Virus record (IMG/VR): IMGVR_UViG_3300048552_000127
DNA from: an uncultured virus (IMG/VR IMGVR_UViG_3300048552_000127)
Taxonomy: Duplodnaviria > Heunggongvirae > Uroviricota > Caudoviricetes
Strand: one strand, 5' to 3'
Length of the DNA: 64,000 nucleotides
Shown: positions 1-64,000 of the stretch, piece by piece
Layout of the letters: each line of letters starts with the position of its first letter
Numbering within the stretch: the first letter of the stretch is position 1
Translations under genes and position numbers: made by a program
The notes under the pieces: generated by a model
Database searches by the model: none
Seen by the model: the letters and a program-made list of their open reading frames with translations, nothing else
What the model was told of the DNA's origin: nothing

Positions 1-113
1 GGATAGCTAGGAAGAATTGAATCTCTCTCTTCTGGCCTAAACCTGTTTGTAGGATTTCTAATCTACCGTTCTCTTCTTTAATAATAATTGGTTTCAATGT
101 ATTTTCCTTTATG

Positions 114-1712
114 TTAAAATCTTCTTGATGATAATAAATCAGAAGCTAGTGTTTTATAATTTGATAGTGAATGATATTTAGGGGTTACTAATACTTTAGA
201 TTGTGCTACTGTATTAAAAGCTGTCCCTGTTGCATCCACCCAATCATCCTTTCTTGCTGTTGTACTTTTCTTATTAGGGTCAAAGTTTTCATGTTCCTTT
301 AACCAAGCCTCTAATGTTTTAGCATTAGGGAATGAATCAGGGACTATATAAACTAGACCACTTGAACAAGCATTACAGAAAGGCTGGAAATCTTTCATCT
401 TCTTATCTGGTGTATTGCTTGGAGACTTATCTTCTGTAACATTTACACCTTCCCCTATAAGCTTACCCACTGTATAAGTGTGGTCTGTCAACCCTGAGCC
501 AGAATCCTTGGTTAGAATAACTGTAGTGTCATCCCCATCGTACAATGCTTGTGATAGTATTAAGTTATCTCTAGCACCTGCTAACCGCCTAAACCTGCCA
601 TAAATCTTATCTGAGTCTGGTTTACCTTCATATTCTGGATCATAATTAGAAGGAGCATAGTTACCTATTATCCAAAAGAACCCGTCTTTATCTTTTAGTA
701 TCTCTGGAGAAGCTGCTGTGTAATCCACTTGAGGATTTTCTTTAGAAGGTTCTGTATATGCTTTATCCCAAGCTCTATACCTTTTCACATCTGTAGGTAT
801 ATCTGTTATTTTCTTAGCCTTCTCCCCATCTTCACCTAGTACCCATTCTCTTTTCCACAAAGAAGAACCTTTAGGTCTTGAGTACCAGTTGCCGTACAAC
901 TGTGTGTTTCTTTCATGGTCTTCTAGGTTATTAAGTTCTGATAGATAAGCAGGGTTAGCTTTTAAACCTAATGGATTATCAAATATATTAAAGAATACAA
1001 AAGTAAATGTCTTAGGTCTTACATACCTTTCCCCTTCTTCTGAAGTAGGGTCTGGTACATATACTGCATCTCTATGATTCTCTATGAACCACTCTTCTGT
1101 GTCTCCAAATATAACTTCATTATCTTTTATTACAAAGTAACGTATAACACCTACTTTATCATCTGCTGGGAAGCCTTCATCGTTTAAGTAATACTCTACC
1201 CAAGGCAAGCACCAAGAATCTGGAGAAGGGTTTAATGTACCTACCATGAAGCTATCTGCTTTAGCCTCAGAACGTAGACAAGTCATCATAAAAGAGACTT
1301 GACTTTGAGAGAACTTATCTATCTCATCGAATGCAATAAGAGTAGCACCTGAACCCCTGTGATCTTCCTTATCTCTTTCGTGGTACATGTGACTGTACTG
1401 CACTCTACAGCCAGAGGGGAATTTCCAAGTGTTAGAAGAGGGTGTGCCTGCACCATTAAATAAAGGGTACATACTATTAGCTTTATCCCACAAGCCATTA
1501 CTTTGCATAATCTCTTTATAAGTTCTTCGGAAGTATATACCCCTAAAGTTTGGGTCTTTGTAAAAGGGTAGTGGAATCATGGTTAGCAATTCCGACTTGC
1601 CACCAAACCTTGAACCTCCCCATAACATAAAGTCCACTTTTCCTAACAAACTAAAAGCTAACCCTTGTTTACCCTCTTGAGGTTTAATATCTTTCCAAGA
1701 GTTATATGACAT
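114..1712 (-). CDS. terL: Terminase large subunit
   Basis: Walker A GGSRFGGKS, Walker B LIAFDEID, coupling motif TLNP, C-terminal nuclease motifs RAWDKA and DDWVDA. Confidence 0.95.
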   Translation of the reverse strand: MSYNSWKDIKPQEGKQGLAFSLLGKVDFMLWGGSRFGGKSELLTMIPLPFYKDPNFRGIYFRRTYKEIMQSNGLWDKANSMYPLFNGAGTPSSNTWKFPSGCRVQYSHMYHERDKEDHRGSGATLIAFDEIDKFSQSQVSFMMTCLRSEAKADSFMVGTLNPSPDSWCLPWVEYYLNDEGFPADDKVGVIRYFVIKDNEVIFGDTEEWFIENHRDAVYVPDPTSEEGERYVRPKTFTFVFFNIFDNPLGLKANPAYLSELNNLEDHERNTQLYGNWYSRPKGSSLWKREWVLGEDGEKAKKITDIPTDVKRYRAWDKAYTEPSKENPQVDYTAASPEILKDKDGFFWIIGNYAPSNYDPEYEGKPDSDKIYGRFRRLAGARDNLILSQALYDGDDTTVILTKDSGSGLTDHTYTVGKLIGEGVNVTEDKSPSNTPDKKMKDFQPFCNACSSGLVYIVPDSFPNAKTLEAWLKEHENFDPNKKSTTARKDDWVDATGTAFNTVAQSKVLVTPKYHSLSNYKTLASDLLSSRRF

Positions 1713-1728
1713 ATACTACCTATTGTTA

Positions 1729-2148
1729 TTATTTTCTAAAGTTTCCACTGACAACTGAACTCATGTCTGGCTCATCTTCTTTAACTTCTTCTTTCTTACC
1801 ACCACTCTTATTACCTGACATCTTCTTCTTATCTTCAACTTGTTTAGCTTTAGTCTGTTCATCTATTAACTTAGAATAAATACTAAAACTCAGCTTAGGG
1901 TCGTATGTGGGGTTAGGTTTTAATTGTGGTTCTCCGTCTTTATCAACACCCTCTACTATATAAGGATGGTAGACGCTATTAGCTAAGTCTTCGATTTGAA
2001 TGAAATAGTGTTCTAATCTTTTACCTAAATAATCAGTGACTTGTTTATTAGTCATTGCCTTATTCTTAACACCCTCTTTCCTGCCCCTTGGGTTGCCACT
2101 TACGCCCTTAGGGAATTGGCCTTTAGTATTACGTTCTGGTTTATCCAT
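1729..2148 (-). CDS. terS: Terminase small subunit (putative)
   Basis: N-terminal GQFPKGVSGNPRGR motif typical of TerS; directly upstream of terL. Confidence 0.75.
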   Translation of the reverse strand: MDKPERNTKGQFPKGVSGNPRGRKEGVKNKAMTNKQVTDYLGKRLEHYFIQIEDLANSVYHPYIVEGVDKDGEPQLKPNPTYDPKLSFSIYSKLIDEQTKAKQVEDKKKMSGNKSGGKKEEVKEDEPDMSSVVSGNFRK

Positions 2149-2482
2149 ATACCCAACCCTCTACTACTTTAATCTCTACTATATTATCAGGGTCTTCTAT
2201 GACTTGCCCTGTAACAGTGTTTCTATACTCAACCCCTAATATATAATCATCTTCATCTATATCTGTTTCAATATTAGTAAGAGTGATTACGAAGTTAGTG
2301 TTGGCTTGATTCTTGGTAGTGACTTCCCTGTCAACGCTCCCTGTTATTTTTTTATTTTTCTTATTTCTTAATTGGATAAAACATGTCCAATCTGTCAAGT
2401 CTGTTACTTGCACTTTATCTATTTTTAATAAAGAAGAAAAAGACTTGGTACTAGCTCTTACAATTTTGTACTGTTTCGACAT
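2141..2482 (-). CDS. Hypothetical beta-rich virion-associated protein
   Basis: 113 aa ORF overlapping its neighbours in the late operon. Confidence 0.6.
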   Translation of the reverse strand: MSKQYKIVRASTKSFSSLLKIDKVQVTDLTDWTCFIQLRNKKNKKITGSVDREVTTKNQANTNFVITLTNIETDIDEDDYILGVEYRNTVTGQVIEDPDNIVEIKVVEGWVYG

Positions 2483-2687
2483 CCTCTTCCATTTCCTCTA
2501 TTATTATTTCTTGTTGTATTACATCTACTTCTATTACATCCGAAGATATATTAAAATCTAATGTTATATTCTCTTCAGATGTAATTATTTCTTCTTGTGT
2601 TATATTAAAATCCACTGTATCTACAGGAGTAAAGTAAACATTATTCTCTGCTATCACAGCATTGTTTAAGCAGAAAGGTAATATCAT
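2451..2687 (-). CDS. Hypothetical acidic protein
   Basis: 78 aa ORF abutting the stop of the large virion gene. Confidence 0.55.
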   Translation of the reverse strand: MILPFCLNNAVIAENNVYFTPVDTVDFNITQEEIITSEENITLDFNISSDVIEVDVIQQEIIIEEMEEDVETVQNCKS

Positions 2688-5600
2688 TTAACTGTACCCC
2701 GTATGTTCAGATAATATAGTTGGTGTGTTAGTAGCATCTAGTGGTGTTATTCTTCTTAACTCTGTAGTACCGTCAGCACTTCTTAGAGATATGAAATAAG
2801 CATCCTTTTGTAATACCCTAGTCACTCCGTCTTGCCCAAAGTAATAAGTTGGATTATTATGATTAGCTATAATCTCTGATACGCTTTCCTGTACATCTAA
2901 TATTGTGCTATTATCTGGGGCAGTGTAATTAGAATCAAGTAAAGCATTATCTGTGCCTCTCATGTTGGTTACCGTTGTTACTGTAGCAACTACATCACTG
3001 GCAGGATCGAAGTCATTTAATGATTGAATCTCAGAGCTTTTTGCTAACCCGTCTTGTATCTCTATAACAGTAGGAGAACTCACTGTAAGTGTTCTAGTGG
3101 CGTTATTCCATATATCTGATACTAGACTAGTAAAAGAAGATAACGTCCTTGTAGTGTAATCCCACACGTCCTGTGCTGTAAGAGTAGAACGACTACTAAT
3201 TGTAGCATCCAAGTTATCTAATCTCACATCGTCAGATGCTAAAGGTGTTGGCAGATTATCTACACTACTTTGTGTAGCTCTACTGGACACTGCTGCATCT
3301 AAGTATTGATCCACTAGCACCTTAATGTCCGTTATCTGCTCAGAGTTAGCATTATATAGCCTGTCATTTGGAACCCATATAATAGTACTTGAATCTTCTG
3401 CAATAATAGATTCGCCTTGATAGTGTTTCCATATTCCATTTATAACAGTTAATTCAGAATCTACTTTAGAGTTTTTTATCTTCAACCGTCCCTCTAGTAC
3501 TATATTATATTCATCGGGGTTATAAACCAACCCTAGTGCATCATATATCAAAGCACCCTGTGTAGTGGTGTTGACCCATCTCCACCAAGCAATACCTCTT
3601 CGACAATCAAATATATCATTATCATCATTAATATTAACTTCTACATCTGTAAGATTAGCTGTAAGTTCTCCTCCATTGGAGCTGTCTACTAGACTACCAT
3701 CTAAGCCTACTACACCATCAAAGATCATATTGTTATGGATGGTATCATCTACTTGCGAGTCAATAAGTGTTATACCATTTTCAGTCATTACAGCAAATAT
3801 TCTTAATGGTAACTTAGCCAGTACACCTGATTGCCAGTTAGCTTTTATTAGAATAACATCCCCAAGTTGTGTCACTTCACTGCCACCTACTCTGACCTCT
3901 ATATCATAGCCATTACCACCTGACACTACACTGTTGTCTATTAAGGCTGGATTTATAATAATATCTTCCAATAAAGTAGAACGTGTGTAGTTGATTACTA
4001 CGACTCTAGTCCCATCTATTAAGTTTGGAATTGTAATAGGTAATAAGGGTGCAGGTTCACTCCATATGTAAGTAGAATCAAATGGGCATTGTATTTCTAT
4101 GCCCTGAATATAACCATCCTTTAAAGGGAGGGAGTTTTTAGTCACTCTAACTTTTAAAAACCACTCAGTTTCAAAAGTATATCCAGTCTGAGAATTTTGT
4201 AAATTAACCAAGGTTAAGTCTGAATAAGTAGAAGGTTCAGTTTCAGATATAAGCCATACTTTATATTCTACAGAGAAGTTCCATGTATTATTACCAGTAA
4301 TGTTTACAGCAGTAGCAATACCTACGCCTTTTTGTACATTACTTTGTTGCTCTGATACTGTGTTTGGTATGTAATAAGCCTTTCTTCCATTGAATACAAC
4401 TTCCCCTGTACTTGCTAAGTAAGGTTGTACCCATATACTTCCCTGATCTCCAGTGGAGTTGGTAATAATTTCACTGGATGTTGAACCTTTGCCTAACTTA
4501 GGAGTATTACCTATCATACTTACAAAGTGGTAATCTGTATTAGATTGTATCTGATTGCCATGATCGGTGTCATTAAGCATTTTTATGTTACTAAATCTCC
4601 AACCACGTTGGGCAAAAGTATTATAATCCCTAGAACCTCTAGAGCTTGTACCGTTGTTTATAACCCTATTTATAGAGCCTCTGCTATCTCCACCTAAGTT
4701 AAATATTTCATAAAAGTCTGCATCAATAGGGAATATAATGTCCTGAGAATCACTGCCTATATTGACTTCTCCAGAGTTTGCCAATATAAAATGTCTGGTC
4801 TGGTCAGGCCAAGGCTCTGTTCCTATACGTTCAAAACCTGTTATAGCACCCTTGATATCTCCATTTCTTAGATATATACCTGCGTATAAGCCTCCATCTG
4901 TCCTTTTATAACCAGTGCTATATTTTATATAGGTAGAACCTCCAACCCCTCCTTTAAACTCAAAGGCGTATTTATTACCTCCTAAGTCTATGACAACTGC
5001 ATCACCGCCGTTATTATACAGGCTAGTAAATGCGAATAATTGTTTTGAAGAGGGTTGTGTAAGATATCTAGCTTCTATAGTTCCATTTAAAGGCCTATAA
5101 GCATTAGCAACTCTTTCAGATATAGGTGTTGCTTCTATGGAATAGATAATATGATCTGTTCCTGTAGTTTCCCCTAAGGTGATTCTTCTATTGTTAGTAC
5201 CTGTTAGTACAAATACTGCATTTGCATGGGAGTTTTTAACTAAACGAGATGTTACATAATTGCCATTGTGGTTGACTATACCCCAGTAGGAGTCTTGTGT
5301 TAATTCTATACTATGATCAGAGGAGAACTTAGGTTTATTAAAGACTACTCCTCCTGTACCTATTAAAACTCCTTCATTTAGGAAAATATCGTTGTTATTC
5401 ATCTCTACATATAGGTTAGGTATCTGTATAGATCCTACAGGAGTTTTGCCATTTGTATTATCTCCTACTGTAATAACACCTGTGGTATTATCATATAAGA
5501 AATGCAATCCTCTTTCATCTGCATACATATTAGATAAAGATTCACACTCTGTGTAGCAGTCTCCATTATTAATAAAGAAACCTATATGTGACGGTCTATC

Positions 5601-5897
5601 TCCATTTGAATCTACTGGGACTACAAAAGGAGAGGTTAACGATATAAAACCAGAGTCTAACTCTATAGTACCTGGAGAAGCGTTTATATCTCCTGTCATA
5701 TTCAGGATTACTATACCCGAAGTAGAACTATTACTTAGTTTTAATCTCTGTAATGAACTATTACACCATAAAGTAGATATGTCTAGGCTAGATTCATCTA
5801 TAGTTAGAGTGGCAGAGCCTCCCAAATCTAGGGAATCCCCTGCCGAATATGTAATATTCGATAGGTTGGAGTCTGAACTGATGTTTATATTAGCCAT
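2688..5897 (-). CDS. Large virion fibre/spike-like protein
   Basis: 1069 aa, Asn/Gly/Thr/Ser-rich beta-type N-terminal part; C-terminal W-x-x-x-TRTL repeats (VWDYTTRTL, IWNNATRTL). Confidence 0.6.
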   Translation of the reverse strand: MANINISSDSNLSNITYSAGDSLDLGGSATLTIDESSLDISTLWCNSSLQRLKLSNSSTSGIVILNMTGDINASPGTIELDSGFISLTSPFVVPVDSNGDRPSHIGFFINNGDCYTECESLSNMYADERGLHFLYDNTTGVITVGDNTNGKTPVGSIQIPNLYVEMNNNDIFLNEGVLIGTGGVVFNKPKFSSDHSIELTQDSYWGIVNHNGNYVTSRLVKNSHANAVFVLTGTNNRRITLGETTGTDHIIYSIEATPISERVANAYRPLNGTIEARYLTQPSSKQLFAFTSLYNNGGDAVVIDLGGNKYAFEFKGGVGGSTYIKYSTGYKRTDGGLYAGIYLRNGDIKGAITGFERIGTEPWPDQTRHFILANSGEVNIGSDSQDIIFPIDADFYEIFNLGGDSRGSINRVINNGTSSRGSRDYNTFAQRGWRFSNIKMLNDTDHGNQIQSNTDYHFVSMIGNTPKLGKGSTSSEIITNSTGDQGSIWVQPYLASTGEVVFNGRKAYYIPNTVSEQQSNVQKGVGIATAVNITGNNTWNFSVEYKVWLISETEPSTYSDLTLVNLQNSQTGYTFETEWFLKVRVTKNSLPLKDGYIQGIEIQCPFDSTYIWSEPAPLLPITIPNLIDGTRVVVINYTRSTLLEDIIINPALIDNSVVSGGNGYDIEVRVGGSEVTQLGDVILIKANWQSGVLAKLPLRIFAVMTENGITLIDSQVDDTIHNNMIFDGVVGLDGSLVDSSNGGELTANLTDVEVNINDDNDIFDCRRGIAWWRWVNTTTQGALIYDALGLVYNPDEYNIVLEGRLKIKNSKVDSELTVINGIWKHYQGESIIAEDSSTIIWVPNDRLYNANSEQITDIKVLVDQYLDAAVSSRATQSSVDNLPTPLASDDVRLDNLDATISSRSTLTAQDVWDYTTRTLSSFTSLVSDIWNNATRTLTVSSPTVIEIQDGLAKSSEIQSLNDFDPASDVVATVTTVTNMRGTDNALLDSNYTAPDNSTILDVQESVSEIIANHNNPTYYFGQDGVTRVLQKDAYFISLRSADGTTELRRITPLDATNTPTILSEHTGYS

Positions 5898-5926
5898 CGT
5901 TTATATTCAAATCCTTATTGTTTACA

Positions 5927-6094
5927 TTATAGATAGATGTCTTGCTCTGAATCCTCTTGGAAGAAGTCATCTGTAACGTCTGCTATAAAGCAATTCTCGC
6001 AGATATCTTCTCTCTCTTGTATATTCTGTTTATACTCTTTAATGGGAAGTTTACAAGATGAGCAGAGTGTATTTATATTATCTATAATATCCAT
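5927..6094 (-). CDS. Small zinc-finger-like protein (55 aa, not in ORF track)
   Basis: Manual translation MDIIDNINTLCSSCKLP...DICENCFIAD...; CxxC...CxxC; first ORF downstream of the minus-strand promoter at 6230-6258. Confidence 0.6.
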   Translation of the reverse strand: MDIIDNINTLCSSCKLPIKEYKQNIQEREDICENCFIADVTDDFFQEDSEQDIYL

Positions 6095-6229
6095 ATTTGT
6101 TATTCTTATTATTTATTTTAATTATTCTGTGCAGGGCACTTTACTTTTAGTCTAAAATATGTATATAATAGAGTATAGGTAGTAGGTGTTCTTTGTTGTT
6201 ATTGTTTATTTCTTTACCTTATACTTACC

Positions 6230-6258
6230 ATTATATAGCAAAAACGATCAAAAGTCAA
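6230..6258 (-). promoter_or_regulatory. sigma70-like promoter for the terminase/virion operon
   Basis: TTGACT-N17-TATAAT on the minus strand. Confidence 0.7.
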
Positions 6259-6336
6259 GTGTTTTGATGAAATTAGTTGAAAATAATTGAAATTAGTATG
6301 ATTTAGACCTAATTTGGCACTAATATGAGATAAATG

Positions 6337-6365
6337 TTGACAATATAGATGAGTGCAGGTATTAT
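6337..6365 (+). promoter_or_regulatory. sigma70-like promoter
   Basis: TTGACA-N17-TATTAT. Confidence 0.7.
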
Positions 6366-6393
6366 ATTTGGACATTAACTGAGGAGAGAAGTA

Positions 6394-6570
6394 ATGGATG
6401 TGAGTTTAGAAGAGCTGTTTGAGATTAATCAAGGTGCTATTAAATCTACTAAAGAGGGTATGGTACTGAAGGTACATGATATGAAAGGCACAGTAAGCCG
6501 ATTTGGTACACATGAAGAGTGTGTTGCATATAACCAAGCAATGCAAAATGTTATTGACATGTTAGGATAA
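6394..6570 (+). CDS. Hypothetical protein (58 aa, not in ORF track)
   Basis: GAGGAG RBS, ATG..TAA open frame after the promoter. Confidence 0.6.
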   Translation: MDVSLEELFEINQGAIKSTKEGMVLKVHDMKGTVSRFGTHEECVAYNQAMQNVIDMLG

Positions 6571-6616
6571 GGTGTGTAACATACCACTAAACAACAATAT
6601 AAAGGTAGTAGAATAT

Positions 6617-6913
6617 ATGGGAAACATTGTAGATGAACTTTGGGAAGATGAAGTTACCACACCATTAGAATATGAACTTAGACGTATGTTCTATGGATAC
6701 CTTGATGGATTGGGCAAGGATAATGTTATGACGGACTCTGGGATAGAGCAGTACCTACACACCAGTTTAGACTATAATGTCTCTACAGAGAGCTACGGAA
6801 GCTCTGACATGGACATAGATGGCATAGGTTGGAAGAATAGCTACAGTAAAGAAGAAATAGACTATTTGGAGAAGGGATTAGATTCTTTTAAATTAAATGA
6901 AGAAAATACTTGA
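6617..6913 (+). CDS. Hypothetical acidic protein
   Basis: ORF track 6572-6913; ATG at 6617 follows an AAGGT RBS. Confidence 0.6.
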   Translation: MGNIVDELWEDEVTTPLEYELRRMFYGYLDGLGKDNVMTDSGIEQYLHTSLDYNVSTESYGSSDMDIDGIGWKNSYSKEEIDYLEKGLDSFKLNEENT

Positions 6914-6938
6914 CATTTGGAGCTTTTTGCTATATAAT
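6910..6938 (+). promoter_or_regulatory. Consensus sigma70 promoter upstream of the tRNA region
   Basis: TTGACA-N17-TATAAT. Confidence 0.8.
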
Positions 6939-7005
6939 AGGAAGTATAGGGTAAGTAATAGAAATAGGTATAATACAATTACTTATATTATATAGCAAAT
7001 AAGAC

Positions 7006-7034
7006 TTGACTTGTGTTAGAAAATACGTTATAAT
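7006..7034 (+). promoter_or_regulatory. sigma70 promoter of the tRNA cluster
   Basis: TTGACT-N17-TATAAT, 15 nt before the first tRNA. Confidence 0.75.
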
Positions 7035-7049
7035 ACAGGTAAGAGAGTA

Positions 7050-7126
7050 GGGTCTTTAGCATAGTTGATTAATGCAGCCGACTAATAATCGGAAGATGCG
7101 GGGTTTAAGTCCCTGAAGACCCACCA
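7050..7126 (+). tRNA. tRNA-Ile(AAT)-like, atypical
   Basis: Acceptor GGGTCTT/AAGACCC, anticodon loop CTAATAA, encoded CCA; T-loop TTTAAGT is non-canonical. Confidence 0.7.
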
Positions 7127-7132
7127 GTTAAT

Positions 7133-7209
7133 GTTCTCATAGCTCAATCGGATAGAGCAATAGATTTCTAATCTATAGGTTGTAGGTTCAAATCCTACTG
7201 GGAACGCCA
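7133..7209 (+). tRNA. tRNA-Arg(TCT)
   Basis: Full cloverleaf, ATAGA-TTTCTAA-TCTAT anticodon arm, GGTTCAAATCC, CCA end. Confidence 0.92.
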
Positions 7210-7350
7210 CATTAGAAGGTAAAGCCTCTCATAGAAGCTCAAATATAGATGGGATAACCCATATCGCCTAGTAGACGTATTAGGAGTCCTTCAATTATTG
7301 ACCAGTGTTAGTAATCTTATTAATTAGAATTATAAGGTAAAAGCCAGAGT

Positions 7351-7532
7351 CCTTGCCCCCACCTCTTCCTTACATTGGGACGTAAGATACGTGAGAAGAT
7401 ATACTAGATAAGGTTTATCAGTTCCTTATGTTCTAGTTAGGCTATCAATAATACTGAATACAGCTTACCACCTGTCGGGTAAGAAAGAGATTAATGTTAT
7501 ATCATGTCCCACATGGTTGATATATGGCAGGG
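7351..7532 (+). ncRNA. Candidate structured ncRNA
   Basis: Closing helix CCTTGCC/GGCAGGG, four internal hairpins, complementary loops TGGGAC/GTCCCA; no ORF. Confidence 0.45.
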
Positions 7533-7625
7533 TTATTAATAAATATAACTACCTTGGCTAGTCGAGGTTAAATAATACCAGTGATTAGGCTCGTATATCA
7601 CAGGGGTAGTTATATTTATTAATAA
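7533..7625. repeat. 21-bp perfect inverted repeat
   Basis: TTATTAATAAATATAACTACC (7533-7553) / GGTAGTTATATTTATTAATAA (7605-7625). Confidence 0.9.
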
Positions 7626-7626
7626 T

Positions 7627-7702
7627 GTCTCAGTAGCTCAATTGGTAGAGCGTTGGTCTCCAAAACCAAAGGTTGTAGGTTCGATCCCTACCTGATTCGC
7701 CA
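7627..7702 (+). tRNA. tRNA-Trp(CCA)
   Basis: TTGGT-CTCCAAA-ACCAA anticodon arm, GGTTCGATCCC, CCA end; two acceptor-stem mismatches. Confidence 0.8.
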
Positions 7703-7704
7703 TA

Positions 7705-8000
7705 TTAAAGCGGTTTTTGATGCAGTGTGTTACCGCTATATAAACAAAAATGACCAACCTTGAGATGGGTATAAGCTAGTACGATGAGTAAGGTAACAAT
7801 CTTAGCACTTGTCCCAAGGATGGGGCGGTAATCTATCTGAGCCTACACTATTTATAGTGGCAGAGATTATGTCAAGAGCGGTGTTATGGGGGATCGAATC
7901 TATCAAGTCCTCGCATATTAAACAGGTTACATTGGTGGTAATTTCCACGTCCAGAAGTGATGCTTCTGGCAACCCGACCTCATAAGTCGATAAACTATCC
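7705..8000 (+). ncRNA. Candidate structured ncRNA
   Basis: ORF-free, raised GC, several hairpins (GCGGT/ACCGC, CCTTG/CAAGG, CACTAT/ATAGTG, CCAGAAG/CTTCTGG, CGAC/GTCG). Confidence 0.35.
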
Positions 8001-8174
8001 CTGATAAATAAGATTGTAATTGACTAATAGATTAAGACTATATACACTATAGAGAATTAGGTGAGTAAGTTTTGCTAAGTTTAATTGAATATAATAATTT
8101 GATTAGCTTTGTATATCAACCACCTATGGCTCTATGATCTTGGGTGCATGAAAGAAAATTAATGTAGGTAGAAT

Positions 8175-8840
8175 ATGGTATTAGATTTAACAGGTGAAAT
8201 ATTCGGGAAACTAACTGTAGTAGGGGAGGACAAGGGAACTCCCAAAGGGTATAATTATTGGAGATGCGAGTGTGAATGTGGAGGTAAATCGAGTGTAAGG
8301 TCTAGTTATTTAAGAAGCGGACATACTAAGTCTTGTGGTTGCCTGAGAAGTACCGTAAGTAAAGAACTAAACACAACACACGGCTTAGCAGATAACCGTA
8401 TATACAACGTATACATAGGCATGAAAGCTAGGTGTTATAATAAGAATAGCGGCTCTTACCCCAACTACGGAGGAAGAGGAATTACCGTATGCCCCTATTG
8501 GTTAGAATCCTTTGAGAACTTTTATAATGATATAGGAGTAGATTATGAAGAAGGGCTGCAACTAGACAGAATAGACAATGATTTAGGGTATTCCAAAGAA
8601 AATTGTAGATGGGCTACACCCCAACAAAATCAAATGAATAAAGGATATAATATTAACGCATCAAGTAAATATAAAGGTGTTTCTTGGAACAAACGTAGTA
8701 CCAAATGGTTAGCTAAAATAAAGAAAAACGGAAAGGTACATTACATAGGAACATTCACCTTAGAAACCGAAGCCGCACTCGCCTACAACAAGAAAGCATT
8801 AGAACTCAACGGAGAATATGCTTACTTAAATAAAGTATAA
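8175..8840 (+). CDS. HNH homing endonuclease with C-terminal AP2-like domain
   Basis: WRCECECG, KSCGC, YGGRGITVC, LDRIDNDLGYSKENCRWAT, SKYKGVSW...AALAYN. Confidence 0.88.
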   Translation: MVLDLTGEIFGKLTVVGEDKGTPKGYNYWRCECECGGKSSVRSSYLRSGHTKSCGCLRSTVSKELNTTHGLADNRIYNVYIGMKARCYNKNSGSYPNYGGRGITVCPYWLESFENFYNDIGVDYEEGLQLDRIDNDLGYSKENCRWATPQQNQMNKGYNINASSKYKGVSWNKRSTKWLAKIKKNGKVHYIGTFTLETEAALAYNKKALELNGEYAYLNKV

Positions 8841-8847
8841 TCAACCA

Positions 8848-8876
8848 TTGACACACACCAAACATTAGAGTATAGT
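8848..8876 (+). promoter_or_regulatory. sigma70 promoter upstream of cassette array 1
   Basis: TTGACA-N17-TATAGT. Confidence 0.75.
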
Positions 8877-8904
8877 AGCTGTACATTAACTAGAGAGATA
8901 TAAT

Positions 8905-9126
8905 ATGACTACACAAGTTACAGTAAGTATAAACCAAAATATATGGTGGGATAATCACCAAGCATTAGTAGATGCTAAAGATAATGTATTAGATCTACTG
9001 GAAATGATAGACTGTCATAGTACATCAAAAATAGATAAGTGTATGCGAGATGTATATGAGAAAGAGATACGAACATTAAATAGCTTATTAGAGTATTCAA
9101 GTAATAACGGTGGTGTTCCTTTTTAG
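8905..9126 (+). CDS. Hypothetical protein
   Basis: 73 aa, RBS and promoter upstream. Confidence 0.65.
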   Translation: MTTQVTVSINQNIWWDNHQALVDAKDNVLDLLEMIDCHSTSKIDKCMRDVYEKEIRTLNSLLEYSSNNGGVPF

Positions 9127-9199
9127 GAGGGTATAATATGCTACAACAATTAAATGATACAATAGGCTCACATAAAGTGTTTGATTATGTTAAGGTGTA

Positions 9200-9238
9200 G
9201 GATAACCACAACCTTCGATTTGAAAGCGGTTGTTATGA
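9200..9238 (-). repeat. Truncated attC-like site
   Basis: GATAAC...ACAACC/GGTTGT...GTTATG, only about 38 bp. Confidence 0.45.
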
Positions 9239-9261
9239 TCTATTAATTAAGGAGAATATGT

Positions 9262-9450
9262 ATGTTTGATTCACTAAAAAGTTTAACTAAGGCAACGATA
9301 GGTGCGGTGGTTGAAACACCTTTAGCTGTAGCTGCTGATTTTGTCACACTAGGTGGCTCTATAACAGAAAGGGATGAGCCTTACACTACTACAGCAATCA
9401 AGAAAGTAGTAAAAAACGTAAGCGATTCTACTGAAAGCGATGAAACATAA
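9262..9450 (+). CDS. Cassette-borne hypothetical protein
   Basis: 62 aa, AAGGAG RBS; its stop TAA lies inside the ACATAAC core of the next attC. Confidence 0.75.
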   Translation: MFDSLKSLTKATIGAVVETPLAVAADFVTLGGSITERDEPYTTTAIKKVVKNVSDSTESDET

Positions 9451-9512
9451 CGTTGGTAACACAGGCAACTGAAGCGTAGCGGAAGTTGTCCTTGTGATTA
9501 CCCTTGTTATAC
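9445..9512 (-). repeat. attC site
   Basis: ACATAAC...GGTAACACAGGCAACT / AGTTGTCCTTGTGATTACC...GTTATAC; near-identical to 17696-17763. Confidence 0.85.
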
Positions 9513-9545
9513 AAAATTAAATTAATTAAATAAAAGGTAATTAAA

Positions 9546-9785
9546 ATGGAAAATAAAAAGTACTGGTATAAAATGGATAACGTAACAAACAGATTAGTAT
9601 TAGATATTGATGACTTAGCCAATAACAGAGATATAAGTGAGTCTGAACGTATAGGACAGTTAGATGTTATTATTAACAAAAGCCAAAAACTAAAGGAAGA
9701 GGTAGTGTCTACATATATTCATAAATTGCAAACACTAGCTAGACCTAATATTCCAGTTGGTAGTAATCCGTTAAGAGATGTATAA
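9546..9785 (+). CDS. Cassette-borne hypothetical protein
   Basis: 79 aa, AAGGT RBS; converges on 9789-10022. Confidence 0.6.
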   Translation: MENKKYWYKMDNVTNRLVLDIDDLANNRDISESERIGQLDVIINKSQKLKEEVVSTYIHKLQTLARPNIPVGSNPLRDV

Positions 9786-9788
9786 AGT

Positions 9789-10022
9789 TTATTTACAATA
9801 AACTGTAATAGTTTGATGGTGCTCTTTAACTATTGTATTACCTTCATCTATTTCTATAAGAGCGTGCTCTATTTTTGTAACTGTATAACTAAGATTCCAC
9901 TCATCATGGTTCTTCTGGTTGGTATAAGATATGAGTTTAATAGAGTCTCCTACATTAGGGACAGAATCTACTTTAGTATGATAGTGACCGTCTTTAGTAG
10001 TTTGTAAAGTAATATCTATCAT
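9789..10022 (-). CDS. Cassette-borne hypothetical protein (canonical orientation)
   Basis: 77 aa, AGGAGG RBS and TGnTATAAT upstream on the minus strand. Confidence 0.7.
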   Translation of the reverse strand: MIDITLQTTKDGHYHTKVDSVPNVGDSIKLISYTNQKNHDEWNLSYTVTKIEHALIEIDEGNTIVKEHHQTITVYCK

Positions 10023-10079
10023 GCTCCCTCCTAGGGATTATTAAAGGTTTTAGAATTATAACACTGTATTAGAAAAGAT

Positions 10080-10135
10080 TTATAACCTTGCGAGCAGCGG
10101 CGTTGCAAGCGTCCGACTGACTTGCGTTGTTATAT
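10080..10135 (-). repeat. attC site
   Basis: TTATAAC...GCGAGCAGCGGCG TTGCAAG CGTCCGACTGACTTGC...GTTATAT, imperfect hairpin with bulges on the right arm. Confidence 0.85.
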
Positions 10136-10149
10136 TAAGGAGGCAAGAT

Positions 10150-10323
10150 ATGGCTACAGAATTGAAAGTTAGACATTTGTATGATGGTATATATCAAGTA
10201 GTTGAGTTTGACCTAAGCGACGATGATCGCTACAAATACGAAGATGAAAGTGTTTTACACCAAGGCAGTATTGCTGATTGCGAGGCGTATATACGGCTGA
10301 AAAATAGTTATTTATTGGTGTAA
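10150..10323 (+). CDS. Cassette-borne hypothetical protein (57 aa, not in ORF track)
   Basis: AAGGAGG RBS; MATELKVRHLYDG...YIRLKNSYLLV* fills the cassette. Confidence 0.75.
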   Translation: MATELKVRHLYDGIYQVVEFDLSDDDRYKYEDESVLHQGSIADCEAYIRLKNSYLLV

Positions 10324-10405
10324 ATATAACCATCGTTTAATTTGCGGCGGTAGATAGTGAGAAAAACACGGCGGTTTAACCGTCGAATTGAAATTGTTGT
10401 TATAA
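10324..10405 (-). repeat. attC site
   Basis: ATATAAC...TTTAATTTGCGG...CCGTCGAATTGAAA...GTTATAA. Confidence 0.75.
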
Positions 10406-10424
10406 ATTATTTTGGAGACAAGAA

Positions 10425-10688
10425 ATGATAAAGCGGAAAAGAAATTATAAGAATGCGACACTTTGGCACAACGATGATGGTGAGTTTGGCGCAGCATGTG
10501 GATGGCTATTAAAGTGTGACAATGTATCTAATAGGCTAAGCACAGATGTTTTTTATGGTGCTATAGGCGTTAGCGGTATTCACTATAAGCTTGTTAAGGC
10601 TTTCGGAAGAAAAATAAGCGATAAAAATTCTCATGGTTATGAATGCTGGACGTTGTTCGGTCTTCTTTTTGAACCGATGGTTAATTGA
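10425..10688 (+). CDS. Cassette-borne hypothetical protein
   Basis: 87 aa, GGAG RBS, fills the space between two attC sites. Confidence 0.7.
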   Translation: MIKRKRNYKNATLWHNDDGEFGAACGWLLKCDNVSNRLSTDVFYGAIGVSGIHYKLVKAFGRKISDKNSHGYECWTLFGLLFEPMVN

Positions 10689-10689
10689 C

Positions 10690-10748
10690 TTATAACGCCA
10701 ACTTCAAAGGCAACGCTTTTTGTTGTCCTTTGTAAGTTCTTGTTATGT
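10690..10748 (-). repeat. attC site
   Basis: TTATAAC GCCAA CTTCAAAGGCAAC GCTTTTT GTTG(T)CCTTTG(T)AAG TTCTT GTTATGT. Confidence 0.88.
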
Positions 10749-10759
10749 TTTATTTATAG

Positions 10760-10790
10760 AAAAAGGCGTGTCAGCCTAACTGTTACACGC
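10760..10790 (-). terminator. Intrinsic terminator inside a cassette
   Basis: GCGTGT...ACACGC stem followed by a T-run on the minus strand. Confidence 0.6.
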
Positions 10791-10802
10791 AAGATTATGG
10801 TT

Positions 10803-10952
10803 TTACACTTTAGCTAGAAACAAAGTAACTCCTGTTGCTAGCATTAACGATACTACTGGATCAAACCCTGAGTTGCATAATGTAATGTACAACCCAGAGA
10901 ATGTACCCAAACGCAAGTGTAAATTGCCTTTAGTATTATTTGAGGTTTTCAA
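10803..10952 (-). CDS. Small hydrophobic peptide (49 aa, TTG start, not in ORF track)
   Basis: MKTSNNTKGNLHLRLGTFSGLYITLCNSGFDPVVSLMLATGVTLFLAKV; lies between a structured leader and a terminator. Confidence 0.45.
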   Translation of the reverse strand: MKTSNNTKGNLHLRLGTFSGLYITLCNSGFDPVVSLMLATGVTLFLAKV

Positions 10953-11088
10953 TACCTGACCTTCTTTTTAATACTTGTACAGAAGCCTCTTAATAGAGTC
11001 GGACACGTACGTTAAGGCTTTTGCCACCTATTCTAGGTTCACAGACGCTATGGTGGTGGCAACCCGACTGTAATTTTGCGTTTTTTAC

Positions 11089-11156
11089 ACATAACGCCGT
11101 AATTAGCGGCAAACGAAACGTAGTGTAGTTTGTCCGACTACATTACCTTGTTATAG
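11089..11156 (-). repeat. attC site
   Basis: Minus strand reads CTATAAC AAGGT AATGTAGTCGGACAAAC...GTTTGCCGCTAATT ACGGC GTTATGT, a classic attC top strand. Confidence 0.9.
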
Positions 11157-11161
11157 GTTTT

Positions 11162-11461
11162 TTATGTTTGAAATTTATGTTTGGATTCCATTGGTACTTT
11201 TTCTATTTCTTTGTCTTTGTGATCGTTCTGGTAATGATAAAGAATAATAGCAACAACTAGAGTTAGTATTGCAGATACTATTTTTCCAGAGTGGTTGTTG
11301 AAGAAACCAACAATAACTCTAACTATTTTAGCAGTCCAATGGTATTCCGTAATTAGGATTGGCATAACCTTAACATTAGGCATTTGAAGTTTATCAAATG
11401 TTTCAAGTCTGGAAGTACCTTGATACCATTTTTTGATTGATAGTAATAGTTTCTTAAACAT
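11162..11461 (-). CDS. Cassette-borne membrane protein (canonical orientation)
   Basis: 99 aa with hydrophobic helix IVSAILTLVVAIILY; flanked by GTTATAGGT / ACCTATAAC. Confidence 0.7.
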   Translation of the reverse strand: MFKKLLLSIKKWYQGTSRLETFDKLQMPNVKVMPILITEYHWTAKIVRVIVGFFNNHSGKIVSAILTLVVAIILYHYQNDHKDKEIEKVPMESKHKFQT

Positions 11462-11469
11462 GTTTGTAC

Positions 11470-11534
11470 CTATAACCCTGAAATAATTCGGGAGCGAGCT
11501 TGCGAGTGAATCGCAATTAATTTTGTTGTTATAT
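11470..11534 (-). repeat. attC site
   Basis: CTATAAC...AAATAATT...AATTAATTTT...GTTATAT. Confidence 0.7.
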
Positions 11535-11550
11535 TTTTAGGAGTGAGCGG

Positions 11551-11739
11551 ATGAGTGCATTACTTGAAGACTTAGAGGCAATGAGGGTAAAACTTGATGC
11601 TGCGATACGTTGGAATTTTGGTGTTATAGGAAGTGACCCCATCTGTAATCAGCGGATGGAAGATGTTAACAGGCTAGAGGATGTATTGAGGGTGACGCAG
11701 CCCGACGAATACGCAGAATATAAAAACAGGTACTATTGA
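11551..11739 (+). CDS. Cassette-borne hypothetical protein
   Basis: 62 aa, AGGAG RBS, fills the cassette. Confidence 0.72.
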   Translation: MSALLEDLEAMRVKLDAAIRWNFGVIGSDPICNQRMEDVNRLEDVLRVTQPDEYAEYKNRYY

Positions 11740-11799
11740 ATATAACCACCAAATAAGCAGCTACGCTTTTTGTAGTCTGCTTGATTTGACTTGTTATGT
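11740..11799 (-). repeat. attC site
   Basis: ATATAAC CACCA AATAAGCAGCTAC GCTTTTT GTAG(T)CTGCTT(G)ATT TGACTT GTTATGT, with canonical extrahelical T and G on the plus strand. Confidence 0.9.
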
Positions 11800-11828
11800 G
11801 AATTTTATAAGGTATAATTGGAGGATTA

Positions 11829-12146
11829 ATGAACAAATTACCTGATGAGGAAAACAAGATGTACGCTATTGCATTTGACTTAAAAGTAGCAGATTTAGAC
11901 ATACATTACCAAGGAAATAACTACCAAAATGCTTATGGAGAGATTAAGAAGTTTTTAGGTGGTGAAGGGTTTACTAGACAACAAGGTTCTGTATATTTTG
12001 GTGATTCCGATGCTGTAGATATGGTTAAGTGTGTCATGTCAGTGAACAAGATGAGTAGGGCGTTGCCTTGGTTTAAAGACTGTGTGACGGATATACGAAT
12101 GTTGAGGATTGAAGAGAATAGTGACTTAGCTCCTGCATTGGAGTAA
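11829..12146 (+). CDS. vapD: VapD family (Cas2-like fold) nuclease, cassette-borne
   Basis: MYAIAFDL...NAYGEIKKFL...GFTRQQGSVYFG...WFKDCVTDIRMLRIEENSDL matches the VapD family pattern. Confidence 0.88.
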   Translation: MNKLPDEENKMYAIAFDLKVADLDIHYQGNNYQNAYGEIKKFLGGEGFTRQQGSVYFGDSDAVDMVKCVMSVNKMSRALPWFKDCVTDIRMLRIEENSDLAPALE

Positions 12147-12147
12147 T

Positions 12148-12210
12148 ACACATAACACTGCAAAACAAAGGAATCCCTGTTATCAGTAAATATCGTGATA
12201 ACGAGGATTC
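12148..12210 (-). repeat. Array-terminal recombination site (attI-like or half attC)
   Basis: Core CACATAAC, then hairpin GGAATCC-CTGTTATCA...TGATAAC-GA-GGATTCC; first 36 bp repeated at 26925-26960. Confidence 0.6.
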
Positions 12211-12243
12211 CTGTATATCAAAACATTAAGAAGTACATATAAT

Positions 12244-12429
12244 ATGAAAAATACATGCTTTATTAAACATTCTGAAGGTTTCTTCTTTAAGGTGTACGGA
12301 TATGGTTTATGTGTTAATAATAGAGATACAACTAAGCCATTATTCAGTATTAGAAATGGATATAGAAAAGAATTAAGATTAGGTAAATGGGGAGTTCAAT
12401 TGTTGAAGCCTAGTAAGTATATAAAGTAA
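12244..12429 (+). CDS. Hypothetical protein
   Basis: 61 aa ORF. Confidence 0.55.
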   Translation: MKNTCFIKHSEGFFFKVYGYGLCVNNRDTTKPLFSIRNGYRKELRLGKWGVQLLKPSKYIK

Positions 12430-12445
12430 GAGGGGTAAATATACA

Positions 12446-12745
12446 ATGAAATTGAAAGATAACACAGAAGCTAAATTTGGAGATATAATACGTTGGAATT
12501 GTTGGGATAATGATGACTTCGTTACGTGGAATATGACAGGGATGTACACTAGGCAAGGTGTTATATATTTAGGAGGAAGGATTGACTTCGGCTTAGGTAT
12601 AGGGCAGATATTGGAAGTGGAAGAAGTTATAGAGGAATCAGAGAATAATGACCCTGATGACTGTGGAATAGTTAAAGTAGGTATTGCGACAGACTTGACT
12701 AGATATATTAATAAATATGAGATGAAAAAGGAGAGTGAAGATTAA
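12446..12745 (+). CDS. Hypothetical protein
   Basis: 99 aa, RBS, overlaps the nrdA start. Confidence 0.65.
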   Translation: MKLKDNTEAKFGDIIRWNCWDNDDFVTWNMTGMYTRQGVIYLGGRIDFGLGIGQILEVEEVIEESENNDPDDCGIVKVGIATDLTRYINKYEMKKESED

Positions 12746-15569
12746 AAATAGAGTAGAAGATTATTTAGGTATTACTATAGATTATAACAGAGATGCTTTG
12801 TTAAAAGAAAAAGCTAAGAAGATGTTAACAACAAAGGGTTTTTATAAGAGGTCAAATGAAGACAGCCCTCAGCAAACTTTAGCAAGAGGGTCTACATGTT
12901 ATTCCTTTGGAGATTATGAGTTTGCACAGAGGATTTATGAGTATTCATCAAAAGGTTATTTTACATTTGCATCTCCTGTATTGTCTACAGCTATGGAAGT
13001 GGATTGGCCTACTTTCAATAAAGATGAGTTTGAAGTTGCAGGAGATTGGCTGGAAGAGAATGTAACGCCAGAGGGATTACCAATTAGTTGTTTCTTATCT
13101 CATATCCCAGATAATAAAGTGGGACTTGTAGAAGGCCGTAAGGAGACAGCATGGCTTAGTATGATGGGAGGTGGTATTGGTATAGGAATGAATAATAGAA
13201 GCCCTGATGAGAAGTCTACAGGGGTTATGGCACACCTAAGAGGTTATGATGCAGATGCCCTAGCATATAAACAAACTTCTAGCCGACGAGGAAGCATTGC
13301 AGCGTACTTAGATATAGACCACCCTGAGATTAAGAATTTTATTAGTTGTCGTAACCCTGTAGGCGGGGATTCTAATAAAAAATGTTTTAACTTGAATAAT
13401 GCTGTATGTATCACTGACTCTTTTATGGAGAAAGTTATAAAAGGTGAGAAGTATGAGCTTGTAGATCCTAAACATGGTGCAACTGGTACTTTTCTTGATG
13501 CTAGAGAAGTCATGGAAGATATAAACCAGCAACGTTATGAAACTGGTGAACCTTATATAATGTTTAAAGATACGGTTAATAGGGGTATCCCTAAATGGAT
13601 TACTAAACCTACTTACCATGTATCGCAGAGTAATTTGTGTGTCGCACCTGATACTTTTATACTCACGGATAAAGGACATATCCAAATAGGTGACTTAGAA
13701 AATGAAACCGTTAATGTGTGGAATGGGGAGCAGTTCTCAGAGACTACGGTAATTAAAACATCTGAAAGTAGCAGTCTATTTAGGGTAGGTTTAAACTCTG
13801 GTCAAGAGTTGGATTGTACAGAATATCATAAGTTTTATGTACAAGAAGACTACGGGAAAGACCCTGTAATGAAATCTTACAACGAGCTAAAAATAGGGGA
13901 TAAATTAATTAAATCTAAATTGCCTGTAATACAAGGAGATAAATTTTTAACTAACGCCTACCAGAATGGTTTTTATACTGGAGATGGTTGTGAAGTAAAA
14001 GGGAAATCCCGTGTGTACTTCTATGGAGAGAAGAAGGAACTAGAGGCTTGGTTTGATTTAGAACAAAGAGTAGACCAACCTCAGTACGACAGGGTTTATG
14101 GCAATTGTTCTGGACTAATGCCTAAATTCTTTGTACCCTCCAGTGAGTATAGTGTAGACATAAGACTTACATGGTTGGCTGGATTACTAGACGCTGATGG
14201 TACTGTAGCTAGGAATGGAGATAATGAATCACTACAACTGGCATCTATAAATAAAGACTTCCTGCTAGAAGTCCAACTTATGTTACAAACACTGGGTGTT
14301 AATTCTAAAGTATGTTTTGCCCGTAAAGAAGGTAAGTATTTACTGCCAGCTAATGATGGCACTGGAGGACTTAAAGAATATAATTGCTCTGAAACTAATA
14401 GATTATTAATAAGCTCTACAGGCCTTTATCAGTTAACTTCACTAGGTTTAGACTGTGTTAGGTTAAAATGGGAGAATAAAAAGCCACAAAGATGTGCAGA
14501 GCAATTTTCTAAAGTGATATTTTTACAGGATTTAGAAACAAAATCTTCTACATACTGCTTTAAAGAAGAACTTAGAGGTATGGGTATTTTTAACGGTATC
14601 CTTACAGGTCAGTGTTCAGAGATAACACTAATGACATCTGAGAAAAGAACTGCTGTATGTTGTTTATCTAGTCTTAACTTAGATAAATATGACGAATGGA
14701 AAGATACAACTATAGTAGAAGATTTAGTCAGATTATTAGATAATGTATTAGAATATTTTATACGTCTAGCACCAAAAGAATTATATAGAGCTGTACATTC
14801 TGCTAGCCAAGAAAGAGCTATAGGGTTAGGCAACTTAGGCTTTCATTCATTCTTACAGAGAAAGAACATACCATTCGAGTCTGGTGGTTTTAATAGTGCA
14901 TCGCAGTGGGCGCATATATTAACGTCTACCATACAAGAAAGAGCTATTGCATCTTCTAAAGTATTAGCTGAAGAACGGGGAGAGCCAGAAGATTGTATTG
15001 GTTCTGGAATGAGGAATAGCCACCTTACAGCAACAGCCCCAAATGCTTCAAGTAGTGATTTCGTTGGTGTCAGTCCTAGTATAGAGCCTTGGAGTTCTAA
15101 TGCTATAAATACTGAAGGTAGGGCTGGAAGTTACCTCATTAAGAATCCACATTTAGAAGATGTATTAGAGAAGTTAGGATTAAATACAGATGAGATGTGG
15201 GATAGTATTATAAAGAATAATGGCTCTGTACAACACAGAGATGACTTATCAGGTGAGATTAAAAAAGTATATAAAACTGCATCTGAGATAGATCCAATGT
15301 GGGTGGTAGAGTTAGCAGCTTTAAGGCAACCTAATATTTGCCAAGCACAATCATTAAATATTTTTGTTACAGCTAATATTACAAAAGAAAAGATGATGGA
15401 TGTAGTAATTGCTGCTTGGAAAAAAGGTGTAAAGACGTTATACTATTGTAGAGCTGAACAAGCATCTAAGACAAACATAGGTAAAGGAGATAAAGCACCA
15501 TTAAACTCAATACCTGTAGAAAGTACATTCAAGGTGGACATAGAAGAGTGTCTTTCCTGTCATGGTTAA
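12735..15569 (+). CDS. nrdA: Ribonucleotide reductase class Ia alpha subunit, intein-containing
   Basis: FASPVL, LPISCF, GGGIG, ETGEPY, SNL/CSEI split by an intein, APNASSS, KTLYYCR, C-terminal CLSCHG. Confidence 0.96.
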   Translation: MKIKNRVEDYLGITIDYNRDALLKEKAKKMLTTKGFYKRSNEDSPQQTLARGSTCYSFGDYEFAQRIYEYSSKGYFTFASPVLSTAMEVDWPTFNKDEFEVAGDWLEENVTPEGLPISCFLSHIPDNKVGLVEGRKETAWLSMMGGGIGIGMNNRSPDEKSTGVMAHLRGYDADALAYKQTSSRRGSIAAYLDIDHPEIKNFISCRNPVGGDSNKKCFNLNNAVCITDSFMEKVIKGEKYELVDPKHGATGTFLDAREVMEDINQQRYETGEPYIMFKDTVNRGIPKWITKPTYHVSQSNLCVAPDTFILTDKGHIQIGDLENETVNVWNGEQFSETTVIKTSESSSLFRVGLNSGQELDCTEYHKFYVQEDYGKDPVMKSYNELKIGDKLIKSKLPVIQGDKFLTNAYQNGFYTGDGCEVKGKSRVYFYGEKKELEAWFDLEQRVDQPQYDRVYGNCSGLMPKFFVPSSEYSVDIRLTWLAGLLDADGTVARNGDNESLQLASINKDFLLEVQLMLQTLGVNSKVCFARKEGKYLLPANDGTGGLKEYNCSETNRLLISSTGLYQLTSLGLDCVRLKWENKKPQRCAEQFSKVIFLQDLETKSSTYCFKEELRGMGIFNGILTGQCSEITLMTSEKRTAVCCLSSLNLDKYDEWKDTTIVEDLVRLLDNVLEYFIRLAPKELYRAVHSASQERAIGLGNLGFHSFLQRKNIPFESGGFNSASQWAHILTSTIQERAIASSKVLAEERGEPEDCIGSGMRNSHLTATAPNASSSDFVGVSPSIEPWSSNAINTEGRAGSYLIKNPHLEDVLEKLGLNTDEMWDSIIKNNGSVQHRDDLSGEIKKVYKTASEIDPMWVVELAALRQPNICQAQSLNIFVTANITKEKMMDVVIAAWKKGVKTLYYCRAEQASKTNIGKGDKAPLNSIPVESTFKVDIEECLSCHG
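13638..14612 (+). mobile_element. Intein (325 aa) with LAGLIDADG endonuclease in nrdA
   Basis: Starts CVAPDTFILT after SNL; block B LDCTEYHKF; GFYTGDG and LAGLLDADG motifs; ends NGILTGQ before Cys+1. Confidence 0.93.
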
Positions 15570-15587
15570 TAAAATAAAAGGATAGTA

Positions 15588-16583
15588 ATGTCAGTATTTA
15601 AAGAAAGTGAAAGTTATAGACCGTTTCAGTACCCTTGGGCTACGGAGGCAGCACGTAAGCACTCTATTGATATGTTTTGGGACGTACACCAAGTGGAGTT
15701 ACAAGAAGATTTAAGACAATATAATTCTAAGGATGGACTGAAGACAGAGAATGTTAGCCATGAAGTAAATAAGAATATTATTGATAAAGTGCTATGCCTA
15801 TTTACTGAAATGGATAAGACCGTAGGTGGTTCTTATACTAAACTAATACCTCGTATAGGTAATAATGAAATAAGAAACCTCCTTATTACCTTTGTAGGGA
15901 GGGAAGTGGTACACCAACGAGCATACGCTTTATTAGCAGAGACTTTTGGTTTTAGTGATAGTGATTGGGTTATCTTCTCTGAGTATGTAGAGATGCAAGA
16001 TAAGTTAGATATTATGTCACAAGAGGGAGAATTAGAATCTAAACTGGATGACGCTAAACTTCTTGCTAAGATACTATTAGGAGAAGGTATTGGATTATTT
16101 GCTGCTTTCGCTTGCTTCTTGAATTACAAACGCCAAGGATTGCTAGTAGGTTTTAATGATGTCAATGCTTGGTCATTAGCAGATGAAGCATTTCATGTAG
16201 AGAACAACATGAGAGTTCTAGTCCACATACGAGAGGACTTATCTGAGGTTGAGAATATAGAGTTAGATAAGTATATTGTATCTCTGGCTGGAGGTTACGT
16301 TGATGCAGAGATAAAGTTTATTGATTTAGTATTCGAGCTAGGAGATCAAGAAGATTTAACTAAAGAGGACTTACAAGAGTATATCAGATATCTACATGAT
16401 TTACGACTATACCAATTAGACTTAATGGATTACACAGAAGTTAGAGTCAATCCTCTGAAATGGATGGAGTGGATGTTAGGAGCTAAGAAACATAGCAACT
16501 TCTTTGAAAAACGTGTGACTGATTATTCACATAATAAACTACAAGGCGAAGTAGATTACGCGAAGTATGTAATAACACCTTGA
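15588..16583 (+). CDS. nrdB: Ribonucleotide reductase beta subunit
   Basis: YRPFQYPW, REVVHQRAY, EGIGLF, DEAFH, NFFEKRVTDY. Confidence 0.95.
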   Translation: MSVFKESESYRPFQYPWATEAARKHSIDMFWDVHQVELQEDLRQYNSKDGLKTENVSHEVNKNIIDKVLCLFTEMDKTVGGSYTKLIPRIGNNEIRNLLITFVGREVVHQRAYALLAETFGFSDSDWVIFSEYVEMQDKLDIMSQEGELESKLDDAKLLAKILLGEGIGLFAAFACFLNYKRQGLLVGFNDVNAWSLADEAFHVENNMRVLVHIREDLSEVENIELDKYIVSLAGGYVDAEIKFIDLVFELGDQEDLTKEDLQEYIRYLHDLRLYQLDLMDYTEVRVNPLKWMEWMLGAKKHSNFFEKRVTDYSHNKLQGEVDYAKYVITP

Positions 16584-16608
16584 CATACAACACAAACTCA
16601 TATACAAT
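16580..16608 (+). promoter_or_regulatory. sigma70 promoter
   Basis: TTGACA-N17-TACAAT. Confidence 0.7.
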
Positions 16609-16639
16609 AACCTCTCAATATAATTATTAGAGATACATT

Positions 16640-16873
16640 ATGAGCAACATGACTGAGATGGAAATGTGTACCACTTACAGACGTAAAAATGATCTATGTA
16701 CAATATCATGTAAATTAGGATTATGGTCTGTGAGTGGTAAGTGTGGGTTAGCATTAATCAATGAAGCAGATCATTATTTCAAGCAATATAAAGAAGATGG
16801 CGAGTATAGCAGTATTATTGGTGGTAAAAGTGCTAGTGAAGTGTTAAGTGAATTTTTAAATAGGGATAAATAA
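16640..16873 (+). CDS. Hypothetical protein
   Basis: 77 aa after the promoter. Confidence 0.65.
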   Translation: MSNMTEMEMCTTYRRKNDLCTISCKLGLWSVSGKCGLALINEADHYFKQYKEDGEYSSIIGGKSASEVLSEFLNRDK

Positions 16874-17029
16874 TGCTGGAAGATTCACAAAGTTATAGGA
16901 AAAAGACTCTCGGATGCTGGGTTTTGGGAATGAAGTGGTTTCGAGTACGTGAAGATACCTACTGGGAGTATTTAGAGTTGAAGAGTCAAGGTTCGCCCAA
17001 AACTTATTGGATTAAAAAGATGGAGTATT

Positions 17030-17239
17030 ATGGGAATGATTAGTGTAACACAATCAGAACAAACAGATGGTATAATCAAGACAACTACATTCTCTTCATC
17101 AGCAGAGGAAGCCTCAAAGTTGCTTAATTTCATGGTAGCTTATGAGTGTGGGATGCACAGAAAATCCCTAACACCTGATGAAGAGTTTTGGTATAGAAAC
17201 TACATGGGTATTTCTAATCCCATAGAAGGAAATAAATAA
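17030..17239 (+). CDS. Hypothetical protein
   Basis: 69 aa, GGAG RBS, coupled to the endolysin start. Confidence 0.6.
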   Translation: MGMISVTQSEQTDGIIKTTTFSSSAEEASKLLNFMVAYECGMHRKSLTPDEEFWYRNYMGISNPIEGNK

Positions 17240-17649
17240 TGTATAAATTAAGCAAACGTTCACTATCAAACTTAGAAGGTGTTCATCCAGACTTAGTATC
17301 TGTAATTAAACGTGCAATAGAAATATCTCCATTAGACTTCGGAGTTAGCGAAGGTGTACGTACAGTGGAACGCCAGAAAGAGTTAGTAGCCCAGGGCAAG
17401 TCTACTACAATGAATAGTAAGCACATACCTAGAAGTTTTAAAGATACTGGGGAGGAGTATGGAGCTGCTGTAGATTTATTCGTATTAGTAAATGGTGAAG
17501 TATCTTGGGAGCATAAAGAGTTTAGGAAAGTTATACAAGCCGTATTCACTGCTGCTATAGAGCTAGGCGTTCAAGTGGAAGCTGGAGCATTATGGAGAAC
17601 ATTCTTAGATTCTCCTCATATTCAATTAAATATGAAGTATTACGGATAA
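17239..17649 (+). CDS. Endolysin, M15 family L-Ala-D-Glu peptidase (T5 lysin-like)
   Basis: LSKRSLSNLEGVHPDL, EGVRTVERQKELV, SKH...AVD, DSPHIQL zinc-peptidase motifs. Confidence 0.9.
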   Translation: MYKLSKRSLSNLEGVHPDLVSVIKRAIEISPLDFGVSEGVRTVERQKELVAQGKSTTMNSKHIPRSFKDTGEEYGAAVDLFVLVNGEVSWEHKEFRKVIQAVFTAAIELGVQVEAGALWRTFLDSPHIQLNMKYYG

Positions 17650-17664
17650 AGTTTAGAAAAAGGT

Positions 17665-17693
17665 TTGACATAACCTGAACACTATGTTATTAT
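17665..17693 (+). promoter_or_regulatory. sigma70 promoter abutting cassette array 2
   Basis: TTGACA-N17-TATTAT; the first attC core starts at 17696. Confidence 0.78.
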
Positions 17694-17695
17694 GT

Positions 17696-17763
17696 ATTTA
17701 ACGTTGGTAACACAGGCGACTGAAGCGAAGCGGAAGTTGTCCTTGTGATTACCCTTGTTATAC
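17696..17763 (-). repeat. attC site
   Basis: Two internal substitutions relative to 9445-9512. Confidence 0.85.
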
Positions 17764-17794
17764 CCAATTAAATTAATTAAAAAAGGTAAAGGTT

Positions 17795-18115
17795 ATGGAC
17801 AAAAAAAGTGCAAGTAGTTTTATGGACACTGTAGATGAATTAGATCTTGTATCTAATACTATTAAAGAGTCAGCTAAGTCTTTAGTCTGGCTTAGTTTCT
17901 ACGATGAGTCCGATGTGCTTAAAGAACTTAAAAAGTTGGGCTACAGTAATTTCCCATCTGTCCACCAACTCTTGGATAGTAATGGAGGATTGGAAATCGC
18001 AGGAAGTACAATTACTGGTAAACTTACTGTAGGCAAGGCTAACCTCGCTAGTAAGGTTCTCGCCGCACTTAGGGCAAATGTCAGCACTATCGAGCCTACT
18101 TTGAAACTCGTCTAA
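17795..18115 (+). CDS. Cassette-borne hypothetical protein (antisense-overlapping)
   Basis: 106 aa, AAGG RBS; overlaps the minus-strand ORF by 234 bp. Confidence 0.5.
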   Translation: MDKKSASSFMDTVDELDLVSNTIKESAKSLVWLSFYDESDVLKELKKLGYSNFPSVHQLLDSNGGLEIAGSTITGKLTVGKANLASKVLAALRANVSTIEPTLKLV

Positions 18116-18187
18116 TCTGGATGACATTTCATCGAATTTTTTAAACTTTGCTTCCATGTCTTTGAAGCGTTGCTCTATATTAGTCAT
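17882..18187 (-). CDS. Cassette-borne coiled-coil/zinc-ribbon protein (canonical orientation)
   Basis: CPKC...CTSC motif, AAGGA RBS. Confidence 0.65.
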   Translation of the reverse strand: MTNIEQRFKDMEAKFKKFDEMSSRLDEFQSRLDSADICPKCGENLTSEVSLAYSKFTSNCTSCDFQSSITIQELVDRWEITVAQLFKFFKHIGLIVETKPD

Positions 18188-18275
18188 AATTTTATTCCTT
18201 GAAATAGGGGTTAAATAAATTAAGTAAATATTAACATAGTAAAATTAAATACAATGATTGTTTATTGTGTTTTGG

Positions 18276-18336
18276 GTATAACCATTTAATAAACGAGCGA
18301 GCGGATGCGAAGTCCGCTTTAATTACGTTGTTATAA
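18276..18336 (-). repeat. attC site
   Basis: GTATAAC...TAATAAA...TTTAATTA CGTT GTTATAA. Confidence 0.7.
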
Positions 18337-18353
18337 CTTTACGGAGTTTTAAA

Positions 18354-18548
18354 ATGAGCAGTTTTCCGCAGCATGTAAAAAATATTTCAGATTTAGGTAC
18401 TATGGGCTTCGATGTTTCTGGCTGCTTAGAAGAAGATGGACAGGTTAGTATGGACTCGTGGAGTAATGATGACCTAGTAGATACTTTTTCTGAGGTTATT
18501 GATATTTTAAAGAGGCAAGGTTTCGAGGTAATGAAGCCTAAAGCCTAG
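18354..18548 (+). CDS. Cassette-borne hypothetical acidic protein
   Basis: 64 aa, GGAG RBS, fills the cassette. Confidence 0.7.
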   Translation: MSSFPQHVKNISDLGTMGFDVSGCLEEDGQVSMDSWSNDDLVDTFSEVIDILKRQGFEVMKPKA

Positions 18549-18557
18549 ATGAAGTTT

Positions 18558-18617
18558 TTATAACCACCAAATAAGTGGCTACGCTTTTTGTAGTACACTT
18601 AATCTAATTTGTTATAA
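18558..18617 (-). repeat. attC site
   Basis: TTATAACCACCAAATAAG..CTACGCTTTTTGTAGT..CTT...GTTATAA; same family as 11740-11799. Confidence 0.82.
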
Positions 18618-18744
18618 ATATTAATTAAATAAGGAATGTTATGAACAATAAAGAAATATACAGTATACTCTTAGAGATTAAAACTAAGATGATAAATATA
18701 CATAAACAATTAGAAGATAATAGGAAGATTAATGAGGGTGAGGT

Positions 18745-18927
18745 ATGAAACTACCCCTCCGAAACAACTTATATTGGATAATCAAGATTCAACGGAATAA
18801 TCCCGCGAATCTTTTTGCTATGTATAGTCCTCCCAGATTCCTAGCTGGAAATAAGATAAGATCATTTGAAGCATACCCTTGTAACAGATGGTGTAGTGGG
18901 TATATAAGTAGATTACCATACAGATAA
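18745..18927 (+). CDS. Hypothetical basic protein
   Basis: 60 aa, GAGG RBS. Confidence 0.5.
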   Translation: MKLPLRNNLYWIIKIQRNNPANLFAMYSPPRFLAGNKIRSFEAYPCNRWCSGYISRLPYR

Positions 18928-18960
18928 TAACAATAAAAATAAATAATAAGGAATAATAAT

Positions 18961-19218
18961 ATGCCAAGTTTAATATCAGGCGCACAAAGAGAAATGGAAT
19001 TTAGGAATTCATACAAAGAAGTAATTGCTAATCATGGCAAAGACTCTAAAGAATATAATACAATGTTAAAGAAGTATAATGCAGAAGTGGATTACTACCC
19101 TAAGATTAAGAAACATGAGGTGTATCTTCCCAGTATGAAAATACCTGATAGTAGGACTAATACACAATCAGTTATGTTCTTTTTAGAGGATAAATCGTGC
19201 GGGTGGGGGAGTGGTTGA
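18961..19218 (+). CDS. Hypothetical protein
   Basis: 85 aa, AAGGA RBS. Confidence 0.65.
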   Translation: MPSLISGAQREMEFRNSYKEVIANHGKDSKEYNTMLKKYNAEVDYYPKIKKHEVYLPSMKIPDSRTNTQSVMFFLEDKSCGWGSG

Positions 19219-19219
19219 T

Positions 19220-19363
19220 ATGAACGGTAAAGGTGATAAGTATAGACCATTTGACAAAGATAAGTTCAGCGAAGGTTATGATTTAATATTTAATAGTAAG
19301 CCTGTAGTAGAAGAAATTCAACTTGACTTACTAGAGGATTTAGAAGAAGAGGAATCTACTTAG
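19220..19363 (+). CDS. Small phage protein (47 aa, not in ORF track)
   Basis: MNGKGDKYRPFDKDKFSEGYDLIF..., a GKG-x-x-x-RP pattern I recall from small phage ORFs. Confidence 0.55.
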   Translation: MNGKGDKYRPFDKDKFSEGYDLIFNSKPVVEEIQLDLLEDLEEEEST

Positions 19364-19673
19364 ATTCCTTTATACGTTTAACTACATCTAAGTATTCATT
19401 GTATAGCTCTTCTGTAGTTTCATATACACCATCACGTAGTTGAGCTGTAAACTTACTACTTGTTACTTTTCTAACGTATGTATATTGATTTACAGCACCG
19501 TACTCATCAAGTACTACTACAGGGTAGTCAACAGTTGCCACATCTGTATCTTCAGGGTAGTCCCCTATAAAAGATGAACAGTCTGCTAAGAATGTAGCAT
19601 ACCTTAAAGTAGAGAAATCCTCATAATCACTCACTTCTACCACTTCCCCTGTTTTAAATTCCACTTTACTCAT
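19356..19673 (-). CDS. Hypothetical protein
   Basis: 105 aa; promoter TTGACA-N17-TATAAT at 19708-19736 on the minus strand. Confidence 0.7.
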   Translation of the reverse strand: MSKVEFKTGEVVEVSDYEDFSTLRYATFLADCSSFIGDYPEDTDVATVDYPVVVLDEYGAVNQYTYVRKVTSSKFTAQLRDGVYETTEELYNEYLDVVKRIKESK

Positions 19674-19736
19674 AATATATTCTCTCTTAATTGTTTAATT
19701 AGGTTGTATTATAATGTCTGTTATAGGGGATGTCAA

Positions 19737-20072
19737 CTATGTTTCTACAGTGATAATAGTATTATTTCTCACCACTGCCTTACCTCCTCCGTCAATAGGA
19801 TACTTACCATTCCCCATATTACCAATCATAGTCTTAACTGTATTAGTTAATACTCTCTCCTTGATAGCTTCCATATCTACTCCCATCACTCTCTCCATAT
19901 AACGAAGAATAGCGTGTTCAGAGATAATAATATCCTTATCTTTTAATTGATTAATCTGGTTGTTTACACTAGCTAATTGAGATGTATATTTATTAAGCTC
20001 AGATTTAGCATCCTCTAATGTCAACTTACTATCAGCAATAGTGGATTCTAATTTAGCCTTTCTAGTTTGCAA
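19737..20072 (-). CDS. Coiled-coil protein with ISEHAILRY motif
   Basis: 111 aa; frame stays open up to an ATA at 20103-20105 that sits behind an RBS. Confidence 0.65.
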   Translation of the reverse strand: MQTRKAKLESTIADSKLTLEDAKSELNKYTSQLASVNNQINQLKDKDIIISEHAILRYMERVMGVDMEAIKERVLTNTVKTMIGNMGNGKYPIDGGGKAVVRNNTIITVET

Positions 20073-20114
20073 CTGTTTTAATGTTTGACTATTTTTAGCA
20101 CTTATTATATTCTC

Positions 20115-20501
20115 TTAGTTAATCTTCTTTCTAACTTTCTTACCTAATAGTAAGTTGGCTATTTGTTTGAATGTGAAGCCTCTCGCATCATTTAGTTTAT
20201 CAAGGCCGTTACCACACTTAGTACGTACCTCTTCTAAAAGTAAACCACTAAAAGTCACATGCCCCAATAATGCAGAGGGTAATTCTACGTCACCTAAAAC
20301 CTCAGTAGACTTATTGTTAATAACCTTCTCAGCAACGCCTAGACAACAATAGGCACACTCTCTTGGGTTGTATAGCACACTTCCCGTCTGTTTATACTCT
20401 CCAGATTGCAAAGCCTCCACCTATTTAGCTAGTCTCACTGGTGACTTATTTAGTTTATCTAAGTGTTCTTGTCTTAATTGATATGTTCTCATGTTACTCA
20501 T
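20115..20501 (-). pseudogene. Phage protein with an in-frame amber stop
   Basis: ATG at 20499-20501 with RBS; reads ...RLAK*VEALQSGEYKQ...YCCLGV with TAG at 20421-20423 where Trp (TGG) is expected. Confidence 0.55.
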
Positions 20502-20531
20502 TTGGCTGTTCCTCTTTGATTTGATTATTGA

Positions 20532-21122
20532 TTAATACCTCTTAAATACTCTTACTATTCTACTCCACAAAGACAGGTTTTGCAAAGTGTTTAATTCATC
20601 TTGTATTTTACTATTATCTATGACCAGTTTATTTTTATACCTACGGACTCTTTCAACTGTATGTCTCAGAGAAGTTACCTCACACTCTAAGTCACTCACA
20701 TAATCTACACTCCAACCTAACACATCATGTACACCCTTAGATAAACCTATAACACTGTCTTGGTAATTCTCTGCATACACCACTCCATTATGATCTGGAC
20801 TCTGTATGCGCCATTCTTTGTTTTCTTTATAGTAGTCTATATTATGTGCATCTACTATTGCTCTCTTATTTCTCTGTATGATACGGTTGAGTTTAATCTG
20901 TTCTCCTATTTTAGCTGTAGTAGAATTACCCTCAAAGCCTCTATCGTAAGGTATATAATCTACGTTGTACTTACTATTATCACATAATGTATATAATGAT
21001 CTCTCATCTGGTACAGTTATAGTCTTTGCATCTATTAGTATTATTGCCATTTGTGTAATCCTCTTAATTAATTTACAACTATAATACACACAATATGTAC
21101 TATTGTCGATTATTGCATCCAA
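20532..21122 (-). CDS. Hypothetical protein with C-terminal coiled coil
   Basis: 196 aa ORF; true start probably at the internal MAIILID. Confidence 0.65.
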   Translation of the reverse strand: MDAIIDNSTYCVYYSCKLIKRITQMAIILIDAKTITVPDERSLYTLCDNSKYNVDYIPYDRGFEGNSTTAKIGEQIKLNRIIQRNKRAIVDAHNIDYYKENKEWRIQSPDHNGVVYAENYQDSVIGLSKGVHDVLGWSVDYVSDLECEVTSLRHTVERVRRYKNKLVIDNSKIQDELNTLQNLSLWSRIVRVFKRY

Positions 21123-21850
21123 CCTTTATTTATATTTCCTTCTAAATCACAAGTTATGTAATTGTCCATAGTAGAGAAATCTCCATCCTCCCCCGATTGC
21201 CATTCGGATGTAAGTTTACATTGTTTACTCTTTAACCCTAATGCCTCCCATTTACTCATAGAGAATAGTAATCCCTCATTAGTACCATCCTCCATAAACC
21301 CAATTAGGCACTTCTGCATGAACTTAGTAGCCCCTGTCCAATAAGACTCGTTGGCATCTGTATCTGATAGTTTATACCTTTCCGCTAATATCTTAGACAT
21401 ACTTACACTCCACTTCTGTAACCAAGCCTGTAGAGGTTTATCATTACCATTGCAATATTCATATATAGCCACACCTGATTCAGATGTATACTTTGAATAC
21501 TTCTCTAATGTAGTGTGATCTGCTTTAGTATCAAAGTCATACATATAGGCTAAGTTAAATACTCCGCAGTACATGGGGTTGCCATCTCTGAATATAACCT
21601 TTGCAGACCCTTTAGGTGTCCCTAAGAAATACTTAGCTACTAATGTATGTACAAAAGGGTAGAACACTTTACCAGACGATAACCTCCTATCTATCATTAC
21701 TCTTAATCTAGTCTCACTGCTACCCTTCTTACAGTACACTTGCGGCTTTAGTATACGCTGACCTCTACTTGTAACACTCTTGACATTGCCGAAGTTACTT
21801 ACAAATGCACCTTCAATCTCATCTAACTTCTTCCAGATTTCTTTACTCAT
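21110..21850 (-). CDS. NUMOD4/HNH-derived protein with helical C-terminal domain
   Basis: EIWK...VSNFGNVKS (NUMOD4), VHTLVAKYFL, degenerate VIFRDGN...NL. Confidence 0.65.
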   Translation of the reverse strand: MSKEIWKKLDEIEGAFVSNFGNVKSVTSRGQRILKPQVYCKKGSSETRLRVMIDRRLSSGKVFYPFVHTLVAKYFLGTPKGSAKVIFRDGNPMYCGVFNLAYMYDFDTKADHTTLEKYSKYTSESGVAIYEYCNGNDKPLQAWLQKWSVSMSKILAERYKLSDTDANESYWTGATKFMQKCLIGFMEDGTNEGLLFSMSKWEALGLKSKQCKLTSEWQSGEDGDFSTMDNYITCDLEGNINKGWMQ

Positions 21851-21954
21851 AATAGACCCCTTTAATTAATTTATGAGGTTATCTTATATGTAATTTATAT
21901 CATTGTCAATTATTATTTGTCCGAAATAACCCCTCCTTTTTAAGACACGTAGGA

Positions 21955-22040
21955 GCTAATATAAGCCATTCTAAGAGCCGTTTATTTGGATATTAGCGAC
22001 CCTGTAGGGTAGTACCAGTTGAAGTTAAAACGCTCTCAGG
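21955..22040 (+). repeat. Tripartite dispersed repeat, copy 1
   Basis: AATATAAGCCATTCTAAG..ACCCTGTAGGGTA..AAAACGCTCTCAG. Confidence 0.85.
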
Positions 22041-22300
22041 GTGACTATTTGACCTCTTCTCGAAGGGTTATAGTATAGGTCTTATATAGAATAAATCACT
22101 ATAAAATTAACAGGATTTTCAGGACAACAGGAGGGAAAGTTATACATTACAGATAAGTTAGCAGATGCTTACTGTAGAAATACTATAAATAAAGGGTGAG
22201 TTACACACTTAAAGGGGGGAAATGTAATCAACAGAGTATAAAATTAGGGGTAAAACACCCTGTTAATTACATTTAATTCGATTTATTTTTACTAAAACAC

Positions 22301-22330
22301 TTGACAAGGCGTTCCACGTGGAACTATTCT
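22301..22330 (+). promoter_or_regulatory. Promoter-like sequence with a parS-like palindrome in the spacer
   Basis: TTGACA-AGGC-GTTCCACGTGGAAC-TATTCT. Confidence 0.65.
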
Positions 22331-22355
22331 CTCATCTCTAATTTATTAAATATTG

Positions 22356-22430
22356 AATATAAGCCATTCTAAGCCACCCTAATAAGTGACCCAGTAGGGT
22401 AGTACAGGGTAGGCACTAAAAAGGCCGTCA
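22356..22430 (+). repeat. Tripartite dispersed repeat, copy 2
   Basis: AATATAAGCCATTCTAAG..ACCCAGTAGGGTAGTACAGGGTAG. Confidence 0.75.
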
Positions 22431-22585
22431 CGGGCTTGTATGGAGCTTCTAGGGCTATGTTTATGTAGCACCTCTGCCCTAATCTTATTAACTACCATAA
22501 TTATCGTAAATCCTCATAAAAAATTAAAATAGAAGTGTGTATATTAGCATATACAATAGTGTATGTCAACCCAAAATACTGATAA

Positions 22586-22861
22586 TTACTGTGAAAACCT
22601 ATCTAACTCTTCCTCTAAGAAATGACACCTATCATACCAATTACTAAGATGAGAGTTCATATCGTAGTAACTTATACTGGGAGGCACTGGGCTACAATCC
22701 TCCATATACCTCTTCAATACTTCCTTACTTGATGTTCTAATACTGGGCATATTAGCTAAGAATACACAATTTGGACACTTTGATGGCATATTTATTCTCC
22801 TTATATTAAATAAAATTAAAATCTGATACCCTATTTTAGCATATTCAGTCAGGCAGATCAA
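22586..22861 (-). CDS. Hypothetical protein (CxxC)
   Basis: Likely start at the internal MPSKCPNC after an AAGGAG RBS. Confidence 0.55.
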   Translation of the reverse strand: MICLTEYAKIGYQILILFNIRRINMPSKCPNCVFLANMPSIRTSSKEVLKRYMEDCSPVPPSISYYDMNSHLSNWYDRCHFLEEELDRFSQ

Positions 22862-23100
22862 CTCTGAAATACTGATAATTATGTTCCTCGTTGCTTAACA
22901 CGAACTAATGACCCCTCCAGAATCCCTTTATAAATTTAAAATACTAGCCTATAATACTCCCTAACCTCCTATAAGTCAATAATTATCTTAGATCATTTTC
23001 ATCTATTAATCCTCTAATAAAAGCTATTTTAGTTATATATCCCCATGCTTATCCCTGCCTATAATCAATACACCCTCTATATGGCGTTTTAAGGCTGTTA

Positions 23101-23186
23101 TTAGAGCGATTCAGCCCCTACCCCTACCTACCCTACTGGGTACTATAATTAGCTGTTTAGAGTCGCTTAGAATGGCTTATATTAGC
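23101..23186 (-). repeat. Tripartite dispersed repeat, copy 3
   Basis: TTAGAGC..TACCCTACTGGGTA-N23-CTTAGAATGGCTTATATTAGC. Confidence 0.85.
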
Positions 23187-23359
23187 TTGTATGGTTTAGG
23201 TGTTATTAGAGTAGTTCAGACGTTTACGCCATGCAACACTATCATCGTGTATTATATGCGAGACAATGGGGCTGTTAATGGTTGATATACTGACCATTAA
23301 ACCACTATTATAGACTTAATGGTTGGTATGTGGATCATTATTATATTTATTATAGACGT

Positions 23360-23388
23360 AAAAAAGCCCATTGGTATTAGCAATGGGT
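23360..23388 (-). terminator. Intrinsic terminator ending the leftward small-gene operon
   Basis: CCCATTG...CAATGGG stem followed by a T-run on the minus strand. Confidence 0.75.
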
Positions 23389-23629
23389 AAAGGTGATTGT
23401 ATTATTAACTATCTACTAGGTTCATTTTTTACCTACACTGAATAATTATAAGCATTCAACTATAGAATGTTTATACCTCCTGCTAACTTTAATAGCATCT
23501 TCATAAGATGTAAATTTAATAGCGTCATAATGTACATAAGATATAAACCCTCTATTACAATAAAACTTACCCGCAATGTTTAAAACATAGTAACTCATAT
23601 TATCCACCTGTCTAGTATTGTGTGTTTAA

Positions 23630-23860
23630 TTAATCGACCAAGTACATAGTAATAGCTGTATTATAGCCATATAGTGTACGGTGGGTCATTGTTACAAGTT
23701 TATCTTCATAGTTAGTCAATCCATAACCTAGCATATTATCAACACCTGTTCGATATGTAGTCCCGTTTAACTCAAATGTATAACGAGGATTACCATTAGC
23801 ACTTGATTTTAAGCGTTGAATGTTTGTTACTGTGCCCGTTGTGTGGTTGTTAGTAGTCAT
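23630..23860 (-). CDS. Hypothetical early-type protein
   Basis: 76 aa, own promoter/RBS module, RLKSSANGNPRY motif. Confidence 0.7.
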   Translation of the reverse strand: MTTNNHTTGTVTNIQRLKSSANGNPRYTFELNGTTYRTGVDNMLGYGLTNYEDKLVTMTHRTLYGYNTAITMYLVD

Positions 23861-23951
23861 GTTATCACCTATTTAATTAATTGAGTTTTATTGTATCATT
23901 GTTTTATCGTGCTTGTCTAGTGTTATTACTGCCATATATCTAGTTTTTTAG

Positions 23952-24224
23952 TTATATATAGTTTATAGTGTGATTGTTAGTATACTCTTTTAGATCTTCG
24001 TTGTCTATATAGTCTATAGTGCAACCACTTAATTTGCTAGTTGTATGGTATATAGCGTCTTCGTCATCGCCGTAGTATTTTCTAAAGTTTAAACCTGTAT
24101 ATTTTGCCAGTTTACCTATAGCACCTTGTATAGTATTAGCGGCTATTGCATATCGTGTTACATAACTGCAGTTTAGTTCACCACAAAAAAGATCAGTTAA
24201 TTCTACAATATATTGATTTTGCAT
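23952..24224 (-). CDS. Hypothetical early-type protein
   Basis: 90 aa, own promoter/RBS module, TDLFCGELNCSYV motif. Confidence 0.7.
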   Translation of the reverse strand: MQNQYIVELTDLFCGELNCSYVTRYAIAANTIQGAIGKLAKYTGLNFRKYYGDDEDAIYHTTSKLSGCTIDYIDNEDLKEYTNNHTINYI

Positions 24225-24280
24225 GTTATCACCTTATCTATTAATTGAGTTTTATTATATCATTGTTCGATTGTGCTTGT

Positions 24281-24475
24281 CTAGCTATATTTGCTAATAA
24301 ACAAACTTAGATTGTATATACTATTATCACTGCCCGCATTATATAAAGCAGTGTAAGCGCAACCATGCCTGCTGTCTTTACGCTCATAAAGTGCTAACAC
24401 TATAGATTGAGCTTGTGCATATAATTCTACCTTTAACTTTTCTGCCATTATCCGCATCTCGGTTGCTGTCTTCAT
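24281..24475 (-). CDS. Hypothetical protein
   Basis: 64 aa. Confidence 0.55.
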   Translation of the reverse strand: MKTATEMRIMAEKLKVELYAQAQSIVLALYERKDSRHGCAYTALYNAGSDNSIYNLSLFISKYS

Positions 24476-24630
24476 AATAACTTGTCTCTTAATTACCCTC
24501 TTTAATCTCTTGAATCTGCTCTATAGCTGCTTTAATTGTAGCCTCTAACTCCTCAATCTTAATCTGTTGCGTTGATTTAATGGGGCGTTCTAAACGGTTG
24601 AACATTTCTAAGATTACCTACAAGCCCCTG

Positions 24631-24705
24631 TAAGCCATTCTAAGCGAGGGTAATATTAGCCCCTACCTACCCTACAGGGTATAGGCTGAAAAGCTCTTAG
24701 AATGG
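24631..24705 (+). repeat. Tripartite dispersed repeat, copy 4 (symmetric arms)
   Basis: TAAGCCATTCTAAG-N23-TACCCTACAGGGTA..CTTAGAATGG. Confidence 0.85.
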
Positions 24706-24741
24706 AATGAGAGGCCATATAGAGCTATGTTTATATAAGGT

Positions 24742-24972
24742 TTAGAGCATATCTTCTAAGTCATCATTACTAAACTGGTAATACTTAGCTTTGTCCAATA
24801 ATCTACCTAGTTCTAATAATTCTAAGTGTCCACCATAACACATAGTCCAACCATTGCACAATAAATAATCTAAGTATTCCTCTTCTTTCTTATCGAATAG
24901 TAATAATTCATTAGATACAGCATCACGATAGTTTAATACTATTGCGATCTCTTCTTGTACAGCTAAGAACAT
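24742..24972 (-). CDS. Hypothetical acidic protein
   Basis: 76 aa, AGGGG RBS. Confidence 0.6.
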   Translation of the reverse strand: MFLAVQEEIAIVLNYRDAVSNELLLFDKKEEEYLDYLLCNGWTMCYGGHLELLELGRLLDKAKYYQFSNDDLEDML

Positions 24973-25643
24973 ATAAACCCCTATTAATTAAGTATTGCAC
25001 TAAAATGGTGCGTTATGTATATGATTGATTACTCAGTAGCATAATATAAGCAAACGGATGTAACACAGAGAGGCACATTAGCCAAAAATGTTACCATAAA
25101 GGGTACATCTGAAAACCACCCTACACCTAGTGTAGATGTAATTATGCCTATAAACATAGGTATTAATACTACAAAGATAAACCATTTCATAACTTTTACT
25201 CTATTAATTGATTAAGATTACATTATATACATACCTAAGCAAATAACAACAGTTTGCATATAATATATTAGAATAAACAACTCATATATTGCTTTACTTG
25301 GTTATAGCAACGTATAAGCTGCCTTATAATTACGTTAATTACAGTATAACACATGATACATCTGGTGAATACAGCTAAGTCCAACTACGTTAGATTAATT
25401 AGTTATTAGCACAGTTATTCTAATAATATAATGATTAGTAGCGTATTATACTACTTTTTCATAAGAATATAGTGTTTTATAGCTAATTAGTATTAAATAT
25501 TGGTTGTATTTTATAGGGAAATGTGTTAAGCATATTCTTAGTATTATTCTTAATACTAATTATACCCATATTATCTACCAGATAAGCATATTGCTAGTAT
25601 TTATAATAATCCCAACATACTCAAATAGTTATACTATCTAATA

Positions 25644-26012
25644 TTAATCATTTAACCTTCTTTCATAATAATGTCCATTAACTGTTGTGCTAATATACAT
25701 ATAATCCTCATGTATTCCGTAAGTATCGCCTAACATACTATAACCAATATTACAATTATTATCTTTTTGTAGTGTTATAAACATAGCTTCTACTTTATCC
25801 AGTATTAGATTAGCTTCTATTTGATTATGTTTATATTCTTCTAATCTCTTAGCTTCCTTTAGTTTTAAACTTTTTAAGGCTTCATCCTCACTATAAAACC
25901 AATTAATAGGTAAATCATCATCATCTTTATCTATAAACTTACTTACTAATCTTTTAGCAATAGGACTACATGAGTATTTATTAGCATATATTTTAACTCT
26001 GCAATTTTTCAT
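25644..26012 (-). CDS. Hypothetical protein
   Basis: 122 aa; TTGACA..TATAAT promoter at 26050-26077. Confidence 0.7.
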   Translation of the reverse strand: MKNCRVKIYANKYSCSPIAKRLVSKFIDKDDDDLPINWFYSEDEALKSLKLKEAKRLEEYKHNQIEANLILDKVEAMFITLQKDNNCNIGYSMLGDTYGIHEDYMYISTTVNGHYYERRLND

Positions 26013-26556
26013 AACACCCTCTTTAATAATTTAATTAGTTAATATACACATTATATACTATCCTTACACATTGTCAATAGCAATTATACATATAGCTTTA
26101 TTAGTTAATTATCCAATAAATCCTTATATATGCGTGTTTGAGCAATAGCCCCGCTATTGTGAGTAGCATATGAGAATATGATTTTATTAATATAGACTAT
26201 TTAATTAGTTAAAACAAAAGGGCGGGGGCGGTACGCCTCTGTCCCCTCTCAATATATACTTTGTTTGAATATCAGCTATGCTGGTATGAGTTTGTATATA
26301 AACATAGTATATATAATATACAGTATAATTAATAGTAATCATTTAGTATAAGAACTATAAAGCGTTGCTTTAATATACATCTATTAACATTATGAGCTAA
26401 TCTATGATTAAATCTATGATTAGTTTAGAATGGAATGTTTAGGAGTGTAAACGAGTAAACATTAACTAATGGTTATTGGATTTACTCTTTGTTATTTATT
26501 GTGTGAATTATTAATTTATATAATAGTCTTTATATTGTGAAAAACTTGCCATAAAA

Positions 26557-26712
26557 TTGTGCAATATATAAAGTAGTTTATTAAGACATTGCTATAAGTC
26601 ATTGATATATATAGATATTATTGCTTGTGAATTTATTACTAACTTATGGTTACTTGTGCAATATATAAAGTAGTTTGTTAAGAGTGTGTTATAAGTTATT
26701 GATTTATATAGA
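26557..26712. repeat. 59-bp direct repeat pair, each copy with an IHF consensus
   Basis: TTGTGCAATATATAAAGTAGTTT...TAAGT(C/T)ATTGAT at 26557 and 26654; reverse complement matches WATCAANNNNTTR. Confidence 0.75.
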
Positions 26713-26924
26713 AAAATAGGGTAGTAATTGTCGTATTTTTGTAATAGTATCGGTTAAATATTATACAGGCAATTGCTACCTATTGTTGTGTTATTTTTTA
26801 TAAATTGCCCTCTATTGATCCATCATCATAAACCCTTCTAACGTGGTATAACTCACCATTTGCAAGCTCCACCGCGTCATTTTCTTTAATATTTAACCTA
26901 TTATCTATCAATTAAACACCACTA

Positions 26925-26960
26925 ATAACAGGGATTCCTTTGTTTTGTAGTGTTATGTGT
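26925..26960 (+). repeat. Second copy of the array-terminal site
   Basis: 35/36 identity to the reverse complement of 12148-12183. Confidence 0.85.
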
Positions 26961-27156
26961 TAGCCCATTCAACAAGGGCACTTATTTTTTCATGCGTTCT
27001 TTCTAATTGCTCTATAGTCATACTTTTAAAGTCAATTGGTGAGCCATCACAAAAATTAACATCTATGATATGTTTTGCATACTTTTCCATCATCACAGCT
27101 GTATGCGTTGTAGGGTCTTCACGCATTGTCTTTGTTAAAAACTCTTTTGATTTCAT
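26953..27156 (-). CDS. Hypothetical protein, possibly cassette-derived
   Basis: ATG at 27154-27156 after GGAG; its stop lies in an ACATAAC core. Confidence 0.65.
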   Translation of the reverse strand: MKSKEFLTKTMREDPTTHTAVMMEKYAKHIIDVNFCDGSPIDFKSMTIEQLERTHEKISALVEWANT

Positions 27157-27195
27157 GTATTTCTCCAATATAAAATAGGGTGGCTTATATTAGCT

Positions 27196-27378
27196 CTAAC
27201 TAAAAACAGCTAATTGTTGTTTCTGCTCATGTGTTTGTATTAACACTAGCACAGATTGTAAACTATACGCCTCAGAATGTAAAGGGATATTACAGAATAA
27301 AGCTATATATTTATTGGCTGTTTTATAAATAGTGTAGCGTGTATCTTTGTTGTTTAGTGGTATGTTGTAAGTGTTCAT
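27196..27378 (-). CDS. Hypothetical protein
   Basis: 60 aa, promoter at 27421-27448. Confidence 0.6.
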   Translation of the reverse strand: MNTYNIPLNNKDTRYTIYKTANKYIALFCNIPLHSEAYSLQSVLVLIQTHEQKQQLAVFS

Positions 27379-27471
27379 AATATAAGCCTTTCTAGTTAAT
27401 TAATTATTTAATATATGCTAATTATAAAGCAATAAAACACCTTGTCAATAGAAATTACATAAATAATTCAA

Positions 27472-27747
27472 TTATTCTAATGTTTCAAGGTTTAAATAGC
27501 CCGATTTATCCATAATAAACACATAATTCCCCACTTCTTGTCTTTTAATCCCTAGTAAAATCATATCATCCTTGATCACTTGATAAGTTTGCATGTGATC
27601 CGTACAAAAGCCGTTATCGAGGGAGTTATCTAGCCTATTGGTAAACTCGCACATAGTTTGTACTAGATCGTCATGTAACACTTGATCAAGTTGAATACTT
27701 TGTAATTGCTCACTTCTACTTTTGTTATTACCAAATAATCCTAACAT
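27472..27747 (-). CDS. Hypothetical protein
   Basis: 91 aa, AAGGTG RBS. Confidence 0.65.
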   Translation of the reverse strand: MLGLFGNNKSRSEQLQSIQLDQVLHDDLVQTMCEFTNRLDNSLDNGFCTDHMQTYQVIKDDMILLGIKRQEVGNYVFIMDKSGYLNLETLE

Positions 27748-27918
27748 AATTTATACACCTTTATTATTAATAATCATCTTCTAACTCAGCACTACAACAA
27801 TCAGATACTAAATCGTATTCTGTGTGATACGCTATAGACCCCCAAAACTCTGATATTTCTATAGTCTCGTTAACTTTAACAACGTCACACGGTTGGTCAC
27901 ATTTTGAGCATGTATTCA

Positions 27919-28527
27919 TTATGCTTCTAATACAGTCATAATAGTGGTGTTTTCTGTATGGTAGCCGTTTGTATAGTACTCATATGCGATAGTTTGTATG
28001 ACGTTATCCAGCACGATAGACTGTCCGAAACAAGTACGCCCCCAATACGTATCGTCTAACGTACATTCGCCCTTTTCTTCTAATTTATATATTAAATAAT
28101 CAGAACATAAGAACCACTGGGAAATTTCATGGTTCTCGTCAAATACCATGTTAATAAGATCATCACAAATAGCATCCAATCTGCAATAATTATCTGTAGA
28201 TTTATATTGTGCATCCGTCTCAGGTTCACGACTACACATAACCTCATCGGCCTTGTCACGCAAGTATTCATAAAACTCTAACTTCACATCACGTTCTGTT
28301 TCTGTTAACTGGTAATACCCCCCACCTACCTCAACACTGCCAAAACTCTCGTTATTTGTAATGTCACTGTAATTGAAAGGCGCACTACCATATTCCCAAC
28401 TCTTTTCCAATATATATTCTACAACGTCATTTTGCATGATGACAGTTTGTGTGCTAATAAAAGTATTAGCTAGTTCTTGTTTTTGTGAGTCGTTTAATTC
28501 TGAAAATGATTTATATTGAGTAGTCAT
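27919..28527 (-). CDS. Phage hypothetical acidic protein
   Basis: 202 aa, C-terminal W..SD.L..KL...GE...WGRT..GQ.I.LD motif. Confidence 0.75.
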   Translation of the reverse strand: MTTQYKSFSELNDSQKQELANTFISTQTVIMQNDVVEYILEKSWEYGSAPFNYSDITNNESFGSVEVGGGYYQLTETERDVKLEFYEYLRDKADEVMCSREPETDAQYKSTDNYCRLDAICDDLINMVFDENHEISQWFLCSDYLIYKLEEKGECTLDDTYWGRTCFGQSIVLDNVIQTIAYEYYTNGYHTENTTIMTVLEA

Positions 28528-28831
28528 GTTATCACCTTAGGTATTACCTTTTTAAATAAGTTATTTTAACTGTTTTATTTGTTTAATTCGCGGCGAGTTA
28601 TTATACGATAATAACCACCTTCATTTTCCTTGTATGCCTTCTTATCTTCATATACTTCTTTAAAAGATTCACTGCAAGTGAGATCCTCCCAGCCGTAACC
28701 ATAATTACCCTGTAACACGTTTAGATATAGATATTTATTCATATTATTCACCTTTAGTTTTTAAATGAGTTATTTTGTTAAGTTGTCGCTAATTATAAGC
28801 GTTTATTTTTGTGTGTCAATTGTTTATTTGA

Positions 28832-29101
28832 TTATATTGAAGAAAAAGGAATATTATTTTCTTTTAATACATTTATTAGTTCATGCGTATTTATAGCATT
28901 ATTAAAGCCAGTATAACTATGTAATTCACATAATTCTACAATCTCACAGGAAATAAACCATTGTAAATCTATTTCATCATCTGCGACTACGTACCACTTG
29001 TTGTCATAACCTGTTTTAATAGGTAAAGAACGTGTAATATGTTTATAATGAAAGTATATTTTCTCTTCCTGTGAGTCCATAACTACGTTTAAAAGTGACA
29101 T
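28832..29101 (-). CDS. Hypothetical protein
   Basis: 89 aa, promoter at 29135-29162. Confidence 0.65.
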   Translation of the reverse strand: MSLLNVVMDSQEEKIYFHYKHITRSLPIKTGYDNKWYVVADDEIDLQWFISCEIVELCELHSYTGFNNAINTHELINVLKENNIPFSSI

Positions 29102-29470
29102 AATGTTTTTCCTGTATTTGATTAAGCTGTGCTAAGTATAAAGGTTTAAAAAACCTTGTCAATACTTATTTTAATTATTTTCTACATTTATTTAACATTG
29201 TAAACAATCTACTAATGTGGCGCGCTTTAGTAGACGAAGGTTTTAACCTATTACAAATAGAAATAGCGTTTAGTATTAGTTGCCTATTATTCATGTTATT
29301 TAATCCGCGCTCGTTTAATATGTAGCTATTATTAATGATGCATAAAACCTTGTCCAATAATAAAACATAATAAAGATTTAAATTAATATAACAATAAAGT
29401 ATTAGACAATTATTAGAATAATAACTACAGTAGTTACACATTAACAACAACAAGCAACGAGGGCAATAAA

Positions 29471-29557
29471 ATGGAATATGATGACTTTGATGTCTTAGAG
29501 TATTCAGATGATTTTACAGGTGGACAATTTACGGGCGAGGAATGGGGGGGAATGTAA
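29471..29557 (+). CDS. Very acidic 28-aa peptide (not in ORF track)
   Basis: GAGG RBS; MEYDDFDVLEYSDDFTGGQFTGEEWGGM; stop overlaps the next ATG. Confidence 0.45.
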   Translation: MEYDDFDVLEYSDDFTGGQFTGEEWGGM

Positions 29558-29733
29558 TGAATAGTTCAGAATATAACAGCGCAGTTCTAAGAGTGAATAA
29601 GGCGAACACCAAAGAAGAATTAAACAAGCTAGAAAAAAGTTTAATATGTTGCTACAATGCGGGCGTATTAAATGAAAAAGAACTAAGCAAGTTAGATGAA
29701 AAAATAATGCACAAATTAGCGTTATTAGGCTAG
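29557..29733 (+). CDS. Hypothetical protein
   Basis: 58 aa from the coupled ATG (ORF track 29542-29733). Confidence 0.6.
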   Translation: MNSSEYNSAVLRVNKANTKEELNKLEKSLICCYNAGVLNEKELSKLDEKIMHKLALLG

Positions 29734-29963
29734 ACAAACCTAGTTTGCTTTGTTATTATATCCATGAGCTAAGGGAATAGCTCGCTTACCAATGCAATGC
29801 AACGGGGGTTAACAATACGGGCAACACGCCTGTAATTCTATATAACTAAATGGAATAAGAGATATACCTATTATAACTAATAAGTATAAGGGAATTTTTA
29901 TATATTTTTATACGAATATTTTTGAAAGTGTAGATGAAAAAGCCAATTTGACGTGTTTGAATT

Positions 29964-30197
29964 TCAAGATGAGATTGCTCTCTTGATAAAATTTCCATCC
30001 TCAAATAACAAAGCCTCTTCTAATAACCCTCCAGTGACATTAACACACACTATATAACTACGAAGAGATATAGATAGAGCCATCTCCCTAGCTTCTAGGA
30101 AATAGCCCTCAGCATATTCAATATAATGGACACTACAATCATCTTTTAATATCTCTAACACGTAAGGATTACATATGTCTACATATTTATTTTTCAC
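29964..30197 (-). CDS. Hypothetical protein
   Basis: 77 aa, GAGGTG RBS. Confidence 0.55.
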   Translation of the reverse strand: MKNKYVDICNPYVLEILKDDCSVHYIEYAEGYFLEAREMALSISLRSYIVCVNVTGGLLEEALLFEDGNFIKRAISS

Positions 30198-30253
30198 TCT
30201 ACACCTCTACATATATTTGAAAGTTCACATCAAAAAGTTCTCTTGATGAAAAT

Positions 30254-30460
30254 TTATCCAACTATCAGGACTAATCCTATCATAATTAAACTCCACAAAG
30301 CCACGCACCCAGCCCCTACAGATAAAAATACATAGAATAGAGAGGGATTATCCTCTTCAAAACCTGTCCATTCGTAATAATCCTTCTGTCTAAAGAACTT
30401 AGTAATACTCCAATATGATACAGCAGTTCCAATTACAGCCCATACAATTAATGTCACCAT
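30254..30460 (-). CDS. Small two-TM membrane protein
   Basis: Two hydrophobic segments. Confidence 0.6.
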   Translation of the reverse strand: MVTLIVWAVIGTAVSYWSITKFFRQKDYYEWTGFEEDNPSLFYVFLSVGAGCVALWSLIMIGLVLIVG

Positions 30461-30461
30461 T

Positions 30462-30737
30462 TTACACTTCCTCTTTTAGTTTAAAATTAATACACCCAAA
30501 ATCAGGTGTTGTTATAAAATCTGCATGGTAGTTTTCACCATCCCGTACAAACATATTCCCATTAGTAGTAGGCAGTTTGTGTACAAAGCATTGGTAAGGT
30601 TCTGACACTTCCACCTCTTCAACCATTTCCCACTGCAAGAATACAGCCTTAGTACATGCACCCATACCTACCAATGTGGTATAATCAACAGTACCGCCTT
30701 CTTCCCAATACATACAATCTTTACATGTACCACTCAT
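30462..30737 (-). CDS. Cys-rich hypothetical protein
   Basis: TCKDCMYW...GAC...DFGC. Confidence 0.7.
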   Translation of the reverse strand: MSGTCKDCMYWEEGGTVDYTTLVGMGACTKAVFLQWEMVEEVEVSEPYQCFVHKLPTTNGNMFVRDGENYHADFITTPDFGCINFKLKEEV

Positions 30738-30858
30738 TATAACACCTCTTTACATAAAAAACTAGAAAAATCTCTATAGAATATCCCTACATAAAATACG
30801 AGATTATTAATAATATACTACTAAGCATCCTCCTATATTAAACACACCTGAGAACGTC

Positions 30859-30955
30859 ATATAAGCCATCCTCAGAGCTTTTTAGCTAGTACCCTGTACT
30901 ACCCCACAGGGTAGGTAAATTCCCATATTTAAGGGGCTTAGAATGGCTTATATTA
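30859..30955 (-). repeat. Tripartite dispersed repeat, copy 5 (symmetric arms)
   Basis: ATATAAGCCATCCTCAGAGC..TACCCCACAGGGTA-N23-CTTAGAATGGCTTATAT. Confidence 0.85.
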
Positions 30956-30959
30956 ACTC

Positions 30960-31145
30960 TTAATTAAACTTCAAGAAACATACCCACACAAAGAAGAATA
31001 TACACGCTATAAGACATACTACATCTATACCCACACTTTTATCTTCTTTTCGGGGGTATTCAAGGAACATTAATTGTCCACATCGAATGACTATAGCCAC
31101 CATGCCCATATAAAATGCCACTGTTAAATACATATCAATATTCAT
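30960..31145 (-). CDS. Small two-TM membrane protein
   Basis: 61 aa, hydrophobic. Confidence 0.6.
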   Translation of the reverse strand: MNIDMYLTVAFYMGMVAIVIRCGQLMFLEYPRKEDKSVGIDVVCLIACIFFFVWVCFLKFN

Positions 31146-31147
31146 TA

Positions 31148-31765
31148 TTACTCTCCAATTTTATCAATCCAAGCACTCACGGTATTGCGGTGCTTACCAG
31201 TAATTTCACTTACTTCAGATATTGTATGCCCATCAGCCAATAATTGCAAGGCTTTTTCTTTAATATCTGATTTATTTTCCAACTTATCTAATCTCTTATC
31301 TGTAGCTACAGCGTGATCTACTAACAATCCCGTAATGTTCTCAAGATTAGCCACTCTATTAGCAAGATTAACTTGGTCGCTCACACTATTCAAGAAGCTA
31401 CTGAGTGTACTGGCAGAACGTATATTACGCTTAGTGCCGCTGTTCCACACCTTAGTCTCCCGCATAAGAGAGAATGTAGGATGATCTTTATTCTGCCTAA
31501 TACTATAATCTATCACATTCTTATAGATAGGACTATGCTTGATCTCATCCACCCAATCATCTTTTTTAGTGTACTTATCAGATATGGCTTGCAAGGCTTT
31601 ATTTGCATTGTCACCACTATCTAATACATACTTATAAGCACTCTCAGTCTCATCTTTAGTAGCCCTCACTCTCTTCTGTATTACACCAGAGTCTATCAAA
31701 TCCTGTATTAGATTAGAACGTTCAGACTCTTGAGTGGAAAGGAGAGTTTTAAGTTCTTTACTCAT
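31148..31765 (-). CDS. DNA-binding protein with C-terminal helix-turn-helix
   Basis: ALQLLADGHTISEVSEITGKHRNTVSAW. Confidence 0.75.
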   Translation of the reverse strand: MSKELKTLLSTQESERSNLIQDLIDSGVIQKRVRATKDETESAYKYVLDSGDNANKALQAISDKYTKKDDWVDEIKHSPIYKNVIDYSIRQNKDHPTFSLMRETKVWNSGTKRNIRSASTLSSFLNSVSDQVNLANRVANLENITGLLVDHAVATDKRLDKLENKSDIKEKALQLLADGHTISEVSEITGKHRNTVSAWIDKIGE

Positions 31766-31835
31766 CAGACACCCTCTTAATAAAATTCCAGAAAAATCCT
31801 ATACGAATAATCCCCCATAAAATACCCCACACATA

Positions 31836-32063
31836 TTACATGCGGTTAGTAATAAAATCCCACTGAATCCTATCTCCATTATTGTAAATCCTATACACCT
31901 CATGCCCTAATAAATAAGCTGTATTGTTATTGTGATCTAATCCCCACATCATCATACGTGCATCATCTACAATTTGCAATTGAATACTCTCTTCTTTACA
32001 ACGTAATGATAGTTCATCTTGGAACTCTTTCTTCTTCCATTGTTTGAAATCTGCTGGTGTCAT
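31836..32063 (-). CDS. Hypothetical protein
   Basis: 75 aa, AGGAG RBS. Confidence 0.6.
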   Translation of the reverse strand: MTPADFKQWKKKEFQDELSLRCKEESIQLQIVDDARMMMWGLDHNNNTAYLLGHEVYRIYNNGDRIQWDFITNRM

Positions 32064-32076
32064 ATTATTCTCCTAA

Positions 32077-32274
32077 TTAATGAACTCTAACTGCTGCATT
32101 CATAAAAGTATCTACATCTACGAATATCTTATAGTTTCTCACGTAACATCTGCCTTTGTCAACATATATTTCTCTATCTGAATACTTCCCCAACTTCCAC
32201 TTACAATTCTCTATGGTCATATCAGGAATAGGAGAGAGGAGAAGTAGAGATAGTCCTATAATGTATTTACTCAT
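32077..32274 (-). CDS. Hypothetical exported protein
   Basis: Hydrophobic N-terminus; promoter at 32306-32334. Confidence 0.55.
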   Translation of the reverse strand: MSKYIIGLSLLLLSPIPDMTIENCKWKLGKYSDREIYVDKGRCYVRNYKIFVDVDTFMNAAVRVH

Positions 32275-32305
32275 TTTTACATACCTACTTATTTAATACT
32301 CAGTA

Positions 32306-32417
32306 ATAATAAACTAATGCAACAGGCCTGTCAACACTTATTTACAGATATTAATAAGAATCTAATACCATTAAATTACTAATAAGGGTTGACACAAGAG
32401 GATAAGGATGATAGTAT
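32306..32417. promoter_or_regulatory. Divergent sigma70 promoter pair
   Basis: Minus TTGACA-N17-TATTAT (32306-32334); plus TTGACA-N17-TAGTAT (32389-32417). Confidence 0.7.
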
Positions 32418-32451
32418 GAGGTTTGAATTAATTATATTAAGGAATACAGTA

Positions 32452-32901
32452 ATGACACGTATCAATATAGTAGAACCTGAGCAACTAACTAAACAACACC
32501 TATTAGCTGAATACAGAGAGTTACCTAGAGTGTTCACACATATTCTTAAAGCAGCAGAGAAAGGTAAAACTACAGATGACTTTGATATTCCAGATAAATA
32601 CACTATTGGTAAAGGGCATGTCACGTTCTTCTATGATAAAGCAGATTATTTATACTGGCGATTCCATAATATAGCAGATGTATTAGAAGGTACATTTGAG
32701 GTTAATTTGAATAAAGATTTAATAGATAAGGTAGATAATGATTATGGTAAACTCCCAGGGTGGGCTTATGGAGAATACTCTCCAACACCAGAAGAGATAT
32801 ATTTGAATATGTATAGATTAGCAAATAGACACTTCTTCAAGTTGACTAATGATCACAATGATGATATTGTAGTTGCAATTACTAATAACGGAGATAAATA
32901 A
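32452..32901 (+). CDS. denV: Pyrimidine dimer DNA glycosylase (T4 endonuclease V-like)
   Basis: MTRIN...QHLLAEYRELPRVF, GKGHVTFFYDK; ATG at 32452 gives the catalytic Thr2. Confidence 0.93.
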   Translation: MTRINIVEPEQLTKQHLLAEYRELPRVFTHILKAAEKGKTTDDFDIPDKYTIGKGHVTFFYDKADYLYWRFHNIADVLEGTFEVNLNKDLIDKVDNDYGKLPGWAYGEYSPTPEEIYLNMYRLANRHFFKLTNDHNDDIVVAITNNGDK

Positions 32902-33323
32902 TGAGTAAGAAATTGACTAAAGAAGAAGTAACATTATTCCCACAATTTGTATATAATGCTATTATGACACCAGACGGTACTATATTACATTCAAAACATA
33001 GACATGATTATATCTTATATGAAGATGCTAATGGCGAAAAATATATGCTAGATGGAGGTAATGACTATAGACGTACACATATCAATGAACAAGAAGCTAC
33101 AGATATATCAGTGACATACAGTGACAGCATAGATAAGATAAGAGAGCATCTAGTGTGGGGTACTTATGGTATAGAGGGATCATTAGAGCTTAAAGAAGTA
33201 TTATTAAAAGATATGAGTAATGACCATATTAAAGCAATTATTAATGATGGATATAAATTAAACCCTGTGATGAAATTAGAGTTGCTTTATAGGGCAGAGA
33301 ATGGTATTATTATTTTAGATTAA
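32901..33323 (+). CDS. Phage hypothetical protein
   Basis: NAIMTPDGTILHSKHRHDY...DGGNDY...WGTYG. Confidence 0.7.
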   Translation: MSKKLTKEEVTLFPQFVYNAIMTPDGTILHSKHRHDYILYEDANGEKYMLDGGNDYRRTHINEQEATDISVTYSDSIDKIREHLVWGTYGIEGSLELKEVLLKDMSNDHIKAIINDGYKLNPVMKLELLYRAENGIIILD

Positions 33324-33339
33324 TTAATTAGAGGTTTAG

Positions 33340-34587
33340 ATGAACACACAAGAAGATGCTATTAATGCCATCAAATCTGGAAATAATGTAGCTCTATTCG
33401 CTTCGGCAGGAAAAGGGAAGTCATATATTATTAAACAGATGTTAGACCAATTCACTGTGCTTGTAGCTCCCACTGGTATAGCCGCGCTTAACATAGGCGG
33501 TGAAACAGCTCACAGCATCTTTGGACTACCTTTTGGTATACCCGTAGAGAAGGATAAGACATCACATAGTAAGTCCTTTGTGGAATTATTTGGAGGCAAT
33601 AGTAAGATTAAAAGGGTTATCTTTGATGAAGCACCTATGTTATTATCTTGCCACTTAGATTTAATTGATGTTAAACTTAGACATATTAAGAAGATTAATA
33701 AGCCATTTGGAGGTATCCAAGTAATTCTCACTGGAGACCCATTTCAACTGCCACCAATCATTTCAGCACAGGATAAAAGATTATATAGAACCCTGTACCG
33801 AAGTGGATTTATATTTGATTCTAAAGTGTGGGATAAGGCTAATTTCCAAGTATTAGGTTTAGATAAGGTTTATAGACAAAGTGATGTAGAACAGATTAGA
33901 TTACTAGATGCTATACGTTCTAAAGGAGATGGGTGGAAACAAGCTGTAGTAGACATTAATAATATGTGTAAATACGAAGCTAATGATAACACTCTGAATC
34001 TATGTGTATTCAATAAAGATGCAGATATTACTAACGAGAAGCATTATAAGAAGAATACTAATAAGCCTAAGCAATATGCAGCTATTATTAAAGGTAAGTT
34101 TAAATCTAAAGATTGTATCGTAGACCCTATTATTAGTCTTAAAGAAGGATTACGTGTTATTATTTGTGCCAACTGTCCAGACAAAGCATATAAGAATGGT
34201 CAAATGGGTGAAATAGTTTCTTTACATGATGATTATGTTATGGTAAAGTTAGACAATGGTGGCGTAGTAAGTGTAGAGCCTAATAAATGGGAATCTCATA
34301 AATACAGCAACGGTGTTACAGGATTGAAGCGAAGTGTTATAGGCTCTTGCACTCAGATACCTATTAGACAAGGTAATAGTATATCCATTCACAAATCACA
34401 GAGCTTGACCTTAGACAATGTAGTGATTAATATGGGTAAAGGTGCATTCAGCCCTGCATTAACTTATGTAGCATTATCAAGAGTTAGAGATTTAAGAAAT
34501 GTAGCACTCACTAGACCAATAAAAGAATCTGATATTATTATTGACAAACGTGTACAGACATATTATAATACTTTAAAACTTAAATAA
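33340..34587 (+). CDS. PIF1/RecD-like SF1B DNA helicase
   Basis: SAGKGKS, APTGIAA, FGGIQVILTGDPFQLPP, YRQSD, SIHKSQ, YVALSR. Confidence 0.92.
   Translation: MNTQEDAINAIKSGNNVALFASAGKGKSYIIKQMLDQFTVLVAPTGIAALNIGGETAHSIFGLPFGIPVEKDKTSHSKSFVELFGGNSKIKRVIFDEAPMLLSCHLDLIDVKLRHIKKINKPFGGIQVILTGDPFQLPPIISAQDKRLYRTLYRSGFIFDSKVWDKANFQVLGLDKVYRQSDVEQIRLLDAIRSKGDGWKQAVVDINNMCKYEANDNTLNLCVFNKDADITNEKHYKKNTNKPKQYAAIIKGKFKSKDCIVDPIISLKEGLRVIICANCPDKAYKNGQMGEIVSLHDDYVMVKLDNGGVVSVEPNKWESHKYSNGVTGLKRSVIGSCTQIPIRQGNSISIHKSQSLTLDNVVINMGKGAFSPALTYVALSRVRDLRNVALTRPIKESDIIIDKRVQTYYNTLKLK
34541..34569 (+). promoter_or_regulatory. Consensus sigma70 promoter
   Basis: TTGACA-N17-TATAAT. Confidence 0.75.
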
Positions 34588-34769
34588 AACTAGGAGAATA
34601 CTATGTTCGTTATTATTACTTGGAATAAAGATGAAGTAGAATACACACGCTTACTTGAAGATGAAGACGTTTGCACGTTAGTCTTTGACACATTTGTAGA
34701 GGCAACAGATTATACATGGGCTAATGAAGAATTATTAGATGATACATTTAAGATTGTGGAGTTAAGTTA

Positions 34770-34979
34770 ATGAACCTTAAAAACAGTACATTTGAAACAC
34801 CATTTGGATATACAGACAGCAATCATGCTCCTACTAACTTAACTAAAGTAGATGTAATATGTTTATACGGAGGACATGTCACATATTGCAATAACTTTGT
34901 TGTTTATAATAAAGAACGGTATTGGGATACAGTGGGTAATATTATTGATGATGTAGTGGCTTGGAAGCGGAGGTATTAA
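34770..34979 (+). CDS. Hypothetical protein
   Basis: 69 aa in a tight operon. Confidence 0.55.
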   Translation: MNLKNSTFETPFGYTDSNHAPTNLTKVDVICLYGGHVTYCNNFVVYNKERYWDTVGNIIDDVVAWKRRY

Positions 34980-34980
34980 G

Positions 34981-35181
34981 GTGAAATTAAGCGAGTGTAC
35001 CATAGGTAAGGCAGTACAATACTCACACCTGAGTTATGATGAAGCTATAAAGGATGGTTCAGGGTTTGGACATATTAAGAGGTTTCATTATACAGATAGA
35101 GGTATAAAAGTAGGTTTCGTGTGTCCGAACGGTAAACTTCTATTTGCATACCATGATGAATTAAAACCATTAGAGGATTAA
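34981..35181 (+). CDS. Hypothetical protein
   Basis: 66 aa, GGAGG RBS. Confidence 0.55.
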   Translation: MKLSECTIGKAVQYSHLSYDEAIKDGSGFGHIKRFHYTDRGIKVGFVCPNGKLLFAYHDELKPLED

Positions 35182-35183
35182 TC

Positions 35184-35417
35184 ATGACAGGTATTATAAC
35201 AAGTGACACAGACTTATGTACTTTACTTAGGAAGTATAACAATACTCCTTCTACGTTGAATGTCCAAGCGGCAAATAGGATAGTAGAGTTGAGATATTGT
35301 TTAGATATAGTTAAGACTAACCTGTGGCAATTATCTTTTGGAAGAGTACACCCGCAACAAGAGATACTCACTATAGAACAAATAATTGATATAATTGATG
35401 ATTACAAGAGAGATTAA
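35184..35417 (+). CDS. Hypothetical protein
   Basis: 77 aa. Confidence 0.55.
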   Translation: MTGIITSDTDLCTLLRKYNNTPSTLNVQAANRIVELRYCLDIVKTNLWQLSFGRVHPQQEILTIEQIIDIIDDYKRD

Positions 35418-35419
35418 AC

Positions 35420-35632
35420 ATGTTGCTAACATTACACATCGTAGGTTGCGTATTCTTCTTTTTACTATCATACTCACTAGGCTTCTTTATTAGTCAAAAT
35501 CAATGTAATAAGAGTATGCAAACAATCTTAGCAGAACATATACAACATTATTTACAAGTAGGTATGAAGATAGGAAGAGAGCTAAATTCTGAGGAAAAGT
35601 TGCCAGATATTATTCCTCATAAAATACACTAG
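35420..35632 (+). CDS. Small membrane-anchored protein
   Basis: N-terminal TM segment. Confidence 0.55.
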   Translation: MLLTLHIVGCVFFFLLSYSLGFFISQNQCNKSMQTILAEHIQHYLQVGMKIGRELNSEEKLPDIIPHKIH

Positions 35633-35641
35633 AGAATTAAT

Positions 35642-37528
35642 ATGACAGAAGAAAGAGACAATGGTGTAATACTAGGTCATCACGAATGCCCTGATTGCGG
35701 CTCTAATGATAATCTAGTAGTATATGAGAAGCCAGATGGCAGTGTTGATGGGTATTGCTATAGTCCAAATTGTATAAGTCCTAGCGGTAAAATAGGCTTC
35801 AAAAGTAATAATGAGCTATACAAAACATACCTAAAAGATGAATATGATATAAGAAGAATAGATAGGAGTAAAAAGAGAGTGGTAGCAGATGATAAACCAG
35901 CACGTAAGCGTACTACTAAGGTTGCTAAGGAGAAGAAAGCAATCACTCCAGAAGAGAAAGCATCTGTACATAAGCAATCATCTATTAAAGGTGGTGGCTA
36001 CCGTAATGTATTAGACAAGTACAATAAGAAATTAGGTATTCGTACATCTTTCTCAGATTCAGGCGGGGTAGAGTATCGTTGGTATCCAGTGACAGAAGGA
36101 AAGACTGAGGAAGGTAAGCCTAATTTGGTTGGATATAAGAAGCGTATATGTGCTACTAAGGATTTCCGTTATGTAGGTAAAGGGTCTGGAGATGTAGACT
36201 TATTTAATCAGTGGAATTGTAGTGGAAATGGTAAGAGGTTGGTTCTGGTCGGCGGCGAGGAAGACACCTTAGCGGCTGTACAAATGATTGAGGAATACAG
36301 AAAGACTAGCAAGAATGCAGCACCTGTTGATGTTGTATCTAGTAGTATTGGGGAAGGCTCAATAGATAAGCAATGTCAGTTAAATTATGATTTCTTAGAT
36401 GGATACGAGAGTATTATTATATCCTTAGATGCTGATACGGCTGGGGAGAATGCCACTGAGAAGTTAATCAAAGTATTACCACCTAGTAAAGTTAAAGTGA
36501 TGCAACAACCAAGTGGCTCGAAAGATCCTAGCGATGCTTTGCAGAACGGAGATGAAGAACAATGGGTTAGATTATTATATGCTGCAACTAAACCCAAGAT
36601 AGCTGGTATTGTATCTTCACTAGATGTACACCAACGTCTATTAGATATTTGTGATATACCTGTAATACCATTACCTCCTTTTATGAAGAAAGCTAATAAC
36701 ATGCTTTGCGGAGGATTGCCAAGGGGAGAGATTGTTAATATCCTAGCTGGCAGCGGTATTGGTAAAACAACTATGGTTAATGAGTTTGTATATTTCTGGA
36801 TACGTAATAGCCCAGCTAAGGTTGGTATATTATCTATGGAAGCTGGTAGCGGCAAGTACTGGGAGAAGCTATTATCTAGGCACTTGGGAGAGAATATAGG
36901 ACGTATGGGGGATGTAGATGAAGATGGTAACTACTTACCTACCAGAGATACTAAAAGAGAGTATCTAAGTAGGCCAGAAGTATTAGAAGCTGTAGATAAC
37001 TTAGTTTCTAAAGATGGAGAGGAAACTTTCTCACTTATTGATGAGAGAGGGGATTTAGAGACTATACAATCTGTAAAACAAATGATAACACGTCTTATAG
37101 TAGGCTGTGGATGCTCTATTATTGTAGTTGATCCCGTTCAAGATGTACTAGACTCATTGCCTATTGAAGTACAAGCTGAGTTTTGTGGTTGGCTAAAGAA
37201 GATGAAGTCTAAAGGGACTACATTTATCCTTATTAATCACTCAAGGAAAGGAGCTGGGGGTACTAAGTCAGCATCAAGAGGCGCAGAACTAGATGAACAA
37301 GATATGCAAGGTACGTCTGCATTGTTTAAGTCAGGTGCAGTTAATATCATCTTGAACCGTGATAAAGAACATGAAGATGCAGAAGAGAGAAATACTACCA
37401 CTGTACGTATCTCAAAGAATAGAGATGCAGCAGAAACAGGCGGTGCAGGTGGTATTTATTATGAGTTTAAGACGCACATTCTATACGATAAAGATGTGTG
37501 GTCTGAGTCACAAATAGAGGGGTATTAA
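35642..37528 (+). CDS. DNA primase-helicase (T7 gp4-like)
   Basis: Zn finger CPDC...CYSPNC, TOPRIM GGEED / DAD..G, Walker A AGSGIGKTT, IVVDP, KNR. Confidence 0.93.
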   Translation: MTEERDNGVILGHHECPDCGSNDNLVVYEKPDGSVDGYCYSPNCISPSGKIGFKSNNELYKTYLKDEYDIRRIDRSKKRVVADDKPARKRTTKVAKEKKAITPEEKASVHKQSSIKGGGYRNVLDKYNKKLGIRTSFSDSGGVEYRWYPVTEGKTEEGKPNLVGYKKRICATKDFRYVGKGSGDVDLFNQWNCSGNGKRLVLVGGEEDTLAAVQMIEEYRKTSKNAAPVDVVSSSIGEGSIDKQCQLNYDFLDGYESIIISLDADTAGENATEKLIKVLPPSKVKVMQQPSGSKDPSDALQNGDEEQWVRLLYAATKPKIAGIVSSLDVHQRLLDICDIPVIPLPPFMKKANNMLCGGLPRGEIVNILAGSGIGKTTMVNEFVYFWIRNSPAKVGILSMEAGSGKYWEKLLSRHLGENIGRMGDVDEDGNYLPTRDTKREYLSRPEVLEAVDNLVSKDGEETFSLIDERGDLETIQSVKQMITRLIVGCGCSIIVVDPVQDVLDSLPIEVQAEFCGWLKKMKSKGTTFILINHSRKGAGGTKSASRGAELDEQDMQGTSALFKSGAVNIILNRDKEHEDAEERNTTTVRISKNRDAAETGGAGGIYYEFKTHILYDKDVWSESQIEGY

Positions 37529-37532
37529 ATAA

Positions 37533-40286
37533 ATGCGTTACGTCTTTGATATTGAAGCAACTGGATTATTAGATGATTCTACAATAGATTATACATCTAG
37601 TCCTTATGTCTTACGTCCTAACTTCAATATTCATTGTATTGTTGTTCAGGATATTGATTCAGATAGATTATTATGTTTCTATGATGGAGAAACGTATACA
37701 TTTGATGGAAGAGAACACAGCGAAGTAGTAGAGGGTATTACATACTCATTGTCAGATTACAAGCCAGTGACTTATGAGCATAGGCAACTAAAAGAATTTA
37801 AACAGTTTGTATTGGATAATCCTGATTCAGAAGTTATTGGGCATAATATTTTAGGATATGATCTATTAGCACTTAAACTAACTGATAATATGGACTATAC
37901 AGTTAAGCACGGACTGGAAGGTACAGATACTTGGTGTGGTCTTGATATGACCTTCTCTGATACTATGATAATGAGCAAGGTATTTAACGCTGACCGTGTA
38001 GGCTCACACTCATTAGATAACTTAGCTAAATTAACTAAGAAAGATGAGAAGTTCGAGTTCCGCAAAGGGATGAAAAAAGATGACAAGTTTAAACACTTTG
38101 CTGGAGATATGGTGTACTATTGTCTGAGAGATGGCATTGCAAATAAAAATGTTTATAACTACCTCAAGTGGGAAGAAAGTTTAGACGATTGGAATTGGAA
38201 ACCTGCTCTATGTTTAGAACACAAAATTATGGAAATAGTTACCAGATCCTCCCACAGAGGATTTGCATTCGATAAAGACTTAGCTGAGAAGTGCATCAAA
38301 GAATTGGATGAATTAATGCAGGAGCGTAAGGATATTGTAGAACCCTTACTCCCTCCACGTAAAGCTACTAAGAAATTCTTAGGGGATCATACACCGCCTA
38401 AGAGTCAGATATTAGAGAAGGATGTGAATATTCCTGCTAGCTTCTTATCTAAAACTAACTTAGAGATAACTAAAACTGGACTCACTTGGTTAGAAAGAAA
38501 TAATGCACAATATGACGAAGATACATACACTATCACTGTAAAAGGTAATAAAATTAAGCGAGATAGTGCAGAAGGATTTCCAAAAGTAGGATATACAGAG
38601 AAAACTATTTCAGCTAATATGAAAAACTTTGTTACTAAACACGGTGGCAGTTGGGATGAAGATAAACTCACTATTAATGTGTTTGGAAAGGAGATGAAGC
38701 TGCCTATTGATGTAGTACCTTTGAAGGATACTATGCCAATGAGAATTAGTGACAGTAGTGCTATTAAAGAGTGGTTAGTTAGTTTAGGTTGGAGTCCTTC
38801 ATCTTATACTATGAATGATATAACACTTAAATCTGGAACTAAAATTAAGAGGACTCCAGAAGAGTTAGATAAGGCAGTAGATCGTTATGTTATGGAAACG
38901 TTGGAATCTCAGTTCTGTAAAGACAGGTGTGAACATTTAAAAGCTAGACCAACTTATCATAGCCTCAGAAGTAAGATTATGAAGAAAGCTGAGAAATATG
39001 GTTGTAAAGTATTAACCAGCCCTAGTCTAACAGTAGGTGCTGATAAGGAGCTATGCCCAGTGTTGGAAAGAATTTCTGAGGAATTTTCAGAAGTAAAAAA
39101 CATCGTTGAACATGGAACTTTTAAACACAGACGTAATTCTATACTAGGAGGTGGTGCAGCTTGGGAAGATGGTGAGGAAGCAGATAAAGGGTTCTTAGCT
39201 AAGATTAGAGCAGATGGTAGAATAAGTACAGATTGTGATACTATGGGGGCTGGAACTGGACGTATGCGTCATAAAGGTGTGGTTAATGTACCACGTGTAT
39301 CCTCCTTGTATGGTAAGAACATGAGAGCTTTATTTAAAGTTGCAGATAATTGTTTTAAAGTAGGTGCGGATTTTGCCAGTTTAGAGGCACGAGGCGAAGG
39401 GCATTATTGTCATCGTTACGATGTAGAAGGTAAACCCTATTGTGAATCTCTTACACTATCACAGCCTTTTGATGTACATACAATCACTTCTCAAGATATT
39501 AGTAAGGTATTAGGAAAACCATTTGGAAGAACACCAGCTAAAAGTGTTAAATATGGTTTGACATTTGGTGCAATGGCTGCTAAGATAGCAGTTATGTTAG
39601 GTGTAGATTTAAAAACAGCAGAGGGTATTGTTGATGCTTTCTGGGATTCAGCCAAACCATTGTCAGATTTAAAGTCTGCTGTAGAGAAATGGTGGAATAG
39701 TAAAGGTAAGAAGTATATTATAGGCTTAGATGGTAGACGTGTACCTACACGTTTTCAACATGCCTTACTAAACTCTTTATTTCAAAGTTTTGGAGCTATT
39801 GCAACTAAGACTATGGCAGTATTCTATGATAAGTTATTACTAGATGAAGGTTTAATGGTAGACTTCTTTAAGGATGATTGGGCTAATATGTCATACGCAC
39901 AATTAATGATTATCATGCACGATGAAGTGGCTATGGAGGAGACTAAATCTAACTTTAAATGGAAGAAGTTTAATAGTGAAGAAAAAGCCTTGACATTTAT
40001 AGAAGAAGATGATAAGATATGGAGTGAGGTTATACATGGTAAGAATAATAAATACTATGTAAATGATGTAGTGTTTAGTAGTAGGAAGAAGGCTAAAGGT
40101 TATATTAAAGAACATTCTTTAGATAGTGAAGTAGTACAAGATGATAATAATACTTATCACATAGGATACAGCAGAGCTAGCGAATTAATACATACTGCTG
40201 TAAATATGACTAATGAACATTTTAAACTTAAAGTACCGTTAGAGATGGGATATGTCGTCGGTTTAGATTGGTCTATGACACATTAA
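37533..40286 (+). CDS. polA: DNA polymerase, family A
   Basis: Exo VFDIEATG, GHNILGYD; motif A DFASLEAR, motif B R..AKSVKYG, motif C MHDE. Confidence 0.95.
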   Translation: MRYVFDIEATGLLDDSTIDYTSSPYVLRPNFNIHCIVVQDIDSDRLLCFYDGETYTFDGREHSEVVEGITYSLSDYKPVTYEHRQLKEFKQFVLDNPDSEVIGHNILGYDLLALKLTDNMDYTVKHGLEGTDTWCGLDMTFSDTMIMSKVFNADRVGSHSLDNLAKLTKKDEKFEFRKGMKKDDKFKHFAGDMVYYCLRDGIANKNVYNYLKWEESLDDWNWKPALCLEHKIMEIVTRSSHRGFAFDKDLAEKCIKELDELMQERKDIVEPLLPPRKATKKFLGDHTPPKSQILEKDVNIPASFLSKTNLEITKTGLTWLERNNAQYDEDTYTITVKGNKIKRDSAEGFPKVGYTEKTISANMKNFVTKHGGSWDEDKLTINVFGKEMKLPIDVVPLKDTMPMRISDSSAIKEWLVSLGWSPSSYTMNDITLKSGTKIKRTPEELDKAVDRYVMETLESQFCKDRCEHLKARPTYHSLRSKIMKKAEKYGCKVLTSPSLTVGADKELCPVLERISEEFSEVKNIVEHGTFKHRRNSILGGGAAWEDGEEADKGFLAKIRADGRISTDCDTMGAGTGRMRHKGVVNVPRVSSLYGKNMRALFKVADNCFKVGADFASLEARGEGHYCHRYDVEGKPYCESLTLSQPFDVHTITSQDISKVLGKPFGRTPAKSVKYGLTFGAMAAKIAVMLGVDLKTAEGIVDAFWDSAKPLSDLKSAVEKWWNSKGKKYIIGLDGRRVPTRFQHALLNSLFQSFGAIATKTMAVFYDKLLLDEGLMVDFFKDDWANMSYAQLMIIMHDEVAMEETKSNFKWKKFNSEEKALTFIEEDDKIWSEVIHGKNNKYYVNDVVFSSRKKAKGYIKEHSLDSEVVQDDNNTYHIGYSRASELIHTAVNMTNEHFKLKVPLEMGYVVGLDWSMTH

Positions 40287-40297
40287 TGGGTTAATAT

Positions 40298-40990
40298 ATG
40301 GGTAAGAAATTAGAATTAAAAGGTCAGACTTTTGGTAGGTTAACAGTTATTAAAGAAGAACCTGTAAGAAGTAATGATGGTAAAGTTAAGTGGTTTTGTA
40401 AATGCGACTGTGGTAATAATACAAGTACTACTGGTAAAGATCTAAAAAGTGGAGACACAAAGTCTTGTGGGTGTTTAGTAAAGGAGTGGGCTAGTAAGTC
40501 AGCCACAATAAGAAATACCACACATGGGTTGTGTGAACACCCTTTATACATTATATGGAGAGGTATGAGGGTTAGGTGTTATAAAAAGTGGAGCAAAAAC
40601 TATAAAAATTATGGAGATAGGGGTATAACAGTGTGTGACTCTTGGGAAGAGGATTTCATAAACTTCTACAACGATATGTTGTTGGGGTATAAGGAGGGGT
40701 TGCAATTAGATAGGGTAGATAATGATAAGGGTTATTATAAAGAGAATTGTAGGTGGGTGACTAACCAACAGAATCAGACGAATAAGGGATCAAAAATAGG
40801 GTCAACATCCAAGTATAAAGGTGTTTGTTGGTATAGAGGTGGTAATAGATGGTTAGCACAAATATATAAAGACGGTAAACATTATCACTTAGGTACATTC
40901 AAATGTGAACACGAAGCAGCCAAAGCTTACAACACTAAAGCATTGACACTCAACAGCGAATACGCTTACTTAAATAAAATAGAGGATTAG
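40298..40990 (+). CDS. HNH homing endonuclease with AP2-like domain
   Basis: Paralogue of 8175-8840: WFCKCDCG, KSCGC, LDRVDNDKGY, SKYKGV. Confidence 0.88.
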   Translation: MGKKLELKGQTFGRLTVIKEEPVRSNDGKVKWFCKCDCGNNTSTTGKDLKSGDTKSCGCLVKEWASKSATIRNTTHGLCEHPLYIIWRGMRVRCYKKWSKNYKNYGDRGITVCDSWEEDFINFYNDMLLGYKEGLQLDRVDNDKGYYKENCRWVTNQQNQTNKGSKIGSTSKYKGVCWYRGGNRWLAQIYKDGKHYHLGTFKCEHEAAKAYNTKALTLNSEYAYLNKIED

Positions 40991-40995
40991 ATAAA

Positions 40996-41343
40996 ATGAG
41001 TATATTAGCAGTAACACAGAATGATATAGGACGAGTAATAGTAGACAGGGATGATAATTCAGAGTATAAGATAACAAGAGTAGACTTAGGAAGTGTATTA
41101 GCAGTAAGAGAAACCCATCTTTATAATTTAACTCATTCAAAAATACCTATTACAGATTTTCATAAGTTCTACTTTAAATATGAAGGGTCTGATATTACTA
41201 ACACCCAAAACCAACGTAAAGTAGCAGCTAAACAATTACGCGATGCTTACGATAAATGTAGAGGATTAGATATGGGAGTATTTGTAGATGAAGTTGACTT
41301 AGGATTGTATATTACTTATGATGCCCCAGTGGAGGATTATTAG
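40996..41343 (+). CDS. Hypothetical protein
   Basis: 115 aa. Confidence 0.6.
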   Translation: MSILAVTQNDIGRVIVDRDDNSEYKITRVDLGSVLAVRETHLYNLTHSKIPITDFHKFYFKYEGSDITNTQNQRKVAAKQLRDAYDKCRGLDMGVFVDEVDLGLYITYDAPVEDY

Positions 41344-41565
41344 ATGACTAAGAAATATATCAGTGTAGTATTTCAATACGAAGATGGGGCTAACTTACCA
41401 AGCAATTTAGTAACAGCTTTCAGTAGCTTCTCTAAGGAATATGAGGATTGTATTGTGTATGATACATGTGAAGGTAATGTTATTGATGAACACAGTAGAA
41501 TGTTAGAAGTATTTGATAATATGCCAATTGATTTAGAAGAATTACTAGGAGAGTATGATGAGTAA
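41344..41565 (+). CDS. Hypothetical acidic protein
   Basis: 73 aa. Confidence 0.6.
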   Translation: MTKKYISVVFQYEDGANLPSNLVTAFSSFSKEYEDCIVYDTCEGNVIDEHSRMLEVFDNMPIDLEELLGEYDE

Positions 41566-41809
41566 ATATCAAGTAGGGGATAAGTTTAATGCTACATTAG
41601 TGATAACGTACTTTGATGAAGAGGACGACGAGATTGGTTTTAAGGTGAAAGAGCTGAGTACTAAGGTACAAGCCGCCGAAATAGCAGATTATTTCACACA
41701 AGATGAAGTGTCAGAAACATTTGATCCAAACTATAAGGAAAGAATGAAGCAATTACGTATTAAAGAATTAGAGAAAGAATTAATTAAATTGAAAGGAGAA
41801 GATAAATGA
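41555..41809 (+). CDS. Hypothetical protein
   Basis: 84 aa. Confidence 0.6.
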   Translation: MMSKYQVGDKFNATLVITYFDEEDDEIGFKVKELSTKVQAAEIADYFTQDEVSETFDPNYKERMKQLRIKELEKELIKLKGEDK

Positions 41810-42003
41810 GTGACAACTACATAGCGCAAGTTCCCATCAACGGGTATGAACTAGAACAAGGAAGTCAAGTGGGATTAGAGTTAACATTTGCTTGGCTATC
41901 ACGTCAACTTAAATTAGGCGGTAAACTTAGACGTAATGAAATGATTAGTCAGATTAATATTAAAGAAGATGGTGTAGTATTATTTGTAAAACCAGAGAAG
42001 TAG
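41806..42003 (+). CDS. Hypothetical protein
   Basis: 65 aa. Confidence 0.55.
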   Translation: MSDNYIAQVPINGYELEQGSQVGLELTFAWLSRQLKLGGKLRRNEMISQINIKEDGVVLFVKPEK

Positions 42004-42030
42004 TAAACAATTAAATTAAGAGGAAATAAC

Positions 42031-42279
42031 ATGAAAACTAGGGTGATGGGTATTTTACTGGTAGCAGGTTTAGCTACAGGCTGTAGCGATGGTATATTCA
42101 CTACAGCAACTACTAACCCACTGGTAAGTCCAGATTATAACTACGAGATTGATACTTGGGGTGCTAATTCAGAAGTATATGAGTTCACACCAAAATCAGA
42201 TGTAACTAAAACTTGTGTTTTTGTCATGTTAGATAACGCAATAGCTATAAGTATGCAATGTTTTAACAAAACACTATAA
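42031..42279 (+). CDS. Lipoprotein
   Basis: Signal peptide with lipobox LATGC. Confidence 0.7.
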   Translation: MKTRVMGILLVAGLATGCSDGIFTTATTNPLVSPDYNYEIDTWGANSEVYEFTPKSDVTKTCVFVMLDNAIAISMQCFNKTL

Positions 42280-42310
42280 ACAATTAAATTAAACTAAGAG
42301 GAAATGTAAA

Positions 42311-43405
42311 ATGGCTTTAAAGAAAACACAACAACAGTCTGAAGGCACTGGCATTGATTATAACTTTCTACATAGTCAAGTAGAAGATGATACACATGAA
42401 GGCCGTATCTCTGTAATTATTGATGCTGGAATGCAGAAAGCTAAAACCACTGTATATGGTATTGGTATGAATAAGGATAATGTCAACTACTTCACATCGC
42501 GTGATGATGCTATTGATTATGTAAATGATGCGGTGGATTTAATGGGTGAGTGGGTTGCAGAGAACGAAGGCTACACTGATGAACCAGAGGAAGTTCCTGC
42601 TACAGAAGAGATTATAACTAAGCATAATTTAAAAGATGTAGAAGTGGATGATACATTATACCGCGTAGATTTTAACATTGTAACACCTAAAGACCGCGAG
42701 GAGATTATCTATGCTGTAGACTTAGTAGATACACGTGTACAATATAAAGAGGACGATGATAAAACTCTACAATTCCGTGTATGGCTAAATCAACTAGACT
42801 TTATGACTAGAGAGATGAAAGGCTTCTCTACTAAGTTTGCTCCTCCTAAGAAGAAAGGTGCAGCTTGGACATTTGCTCCTGCATCTATGCACACTAAGCT
42901 AGCAGAGGCTACAGGTAACAAAGGTGTTATTGATCCTTCACATGCTGATTTCGGTGATCTAAGTTTATTCCTAAATAAACCAGTAGGCGTACAGACCACT
43001 CAGAAAGAGTCTAGCAGCAATGGTAAGGATTATATCAACTTAAAGACCTCCACGCCTACTAGACTGCCTAAGAAAGTATTAGACTTAGGTGTTACAGAGT
43101 TAGATTGCACACCAGAAGCTATTGGCTTTGAAGACGCTACAGTAGAACAGTTGAAGAATGTCATGCCTAATAAGAAAGTATTAGACAAGATTAAATCTGC
43201 TGTAAACTACGAAGGTTCTCAGATGCAGAAAGCTATTGAAGAATATGAGGCTTCACGTAATCAAGGTGAGACTAAAGATAAAGAGGAAGACGATGCGAAG
43301 GTTGAAGAAGCTCAGGAAGCAAAGAAGCCAGCAAAAGTTAAGGCTCAGAAGGCTAAGCCTGAGGAAGTAGTCGAAGAGGAAGATGGGGATGATTCTCCCT
43401 TTTAA
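42311..43405 (+). CDS. Putative single-stranded DNA-binding protein
   Basis: In the replication module; acidic tail ending EEEDGDDSPF; hairpin downstream. Confidence 0.6.
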   Translation: MALKKTQQQSEGTGIDYNFLHSQVEDDTHEGRISVIIDAGMQKAKTTVYGIGMNKDNVNYFTSRDDAIDYVNDAVDLMGEWVAENEGYTDEPEEVPATEEIITKHNLKDVEVDDTLYRVDFNIVTPKDREEIIYAVDLVDTRVQYKEDDDKTLQFRVWLNQLDFMTREMKGFSTKFAPPKKKGAAWTFAPASMHTKLAEATGNKGVIDPSHADFGDLSLFLNKPVGVQTTQKESSSNGKDYINLKTSTPTRLPKKVLDLGVTELDCTPEAIGFEDATVEQLKNVMPNKKVLDKIKSAVNYEGSQMQKAIEEYEASRNQGETKDKEEDDAKVEEAQEAKKPAKVKAQKAKPEEVVEEEDGDDSPF

Positions 43406-43459
43406 TTTAATAATTAGCTAATAGATAGAAGAGGGTGTGAAAGCCCTCTAGGATTAATT

Positions 43460-44662
43460 ATGGCACTAATAGTAAAGAACAAAGATAGCAGAATTAAGCA
43501 ATTCCCTAATAGTAAGATTACGGCTATTCTGGATACAGATTGGTGCTGCTACACCGTGGCATCTGTAGGGGATGACTTATACATAGAAGCTACACACATT
43601 AAGTCAGGAAAGAAGAAAGAGTTTAAGAATGTCACTGAGTTCAGAGGTGTAGGCAAGAAGATAGGCGGTTGGTTAGGAGAGGTTAATGAACAAAGAGAGG
43701 CAGAAGGTAAATCCCTATTCACTTTAGAAGACTTCACTACGGAGCAGAAGCAAAGACGTAGAAAGGAATATGAGAGTAAAGAGATAGCTAAAAAAGATGT
43801 TGCAAAATACAAGAAGGATGGTTGGGAATGTGTAAGCAAAGGTAAAGACCTTTTTGATGCACGTAGGCAGCTTACAGATGATGAAGCACTTGTAAGATTA
43901 TACTATTCAGCTAAGACAACAGTATTGAAAGCATTAGAGGATCTAGGTACGCATAAGTATGAGTCTTACTTAGGGAAATCTGGTAAATACAGAGAGAACA
44001 TATCTACACTAATGCAATACAAGGGTAATCGTAAGGATACGCTTAAACCTTTAACTATGAAAGAAGTTACTGAATACTTAGAAGGTGCTTTCAACTCACA
44101 ACCTGTGTATAACATTGAGAACGATGATAAGGTTGTTATGAGAGCTTATGGTGATCCTAATGCTGTGATAGTAGGAGAGGACAAAGATTTCTATGGACAA
44201 CCAATCAAGTTCTTTAATGCCAATAAACCACATGAAGGTGTTATTGATGGAGATTGCTTTGGTAAGTTATGGAGAGATGCTAAGAATAAGAAAGTTAGAG
44301 GTTATGGCAGATTATTCTTATATTGGCAGATGTTAGCTGGAGATGCCTCTGATAACTATAAAGCTAATTGCATGTCTGATATCAAATATGGAGATATAGC
44401 CGCATATGATGACTTATCTGAATGTAAAGATGATAAAGAAGCCTTGACAAAAGTTATTGAAGTATTTAAGAGGTTATATCCAGAGCCTAAAGTAGTGAAG
44501 AGTTGGCGTGGACAGGAGATGATGGTTGATTGGCTTTATGTAGTGCGTGAACAGTTTAAGTTAGTTTCAATGCTACGTTTCGAGGGGGACTCTAGGACGT
44601 TTGATACTGAACTCGCTCTCTATGGAGTAGAGTACAAATATGCGGAGACTGATTTTGAGTAA
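43460..44662 (+). CDS. 5'-3' exonuclease (T7 gp6/FEN-like)
   Basis: LDTD, YKGNR, ENDD, EDKD, QMLAGDASDNY. Confidence 0.85.
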   Translation: MALIVKNKDSRIKQFPNSKITAILDTDWCCYTVASVGDDLYIEATHIKSGKKKEFKNVTEFRGVGKKIGGWLGEVNEQREAEGKSLFTLEDFTTEQKQRRRKEYESKEIAKKDVAKYKKDGWECVSKGKDLFDARRQLTDDEALVRLYYSAKTTVLKALEDLGTHKYESYLGKSGKYRENISTLMQYKGNRKDTLKPLTMKEVTEYLEGAFNSQPVYNIENDDKVVMRAYGDPNAVIVGEDKDFYGQPIKFFNANKPHEGVIDGDCFGKLWRDAKNKKVRGYGRLFLYWQMLAGDASDNYKANCMSDIKYGDIAAYDDLSECKDDKEALTKVIEVFKRLYPEPKVVKSWRGQEMMVDWLYVVREQFKLVSMLRFEGDSRTFDTELALYGVEYKYAETDFE

Positions 44663-44837
44663 AGTGTTACCTAAAAGTGGGGATATATTCGGAGAACTTT
44701 TACTACTAGATAAGGATAAAGGGTGTACAATAAGGGATACTGAAGAGCATCCTAATATATGTAAATCATATAAAGGCGGTTATGAATATAGTTACACGTG
44801 TAATGAAGATATTAATATAATAGCGAGGAGTGTTTAA
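44640..44837 (+). CDS. Hypothetical protein
   Basis: 65 aa. Confidence 0.45.
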   Translation: MRRLILSKVLPKSGDIFGELLLLDKDKGCTIRDTEEHPNICKSYKGGYEYSYTCNEDINIIARSV

Positions 44838-45205
44838 TGGATAATGTAAAATTAGAGCAAGAGTTTTCAACAATGGTGGCTAAGTTAGCTAAAGATGGAG
44901 CTGATATATTAAAAGAGATGACTCCAGAACAGGCACATTTATTACACATGGGAATCGGAGTTACTGGAGAGGCGGGAGAATTATTAGATGCAATTAAGAA
45001 ACATGTCATCTACCAAAAACCATTAGATATAGAGAATATTATTGAAGAGGTTGGAGATATATATTTCTACCTAGAGGGGATTCACAGTGGAGTTAACTTT
45101 AGTAGGCGTACAGCTTTAGAGAAGAATCAAGAGAAGTTAGGATTACGTTATGCTAAAGGTAGTTATAGTAATGACCAAGCTAAAGAGAGGGCTGATAAGG
45201 TATGA
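44837..45205 (+). CDS. MazG-like NTP pyrophosphohydrolase
   Basis: GEAGELLDAIKK...EEVGDI..Y...N..KL..RY. Confidence 0.85.
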   Translation: MDNVKLEQEFSTMVAKLAKDGADILKEMTPEQAHLLHMGIGVTGEAGELLDAIKKHVIYQKPLDIENIIEEVGDIYFYLEGIHSGVNFSRRTALEKNQEKLGLRYAKGSYSNDQAKERADKV

Positions 45206-45720
45206 GTAATCCTTGGGAGTTATACCCGCACATCTGGAAAACTAAAGCATCTTTCTTTAGTTATGTAAGAGGAGGATTAAGGCGCGCTTTATGGGAGAAA
45301 TACCCAGTTAAATTAGAGTTTAAGAAGGAGCAATTAAAACCCCCTCCTATTGGATATGAAGGTAGAGCTAAGTCTGGAACTAAGTGTGCATTAACTGGAG
45401 AATGGACGGGAAACTCTAAACTAGAAGTAGATCACATAGAAGGGAATGCAAGCGTAAATGATTGGGATGATATTTTACCATTCGTACAACACTTATGTAC
45501 AGTTAAAGATAACATGCAACTGGTCGAGAAGGAAGCTCATAAAATTAAGAGTTATGCAGATAAACATGGACTTACATTTGAAGAAGCTAAAGTAATTAAA
45601 GAAGCTATCAGTATTTGTAAAGGAGATGAGAAAGAGTGGCTTATTAGTAAAGGATTTATCCCAGAAGGTAACGCTAAGAAACGTAGAACGCAAGTTGAAG
45701 ATTATTTAAGAGTAGTGTAA
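45202..45720 (+). CDS. HNH-type endonuclease
   Basis: CALTG...EVDHIEG...NMQLV...H..KS. Confidence 0.75.
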   Translation: MSNPWELYPHIWKTKASFFSYVRGGLRRALWEKYPVKLEFKKEQLKPPPIGYEGRAKSGTKCALTGEWTGNSKLEVDHIEGNASVNDWDDILPFVQHLCTVKDNMQLVEKEAHKIKSYADKHGLTFEEAKVIKEAISICKGDEKEWLISKGFIPEGNAKKRRTQVEDYLRVV

Positions 45721-45722
45721 TT

Positions 45723-45920
45723 ATGTCGGAAAGTATTAATATTGTTAAAGAAGCGGAGGTTGAAATAGTTGTAGCTTCTGTAACAATAGCAGATCATTTT
45801 GATGTTGATTTTAAAATAACAAAATACAATGGGGAATTATACATAGATGCAGAGTTAACAGAAAATATTGCCATAGATTTCCTAGAAGATTTAGGTTACA
45901 CAATAACTAAAGAGAATTAA
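45723..45920 (+). CDS. Hypothetical acidic protein
   Basis: 65 aa. Confidence 0.55.
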   Translation: MSESINIVKEAEVEIVVASVTIADHFDVDFKITKYNGELYIDAELTENIAIDFLEDLGYTITKEN

Positions 45921-45921
45921 T

Positions 45922-46998
45922 ATGAGCTTAAAGGATGATGAATTAAAGTTACAAGTAATTAAATTAGACAATGAAGGATATACACAAACTAGAATTGGCA
46001 TGATCGTGGGATTAGCACCTAACACTATTTCAGACTTTCTTAATAAGAAGACATTTAATGTGTGGTGGAGTCAGTTTGATAAGGGGGTGGAGGAGTTTGG
46101 TGAGGCTTTTGAGAAGGTTAAACATAGCGAGAAGTACGAGAGTATAGTTGCTGTTAATCTGGATCTAGATACTACCCCAGTGCCAATTAAGATTGAAACT
46201 ACAGTAGGTAAGATACACGACGACTGTACACACTTTGTCATCCCAGATACACAAGTTAAACCTAATGTCAGTTTAGATTATTTACACTGGGTGGGTATGT
46301 ATATTGCTAATCGTAAACCTGATGTAATAATCCATTTAGGTGATCACGCAGATATAGAGTCCCTGAGTAGTTATGACAAAGGAAAACGATCAGCAGAAGG
46401 TAAGCGAGTAAAAGAAGATATTAAGTCTGCCATAGAAGGTATGAATGTATTGTTAAAACCTGTATATGATTTACAGCAGAAACAATTAGAAGAGTTTGGA
46501 GAGATTACATATAAACCACGCATGGTGCTAACTCTAGGTAATCACGAATACCGTATCAGCAGGCATGTAGATGCTAATCCAGAGTTATTCGGATTCTTAG
46601 GTTATGATGATCTCAAATATAGAGAGAATGGTTGGGAAGTATATGACTTCTTAAAACCTGTAATTGTCAATGGTGTCACTTATGTTCACTTTATGGCTAA
46701 CCCAATGACAGGCAAACCATACGGAGGTGCTGCATTAAATGTATTAAAAAATGTAGGGGAGTCTTTTACACAAGGACACAAGCAAACACTGGACGTATCT
46801 ACACGCTTTCTCCCTAGCAGTGGAAGACAACAATGGGCTATTATAGCAGGTGCTTGTTATGTGCACGAAGAGGAATATAAAGGTTATCAAGGAAACCATC
46901 ATTGGAGAGGTGTAATAGTCAAACATAATGTATCAGAAGGTAGTTATAACCCAATGTTTGTAGACTTAGATTATTTATCAAAGAGGTATTCAAGATGA
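45922..46998 (+). CDS. Calcineurin-like metallophosphoesterase with N-terminal HTH
   Basis: IPDTQ, HLGDHAD, LGNHE, QGHKQ. Confidence 0.85.
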   Translation: MSLKDDELKLQVIKLDNEGYTQTRIGMIVGLAPNTISDFLNKKTFNVWWSQFDKGVEEFGEAFEKVKHSEKYESIVAVNLDLDTTPVPIKIETTVGKIHDDCTHFVIPDTQVKPNVSLDYLHWVGMYIANRKPDVIIHLGDHADIESLSSYDKGKRSAEGKRVKEDIKSAIEGMNVLLKPVYDLQQKQLEEFGEITYKPRMVLTLGNHEYRISRHVDANPELFGFLGYDDLKYRENGWEVYDFLKPVIVNGVTYVHFMANPMTGKPYGGAALNVLKNVGESFTQGHKQTLDVSTRFLPSSGRQQWAIIAGACYVHEEEYKGYQGNHHWRGVIVKHNVSEGSYNPMFVDLDYLSKRYSR

Positions 46999-47219
46999 AT
47001 GAAGATACAATTAAAACTATAATCACACACCAATCTGAACATGAGAATGCTTTTATTGTTTTAGAGGATATGGGAACTTGGCCTGAGTTATTAATTGAAT
47101 ACGCTAAGGTATTAAACAAAGCTGGGTATTTTATCCCTATTGACATTGTAGAAGATGGTGTGTATAATACTATAGTTAAAAACCATAGGGTTAGATTAGA
47201 TGAACAATATAAAGACTAA
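46995..47219 (+). CDS. Hypothetical protein
   Basis: 74 aa; contains an internal TTGACA-N17-TATAAT (47140-47168). Confidence 0.6.
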   Translation: MNEDTIKTIITHQSEHENAFIVLEDMGTWPELLIEYAKVLNKAGYFIPIDIVEDGVYNTIVKNHRVRLDEQYKD

Positions 47220-47799
47220 AGGTGTCATAGCAGTTGACATTGATCTCACAGTAGCAGCTTCCGATTTGGCACATTGGGACTGGTTGCAGTTGGTAACTTC
47301 TCAAGATAAAGTGTTCCCTTATAATACAGAGGAGTTAGAGTATAACTTAGGGGAATACTTCTTCTTACCTACCTCTTGCGATGCAATGGCTTATTGGAGA
47401 TACGATGATATATATGATGAGAATACATCTAGAACTAGGTTTGATATAAACCCTGTAGGGGGTTCTCAAGAAGTGTTGGAGAACCTACATAACTTAGGAT
47501 ATGAAATAGTATTTGTATCTCAAGTTGAAGGAGATCATCACAAGTCAAAGGTAGAATGGGTTAAACGTCACTTCCCTTTTATGAGTGGCTTCCTAGCAAC
47601 TAAAGAGAAGCAGTATGTAATGTCTAAGATATTCATAGATGATAGGAATAAGCATTTAGCAGATAATCTATCCCCTTATAGGATTAAGTTTAATACTCCT
47701 TACATCCAAGATGTAGAATTAGATGATAATGAGTTATTCTTAATAAGTGATGATTGGTATGAAATAGAGAAGAAGATTATGGAGATTACAAATGTCTAA
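47200..47799 (+). CDS. HAD-family 5'(3')-deoxyribonucleotidase
   Basis: IAVDIDLTV, K..WV..HFPF, FIDDR. Confidence 0.82.
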   Translation: MNNIKTKGVIAVDIDLTVAASDLAHWDWLQLVTSQDKVFPYNTEELEYNLGEYFFLPTSCDAMAYWRYDDIYDENTSRTRFDINPVGGSQEVLENLHNLGYEIVFVSQVEGDHHKSKVEWVKRHFPFMSGFLATKEKQYVMSKIFIDDRNKHLADNLSPYRIKFNTPYIQDVELDDNELFLISDDWYEIEKKIMEITNV

Positions 47800-48433
47800 G
47801 TTTAAAGGTAAAGTGGTTATATTAAATTCGCCCCCTAACTCAGGGAAGGATTCTATTGCAGAAGTATTGAATGATAGCTTAGATTGGGATTGGAATTGCT
47901 TTAAAGACCACTTGTATGACTGTACCGCCACATTGTTTAATATAGATAAGTGGGATTTAATAGAGTGGGCTACAGATAGAGTAACTAAAGAAGTTCCACT
48001 TGAAGAGTTATCTATACCATCAGATAAATATAAACTATTAGATAATATAGTTAAATCTAACAGAGCATTCACTTTAGAAGATGGTTATATACCACTGTCC
48101 CCTAGAGAAGCATTAATATATACATCTGAGGTGGTAATTAAGCCTACAATGGGAGAAGAATACTTTGGTAAGATAGCAGCAGAGAATATTGACTTAGATG
48201 CAGTTACAGTGTTTAGTGATGGCGGCTTTAATGAAGAGTTATTGCCCGTGATTGAGAGAGTAGGTGCTGAGAATGTATATGTAGTACAATGGAGTAGAGA
48301 GGGATGTTCATTTAAAGGGGATAGTAGAAATTATCTTAAAGTTCCAAATAATGTAAACTTGCTTGTTACTAAAAATGATGGTACTATTGATGACTTGGCA
48401 GATGAAGTAATTAATTGGATAAGCGGAGAATAG
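47792..48433 (+). CDS. Deoxynucleoside monophosphate kinase-like P-loop protein
   Basis: NSPPNSGKD, SPREALI, VFSDGGF.EE. Confidence 0.75.
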   Translation: MSKFKGKVVILNSPPNSGKDSIAEVLNDSLDWDWNCFKDHLYDCTATLFNIDKWDLIEWATDRVTKEVPLEELSIPSDKYKLLDNIVKSNRAFTLEDGYIPLSPREALIYTSEVVIKPTMGEEYFGKIAAENIDLDAVTVFSDGGFNEELLPVIERVGAENVYVVQWSREGCSFKGDSRNYLKVPNNVNLLVTKNDGTIDDLADEVINWISGE

Positions 48434-48436
48434 AAT

Positions 48437-48595
48437 ATGCAGTATTTAGGATTAGTACTTATTGGTTTATGGGTGATGAGCGTAGCAGCTTGGATTACAA
48501 GTACGGGACTTATAATCCAATGTTTGTAGATTTAGATTATCTATCAAAGAGGTATTATACATGGTGTAGGTATTTGGTTTGGTGTTAGTTGGTAA
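48437..48595 (+). pseudogene. Small membrane-protein gene disrupted by a 47-bp foreign segment
   Basis: Hydrophobic N-terminus (...AAWITS) and C-terminus (GIIHGVGIWFGVSW) share a frame, separated by a phosphoesterase-like segment carrying stops. Confidence 0.55.
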
Positions 48596-48632
48596 AAGAG
48601 GCTCATACATACCACTACAAGCTCCATACGAG

Positions 48633-48720
48633 CATCCTCAGAGCGTTTTAGAGGAAATATGAGCTACCCTACAGGGTGCTTAAAATAGACAATTTAAAGG
48701 GCTTAGAATGCCTTATATTA
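48633..48720 (-). repeat. Tripartite dispersed repeat, copy 6
   Basis: CTCAGAGCGTTTTA..TACCCTACAGGGTG-N23-CTTAGAATGCCTTATATT. Confidence 0.85.
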
Positions 48721-48741
48721 ACGATAAAGGATAAGTAGTAC

Positions 48742-49605
48742 ATGATCAAATCTACAATTATATGTGATTCCAAGTCTGACACAGGACGTATCACTACATT
48801 TGAACTAGAATACCACAGGTTCTTCCATTCTGAGTTAATGACGCACAGGGTGTTTAGCCGTAACGCTATGAGTAGTAGAGCTGTTCCTATTAGTAAGATG
48901 ATAGAGCAAGTGAGGAATAATCCAGCTATGCCCGTGAAGTGGGGATTGAATAAGGCAGGGATGCAATCAGAAGATAATCACTCAGATGATAGTATATGTA
49001 TAGATGCTTGGAAGAGAGCAGCCAATGATGCAGCCCAGAGTGCAGAGAGATTAAGAGATCTAGGATTACATAAACAATTAGTTAATCGTGTATTAGAGCC
49101 ATTCCAAATGATGAAGACTGTAGTTACTTCTACAGAGTGGGATAACTTCTTTGAGTTACGTACACATAAAGATACACAACCAGAGTTCCAAGTGTTAGCT
49201 AAGATGATGCAAGAACAATACAATAGTAGTGAGCCTACTGTGCTGAAAGAAGGGCAGTGGCATCTTCCTTATGTAGCCACTACATTTGATTACACTACTG
49301 GCGAGCAAGTATACTATACAGAAGGAGGTCACAGTGGGTTGCTCTCGTTGGAAGAAGCTTTAAAAGTAAGTGCTTCATGTTGCGCTCAAGTAAGTTATAG
49401 AGTTAATGATAATTCTATTGACAAAGCATTAATGATATATGATAAACTTATTAGTTCTACTCCCGCGCACGCCAGTCCATTTGAGCATCAGGCTAGAGTA
49501 TTCGGGGATGACGGTGGTTTAGAAGGTGTTACACATTTTGATATGAATGGAGAAGGTTGGAGCGGTAACTTTAAGAACTGGATACAATATAGGCAATTAT
49601 TATAA
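48742..49605 (+). CDS. thyX: FAD-dependent thymidylate synthase
   Basis: ELMTHRVFSRNAMSSRAVP, HKQLVNRVLEPF, HASPFEH. Confidence 0.9.
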   Translation: MIKSTIICDSKSDTGRITTFELEYHRFFHSELMTHRVFSRNAMSSRAVPISKMIEQVRNNPAMPVKWGLNKAGMQSEDNHSDDSICIDAWKRAANDAAQSAERLRDLGLHKQLVNRVLEPFQMMKTVVTSTEWDNFFELRTHKDTQPEFQVLAKMMQEQYNSSEPTVLKEGQWHLPYVATTFDYTTGEQVYYTEGGHSGLLSLEEALKVSASCCAQVSYRVNDNSIDKALMIYDKLISSTPAHASPFEHQARVFGDDGGLEGVTHFDMNGEGWSGNFKNWIQYRQLL

Positions 49606-49679
49606 GAGATTAATAAAATCATTGACAAGCTCACACTAATTAAGTTATAATACATTTTTAAATTAATAGAGATAATACA

Positions 49680-50099
49680 ATGAAATATATAAATACAGAT
49701 AAAGAGATTGAAGTGGGAGATCAGGTGATGTATGAAGGGAAGGTTACAAATGTAACTGCTATTGATCTTTATGCCAATAACGTTCCGACAATCAGATTAG
49801 AGAATAGGGATATAGTGTTGTTTCACCATCAATATGCAAGACTAAACTATATGGGTACAACTCTAACACCACACATCCACAGGGATGTAATCATTGCTTA
49901 TGCTAATGGGTTTGAGATTGAATATTTAGGGGATTGTTCAGGAGAATGGTTCTCTATAGAGCATTCAAAATTCTACCCTGAAAACAAATACCGCATCAAA
50001 CCAATAGTCACTAAATCACCAGCACAATTAGAGAAAGAAGCTATTAAAGAAGAGATGGATAAATTAAGTAAACGATTAGAGGAGTTAGATGTAGAATGA
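49680..50099 (+). CDS. Hypothetical protein
   Basis: 139 aa; promoter TTGACA-N18-TATAAT upstream. Confidence 0.65.
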   Translation: MKYINTDKEIEVGDQVMYEGKVTNVTAIDLYANNVPTIRLENRDIVLFHHQYARLNYMGTTLTPHIHRDVIIAYANGFEIEYLGDCSGEWFSIEHSKFYPENKYRIKPIVTKSPAQLEKEAIKEEMDKLSKRLEELDVE

Positions 50100-50308
50100 A
50101 AGATATGTTAGGGCAAGAAGTAGTAATAGGTGATACTGTTATATTCACGGATTATAAGGATAATTACAGTGACACACTTCTTACAGGGGGTGTTGTATTC
50201 CAGATAAAGAAGGATATTTTATGGGCAGAAGATAAACATGGTAGGTGTTATGAATTAGAGAGTCCAGAGTTTGCATATTACACAACACTTAAAGATTTAA
50301 CATTATAA
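50096..50308 (+). CDS. Hypothetical protein
   Basis: 70 aa. Confidence 0.6.
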   Translation: MKDMLGQEVVIGDTVIFTDYKDNYSDTLLTGGVVFQIKKDILWAEDKHGRCYELESPEFAYYTTLKDLTL

Positions 50309-50343
50309 TACATCTGATATAATAAATATAAAAGGGTTTCCTT

Positions 50344-50769
50344 GTGAGGTTAGTAGTGAATAATACCGAAGAATTTAAAATGAATTTATTTAATCAGATA
50401 AGAGAAGATGGAGGGAAGACTAAAGAAGAGGCTGAGGAGTTAGTGATATATTTCACTATGAATGAAGCGAAGATCACTTCTTTCAAGAATACAATTAGAG
50501 TGTCTAGGTCTATTCCTTTACGCTATGTAGAAGATACATTACTGACTAAGAGTAAACCAGAGATAGACAAGTTGTTATTTAATCTAGGGTTTGATACAAT
50601 TAATTCATCTTATGTAATAGATGTACATTGTTACACTTGGGAAGGTAAGACTGAATGTGGTAAGGTGCTACTAGGACAGGAGAGATTAGATCCTAAGTGG
50701 ATGCAATCAGACAGGAAGAGTGATGATGCTTTTCATTATATGAATAGAGAGATTATGAGAGAGGTTTAG
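50344..50769 (+). CDS. Hypothetical protein
   Basis: 141 aa. Confidence 0.6.
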   Translation: MRLVVNNTEEFKMNLFNQIREDGGKTKEEAEELVIYFTMNEAKITSFKNTIRVSRSIPLRYVEDTLLTKSKPEIDKLLFNLGFDTINSSYVIDVHCYTWEGKTECGKVLLGQERLDPKWMQSDRKSDDAFHYMNREIMREV

Positions 50770-50774
50770 TTGGA

Positions 50775-50996
50775 ATGGCTAGATATAAACTGGTAGCTAA
50801 GGGTACAGATTCTGAAGATGTATTGGGAGTAGGAGGCCAGAGAAAGAACACGAAAGCTGATATACAACAATGGATTGACGATAACGTTAGAGTATTGGGT
50901 TTAGATTGGCAGGTAGGTTACATGGTTAAGTTTCGAAAAGGTACTACAATATATGAGTGGTTGTGGATAAAAGACAACAAGAGGGTTAAAGTATAA
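50775..50996 (+). CDS. Hypothetical protein
   Basis: 73 aa. Confidence 0.6.
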   Translation: MARYKLVAKGTDSEDVLGVGGQRKNTKADIQQWIDDNVRVLGLDWQVGYMVKFRKGTTIYEWLWIKDNKRVKV

Positions 50997-50997
50997 T

Positions 50998-51231
50998 ATG
51001 TATTTAACTAATGTATTTGAAAGGAAATTCAAGATAGAGACTATTATTAAGTCTTCTGGAGAAGTGTACGTAGTGAAGGAGGCTAAATTATTTGGTTGCT
51101 ATCTACGTGTACATGCTAACCAAGTATCTTTAGTAGCTAAACGTAATGCCACTTGTTACAATGATATACAATCTATCATAACTGAGTTAAGTAATCTATT
51201 AGGTGACTCCTACTCTATCGTTGATAATTAA
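50998..51231 (+). CDS. Hypothetical protein
   Basis: 77 aa. Confidence 0.55.
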   Translation: MYLTNVFERKFKIETIIKSSGEVYVVKEAKLFGCYLRVHANQVSLVAKRNATCYNDIQSIITELSNLLGDSYSIVDN

Positions 51232-51233
51232 GA

Positions 51234-51280
51234 ATAAGCCCTAATATCCCAGGGAGGGGAGGAAGGACAAAAGGGCTTAT
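51234..51280. terminator. Hairpin between convergent operons
   Basis: ATAAGCCCT...AGGGCTTAT. Confidence 0.5.
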
Positions 51281-51310
51281 AAACTTTTATATCTATTTGA
51301 TAAGATCTAT

Positions 51311-51835
51311 TTAATAGAATCTATTATATCTCTTTATAGAACAATACCATCCATGTACTTCCACTGTACAAGTCTTATCCACATTCATCGCAATAAAACC
51401 TCCCCCATTTAATGTCCCTAAGTTACCTATAAATATCCTATTAGTTTCCAATACAATATGAGTCTTAGCTGTTTTATAATCCATAGAGGTTAAGAATGGT
51501 ATGACATAACTGTCATCTGCTAAATGTAGATTAATATTAACTTCTGTGTTTGGTGATGTTGTTATTAAAGATAGATCCATCCTAATAGTAATCTCATCCC
51601 CTAGTGCTAAATCACTAAAGTCAAATCTATTAGTAGTGGGATTCCATACATCTGGCACACCGCAAGGCTTAAAGTCTCTCATAGTATTAGCACCAAGAGT
51701 ATCATTAGTTAATACTACATCACCTCCACCTCCTGTGACAGTTAAAGGTGTAATACTTGTAGCTGCATCTGAATAAGAGAAGTGACCATCTAAGTGATCT
51801 ACTATATACTCATTACTCCCTACTATAATACCCAT
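51311..51835 (-). CDS. Hypothetical beta-rich (virion-associated?) protein
   Basis: 174 aa at the end of the late operon. Confidence 0.65.
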   Translation of the reverse strand: MGIIVGSNEYIVDHLDGHFSYSDAATSITPLTVTGGGGDVVLTNDTLGANTMRDFKPCGVPDVWNPTTNRFDFSDLALGDEITIRMDLSLITTSPNTEVNINLHLADDSYVIPFLTSMDYKTAKTHIVLETNRIFIGNLGTLNGGGFIAMNVDKTCTVEVHGWYCSIKRYNRFY

Positions 51836-51836
51836 A

Positions 51837-52112
51837 TCAGCACCTCTCTTTCACTGTGAGAGTAGAACCTAATGCACCTGTACATCTAGCCCACACCCTC
51901 AAACTATCCTTTGTAGCCACTCCTATAGCGTATGGGTAGTGTATATTACTGATTGTGTAATCTCCTAGATCATCTATACTAGGTTGACTTACACTCTCTT
52001 TTACAACTACACTAGCATACCCTTTGTTAAACATAGACAGAGGTACACCTACGTTTATAGCAGCTTCAGTGTTTATATCTACCCATGTATTACTTATTGG
52101 TATAGATGCCAT
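51837..52112 (-). CDS. Hypothetical protein
   Basis: 91 aa, AGGAG RBS. Confidence 0.65.
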   Translation of the reverse strand: MASIPISNTWVDINTEAAINVGVPLSMFNKGYASVVVKESVSQPSIDDLGDYTISNIHYPYAIGVATKDSLRVWARCTGALGSTLTVKERC

Positions 52113-52154
52113 TAATCTCTCCTATTATTAATTTTCTTTATAGAAGTATCCTTC

Positions 52155-52703
52155 TTAATCTTCCTTGCCCTTCCATTTAGCCATACCTTTAAACCCAATA
52201 GCAGGAGCAAGAAATGAATCAGCAATAAACTGTAATGCTCCATTTCCGACATGTTTACTTCTTCCTTCTCTATCGTAAAGGATGTATGCTGCAACCATGT
52301 AATATGCAATAATAACACTATTATATATCCACAACTCTCCTAAATAAGTAATAGGGGCTAACCCTATAGTCTCTTGCAAGTAATTATTAACATGTATATA
52401 ATAATAATTGAACCAACTTTCTGAGCCTAGATAATTAATACCTAACTGAACTAATAGAAGACCTAACACTTTATAAAGTAGTGAAATATGTTTCATACCT
52501 AATAGACATATCATACCTAATACTGAAGATAAGGAGTATATCAAGTAATCATAACCTTCAGGTATGCTTACCACTTCTAATATAAAGACAGATAACAATA
52601 CAGTGGATAGGAATACTCCACACACAGCAAACCCTTGTTTAGTAGGGTGGGTAAATGTTATGAGGATACATACAATGATTAATAACGTCCATAATGTCAT
52701 CAT
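52155..52703 (-). CDS. Polytopic membrane protein
   Basis: About five hydrophobic segments in 182 aa. Confidence 0.7.
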   Translation of the reverse strand: MMTLWTLLIIVCILITFTHPTKQGFAVCGVFLSTVLLSVFILEVVSIPEGYDYLIYSLSSVLGMICLLGMKHISLLYKVLGLLLVQLGINYLGSESWFNYYYIHVNNYLQETIGLAPITYLGELWIYNSVIIAYYMVAAYILYDREGRSKHVGNGALQFIADSFLAPAIGFKGMAKWKGKED

Positions 52704-52707
52704 ATTA

Positions 52708-52767
52708 TTACTTCTTTATTTGAGGTTTATCTGAACTCTCACGAGGTACTGTCACTGGCCTAGCCAT
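52708..52767 (-). CDS. 19-aa peptide (not in ORF track)
   Basis: AAGGA RBS; MARPVTVPRESSDKPQIKK fills the gap between the receiver and membrane genes. Confidence 0.5.
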   Translation of the reverse strand: MARPVTVPRESSDKPQIKK

Positions 52768-52789
52768 AATACTTTCCTTTGATATTTAA

Positions 52790-53131
52790 TTAGTTAATGT
52801 TATAATGATTCTCAATCACTTGTTCTATTTCTCTATCTATTGCTGCGAAGTCAGACTTAACTATACATTCACAGTCAACAGGTATACAACCAGATGAGTA
52901 TAAAATAGCATTACAACCTTTAGCTATAAGATTATCTACTATCTCTTCCCCATCTCTAGTAGTTAAGATTCTATCTACTAACACTATATCATAACATAGT
53001 AAGTCTTCTAAGTCAACACTTTCGTCTACATTAGAGAAAATAACATTGTCTTTAGCAAAGAGGTAAGCATTCAATACCATTCGGTGTATTTCATTATCTT
53101 CTATAAGAGCAATGTTAATCTTTCTTATCAT
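52790..53131 (-). CDS. CheY-like single receiver (REC) domain protein
   Basis: IALIEDN acidic pocket, YDIVLVD phosphoacceptor, DG, ILYSS, IVK. Confidence 0.8.
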   Translation of the reverse strand: MIRKINIALIEDNEIHRMVLNAYLFAKDNVIFSNVDESVDLEDLLCYDIVLVDRILTTRDGEEIVDNLIAKGCNAILYSSGCIPVDCECIVKSDFAAIDREIEQVIENHYNIN

Positions 53132-53456
53132 CTTTAGCCTCTAATAACTCTTGCATTATCTTATTATAAGTGGCTAACTGTACTCTCTGAGATTCAATGA
53201 TACCTATATACTTATGCTTCTCCACCTGACACTCATTAACTGACCGTTGTAGCTCTGTAACCTTATCAGTTAAGGCTTCTATCTTAGCCTCTAGTTTCAC
53301 TTTATGTTCTTTATTCATAATAGTTAAACATATATTAGGGTTTTTAAATATGAACAGTATTAACCCTATGAAGAATAGTATAAAGAGTATACCTGTCAGT
53401 CCTACTTTATCGTACAATAATGGGATTCCATTAATTATATCTACTAGCCATCCCAC
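53115..53456 (-). CDS. Membrane-anchored coiled-coil protein (holin/spanin-like)
   Basis: One TM segment followed by a coiled coil. Confidence 0.5.
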   Translation of the reverse strand: MGWLVDIINGIPLLYDKVGLTGILFILFFIGLILFIFKNPNICLTIMNKEHKVKLEAKIEALTDKVTELQRSVNECQVEKHKYIGIIESQRVQLATYNKIMQELLEAKDDKKD

Positions 53457-53476
53457 TTAACACTCCTATGCTATAA

Positions 53477-53562
53477 GCTAATATAAGCCATTCTAAGGGC
53501 TTTAAATTGTGGATATTCACTACCCTGTAGGGTAGCACTACTTAACACTAAAACGCTCTGAA
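53477..53562 (+). repeat. Tripartite dispersed repeat, copy 7
   Basis: GCTAATATAAGCCATTCTAAG-N23-TACCCTGTAGGGTA..TAAAACGCTCTG. Confidence 0.88.
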
Positions 53563-53604
53563 ACACCCCTTAATGAAGCTTCTCAGGGGTGTATTATAAG
53601 CTAT

Positions 53605-54123
53605 CTAATCCTTCTTATTGTTATTACTAAATAGAGCCACGTTCTTCATAGAACTACCACGAGTAGTACCTACAAAGTAAGCTACAGAGCTAATCCAAGC
53701 TGTTAGATAAGAACCAAATATAGTGTCTATCACTCGTTGATTAGCTTCTGGTATTACATGGAACATAAGAGTAGCTGTAAAGGCAATTAAACCTACTGTC
53801 AATATGTACATTATATTAGCAGGGGTGTTACTATCTTTATGTGCTTCTCTGGCATTAGATATATCTTTAAGTTCAGATGTCTGTAACTCTACATCTAACT
53901 CCTTCATTCTAATCTTAAAGGCGTAATCAGCACTCTTGATCTTAAACACTTGTTCTGGTGTTGCAGACTCTATAAACTGCTCTAAAGCAACCTCATCTTT
54001 AATCTCTACACCTACAGCATCACTTACAGCTTTAATAGCCAGTGAAGGTAGTGTAGCACCTCCTGATAAGACTGCACCTACGATGTGAGGAGCATACTCC
54101 TTTAATTTATCTGTCCAGCTCAT
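53605..54123 (-). CDS. Putative holin
   Basis: Amphipathic N-terminus, D..NAR motif, two C-terminal TMs ending YFVGTTRGS..K. Confidence 0.6.
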   Translation of the reverse strand: MSWTDKLKEYAPHIVGAVLSGGATLPSLAIKAVSDAVGVEIKDEVALEQFIESATPEQVFKIKSADYAFKIRMKELDVELQTSELKDISNAREAHKDSNTPANIMYILTVGLIAFTATLMFHVIPEANQRVIDTIFGSYLTAWISSVAYFVGTTRGSSMKNVALFSNNNKKD

Positions 54124-54488
54124 TTATCCTTCTCCTTAAACTCATCTGGAAATTCATACTTTCCAGCTTTATATGTATGATTCGGGTCGAATGTAAATAA
54201 CCAATCTATAAGATTAGCCCAGAAGTAAATGTAAGAGTTCTTAACGCCTCTCCTACTCTCCTCTAATACTTTCAACCCTGTGACACCTGATATAGACTTA
54301 TATGTAGTTCTATACACATAAGAACAAGCGGCTATATCTTCTCCATGAGCGCAAGAAAAGAAGTAGTCACTTAGTTCATCCCACTCTCTGTGCAAAGATA
54401 ATACTATTACATTCCTAGTAAAACCTAATACTTTTAATACAAAGAAGACGGGAATAGAAAGAATAAATAATAGTATATTTCTAAGCAT
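54120..54488 (-). CDS. Hypothetical protein with hydrophobic N-terminus
   Basis: 122 aa. Confidence 0.6.
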   Translation of the reverse strand: MLRNILLFILSIPVFFVLKVLGFTRNVIVLSLHREWDELSDYFFSCAHGEDIAACSYVYRTTYKSISGVTGLKVLEESRRGVKNSYIYFWANLIDWLFTFDPNHTYKAGKYEFPDEFKEKDK

Positions 54489-54500
54489 TGTTAACTCCTA

Positions 54501-55034
54501 TTACAGTTTAGCAATATACGTAGCAAAAATAACTTTTATCTCTGATCTATTATGAGACATAGCATCTGCAAAATCTTGTTTAGTCATAGTTATAGGGTTG
54601 TTATTAATATCAATCCAACCTTCAACATCTCCACTGCCCATATTATCACGTGCTTCTTTCATCATTAAATAATCAGAAGCGTAATCTGGATGGCGTGCTT
54701 GAACAACAACACTGTCAGAGGGACGTGTCCAAGCTATATTTGCTAGAGAAGTATTTCTAATATTTATAGGTAGATTAGAAGCCACTTCTTGTGCGGCTGC
54801 TTCACTTGCTATGTTTTCAGCTTTCACCGTGGCGTGTAAATCAATCAAATATTCATAAGCAGAAAAATCCGTTATTTCTTCGTTAAGGGTATTGTCTTTA
54901 TATTCAATACTCCCTCCTTCTAATACTGAATCCCAATGAATAACCCAGATATTATCATCAATCAATAGATCAGCTACTATGGATTCTCCATCTATGACAA
55001 TAGATTGTTCTTCATTTATAATAGTAATTTTCAT
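54501..55034 (-). CDS. Tail fibre assembly/chaperone-like protein
   Basis: Follows the tail fibre gene; IHWD...G.IEY N-terminus, W..I.N..I.MT C-terminus. Confidence 0.6.
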   Translation of the reverse strand: MKITIINEEQSIVIDGESIVADLLIDDNIWVIHWDSVLEGGSIEYKDNTLNEEITDFSAYEYLIDLHATVKAENIASEAAAQEVASNLPINIRNTSLANIAWTRPSDSVVVQARHPDYASDYLMMKEARDNMGSGDVEGWIDINNNPITMTKQDFADAMSHNRSEIKVIFATYIAKL

Positions 55035-55038
55035 TTAT

Positions 55039-56214
55039 CTATACCTTTATAATGAAACATAATGTGTAAAATTCTGGCTCACTTGAAGCTGAACTCACAG
55101 ACCCCGTAATACCGTGGGTATGCGAAGCACCGCCGCCTGCAGAAACAGTGTTAGTATAGCCAACACTGCCATTCGCTGCGTATGAAATCAAATTACTTGT
55201 ACTTCCATCCCCATTTCTCATAGCCACGGGGTGAGTGTGGCTAGGCATTTGCGCTGTGGTAAGTGTATGTGCTGCACCAGTAAAAGTATCAGCGTGTGTA
55301 TGAGTAGCTGAGCCTCCTGTAGTTCCTGCAACACTAGAGCCTTTAATAAACTTGCCGATGAGATTAGGAGTACCATTCGTTCCATCACATAATAAGTAAC
55401 CAGAGGGCACATTAGCCGCCAAACCAGACCACATAGATATGATGCCTGTTGGTTCATCTAACCTCTTCCAAGCTGCTGGAGTTCCGTTTGTTATAACTCT
55501 AGTAAATATTTGATCTGGAATAAAATCATGCAGTGTTTGACTTACAAAAGTAGACGTTCTTACTATTGAAGTCAGCACTCCTACTTTTGAAGACCCTGAG
55601 GGAAACGTCCCCATAGAAGCGGCGGAAGTAGTAATAAAGCCAGTGCTGGTAATACTGTCAATATTTACAACAGGGCTGGGGGCTAATCCTAAATCATCTA
55701 TAGGTGTGGATGTGAAAACCCCTGTCTCCAACCGCGTAACACTAACAGTCGAAGATGTTAAGCGTTTTACTCTAAACGTGGCAGAGCCATCTTTCACAAC
55801 CATATTTCCAACCAAGGTAACACCGACACCCGCCGCGATAGTTACATCAAAATCAGCAAGGTTAATAACCGTAAACTCGAAATTACTACCGTCCACGCTA
55901 CCTGTTAATCCAGCTATGATATTAGCTACAGTATCGGTCGTCAAAGTACGAGCAACTGTTGGGGTGATAGTAAACTCACCACCTATAAGCTGCGCCGCTG
56001 TTAGTGTTGCATCTGCATCGGCTAGGGAAGTGCTGGTTATTAAATTTAAACTATCAAAGACTTGTGCCATCTCATCTTTGATAACTAATCCAGATATATT
56101 CTTATCTACGCCGCCATTAACCGTGACAAATAAATCACTATCTTCAATACTTGTATTAGCATCTAACTCTGTAATTCTTTTTGTTGAAATAGGTAGATTA
56201 GTAATTTCCCCCAT
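55039..56214 (-). CDS. Tail fibre protein with collar domain
   Basis: PTGIISMWSG...VPSGYLLCDGTNGTPNL, HTLTTAQMPSHTH, HxH motifs. Confidence 0.85.
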   Translation of the reverse strand: MGEITNLPISTKRITELDANTSIEDSDLFVTVNGGVDKNISGLVIKDEMAQVFDSLNLITSTSLADADATLTAAQLIGGEFTITPTVARTLTTDTVANIIAGLTGSVDGSNFEFTVINLADFDVTIAAGVGVTLVGNMVVKDGSATFRVKRLTSSTVSVTRLETGVFTSTPIDDLGLAPSPVVNIDSITSTGFITTSAASMGTFPSGSSKVGVLTSIVRTSTFVSQTLHDFIPDQIFTRVITNGTPAAWKRLDEPTGIISMWSGLAANVPSGYLLCDGTNGTPNLIGKFIKGSSVAGTTGGSATHTHADTFTGAAHTLTTAQMPSHTHPVAMRNGDGSTSNLISYAANGSVGYTNTVSAGGGASHTHGITGSVSSASSEPEFYTLCFIIKV

Positions 56215-56232
56215 TATATACTCCTCTTTTTA

Positions 56233-56595
56233 TTAAACTGTTTTTCTAAATACATTGTTAACCTCTCCTGCTAAAGTTTGAGTACCTACTAACACCCATG
56301 TACCACCTAGTCGTACACTTATAGCTGTAGCATCTTCTGCTGAAGTAGTAGTATGTGTATCTCCTACTGAATACCTATCATCTAGGTGTGCTATATAGCT
56401 GAATATATTATTAAATATAGTGTTAATGAAAGGTCTGTACCAATCTTGTCTTACTTTAAATCCAGTTCTCTGTACTTGTTCTGGGACAGGGAATTTATTA
56501 GCGTATGCTTGTTCCCCATCCCCTGTCCCTAAATCTCTGACTTCAAAGAAAGTATCTGTAGCCCATTCCAACCTGTCTTCTGGCCTTGCTGCCAT
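56233..56595 (-). CDS. Baseplate/tail-fibre attachment protein
   Basis: Position between wedge and fibre genes. Confidence 0.55.
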   Translation of the reverse strand: MAARPEDRLEWATDTFFEVRDLGTGDGEQAYANKFPVPEQVQRTGFKVRQDWYRPFINTIFNNIFSYIAHLDDRYSVGDTHTTTSAEDATAISVRLGGTWVLVGTQTLAGEVNNVFRKTV

Positions 56596-56596
56596 A

Positions 56597-57364
56597 CTAT
56601 GCCTCCGTTACTTCTTGCCATGCTAAATGACTTCCATCACTTAACTCTATAAAACTTCCATCATCTGTTACATACAACCCTGAACTTACATTATATTGAG
56701 TCTTACCAAATAGCTCAGATAAAGGGTTTATATCTTCTCCTATCTCTGGGAGAAAAGATGTACCTTCATCCCAAGAGTGTTGATAAGCATCTGTGGCTAA
56801 ATAACTGCCATCACTTAACTCTACTAATTCATCATTATCTGTAATATATAGTGCTTCAGTTTCTATTAACTCTGCACCTACAAATGCTTCATTATTGTGA
56901 TTATAAGATAATAAACCACATACCCCTGCTGCCATTACATCATCATTTATTTTAGCTATACGTGATGTAAACCCTTGTGACACTTGTGTAATAACTAGAG
57001 CTGGGTAGTGTTCAAATAATGTAGGATTTTCTGTACCAGTTAAAGATTTAATAATATCTAGTACAACAGGTATAGTACCGTCTGAGTTATTAATAGCTAA
57101 CCTGTTTAAGATAGCTGTTCTATAAGTTTCATCTGATCTGTTATCTCTAGTCTCCCCAGCAAATATACCTAGTACATCTAACTGCGTACCTATTGCAACA
57201 TTAATACCTCGTTGGGTTAGCAGATCATGTAATACATCTTCTAACTTCTGTATCTCTTTTAAGTAAGCCTTAGTAATACCCGTTGCTATAGGTTTATTAT
57301 TCCAGAATGTAATTAAATAATCTAAGCCAGAAGTTACATGATCTTGTTTTTCTAAATAAGCCAT
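56597..57364 (-). CDS. Baseplate wedge protein
   Basis: AIGTQLDVLG...R...DETYR motif. Confidence 0.75.
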   Translation of the reverse strand: MAYLEKQDHVTSGLDYLITFWNNKPIATGITKAYLKEIQKLEDVLHDLLTQRGINVAIGTQLDVLGIFAGETRDNRSDETYRTAILNRLAINNSDGTIPVVLDIIKSLTGTENPTLFEHYPALVITQVSQGFTSRIAKINDDVMAAGVCGLLSYNHNNEAFVGAELIETEALYITDNDELVELSDGSYLATDAYQHSWDEGTSFLPEIGEDINPLSELFGKTQYNVSSGLYVTDDGSFIELSDGSHLAWQEVTEA

Positions 57365-57372
57365 ATATCTCC

Positions 57373-58824
57373 TTACACTTGAAGCACAACTACATCTGCA
57401 TTAGTCGTACTAGCAAACTCAGTTTCACTTATAGATAATTTAGTTGTCTGCCAATTAGCAGGATTAGGTGCATCTCCTTGGTTAGCAATTACTTGTACCC
57501 TTATCTCTAACAACTCTAAAGAACCTACAGCAGATATTATATCTCCGAAGTAAGTAATAGGTATAACATCTTGTCCTAATTGAGATAGATTAACTTTATC
57601 AGTTAATGTACTTTCTATCAGTGCATCCCCTTCAGGTGGGAATGTAGATTCTGTGTGTTCTGTATAGTCCACTTCAAAAGCTAAGTTAATACTTACTGGG
57701 CGTGTTATACTTATATCTCTATCATTACCGTACTTATCTGTTACTACTAGAGGAGTATTGCCAAAGGCTTGTATACCTGCTGGTTTAGCTGTCAATACTG
57801 CTGTCCCGATATCTGTATCTGTGCCACCTTGTACAATAGTTTCAAAACTATGTTCTGGCCTTCCTGCTGCGTCTGTAACGGACGTATCATTCTCCACCAC
57901 CTTAGCTGTAGTGACACCATCAACTAATCTTGTATCGTCTTGTATGGCCTCCACTGTAGCTTTACCAGATGCACTCTGAGATGATACTATTCTAATCCTG
58001 TAATCTTCATCAGATTCTTTACTTCTACCTTGTGTATAAGCAATAGGGTTAGTTGTAACTACAGATGAACTTGTCACCATACGTGTTACACTATTAGTTG
58101 GTACATTGATAGCCCCAACCACTTGAGACTCTACATACCCAATCACTGTTATATCATTAGAAAGTAAGTAAGCAGGAGTAGATATGGCTAAAGGTTTATT
58201 GTTAGTCGCTTCTATTACTAAGTAGTTATTAACTAAATCTAATGAAGTTATGAACTCAGTGGAAGCTACAGCATCTAAACTAGCCTTTAATCCTGTGATT
58301 ATTTCTAAGGATGTAGCGTCTGCATCACTTGTATATGTGTATGCTACACTATTAACATCTACTCTATACAGTGTGGTATCTAATATTTGATCCACTTTGT
58401 ATTCTATCTTCACACAAGAGCTAGAATTAACGCCTATATTAGCTGTAGTTACAAATCTATCTAATGTACTAGGATTCTCTAAGATAGAACCGTTAGGTAT
58501 ATTAAAACCTGCCTTCTGCGTGAAGTGTTGGGTACTTGTAAAAGACTTTGTAGCACCTTGTCTTGCAACTAAGTTAAATGCACCTACATCGTCTAAGTTA
58601 GTACCTTCTGCTTTATTAGGGTTCTGACTATCATTCACAGCTTGTAACAGCTCATATATCTCTGCTATCTTTTGTGCAAGGATGTTAGTCTGTTGTCCAA
58701 ACTTCTCATCATCTCTTACACTTATATTCTCTAAACCTTCTACTTCTTTGTAAGAGGTTATTAAATTCTCTACTACGTCTGGCTGCCTGTCTATAACAAG
58801 ACCTTCGGATGTTAACCCTGCCAT
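57373..58824 (-). CDS. Baseplate J-like wedge protein
   Basis: AEGTNLD...R, G...ESDEDYRIR, PAGIQAFG. Confidence 0.85.
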   Translation of the reverse strand: MAGLTSEGLVIDRQPDVVENLITSYKEVEGLENISVRDDEKFGQQTNILAQKIAEIYELLQAVNDSQNPNKAEGTNLDDVGAFNLVARQGATKSFTSTQHFTQKAGFNIPNGSILENPSTLDRFVTTANIGVNSSSCVKIEYKVDQILDTTLYRVDVNSVAYTYTSDADATSLEIITGLKASLDAVASTEFITSLDLVNNYLVIEATNNKPLAISTPAYLLSNDITVIGYVESQVVGAINVPTNSVTRMVTSSSVVTTNPIAYTQGRSKESDEDYRIRIVSSQSASGKATVEAIQDDTRLVDGVTTAKVVENDTSVTDAAGRPEHSFETIVQGGTDTDIGTAVLTAKPAGIQAFGNTPLVVTDKYGNDRDISITRPVSINLAFEVDYTEHTESTFPPEGDALIESTLTDKVNLSQLGQDVIPITYFGDIISAVGSLELLEIRVQVIANQGDAPNPANWQTTKLSISETEFASTTNADVVVLQV

Positions 58825-58845
58825 ACTCCCTCCTTAATTATTATT

Positions 58846-59244
58846 CTAATTTAACCCTACTACTAAGGGAGTGTCAGTGCCTACACTTATACTTCCAGAT
58901 TTAGTTAATGCTTCAAAAGAGATACTTAGTTGTCTAGTTGGTTTATCTAGTGTAGACTCGTAAGTGACTATCTCTAAGATATTCCCCCTATTTAATATAT
59001 CTTCTTTTATATACTGATCTACTAATTGTTTAGTAGTTTTACCTAAGATAGATAGACTGTTATTATCATTCTCTATCCAAGGTATTCCAGCATCAATATT
59101 GAAATCCCATTCACCTCTATAAGTGGAGAGACTTATTAACACTTGCTGTCTGCTGGACTGCTCTATTGTATCTGTAAACTGTACAACACCATTGATAACT
59201 TTTACATCACCTGTTGTTTCATCTAATAAATAATCTACACTCAT
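58846..59244 (-). CDS. Baseplate gp25-like / sheath initiator
   Basis: L.TYRGEWDFN...GIPW motif. Confidence 0.7.
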   Translation of the reverse strand: MSVDYLLDETTGDVKVINGVVQFTDTIEQSSRQQVLISLSTYRGEWDFNIDAGIPWIENDNNSLSILGKTTKQLVDQYIKEDILNRGNILEIVTYESTLDKPTRQLSISFEALTKSGSISVGTDTPLVVGLN

Positions 59245-59906
59245 CTAAATACAACCTCTGTATCTTGTTGTGTGTTGCCATCTGAATCATTATCTTGTTC
59301 ATGATAATGTTGCTCACCTATCTCAATACCATTTTGGGTAATAGATGAAGTGTTCTGTGCGATAGTCCCACTGACATTAGTTATCTTATTGCCACTGATA
59401 TTCTCTATGTAGTCACCATTAACATCTACTTGTAAGTTGCCATTAGGTTTCATCTTAAAGCTGCTATCAGCGAACTTAATCTCTAAGTCATCCGGGTTAG
59501 GGTGTAAGTTAGTAGATACTGTAGGGCAACCTAGTGTTGCAAAGCAATCAGTAATAGCAAACCTTCTCTTGTCAGATGGAGGTAGTGGTGAATCTCCAAG
59601 GCTAAGTAAATAGTTATCTAAACCTTGTTTACTAAACTCTAGCCTCACCTTATCCCCTACTTTCACAGGAAGAGATATTAATGCACCTCCTCCTTCTTGT
59701 AAGCAGACAATAACACTAGGTATTACATCAAACTGGATAGACTCATTATCCTCTTCAAAGGTATTGACAAGAGGTTGTACATCTATCATCTGATCAGATT
59801 GGTAGTCATCTACGTTAGTGACTCTGGCAACCATACTAAGATTAATATTCTTATATACATAATCCCTTACAATATTACCCACTTCATCCACAAAATTCTT
59901 ATTCAT
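59241..59906 (-). CDS. Baseplate central spike (gpV/Gp138-like)
   Basis: DVQPL, PVKVGD.V.L.F, RRF...D, C-terminal HYH. Confidence 0.85.
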   Translation of the reverse strand: MNKNFVDEVGNIVRDYVYKNINLSMVARVTNVDDYQSDQMIDVQPLVNTFEEDNESIQFDVIPSVIVCLQEGGGALISLPVKVGDKVRLEFSKQGLDNYLLSLGDSPLPPSDKRRFAITDCFATLGCPTVSTNLHPNPDDLEIKFADSSFKMKPNGNLQVDVNGDYIENISGNKITNVSGTIAQNTSSITQNGIEIGEQHYHEQDNDSDGNTQQDTEVVFR

Positions 59907-60973
59907 TATCCTTGCAACTTTCTAGTTTTAATTATAGTATCCCAAGCATTACCTTCAAAGTCTAAATTATGTGATATACTCTCTATTGGGTATGTACCAT
60001 TAAAGTCTTGACCTACATTTTCAATACTAATAGCCATGTTAGCCTGTACCCTTCCATTAAGAAAAGTTCTAGCAACAATACCTTCATCTTTTACTTTAGA
60101 ACCTTGTGTCTCTTTAGAGTTATCCCCTTGTCTCTCTAAGGGAGCTTTAAGTGTTTCAGGTTCTAATATGAAAGTTTCAACGTACTGAGCTACACCTTTA
60201 GGTTCTACATATAACTTACCTAATACTGTGTAGAATCTATAATCCATACCATCGCAAAACTTACTTATCTCTTCAAACAGATTACCCGCTGCTGAATAAC
60301 CAAAGGGGTATGTATCTTCTACAGGGCTTTGGAAATCACCTATCTTTATCTGAACCTTACCTACAGGTACAAAGTTAGACTTAGCTATTAATAGCATATC
60401 TTCTAACACTTGCTTTTTAGTTGTATTCTTAGGCCAACTCTTAGAGAACTTTAATGACTTCTTAGGTATATTATTATCTGCACATACTATCTTAGTGATA
60501 TATGTACCAGTGGAGGAATCTCTTGTAGTTGTTACTGATTTAACTTGAGAAGCTAGTAGTAATGGTAGATCATCATAATCTACATCACGGCTACCTATAT
60601 CTATTTTATAACCTGCTCTAAGGAATAACATATCATTTACACGTATACTATTTTTAGTGTCTTCTGTTAAGTTATCTAAATAAATAACAGAAGATTGATT
60701 GCCGCCATTACTTCCAGACTTACTATATACAATAGTAGCTCTCATACCAAGATCACGTATCTCTATAAACTTATCTGGGATAGTTCTATAATCATGGAAG
60801 CCTATACCATTACTTGTGTCTCCTAAGCCTTGAGAACTATCTATTATCTTAGTAGCTGCTAGGTATCTAGGTACAGCCACTTTTGAGATATACCTAGGTA
60901 AAGTATTTACTATATTAGTGGATAACCTTCCTACAATTAAAGAATATCTTCTGTCAAATACTTCATAACTCAT
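59906..60973 (-). CDS. Baseplate hub protein
   Basis: I.NL, L.AGY, Y.I.SI.H..D..G..W pattern; upstream of the spike. Confidence 0.75.
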   Translation of the reverse strand: MSYEVFDRRYSLIVGRLSTNIVNTLPRYISKVAVPRYLAATKIIDSSQGLGDTSNGIGFHDYRTIPDKFIEIRDLGMRATIVYSKSGSNGGNQSSVIYLDNLTEDTKNSIRVNDMLFLRAGYKIDIGSRDVDYDDLPLLLASQVKSVTTTRDSSTGTYITKIVCADNNIPKKSLKFSKSWPKNTTKKQVLEDMLLIAKSNFVPVGKVQIKIGDFQSPVEDTYPFGYSAAGNLFEEISKFCDGMDYRFYTVLGKLYVEPKGVAQYVETFILEPETLKAPLERQGDNSKETQGSKVKDEGIVARTFLNGRVQANMAISIENVGQDFNGTYPIESISHNLDFEGNAWDTIIKTRKLQG

Positions 60974-61302
60974 GCTAATTCTTCTTGATTAGATACATAG
61001 AATAAGCCATAATTCTTTCCTATTCCTGTATTATCTTTAACCGCTTTATCTAAACTTGTACCTACTCTGAAACAGAATATCTCCCCATGTGAGAAGTCAT
61101 CTAATACATAACGGGATAATAAGCCCTGATCTTCCATTACTTTAACACTGGGTTTGACTAAAACCTCACCTATAAAGAGATCAAAGAATAATCTACCCTT
61201 CTCTAATAAACTCTCTTTAAATAAAAGAGTATAAGTTATCCCAGCTAATGTAATCTCTACCTCTGGATAGGCGGCTTCTGGTACTGGTATTTCTACTGCC
61301 AT
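60970..61302 (-). CDS. Baseplate-associated virion protein
   Basis: Position; ITLAG.TY.L pattern. Confidence 0.6.
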   Translation of the reverse strand: MAVEIPVPEAAYPEVEITLAGITYTLLFKESLLEKGRLFFDLFIGEVLVKPSVKVMEDQGLLSRYVLDDFSHGEIFCFRVGTSLDKAVKDNTGIGKNYGLFYVSNQEELA

Positions 61303-61303
61303 G

Positions 61304-61885
61304 TTAATCTCCGTTAAGTGCCGCCGCTTTATTTTGATCTATTTTTGCTATCTGGAAAAAAGTAAAATCTTTAACATCTTTTTCCTTAGTAGTGGCACTT
61401 TTCTTACTGGACTTGGAGGTTGTTGATTTAGCAACAGCAATAGAGGGTCTTGCAACTGACCTAGCTCCTGCTGCAAACCTAGTCTTCTGTAACGTGAAAT
61501 TAACATTGAAAGCATTACTACCTCCCTTATGTCTACCTACTTCTGAGTTTTGAGTATGACTAAAAGAAGTAAAATAACAGTTACTATCAGGTGCTTGTTT
61601 ATCACTATAAAACACTTTAATAGGTATCTTCTGTATCTGTGCAGACTTTAATCCATTAAGGTATTGTTCAGTGTTCTTATGAAAGTTAGTATCATCGAAT
61701 GTAGATATATCTGTTATTAGTCCTGTGAAAGATATGGTAACAGGTTTAACTACATAGTTATCCGAACTGTAATTACCATCTTCTACTAGAGAACTGGATA
61801 ATGTACCAGAAGAATTTCTTGTTATATCTGTAGTGGCGTTCATTGCGTATATACGTCCATCTACTTCTAAATAAAATATAGACAA
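61304..61885 (-). CDS. Tail tube initiator / Dit-like protein
   Basis: VEDG...SD.....P.TIS.TG.I pattern, follows the tape measure gene. Confidence 0.65.
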   Translation of the reverse strand: MSIFYLEVDGRIYAMNATTDITRNSSGTLSSSLVEDGNYSSDNYVVKPVTISFTGLITDISTFDDTNFHKNTEQYLNGLKSAQIQKIPIKVFYSDKQAPDSNCYFTSFSHTQNSEVGRHKGGSNAFNVNFTLQKTRFAAGARSVARPSIAVAKSTTSKSSKKSATTKEKDVKDFTFFQIAKIDQNKAAALNGD

Positions 61886-63973
61886 TTAATTACCCCCTAA
61901 GTACATACTTTGTGTGTGATTATCTAATATGCTAGGCATAGACTCTTTAATAATTCTTTCTACTAGCCCAGTATCAGCACCATCTATATTATAGGTATGT
62001 ACTACAGTTGTACCTCCGCTTCCTATTATTTGCTTAGAATATAGATCAGCTTCGGTAGATTGTTTATTAAGGACTTTGCTCAAGGGTGTTTCAACTAGAC
62101 CAGAAGCCTTTAAACCTCCAAAGGTTGCTAAATTAACAGTCTCTATGTAGGCGGTTTTCATCTGATCCCAATAGTCTAACTTCATAAACTCTATGAGTAC
62201 CCCAATATCTTCCCTTATGGAGTTATACACTTTCTCTATCATTTCACCTATCTTGTAAAACGTAAGGAATAGCCAATTAGCATCTTCCATCTTCTTATTA
62301 GACTCTGCCTGAGCTTCAGCGAACTCCTTTGCAGCTCTAGCCATGTCTTGATACTTCTCAACATCTCCACTCTTAAACAAAGTAATAGCAAACTCTATTG
62401 CCATTAGAGGCCACAATACTCTCATCAAACCCCTAAGAGATTTGCCTAATGTTTTAGTTTGTGCATCCGCTGTTTTAATATCCTTACTCATACCTAAGAA
62501 TGATTTACCTGTGGTAACAGCAGCTACCCCTACTTCCCTGAGTTTAACTATTGCTCTTCCCAGTGCGGGTATAAACTTCATTACAAATAAACCAATAAGT
62601 AATCTTATTGCACCTTGTATACCTTGGCCTTCTGATAACCCTAAAGCCATTCCCAGTTTATCTACACCATTAAATACAAATGCTATTGCGTTAGAAAGCT
62701 CTCCAAACACTTTAGCTAAGCCTATTGCCAAAGGTGTAACAGCTTCAATGATATTAGATAAACCCCCAAAGGAGTTCATAAATATATCTGTCATACCTGC
62801 ATTAGCTACACCTTCAATAGCTTTATTAGTAGAATTTATCATTCTATTTTCTGCTGCTGTCATAGACTGCATGAAAGCTTCTAATGCACCTGAAGTTCTG
62901 CCTTGATCACTAAGTATTCTAGCTACTATTTTAGTAAACTCTTTAGCATCAACACCTGCTGTCTTAATTGTATCTTTAAAACTCTTTGTAGCTTTATCAA
63001 AATGATCCGCTGACCTTAGCCCCATTTCATCTAATGCTTGTACTGCTGCACCTGAGAATGCTGGTACTTGGTCAACAATCTGATTAATCTCTTGAGCCTG
63101 TACTACAGAACCAGAGATCATCTGTCTAAAACCTAAGAATGCTAACTTAGCTGAATCTGCACTTGTACCAGCAGATGCTAAACCTTCTGATATCTGTGTG
63201 AATACTTTCTTAGCTGTTATCTCATCAACGCCACCTGACAATGCACCTACGTTAAATGTAGCAAATGCTTTGGCTGTATCTTTATACCTTAACCCTAGTC
63301 TTTCTGTTAATTGATTAACATATACTAAATCTTCTGCTGACTTCTTAGAACTACCTGATGCTAATAGAGATGCAACACGTATATTCTCCATCTCCGCAGA
63401 CACTCTCTTTAAAGCACCTACACCTTGTATCACAGCAAATACAGATATCCAACTTCTAGCTAAATTATCTAAAGAAGATTTCAACCCTTTAGCTGCTGTC
63501 ATTTGACTCTTCATTTGTCTAGTCATAGACTTAGTGGCTTTACTAGAGGATGCTACAGCACGTCTGGATCTAGTAACACTATCTCCAAACTCTGTAAACT
63601 CTTTACTATTCTTGTCTGTTATTTTAGCCAAAGAAGCTAAGTCTTTATCTAAACTCTTTACTACTTCAACCAACTTTTTTATTCGCACCTGAGCTTCTTT
63701 AGAGTTAACCTTACGTAACTCTGCAATATCTCTTTCTGCTCTTATCTTTAGACCTTCTATCTGTCTACGTTGGGTGTCACGCTGGTTATTAGATAAAGGG
63801 AGTGTTCCACTTTCTCTAGGAGTTCTAGTCTTTCTTTCTCCAGAACCTCCCATCCCAGAACCAACATTCATATTCTGATACTTGGCAAACTTCCTCTCTA
63901 AGTCTTGGAAGCCTTTATCTATTCTACTACTATCCCATTGTAACTGGAGAGTATGATCATCTAATGTTAACAT
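61886..63973 (-). CDS. Tape measure protein
   Basis: 695 aa helical; QMISGSVVQAQEINQI tape-measure motif; upstream of baseplate genes. Confidence 0.88.
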   Translation of the reverse strand: MLTLDDHTLQLQWDSSRIDKGFQDLERKFAKYQNMNVGSGMGGSGERKTRTPRESGTLPLSNNQRDTQRRQIEGLKIRAERDIAELRKVNSKEAQVRIKKLVEVVKSLDKDLASLAKITDKNSKEFTEFGDSVTRSRRAVASSSKATKSMTRQMKSQMTAAKGLKSSLDNLARSWISVFAVIQGVGALKRVSAEMENIRVASLLASGSSKKSAEDLVYVNQLTERLGLRYKDTAKAFATFNVGALSGGVDEITAKKVFTQISEGLASAGTSADSAKLAFLGFRQMISGSVVQAQEINQIVDQVPAFSGAAVQALDEMGLRSADHFDKATKSFKDTIKTAGVDAKEFTKIVARILSDQGRTSGALEAFMQSMTAAENRMINSTNKAIEGVANAGMTDIFMNSFGGLSNIIEAVTPLAIGLAKVFGELSNAIAFVFNGVDKLGMALGLSEGQGIQGAIRLLIGLFVMKFIPALGRAIVKLREVGVAAVTTGKSFLGMSKDIKTADAQTKTLGKSLRGLMRVLWPLMAIEFAITLFKSGDVEKYQDMARAAKEFAEAQAESNKKMEDANWLFLTFYKIGEMIEKVYNSIREDIGVLIEFMKLDYWDQMKTAYIETVNLATFGGLKASGLVETPLSKVLNKQSTEADLYSKQIIGSGGTTVVHTYNIDGADTGLVERIIKESMPSILDNHTQSMYLGGN

Positions 63974-64000
63974 GTTACGCTCCTCTTATTATTCTCTAGG

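Follow-up and report, generated by a model that had tools for sequence, protein, structure and literature searches.

The window, by which the whole analysed stretch of 64 kb is meant, belongs to a lytic-looking marine myovirus and carries two arrays of hairpin sites and small genes that flank a ribonucleotide reductase operon; the CheckV-type completeness of relatives suggests a genome of about 100-145 kb. The eight hairpins named in the original prediction, all in the first array, were each found to be present, opening with an ATAAC box and closing with a GTTAT box.

Array 1 lies at 9.2-12.2 kb, downstream of a promoter-like site on the plus strand (8848-8876; TTGACA, 17 nt, TATAGT), which is a consensus match only (11/12). 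Its distal end is formed by S0 (9202-9236, +), a 35-nt miniature site with a box pair and a short bulged stem, which is part of the cassette of ORF62 (9262-9450, +). ORF62 matches phrog_33676 (E 1.3e-13) and has homologs of about 50% identity in two Xanthomonas phages; both S0 and ORF62 are kept in a close relative, L007. Behind S1 (9447-9510, +), the cargo at 9546-10022 consists of the convergent frames ORF79 (+, 9546-9785) and ORF77 (-, 9789-10022), taken from the list of open reading frames and without match in family searches. S2 (10082-10133, +) is followed by ORF57 (10150-10323, +), with a ribosome-binding site immediately 3' of the GTTAT box, and S3 (10326-10403, +), which has a long variable centre, by the listed frame ORF87 (10425-10688, +), for which neither a family nor an Atlas match was obtained. 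The cassette of S4 (10692-10746, +) is gene-less, its body (10747-11090) holding no convincing open reading frame; the longest stop-to-stop frame has 59 aa and no start context. S5 (11091-11154, +) precedes ORF99 (11162-11461, -), a listed frame without family match that is encoded on the other strand, as is canonical, and S6 (11472-11532, +) precedes ORF62b (11551-11739, +), also from the list. The cargo of S7 (11742-11797, +) is a VapD-family (Cas2-fold) gene at 11829-12146 (+; PF09827, E 1.5e-6), which scores 64.9 bits against the VapD model NF041506, under that model's cut-off of 100 bits, and whose product shares as much as 79% identity with bacterial proteins named VapD by their sources. 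None of 80 bacterial vapD loci checked for sites had one. A ninth box pair, S8 (12152-12183, +), closes the array.

Array 2 (17698-18615), overlooked in the original prediction, comprises S9, S10 and S11, and a promoter-like site with 11/12 consensus matches lies immediately upstream of it (17665-17693, +). S9 (17698-17761, +), the left box of which is TTTAAC, was found by alignment to be a near copy of S1; the two have the hairpin and a leader of about 30 nt in common, with different genes behind. The S9 cassette carries ORF106 (17795-18115, +), with an 81% identical full-length homolog, while the antisense 101-aa frame overlapping it (17882-18187) has just one near-identical match. S10 (18278-18334, +) is followed by ORF64 (18354-18548, +), and S11 (18560-18615, +) is related to S7 in alignment.

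Site family, folding and strand

Single-stranded DNA folding of the nine sites of array 1 revealed a common plus-strand architecture in S1, S2, S4, S5 and S7, in which a 5-6 bp ATAAC/GTTAT stem is followed by 2-3 unpaired bases and then by a bulged stem whose single-base bulges are confined to the 3' arm. Their energies range from -10.4 to -12.4 kcal/mol and their z-scores from -3.2 to -7.3 (S1, dG -11.5, z -3.4; S2, dG -11.4, z -3.8; S4, dG -12.4, z -7.3; S5, dG -10.4; S7, dG -10.5, z -5.3). In S3 and S6 the boxes are left unclosed in the minimum-energy fold, and S8 forms no real hairpin (dG -1.3, z -0.8), though both boxes are present. For 19 phage sites taken together, the paired share of cells is 94.7%, and sliding the partner column lowers it to 35-53%; two-sided changes occur in 16 of 23 pairs, and none of 500 shuffles matched any of these measures.

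A covariance model (R1) was trained on five sites of the window, S1 (74.5 bits) among them, and recovered five further sites, all on the plus strand, at 21.8-63.6 bits: S9 (63.6 bits, E 1.4e-14), S11 (40.1 bits, E 4.5e-8), S10 (29 bits, E 5.5e-5), S6 (27.4 bits, E 1.6e-4) and S3 (21.8 bits, E 0.0057), none of them a training site. Nothing else in the 64 kb was found at E < 0.1 besides weak minus-strand echoes of the same sites. The model also matched three sites in the array of Tetrasphaera phage TJE1 and four (36-45 bits) in Pseudoalteromonas phage H101. Qi, Rajabal, Ghaly, Tetu and Gillings described 17 attC clusters lacking an integrase (CALINs) in phage genomes, including H101/PH101, and tested recombination in E. 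coli, where H101 sites recombined with IntI1 (Qi et al. 2023, PMC9892861); two of the four matched sites are those so recombined.

Matches to R1 were present in 27 of 151 gammaproteobacterial genomes and include bacterial attC arrays beside intI genes. An integron integrase (TIGR02249, E <= 1e-40) was called in 19 of these 27 genomes versus 36 of the 124 others (Fisher p = 8.4e-5; p = 5.2e-5 when two unpublished genomes are removed). A second model, R2, was trained on 47 bacterial sites only, which had been selected by R1, so that the two models do not test each other wholly independently. It returned the same ten window sites, all on the plus strand, at 64.3-19.6 bits (S5, 64.3 bits, E 6.7e-13; S1, 58 bits, E 2.2e-11; S4, 53.2; S9, 52.8; S2, 42.8; S7, 37; S3, 24.6 bits, E 0.0021; S10, 21.1; S6, 19.6 bits, E 0.035; S11, 19.6), with no other match at E < 0.05 over the whole 64 kb. 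S0 and S8 were detected by neither model. Judged by these models, the ten window sites are attC-type.

The six complementary pairs of cassette ends quoted in the original prediction are all correct, and the pairing extends beyond the 5-nt boxes. Between the right flank of one site and the left flank of the next, the ten cassettes give pairings of 1, 1, 3, 2, 2, 4, 3, 3, 6 and 2 nt, a mean of 2.7, compared with 0.67 for the two flanks of the same site and 0.69 for 134 non-cognate pairs. End pairing is thus cassette-specific (permutation p = 2e-5).

The strand of the sites was compared with that of bacterial arrays. At nine intI loci with array-side matches on the same contig (within 4 kb of intI at eight loci and at 21 kb in one), all matches lie on the intI coding strand, and the longest open reading frame is opposite to the site strand in 13 of 15 bacterial cassettes. 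The plus strand of the window is the recombinogenic, "bottom" strand of the integron literature, and in the phage eight of ten cassette frames have the reverse of the orientation usual in bacteria.

Cassette turnover among related phages

Three assembled relatives (L007, L136 and L137) share with the window a backbone of 95-99% identity and differ from it in their cassettes, the breakpoints falling within the ATAAC box. L007, whose backbone is 98-99% identical to that of the window, has three other cassettes in place of the seven at 9452-12147, and an orphan DNA methyltransferase is among its cargo. It cleanly lacks the S10 cassette, retaining S11 and not S10, and has one additional cassette at S9; L136 has the cassettes of L007 and two more adjoining S8, and in L137 the additional cassette at S9 occurs together with the S10 cassette. 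One junction is imprecise, as the additional cassette of L007 and L137 ends within a truncated S9. Indels bounded at the core boxes, for which the original prediction had proposed to search in relatives, are therefore present, and its view of cassettes as units is borne out by whole-cassette differences between near-identical genomes. Since cassette content differs among genomes of 95-99% identity, turnover must be recent.

The same comparison corrects the place of the crossover. It had been put at G/TT of the right-hand box of the plus strand, but it maps to the left-hand ATAAC box, which is G/TT on the minus strand. A crossover in the left box implies that each hairpin travels with the gene downstream of it and not with the upstream one, and most cassettes thus run in the reverse sense to those of bacteria.

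In metagenome contigs, nine array joints were found at 90% likeness, and 16 of their 18 endpoints come no more than 5 nt from a box; most of the joints are defined by their two sides alone, and they lend weak support to the integron-type reading. Joints that run backwards also occur and may be repeats, S1 and S9 being near copies.

Backbone identity with the three relatives begins at 12148-12152, that is, at S8. At this conserved backbone junction, where array 1 has its variable end, three different cassettes abut in the window and the assembled relatives, and a fourth is suggested by a join in a metagenome contig; S8 is a candidate insertion point. An inverted copy lies at 26925-26957 (-), at the end of a 67-aa frame on the minus strand (exact 19-mer at 26925-26943; blastn 97% over 36-41 nt).

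Source of the recombinase and related systems

No tyrosine recombinase was found in 58 window frames scanned with Pfam or in 20 further PHROGs scans, as had been predicted, and the description of the locus as an integron-type array without an integrase in view, in a lytic-looking phage, is upheld. The accompanying remark that CALINs are reported chiefly for bacterial replicons leaves out the 17 phage examples of Qi et al. (2023), and the original prediction as a whole is partly supported.

It is considered probable that these are two genuine integron-type arrays. On this view, each cassette consists of an attC-type hairpin and the DNA behind it on the plus strand (C-hairpin-GTTATyyy...gene...xxxATAA), which is the strand that folds and is cut, with crossover in the left ATAAC box. 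Cassettes would leave as circles and enter to the left of sites already present through an IntI-type tyrosine recombinase; in array 1, insertion is most often seen at S8. The enzyme would act in trans and most likely come from a host integron during infection. Use of a host integrase is plausible, and cargo such as the VapD-family nuclease or the methyltransferase of L007 would presumably benefit the phage. The reversed strand of eight of ten frames counts against this reading and is less simply reconciled with a phage-adapted pool of cassettes than with cassettes captured directly from an array of the host.

It is conceivable, albeit unlikely, that the lineage encodes its own recombinase outside the window (an integron-type or Xer-like tyrosine enzyme, or an unrecognised one), giving a self-contained system with S8 and its 26.9-kb copy as primary sites. 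More than half of the genome lies outside the 64 kb, several large window frames have no family match, and S8, conserved on the backbone and abutted by three cassettes and possibly a fourth, occurs twice in the window; yet PF00589 is unmatched in the window frames, in seven related fragments (G001, G002, G155-G159) and in the complete 131.9-kb genome of H101, which has the same site type. Moreover, the sites fit bacterial attC models with the polarity of bacterial sites, and those of H101 are substrates of bacterial IntI1. An acquisition of host integron DNA on a single occasion, now inactive, or a misjoined assembly seems remote and is already largely refuted: the window is a metagenome-type assembly, but both array positions and the same backbone recur in independent assemblies (L007, L136, L137 and contigs from another study's run), sites are also present in more distant relatives with 74-75% identical terminases, cassette G+C (0.31-0.42) resembles that of the backbone (0.35-0.36), and turnover among 95-99% identical genomes is recent.

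It has also to be asked whether the hairpins are regulatory terminator-promoter modules like the PeSLs (promoter-early stem-loops) of T4-type phages, with genes shuffled by homologous recombination between them and a merely incidental likeness to attC. PeSLs combine a conserved promoter with a simple terminator stem and are exchanged by homologous recombination (Arbiol et al. 2010, PMC2839356; Comeau et al. 2014, PMC4122927). In both systems the variable regions of large lytic phages have hairpins placed between small orphan genes, close relatives differ by whole-gene indels and circular intermediates have been proposed; PeSL exchange also yields mini-circles. The order of hairpin, ribosome-binding site and gene is similar, and leaders are held in common (about 30 nt in S1 and S9, about 65 nt in two H101 sites). 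This reading is nevertheless very improbable, as the points of exchange fall in a 5-nt box between hairpins unlike in sequence, the box being all that S10 and S11 share; just 11 columns are invariant among nine sites, yet the stems covary, with bulges on one side only; homologous exchange would not predict cassette-specific flank pairing; a promoter-like match of at least 9/12 lies behind only two of 12 sites; and the models match bacterial attC arrays beside intI.

Integrase-less attC clusters in virulent phages have thus been published (Qi et al. 2023), and the present locus is a new example. H101 has the same site type (ATAAC...bulged hairpin...TTGTTAT), no integrase, small genes mostly of unknown function, an array adjoining ribonucleotide reductase genes, and genes and model matches on the same strand, as here. 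The window differs in its larger arrays, of which there are two, with ten model-supported sites and two box-only junctions. Orphan DNA methyltransferase cargo, carried here by a relative, was found in other phages of that study; in the portions consulted, natural gain or loss of cassettes between related phages is not among the reported results, and bottom-strand genes or a conserved insertion junction are not mentioned. With sedentary chromosomal and mobile integrons of bacteria (IntI, attI, attC), the phage arrays share extrahelical bases on the bottom-strand 3' arm, AAC/GTT core crossover, mutually complementary cassette ends, the gathering of newly gained cassettes at one array end, a gene-less cassette and toxin-type (VapD-family) cargo. 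In contrast to these, they lack intI as well as any recognisable attI or Pc promoter, their hairpins lie ahead of mostly bottom-strand genes (13 of 15 being top-strand in the bacterial sample), and near-consensus promoter-like sites stand at the distal end of each array. IntI-mediated insertion at non-att genomic sites (attG), which was demonstrated for bacterial genomes (Loot et al., bioRxiv 10.1101/2022.09.11.507474), might by analogy have seeded the first cassette in the phage backbone, for instance at S8 or the left edge of S9.

Architecture of the sites

Array 1 (9202-12183, + strand) comprises the box-bounded sites S0-S8, and array 2 (17698-18615, + strand) comprises S9, S10 and S11. A TAAC...GTTA inverted repeat closes 12/12 sites, with ATAAC in 11 and TTTAAC in one. 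The eight hairpins listed in the original prediction are all in the sequence, and array 1 ends with a ninth box pair, S8. Folded as single-stranded DNA, S1, S2, S4, S5 and S7 share one + strand architecture, in which an ATAAC/GTTAT stem is followed by 2-3 unpaired bases and a stem with 2-3 single-base bulges. The bulges of these five sites are confined to the 3' arm of the + strand, the innermost being a T within a GTC motif, and the fold energies lie between -10.4 and -12.4 kcal/mol (z-scores -3.2 to -7.3). S0 is a miniature of only 35 nt; in S3 and S6 the centre is longer and the minimum-energy fold lacks the closing stem; S8 has the boxes and no hairpin.

A covariance model built from S1, S2, S4, S5 and S7 (R1) scored these sites at 62.8-76.2 bits on the + strand versus 10.2-19.8 bits on the - strand, and it recovered S6 (27.4 bits) and S3 (21.8 bits), neither of them a training site. 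Three further sites, absent from the list of the original prediction, were found downstream of the reductase operon, all on the + strand: S9, a near copy of S1 (R1 match at 17696-17763, 63.6 bits), S10 (18276-18336, 29 bits) and S11, which is related to S7 (18558-18617, 40.1 bits). Each + strand match scores above its - strand counterpart, and across the 64-kb window R1 gave nothing beyond these sites at E < 0.1. The attC covariance-model check that had been proposed was made with a surrogate, R2, a model of 47 bacterial sites that had themselves been selected by R1; it recovered S1-S7 and S9-S11, 10/10 on the + strand (64.3-19.6 bits), with nothing further in the window at E < 0.05, and it missed S0, which had been counted among the hairpins. 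Neither R1 nor R2 recovered S0 or S8.

Only 11 columns are invariant across nine sites. Compensatory changes were observed at 12 of 23 pairs among the five sites and at 16 of 23 in a set of 19 phage sites; within that set 94.7% of cells pair, versus 35-53% with the partners slid. Structure is conserved while sequence varies, as is typical of attC sites. The six pairs of complementary cassette ends noticed from the sequence alone are all correct. In a comparison of each site's right flank with the left flank of its successor, the first variable position was found to pair in 10/10 window cassettes. Cognate pairing beyond the boxes extends over a mean of 2.7 nt in these ten cassettes, the controls being 0.67 for a site's own flanks and 0.69 for 134 non-cognate pairs, so that flank pairing is cassette-specific (permutation p = 2e-5). 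The cassettes of two relatives, L007 and L136, have complementary ends as well.

The published attC consensus is RYYYAAC / GTTRRRY. Qi et al. 2023 (PMC9892861) give G|TTRRRY. The right box of the window sites is GTTATRY, with T rather than a purine as its fifth base. The same T is present in the IntI1-validated sites of Pseudoalteromonas phage H101 (PH101) and Tetrasphaera phage TJE1 and in 26/47 bacterial sites, although the latter were found with a model trained on that variant.

Relationship to bacterial and phage attC sites

R1 matches (E <= 1e-4) were found in 27/151 gammaproteobacterial genomes, and the integron integrase TIGR02249 (E <= 1e-40) in 55/151. The integrase is present in 19/27 genomes with an R1 match versus 36/124 of the others (odds ratio 5.8, p = 8.4e-5; p = 5.2e-5 once two unpublished genomes among the 36, G043 and G145, are removed). 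Nine intI loci have array-side matches on the same contig (one each in G036, G066, G072, G078 and G092, two each in G068 and G118), at a distance from intI of up to 4 kb in eight cases and of 21 kb in G066, and at all nine every match is on the coding strand of intI. One extra match, in G022, lies 53 kb off on the other side of intI. At many bacterial loci several same-strand matches are spaced 0.3-1.4 kb apart. In the bacterial arrays, the longest ORF (40 aa or more) runs opposite to the match strand in 13/15 cassettes, and the modelled strand is therefore the complement of the bacterial cassette genes. We take this modelled + strand to be the recombinogenic bottom strand. The window sites are members of the bacterial attC family, with the + strand as their bottom strand.

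Phage-borne clusters of attC sites lacking an integron integrase (CALINs) have been described before. According to Qi et al. 2023 (PMC9892861), a screen of 10,705 phage genomes gave 17 CALINs, among them those of the virulent phages TJE1, P12002L and PH101 (H101). It was reported in the same paper that IntI1 recombined 5/6 tested phage sites with attI1, and section 3.4 gives frequencies like those of attCaadA7 for two H101 sites crossed with attI1. R1 matched three sites in the TJE1 array and four in H101 (75.9-78.0 kb), two of which are the tested PH101_attC1 and PH101_attC2. Like the window arrays, the H101 array adjoins ribonucleotide reductase genes. In the window, seven model-supported sites are clustered in 2.4 kb and another three in 0.9 kb, and no tyrosine recombinase was found in the 64 kb, which makes these arrays CALINs as well. 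The literature search found no paper on attC arrays in virulent phages beyond Qi et al. 2023. Phage CALINs are already published, and evidence of natural turnover and a reversed gene polarity are what is added here to the published kind.

The window encodes a terminase, ribonucleotide reductase subunits, a family A DNA polymerase, a primase-helicase, ThyX, and baseplate and tape-measure proteins, together with several HNH homing endonucleases. Its G+C content is 35%, and by reductase the nearest named phages are the Rheinheimera Barba phages (61.8%). A nucleotide search of 8800-12600 against 50,697 phage records gave no match. The Rfam scan of the window gave three tRNAs and otherwise no match, with no attC family; at E <= 1 there was a single weak match to Pseudomonadales-1, not an attC family, at 20.3 bits versus a threshold of 68 bits. 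A Pfam scan of 58 ORFs, among them all non-antisense ORFs of at least 170 aa, and a further 20 PHROGs scans found neither a tyrosine recombinase nor any other recombinase family. The claim of an integron-type cassette array with no integrase in view holds over the 64-kb window. The search for PF00589 was negative for the window ORFs, for seven fragments from relatives (G001, G002, G155-G159; 8.6-35.9 kb) and for H101, whose genome is complete, and all control genomes matched. A complete integron (intI with an adjacent attI and a Pc promoter) was not found in the window.

In the promoter-early stem-loops (PeSLs) of T4-type phages, a strong sigma-70-like promoter is joined to each stem-loop and conserved sequence is available for homologous exchange. 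Promoter-like matches (9 or more of 12) stand behind only 2/12 sites here, and the sequences are unrelated outside the boxes, so that the window sites are very probably not PeSLs. Given the negative PF00589 search, the site family, the polarity and the recombination of H101 sites by IntI1, taken together, the recombination would most likely be due to a host integrase acting in trans. Seeding of a first cassette at a non-att site is known for bacteria (Loot et al., bioRxiv 10.1101/2022.09.11.507474). A wider reading is offered tentatively, and we consider it rather doubtful: a marine lytic phage lineage would keep its own integrase-less integron platform, with S8, a conserved junction with both boxes that occurs twice in the genome, as a phage-borne primary insertion site; reversed cassettes, hairpin first and gene on the recombinogenic strand, would be expressed from distal phage promoters; and exchange would proceed via the integrase of whichever host is infected.

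Cassette turnover among relatives

L007, a viral contig of 25,952 nt, is 98-99.9% identical to 770-7756, 8838-9451, 12148-17706, 17741-18282 and 18559-19818 of the window. The interval from 9451 to 12148 holds seven cassettes in the window (S1 to S7) and three different ones in L007, whose cargo is a DNA methyltransferase, an ORF of 68 aa and one that matches phrog_924; the edges of this block replacement are at 9451 and 12148-12152. S0 and ORF62 are kept upstream in both, so ORF62 precedes S1 in the window and a different hairpin in L007. The S10 cassette (18283-18558) is cleanly missing from L007, with both edges in ATAAC, and it is S11 that is retained, not S10. It follows from the differing hairpin next to ORF62 and the retained S11 that each hairpin goes with the gene behind it. 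The comparison of relatives for indels at the core, proposed at the outset, thus gave whole-cassette differences with edges in ATAAC (L007, L136), while the strand and cassette register of the original prediction were wrong: the L007 comparison puts the exchange in the left ATAAC and joins the hairpin to the downstream gene.

As judged from these alignments, cassettes are exchanged at the left ATAAC box of the + strand, where the bottom strand is cut by IntI (AA|C). For the top strand, Qi et al. (PMC9892861) give the equivalent G|TT. The left ATAAC box lies on the arm opposite the bulges, and the geometry inferred from the indels agrees with that read from the fold.

Two further relatives with the same backbone extend the comparison. 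L136 has L007's three cassettes and two more between these and S8, both with complementary ends, and its left flank of S8 is altered accordingly. L137 shares the S8-proximal cassette with L136, and its array 2 has L007's extra cassette together with the S10 cassette absent in L007. In the assembled sequences, three different cassettes abut S8; in a contig from metagenome run X11 the ORF57 cassette is joined to S8 (10330 to 12148) and would be a fourth. Two assemblies, the window and L007, extend to the distal end of the array, and they have the same distal cassette, as predicted by insertion mainly at S8. One junction is imprecise, since the extra cassette of L007 and L137 stops inside a truncated S9. 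More distant relatives of the gene adjoining S8 (L138, L139, L141 and L142; 44-60% identical) gave no R2 match, L139 covering 6 kb upstream, and the nearest virus record, G001, has no site.

The array stretch is partly present in seawater and marine runs of 10 studies, and contigs of four runs were compared at 90% likeness. Nine array joints were found in contigs, with 16/18 endpoints within 5 nt of a box; at this likeness they may stem from repeats or other organisms, the intervening sequence is known for few of them, and they give weak support to cassette exchange. Parts of the arrays with little or no contig cover in X6 and X11 were not counted as cassette absence.

It was previously left open whether such phage arrays are active in nature. 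Backbones 95-99% identical with whole-cassette differences cut in the core box, new cassettes accumulating at one conserved junction, and a cargo gene with up to 79% identity to bacterial vapD make a concrete case for the part of lytic phages in the integron cassette economy. Testable sites, strand and polarity are now on offer, and both the natural turnover and the reversed gene polarity deserve a bench test.

Several other features were observed. An inverted second copy of S8 (26921-26961, - strand; 97% identical over 36-41 nt) lies at the end of a 67-aa ORF with no hairpin sites nearby; contig ends at 12187, considered as recombination at the right box of S8, match the sequence downstream of this 26.9-kb copy, and that candidate was rejected. 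The large reductase subunit carries a LAGLIDADG intein (13573-14649), of which 1075 nt are skipped by an X11 contig, so some relatives are without it. In L007, the AP2-HNH homing endonuclease gene (8175-8840) falls in a segment (window 7757-8837) swapped for unrelated DNA with a 132-aa ORF; the gene is also skipped by an X6 contig, and the edges of the replaced segment are not at hairpin sites. The whole reductase operon (12414-16571) is exchanged for 3411 other letters in a contig of run X7. The methyltransferase gene of L007 (8469-9194) is split by a single in-frame TGA into 57 aa and 181 aa, and the same stretch is present in L136.

Cargo genes and their orientation

Eight cassette ORFs of the window lie on the + strand (ORF62, ORF79, ORF57, ORF87, ORF62b, VapD, ORF106 and ORF64), each with a GTTAT box just ahead of its ribosome-binding site and ATG, and two on the - strand (ORF77 and ORF99). 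None of the + strand genes starts within a hairpin and runs on through the core. Thus 8/10 window ORFs are on the bottom strand behind their hairpin, which departs from the norm of attC cassettes (top-strand gene, then attC). Outside support for + strand genes was found for ORF62 and VapD and, in L007, for the methyltransferase and the phrog_924 ORF. The window is the reverse of the bacterial arrays, with top-strand genes in 13/15 cassettes, and of TJE1, whose genes run opposite to the matches in the canonical manner. In H101, three annotated array genes are on the strand of the model matches. The reversed orientation is not lineage-wide, as the observed cassettes of G156 and G157 (terminase 74-75% identical) have ORFs of 133-140 aa on the opposite strand. 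Three promoter-like matches score highest in the region (11/12); they are consensus matches only and all point rightward, and two of them directly precede the arrays (8848 and 17665). The reversed orientation suggests that phage transcription, and not an integron promoter, was the selecting factor. In the right boxes of S7 and S10, TTGTTA is also the -35 element of a promoter-like match before the cassette gene (11791-11818, 10/12, and 18328-18355, 9/12, respectively).

The S7 cassette codes for a VapD-family (Cas2-fold) protein whose identity to bacterial proteins named VapD by their sources reaches 79%. It has 1353 database relatives, but only 2/50,697 phage records matched; many relatives with few in phages point to a probably bacterial origin of the gene. 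A search of bacterial vapD loci with R1 (80 loci, 365 kb) gave 0 sites. The relatives of ORF62 in Xanthomonas phages are ordinary packed genes, and a homolog in Xanthomonas phage X1, considered as an array gene, was rejected, as it sits among tightly packed genes. The cassette ORFs other than VapD and ORF62 gave no family match, and Protein Atlas gave nothing for ORF87. The G+C content is 0.31-0.42 in the cassettes versus 0.35-0.36 in the backbone.

In one cassette of about 400 nt (body 10747-11090) no ORF is convincing and Rfam gave no match; this cassette may be gene-less and have a non-coding role. In the S9 cassette, an antisense ORF of 101 aa (17882-18187, - strand) with a zinc-ribbon-like CxxC pair overlaps ORF106, and the + frame has an 81% identical homolog; either strand may be the coding one. 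Near-identical hairpins share a leader of 30-65 nt before unrelated genes in the window (9447-9545 and 17698-17794), and the same pattern is seen on the - strand of L006 (7990-7860 and 6585-6475), as if hairpin and leader formed a reusable module.

Follow-up and report, generated by a model that had tools for sequence, protein, structure and literature searches.

Probable integrase-free attC cassette arrays of mirror polarity in a virulent marine myovirus

Integrons are seen as bacterial devices in which strand selectivity makes captured genes face Pc. The 64-kb stretch of uncultured viral DNA analysed here (hereafter the window) raises the question of what two clusters of attC-like hairpins are doing in a phage, and why most of the small ORFs between them are oriented the other way round. 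The ten hairpins all lie on the + strand, in clusters at positions 9447-11797 and 17698-18615, and we consider it likely that these clusters are integrase-free cassette arrays (CALINs) of mirror polarity that are naturally shuffled in a virulent marine myovirus. The window itself is from a virulent (lytic) marine myovirus whose closest named relative is Pseudoalteromonas phage H101, as it encodes a terminase (47.5% identical to that of H101), tail and baseplate proteins, DNA polymerase, primase-helicase, RNR, and thymidylate synthase. Among the 51 ORFs scanned within the 64-kb window, which take in every ORF longer than 255 aa, there was no integrase match, and no intI, attI, or Pc was found there. 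By the definition in a passage of PMC4889954, a CALIN has two or more attC sites on the same strand, spaced by under 4 kb, and no intI close by; this is the arrangement found, with seven and three sites, all on +, and no integrase match among the ORFs scanned in the 64-kb window.

Several lines of evidence show that the hairpins are genuine attC sites. The pattern TATAAC..TGTTAT occurs seven times in the window against 1.82 expected, a number reached in 0 of 100 shuffles, and six of the seven matches fall inside the two arrays, all on +. T-AAC and TTGTTAT recur unchanged at all ten sites, and RNAalifold predicts 21 pairs, 12 of which have compensatory changes. A larger alignment, of 81 attC sites drawn from 51 sources, has 90.9% of its cells paired and a covariation score of 0.522, compared to at most 0.10 with partners slid, and the box pairs UA, AU, AU, and CG are invariant in 81 of 81 sites. 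The window boxes, TATAAC/GTTATA, are a loose fit to the attC consensus RYYYAAC/GTTRRRY, and each site has terminal boxes with the conserved AAC/GTT core in an imperfect inverted repeat. A covariance model built from the window's own ten sites (R1) scores the sites of array 1 at 67 bits (S1, 9447-9510), 65.5 (S2, 10082-10133), 51 (S3, 10326-10403), 58 (S4, 10692-10746), 66.6 (S5, 11091-11154), 57.7 (S6, 11472-11532), and 63.3 (S7, 11742-11797), and those of array 2 at 61.2 (S9, 17698-17761), 56.8 (S10, 18278-18334), and 57.9 (S11, 18560-18615). The same model, which also assigns the strand, detects four sites in H101, the sites of Tetrasphaera phage TJE1, the aadA1 attC, and arrays in 16 bacterial loci.

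The initial annotation had placed the unpaired bases of the hairpins on the right arm of the + strand, and this was observed at seven of the ten sites, those with a walkable outer stem in the minimum free energy (MFE) fold, where the 3' arm exceeds the 5' arm by 2-5 extrahelical bases. The bottom strand of the aadA1 attC has the same excess. The example given there, S7, has precisely the fold quoted for it (GTAG[T]CTGCTT[G]ATTTG); the excess is three bases at S1, S2 has three bulges on its 3' arm, and S4 has two T bulges on that arm, separated by 6 bp. A non-canonical MFE fold is predicted for the sites starting at 10326, 11472, and 18278; S3 has a long variable loop, and by eye its right arm reads CCG[T]CGAATT[G]AAA, and S6 is atypical in having an extra insert in its 5' arm.

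To establish which strand is recombinogenic, we turned to sites of known gene orientation. On plasmid R100, R1 found the aadA1 attC on the strand opposite to aadA1 (33.8 bits, E 6.5e-7), and on the aadA1 coding strand the attC was unmatched at E values up to 10. At the bacterial loci, among the matches listed, the R1 strand was opposite to the coding majority in 16 of 16. Because the R1 strand opposes the gene both in aadA1 and in all 16 of these loci, + is the attC bottom strand. The primers in the passages of PMC9892861 that give them agree: forward primers match the R1-hit strand letter for letter for H101 attC1 and TJE1 attC1 and attC2, and save for a few 5'-end letters for H101 attC2, and that of the aadA7 control is the strand whose 3' arm bears the T and G bulges. 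The recombinogenic bottom strand is thus the phage sense strand, which upholds the strand assignment originally proposed.

Seven or eight of about 11 cassette ORFs are on this same strand, mostly each just 3' of an attC site and in the direction of the flanking phage genes. In a canonical cassette the ORF is on the attC top strand and points toward its own attC; as most cassette ORFs here are on the bottom strand, the layout is inverted. The ORFs that had been listed all exist, the + ORFs are preceded by AGGAG-like sequences 5-12 nt upstream, and their predominance in parallel with the phage genes was borne out. Among the four ORFs named as canonical, those at 9789 and 11162 stand, that at 10803 is doubtful, and that at 17882 is overlapped on the opposite strand by the one at 17795.

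Array 1 lies downstream of a candidate sigma-70-like promoter (TTGACA-17-TATAGT, 8848-8876, +), proposed on 11 of 12 consensus matches, which reads into it. Its left edge is marked by a short ATAAC...GTTAT hairpin (S0, 9203-9238, +), which judging by sequence and fold is probably a short recombination site, and which R1 did not match. The 62-aa ORF at 9262-9450 (+) has AAGGAG upstream and its stop codon within the CATAAC box of S1, and its protein matches phrog_33676 (E 1.3e-13). Cassette 9511-10081 carries two ORFs, one on each strand: an inverted 79-aa ORF (9546-9785, +), whose real start may be the ATG at 9573, and a 77-aa ORF in canonical orientation (9789-10022, -) with GGAGGGAG upstream, for which the only match among 5.8 billion was the window's own protein. 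Inverted cargo of 57 aa (10150-10323, +; AAGGAGG upstream) and 87 aa (10425-10688, +) follows S2 and S3, respectively, the latter with one viral relative, a weak one that is 45% identical across 43 aa. The body between S4 and S5 (10747-11090) has no convincing ORF, only TTG ORFs of 32 aa on + and 49 aa on - (10803-10952), the latter of doubtful reality. After S5 comes a canonically oriented 99-aa ORF that includes a hydrophobic stretch (11162-11461, -); the only matches found for it were the window's copy and a metagenome protein of 79 aa at 79% identity, and a search for viral loci with a relative found none. After S6 there is an inverted 62-aa ORF with AGGAG upstream (11551-11739, +).

The last cargo of array 1, after S7, is an inverted 105-aa ORF (11829-12146, +) that scores 28.7 bits against Pfam PF09827 (cut-off 23.8) and 64.9 bits against the NCBIfam VapD equivalog, which is under the cut-off of 100. 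Its structure matches VapD clusters in the Atlas (score 0.93, TM 0.87). These comparisons support a putative member of the VapD/Cas2 superfamily, with equivalog status unsupported. The Atlas relatives of this protein, the best characterised of the plus-strand cargo, are bacterial, contrary to the expectation in the initial annotation that plus-strand cargo would lead to phages and minus-strand cargo to bacterial integrons; for the three minus-strand ORFs searched, only near-identical copies and the one 79%-identical metagenome protein were found. The right boundary of the array is a terminal ACATAAC box with a long hairpin (S8, 12151-12221, +), which R1 did not match, and which stands where attI or a secondary site would sit if the array were read on the top strand.

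Array 2 directly follows another candidate sigma-70-like promoter (TTGACA-17-TATTAT with TG, 17665-17693, +), again predicted from 11 of 12 consensus matches. Its first site, S9, is 94% identical to S1 over 86 nt including the leader (repeat D2), and its last, S11, is 84% identical to S7 (repeat D4). Between S9 and S10, a 106-aa ORF (17795-18115, +) has seven non-self matches, which fall in the repeats of long proteins and reach E 1.2e-10 at best, and a 101-aa ORF (17882-18187, -) has one 99%-identical, 82-aa match only; as the two overlap on opposite strands, at most one is likely to be real. An inverted 64-aa ORF (18354-18548, +) follows S10.

Comparison with near-identical phages shows that whole cassettes are swapped, lost, and gained, with crossovers mostly in the 5' TATAAC (R') box, between its last A and the C. 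One viral contig (L006) has 99% identical flanks and differs from the window by whole cassettes, with differences that start and stop at the left box (directly after CATAAC or TATAAC, or at ACATAAC). In this contig, window positions 9452-12147 are replaced by 1342 other bases with three other cassettes: identity stops right after the CATAAC of S1 and picks up again at ACACATAAC, at the right boundary of array 1. It carries a 93.5% identical version of the 9262-9450 protein and a near-copy of the S5 arms at the head of array 2, and cassette 18283-18558 is precisely missing from it and from one contig of seawater run X11. Seawater contigs from four runs in four studies join window segments at boxes, five times left box to left box and three times right box to left box. 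One of them fuses 10331 to 9204, inside S0, and joints in the S8 region fall at 12148 and 12153. Segment 9568-10081 recurs in population contigs with one to three differences and a shorter leader. Block 10123-10331 is unchanged in three runs, each time with the same foreign attC upstream of cargo 10150-10323, unlike that in the window, and with a different downstream partner. The right-to-left joints and the differing upstream attC imply crossovers beyond the left box, or that other recombination acts too; as most breakpoints are in the 5' TATAAC box, we conclude that the arrays are shuffled in nature. These left-box breakpoints, read from sequence, lend indirect support to integrase-type recombination in this phage.

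We then asked how widespread the inverted layout is, in a survey of one attC sequence family, picked by pattern from this window, with mechanical ORF calls. Among the matches listed, the bottom strand was the local coding strand at 26 of 31 independent viral loci (14 of 16 at first, then 12 of 15 new ones) but at none of 16 bacterial loci (p = 1.4e-8, Fisher). Among the same listed matches, 46 of 62 viral sites but three of 27 bacterial sites had a bottom-strand ORF ending at the attC, and at 21 of the 27 bacterial sites the ORF ran on the top strand into its own attC. Clusters of attC in virulent phages have already been published; we did not find a systematic mirror polarity of phage attC in print.

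A plausible mechanism is that a host-encoded integron integrase would carry out the crossovers on single-stranded phage DNA; as no integrase was seen in the 64-kb window, this enzyme is assumed. The cargo would be expressed by read-through from the predicted phage promoters, not from an integron Pc, and a cassette captured at a bacterial attI would lie antisense to Pc and be silent. Mirror polarity may be general for phage-borne attC of this family, kept by selection or by an insertion bias.

The strongest alternative for the polarity, though we regard it as unlikely, is a founder effect combined with selection for expression, in which polarity was set by chance at the first insertion and only co-oriented cargo survived, with no need for a phage-specific bias or a special pool. 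TJE1 is canonical, with ORFs that are also co-oriented with the phage genes, as are five of the 31 viral loci among the matches listed, so reversal is a strong bias and not a rule. Small bottom-strand ORFs also occur in a bacterial array, the Endozoicomonas locus L160, in which the bottom strand accounts for 0.31 of the coding sequence. Viral and bacterial attC sequences are intermixed, with no separation, and among the matches listed, none of 144 viral cargo ORFs had relatives in 80 sampled bacterial loci; together these leave a distinct phage pool unsupported at the sequence level. The initial annotation had proposed such a pool of reverse cassettes read from phage promoters, and of this the promoter-like sites 5' of both arrays were found, but not a phage attC clade. 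Against a founder effect, one polarity in 26 of 31 viral loci departs from 50:50 among the matches listed (binomial p = 1.9e-4), and since these loci have no common DNA outside attC, save one weak 271-nt match among those listed, shared descent cannot account for the excess.

A second alternative is that the hairpins act mainly as sense-strand RNA or DNA regulators, such as terminators, processing sites, or promoter-bearing modules, which would set their orientation, with shuffling by homologous or microhomology recombination and no integrase. In T4-type phages, promoter-early stem-loops serve as promoter-bearing modules. Orientation relative to transcription is consistent across the viral loci, an AT-rich leader with a ribosome-binding site (repeat D2) is shared 3' of several attC sites, two sites have terminator-like scores, and the TTGTTA boxes at 11791 and 18328 score as promoter-like, the one in S7 having TATAAT 16 nt downstream (10 of 12 matches). 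However, promoter-like matches overall show no enrichment (six found against 16.2 expected), and most breakpoints fall in a 6-nt box, which is too short for homologous recombination. R1 also finds the aadA1 attC and bacterial arrays, and passages of PMC9892861 report that homologous H101 sites are recombined by IntI1. We therefore consider this account improbable as the main explanation, although it is compatible with shuffled, integrase-free cassette arrays. Finally, the suggestion in the initial annotation that phage promoters drive antisense transcripts of the minus-strand cassettes, and that this RNA silences host cassette-encoded defence genes, is scarcely credible: transcripts starting at the + promoters would run antisense through 9789-10022 and 11162-11461, but these ORFs have no relatives beyond self-copies and one metagenome protein, neither they nor 17882-18187 have bacterial defence-cassette relatives, the 144 viral cargo ORFs likewise had none in the 80 bacterial loci among the matches listed, and nothing identifies a host target.

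Returning to mirror-polarity CALINs, actively shuffled arrays of opposite polarity in virulent phages suggest a second, phage-side use of integron recombination. A bacterium that acquired phage cassettes by the usual route would receive them silent, which alters models of phage-mediated spread, and attC strand relative to gene strand would be a simple signature separating phage-adapted from bacterial cassettes. It is tempting to speculate, and we do so tentatively, that phages keep mirror arrays on purpose, as a cassette currency, expressed by phages yet silent, and so harmless and storable, in bacterial integrons. On that speculative reading, the recombinogenic strand may be single-stranded during transcription or replication, speeding turnover, and lytic infection might be when host integrases shuffle the accessory and counter-defence genes of phages, methyltransferases and VapD-like nucleases among them.

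Among known systems, the class 1 integron of R100 with aadA1 and the chromosomal arrays of marine Gammaproteobacteria share with the window the AAC/GTT boxes, and canonical attC sites share two bulges on the bottom-strand 3' arm (a T and another 6 bp away), the crossover at the bottom-strand 5' box, and detection by one model. In bacterial cassettes, however, the top strand carries the ORF, which reads into the attC of the same cassette, whereas in the window and most viral loci the ORF is on the bottom strand, 3' of its attC. TJE1 is likewise a virulent phage with three R1-recognised attC sites in a CALIN, with cargo that includes a DNA methyltransferase, but its polarity is canonical, with attC bottom strands on - and ORFs on + along the phage genes. 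Passages of a Loot lab preprint (10.1101/2022.09.11.507474) describe insertion of cassettes at non-att sites (attG), which gives isolated cassettes and small CALINs and offers an integrase route to seed cassettes without attI; these passages concern bacterial chromosomes and mention neither phages nor any bias in polarity. The right edge of array 1, a bare ACATAAC box beside non-attC sequence, is comparable to such an insertion. Closest to the window is H101, which has the same attC family (R1 38-55 bits on its four sites), an array downstream of RNR genes, as for array 2, and small ORFs of unknown function between attC sites. In passages of Qi et al. 2023 (PMC9892861), five of six virulent-phage attC sites tested recombined with IntI1, and the homologous H101 sites were recombined by the integron integrase more on the bottom than on the top strand. 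The H101 array is called “typical” there, but its annotated CDS and attC bottom strands are on the same strand, and it is therefore inverted. The window differs from H101 in its ten sites, split between two arrays, and in direct evidence that cassettes turn over among near-identical phages.

The window carries ten attC sites, all on the plus strand, seven in array 1 (9447-11797) and three in array 2 (17698-18615). In every one of them the left end carries an invariant T-AAC and the right end an invariant TTGTTAT, and the consensus fold has 21 pairs with compensatory changes in 12. The pattern TATAAC..TGTTAT occurs seven times against 1.82 expected, a count that none of 100 shuffles reached. 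A covariance model built from these sites, R1, scored the ten plus-strand sites at 51-67 bits and their reverse strands at no more than 17 bits, a value that nothing else in the 64 kb exceeded; because the plus-strand scores follow by construction, our strand tests rely on other sequences. An 86-nt block, consisting of an attC and an AT-rich leader that ends in AAAGG, is common to 9448-9533 and 17699-17784 (94% identity), and a similar leader follows the last site of array 2 at 18616-18640; the leader may act as a common module for translation or promoter activity that moves along with its attC.

As the initial annotation had claimed, the plus strand of the window is the attC bottom strand, and four lines of evidence agree on this, as does fold geometry. 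Assigning strands by covariance model, a check that had been proposed at the outset, placed both the attC of a known cassette and those of bacterial arrays opposite the genes. In plasmid R100, which has intI1 on plus and aadA1 on minus, R1 matched the aadA1 attC on plus (33.8 bits, E 6.5e-7), while nothing on the aadA1 coding strand reached E 10. We also scanned bacterial genome contigs with a pattern from the window's sites, which gave at least 120 stretches, and fetched 80 loci. Sites were confirmed in 16 of these (E up to 0.001; among the matches listed), including loci of Endozoicomonas, Brumicola, Paraglaciecola, Microbulbifer, Neptunomonas, Halieaceae, and others. In all 16 listed loci the coding majority within 1.5 kb lay opposite the R1 match, with a fraction of 0.00-0.31 of the coding sequence on the match strand. 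Published assays provide the third line. R1 matched four sites in Pseudoalteromonas phage H101 and three in TJE1, and the match strands of H101 attC1 and TJE1 attC1 and attC2 are identical at every base to the forward primers given in the text form of Table S3 of Qi et al. 2023 (PMC9892861); that of H101 attC2 departs from its primer in a few letters at the 5' end. The table marks bottom strands by color, which is lost in its text, so this step rests on analogy with the aadA7 control, whose forward primer there is the strand with T and G bulges on the 3' arm. According to section 3.4 of that paper, recombination was better with bottom than with top strands. The fourth line is that natural breakpoints, described below, fall mostly in the left box. 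The 3' arm of sites S4 (10692-10746) and S7 (11742-11797) has five paired bases, a T, six paired bases, a T or G, and five paired bases, a geometry that agrees with the aadA1 attC bottom strand (six paired, T, six paired, G, three paired).

On the plus strand, a cassette reads as an attC with its cargo behind it, and most cargo ORFs lie on the bottom strand, a pattern that supports the earlier description of reverse cassettes read together with the phage genes. Plus-strand ORFs are found at 9262-9450, 9546-9785, 10150-10323, 10425-10688, 11551-11739, 11829-12146, and 18354-18548, with a possible further one at 17795-18115, and each has an AGGAG-like sequence upstream. Top-strand ORFs lie on minus at 9789-10022, with a strong GGAGGGAG, at 11162-11461, at 17882-18187, which overlaps 17795-18115, and at 10803-10952, which is doubtful. 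For the overlapping pair, 17795-18115 had seven non-self matches to repeats in long proteins (best E 1.2e-10), and the only match of 17882-18187, searched with a different tool, was a 99%-identical copy. In Pfam, PHROGs, and NCBIfam, family matches among the cargo were confined to 9262-9450 (phrog_33676) and 11829-12146 (a VapD/Cas2-superfamily protein). Eleven viral loci contain relatives (49-61%) of the VapD-like protein with no attC nearby, 10425-10688 had one weak viral match without attC, and no viral locus was found for 11162-11461. It had also been proposed that minus-strand cassettes give antisense RNA against host defence genes; this was not supported, as 11162-11461 and 9789-10022, both canonical in orientation, are orphans.

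Strong sigma-70 promoter-like sites lie on plus upstream of both arrays, at 8848-8876 and 17665-17693, each matching the consensus at 11 of 12 positions; these are consensus matches only, and promoter-like matches overall show no enrichment (6 observed against 16.2 expected). We considered read depth as evidence of transcription and set it aside: in an RNA library (run X11) the contig over 10123-10331 had a depth of 568 compared to 40.7 for a contig of the ribonucleotide reductase (RNR) gene, and the matching bins in a DNA run (X6) gave 126 and 274, but the contigs are strandless, the library may contain DNA, and depth is unfit for ranking. Transcription of the window arrays, like the enzyme and the strand actually used in the phage, is something we infer.

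The reversal reaches beyond this genome, and further than the initial annotation could tell. In H101, the annotated genes AKO61033-61037 share the strand of its four attC bottom strands, whereas orf1-3 of TJE1 lie opposite its bottom strands, making TJE1 canonical. For two H101 sites, 26526-26587 and 27928-27989, one identical 54-nt sequence was output, possibly through a coordinate slip; R1 scores the two sites differently, at 38.3 and 41.2 bits. We surveyed orientation across viral sequences, as had been suggested, using the bacterial-scan pattern (at least 120 stretches, 80 loci fetched and passed to R1). Among the matches listed, 18 loci were confirmed, of which two were H101 itself and were dropped, and the coding majority was on the bottom strand in 14 of the remaining 16, the exceptions being L054 (0.00) and L059 (0.14). 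A second scan with CATAAC in place of TATAAC (80 loci fetched of at least 122 stretches) confirmed sites in 18 listed loci; after removal of L285 and L345 (same contigs as L284 and L344) and L286 (same contig as L054), 12 of 15 new loci had a bottom-strand majority, with exceptions L355, L291, and L320. Combined, and among the matches listed, coding majorities were on the bottom strand in 26 of 31 viral compared to 0 of 16 bacterial loci (Fisher p = 1.4e-8; viral binomial p = 1.9e-4 against 1:1). Counted by listed site, 46 of 62 viral and 3 of 27 bacterial attC had a bottom-strand ORF (45 aa or longer) ending at them; for top-strand ORFs the counts were 21 of 62 and 21 of 27. This survey is confined to a single attC family that was picked with a window-derived pattern, it used mechanical ORF calls, and some viral contigs may be misclassified.

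The first 16 viral loci have no DNA in common beyond their attC sites and one weak 271-nt match, and their ORFs include RNR with endolysin, DnaB helicases, NinB, SSB, primase, portal, and holin, as well as methyltransferases and PAPS-reductase-like proteins. The last two types repeatedly adjoin viral attC sites (L039 1322-2104, L054 764-1483, L108 1840-3848), in keeping with a focus of phage cassettes on DNA modification or counter-restriction. R1 found no site at E up to 0.01 in phages HM1, P12002L, MW202573, Vibrio 166E36-1, and 1.101.O; as P12002L and MW202573 hold published CALINs, R1 misses other attC families. No attC was present in twelve RNR-neighbour viral loci (56-64% identity), nor, at E up to 0.01, in the seven whole viral records behind them.

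Cassettes have been exchanged between close relatives. The near-identical viral contig L006 matches the window's flanks at 98-99.9% identity, and this identity ends exactly after the CATAAC of S1 (9447-9510) and restarts at ACACATAAC (12148). Between these points, 2696 bases of the window are replaced by 1342 others that hold three different attC sites, all on plus (40.7, 28.3, and 22.6 bits), and three plus-strand ORFs. One of these is an adenine DNA methyltransferase (L006 5237-6052) in two ORFs separated by an in-frame TGA, which could reflect a pseudogene, read-through, or a sequencing error. L006 precisely lacks the array 2 cassette at 18283-18558, with the junction within a shared TATAAC, and has an extra cassette after the box of S9 (17698-17761).

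Part of the array is present in twenty public runs from 11 studies, with 91-98% of it in some seawater runs, and we mapped contigs to 8800-19000 for four runs, each from a different study; being contigs, they tell which joined forms exist, not their frequency. Among the 15 of 22 joints listed, five connect left box to left box (10081 to 9447, 18276 to 10691, 18276 to 18559, 18277 to 9447, and 10331 to 9204) and three right box to left box (10135 to 12153, 11155 to 18277, and 11799 to 10082). A loose end at 9451 matches the first attC of L006 in two runs. The cargo block 10123-10331 is unchanged in three runs, always behind the same foreign attC, and its following partner differs per run (the 9204 hairpin, a novel attC, or the 12148 terminal box), which fits a mobile unit of attC plus following ORF. 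The window's own S2 (10082-10133) is unlike that foreign attC, and cargo 9568-10081 occurs behind three different attC types, so left-box crossover alone is insufficient.

The window also encodes a large terminase, tail tape measure and baseplate proteins, DNA polymerase, primase-helicase, a Dda-like helicase, both RNR subunits, thymidylate synthase, and several HNH endonucleases. Among 1337 phage records, the terminase best matches that of H101 (47.5% identity). No integrase match was obtained for 51 ORFs scanned within the window, including every ORF above 255 aa. In near and distant searches of the array DNA against GenBank phages, 9200-12250 had no match, and the only match was in RNR, to Rheinheimera phages; the nearest record among those searched spans window 31-56 kb, outside both arrays. 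The 944-aa RNR large subunit (12735-15569) matches its family in two separate parts (residues 111-302 and 626-943), 13574-14648 is missing from one seawater contig, and several contigs end loosely at 13539 and 13581; the stretch at ~13540-14649 resembles an inserted intein or homing element whose presence varies within the population. An HNH endonuclease ORF (8175-8840) immediately upstream of array 1 lies in segment 7757-8837, which is exchanged for a different 780-nt segment in the 99%-identical L006, and a second copy of the same PHROG family follows DNA polymerase at 40298-40990; both are probably mobile homing endonucleases. Contigs of two runs have a 31-nt deletion at 12353-12385 within ORF 12244-12429.

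The initial annotation had envisaged a phage-adapted cassette pool, and here orientation bias is what points to a separate pool. A separation by attC sequence was not seen, as viral and bacterial sequences of the R1 family intermix: for viral sites the nearest neighbor was viral in 42 cases and bacterial in 11, and for bacterial sites in 15 and 12, with mean identities of 0.57, 0.56, and 0.56. Likewise, 144 viral cargo ORFs had no match in 80 sampled bacterial loci. As for the cause of the reversal, an insertion bias from base composition (GTT rarer than AAC on the sense strand) was rejected, a rough hand estimate with approximate base frequencies giving near-equal expectations. Possibly, reversal keeps phage genes silent when captured by a bacterial integron, exposes the bottom strand more on the non-template or lagging-template strand, or reflects an RNA-level role of the hairpin.

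Full-text literature searches outside subscription journals returned no account of attC polarity being reversed specifically in phages. The accessible text of PMC9892861 already describes clusters of attC sites in virulent phages, reports that IntI1 acts on sites of H101 and TJE1, and presents the PH101 arrangement as typical of bacterial arrays. In Vibrio, excision is controlled by strand placement, and the accessible text of that study (PMC11023631) concerns inversion of the whole array relative to replication, rather than ORF orientation inside cassettes.
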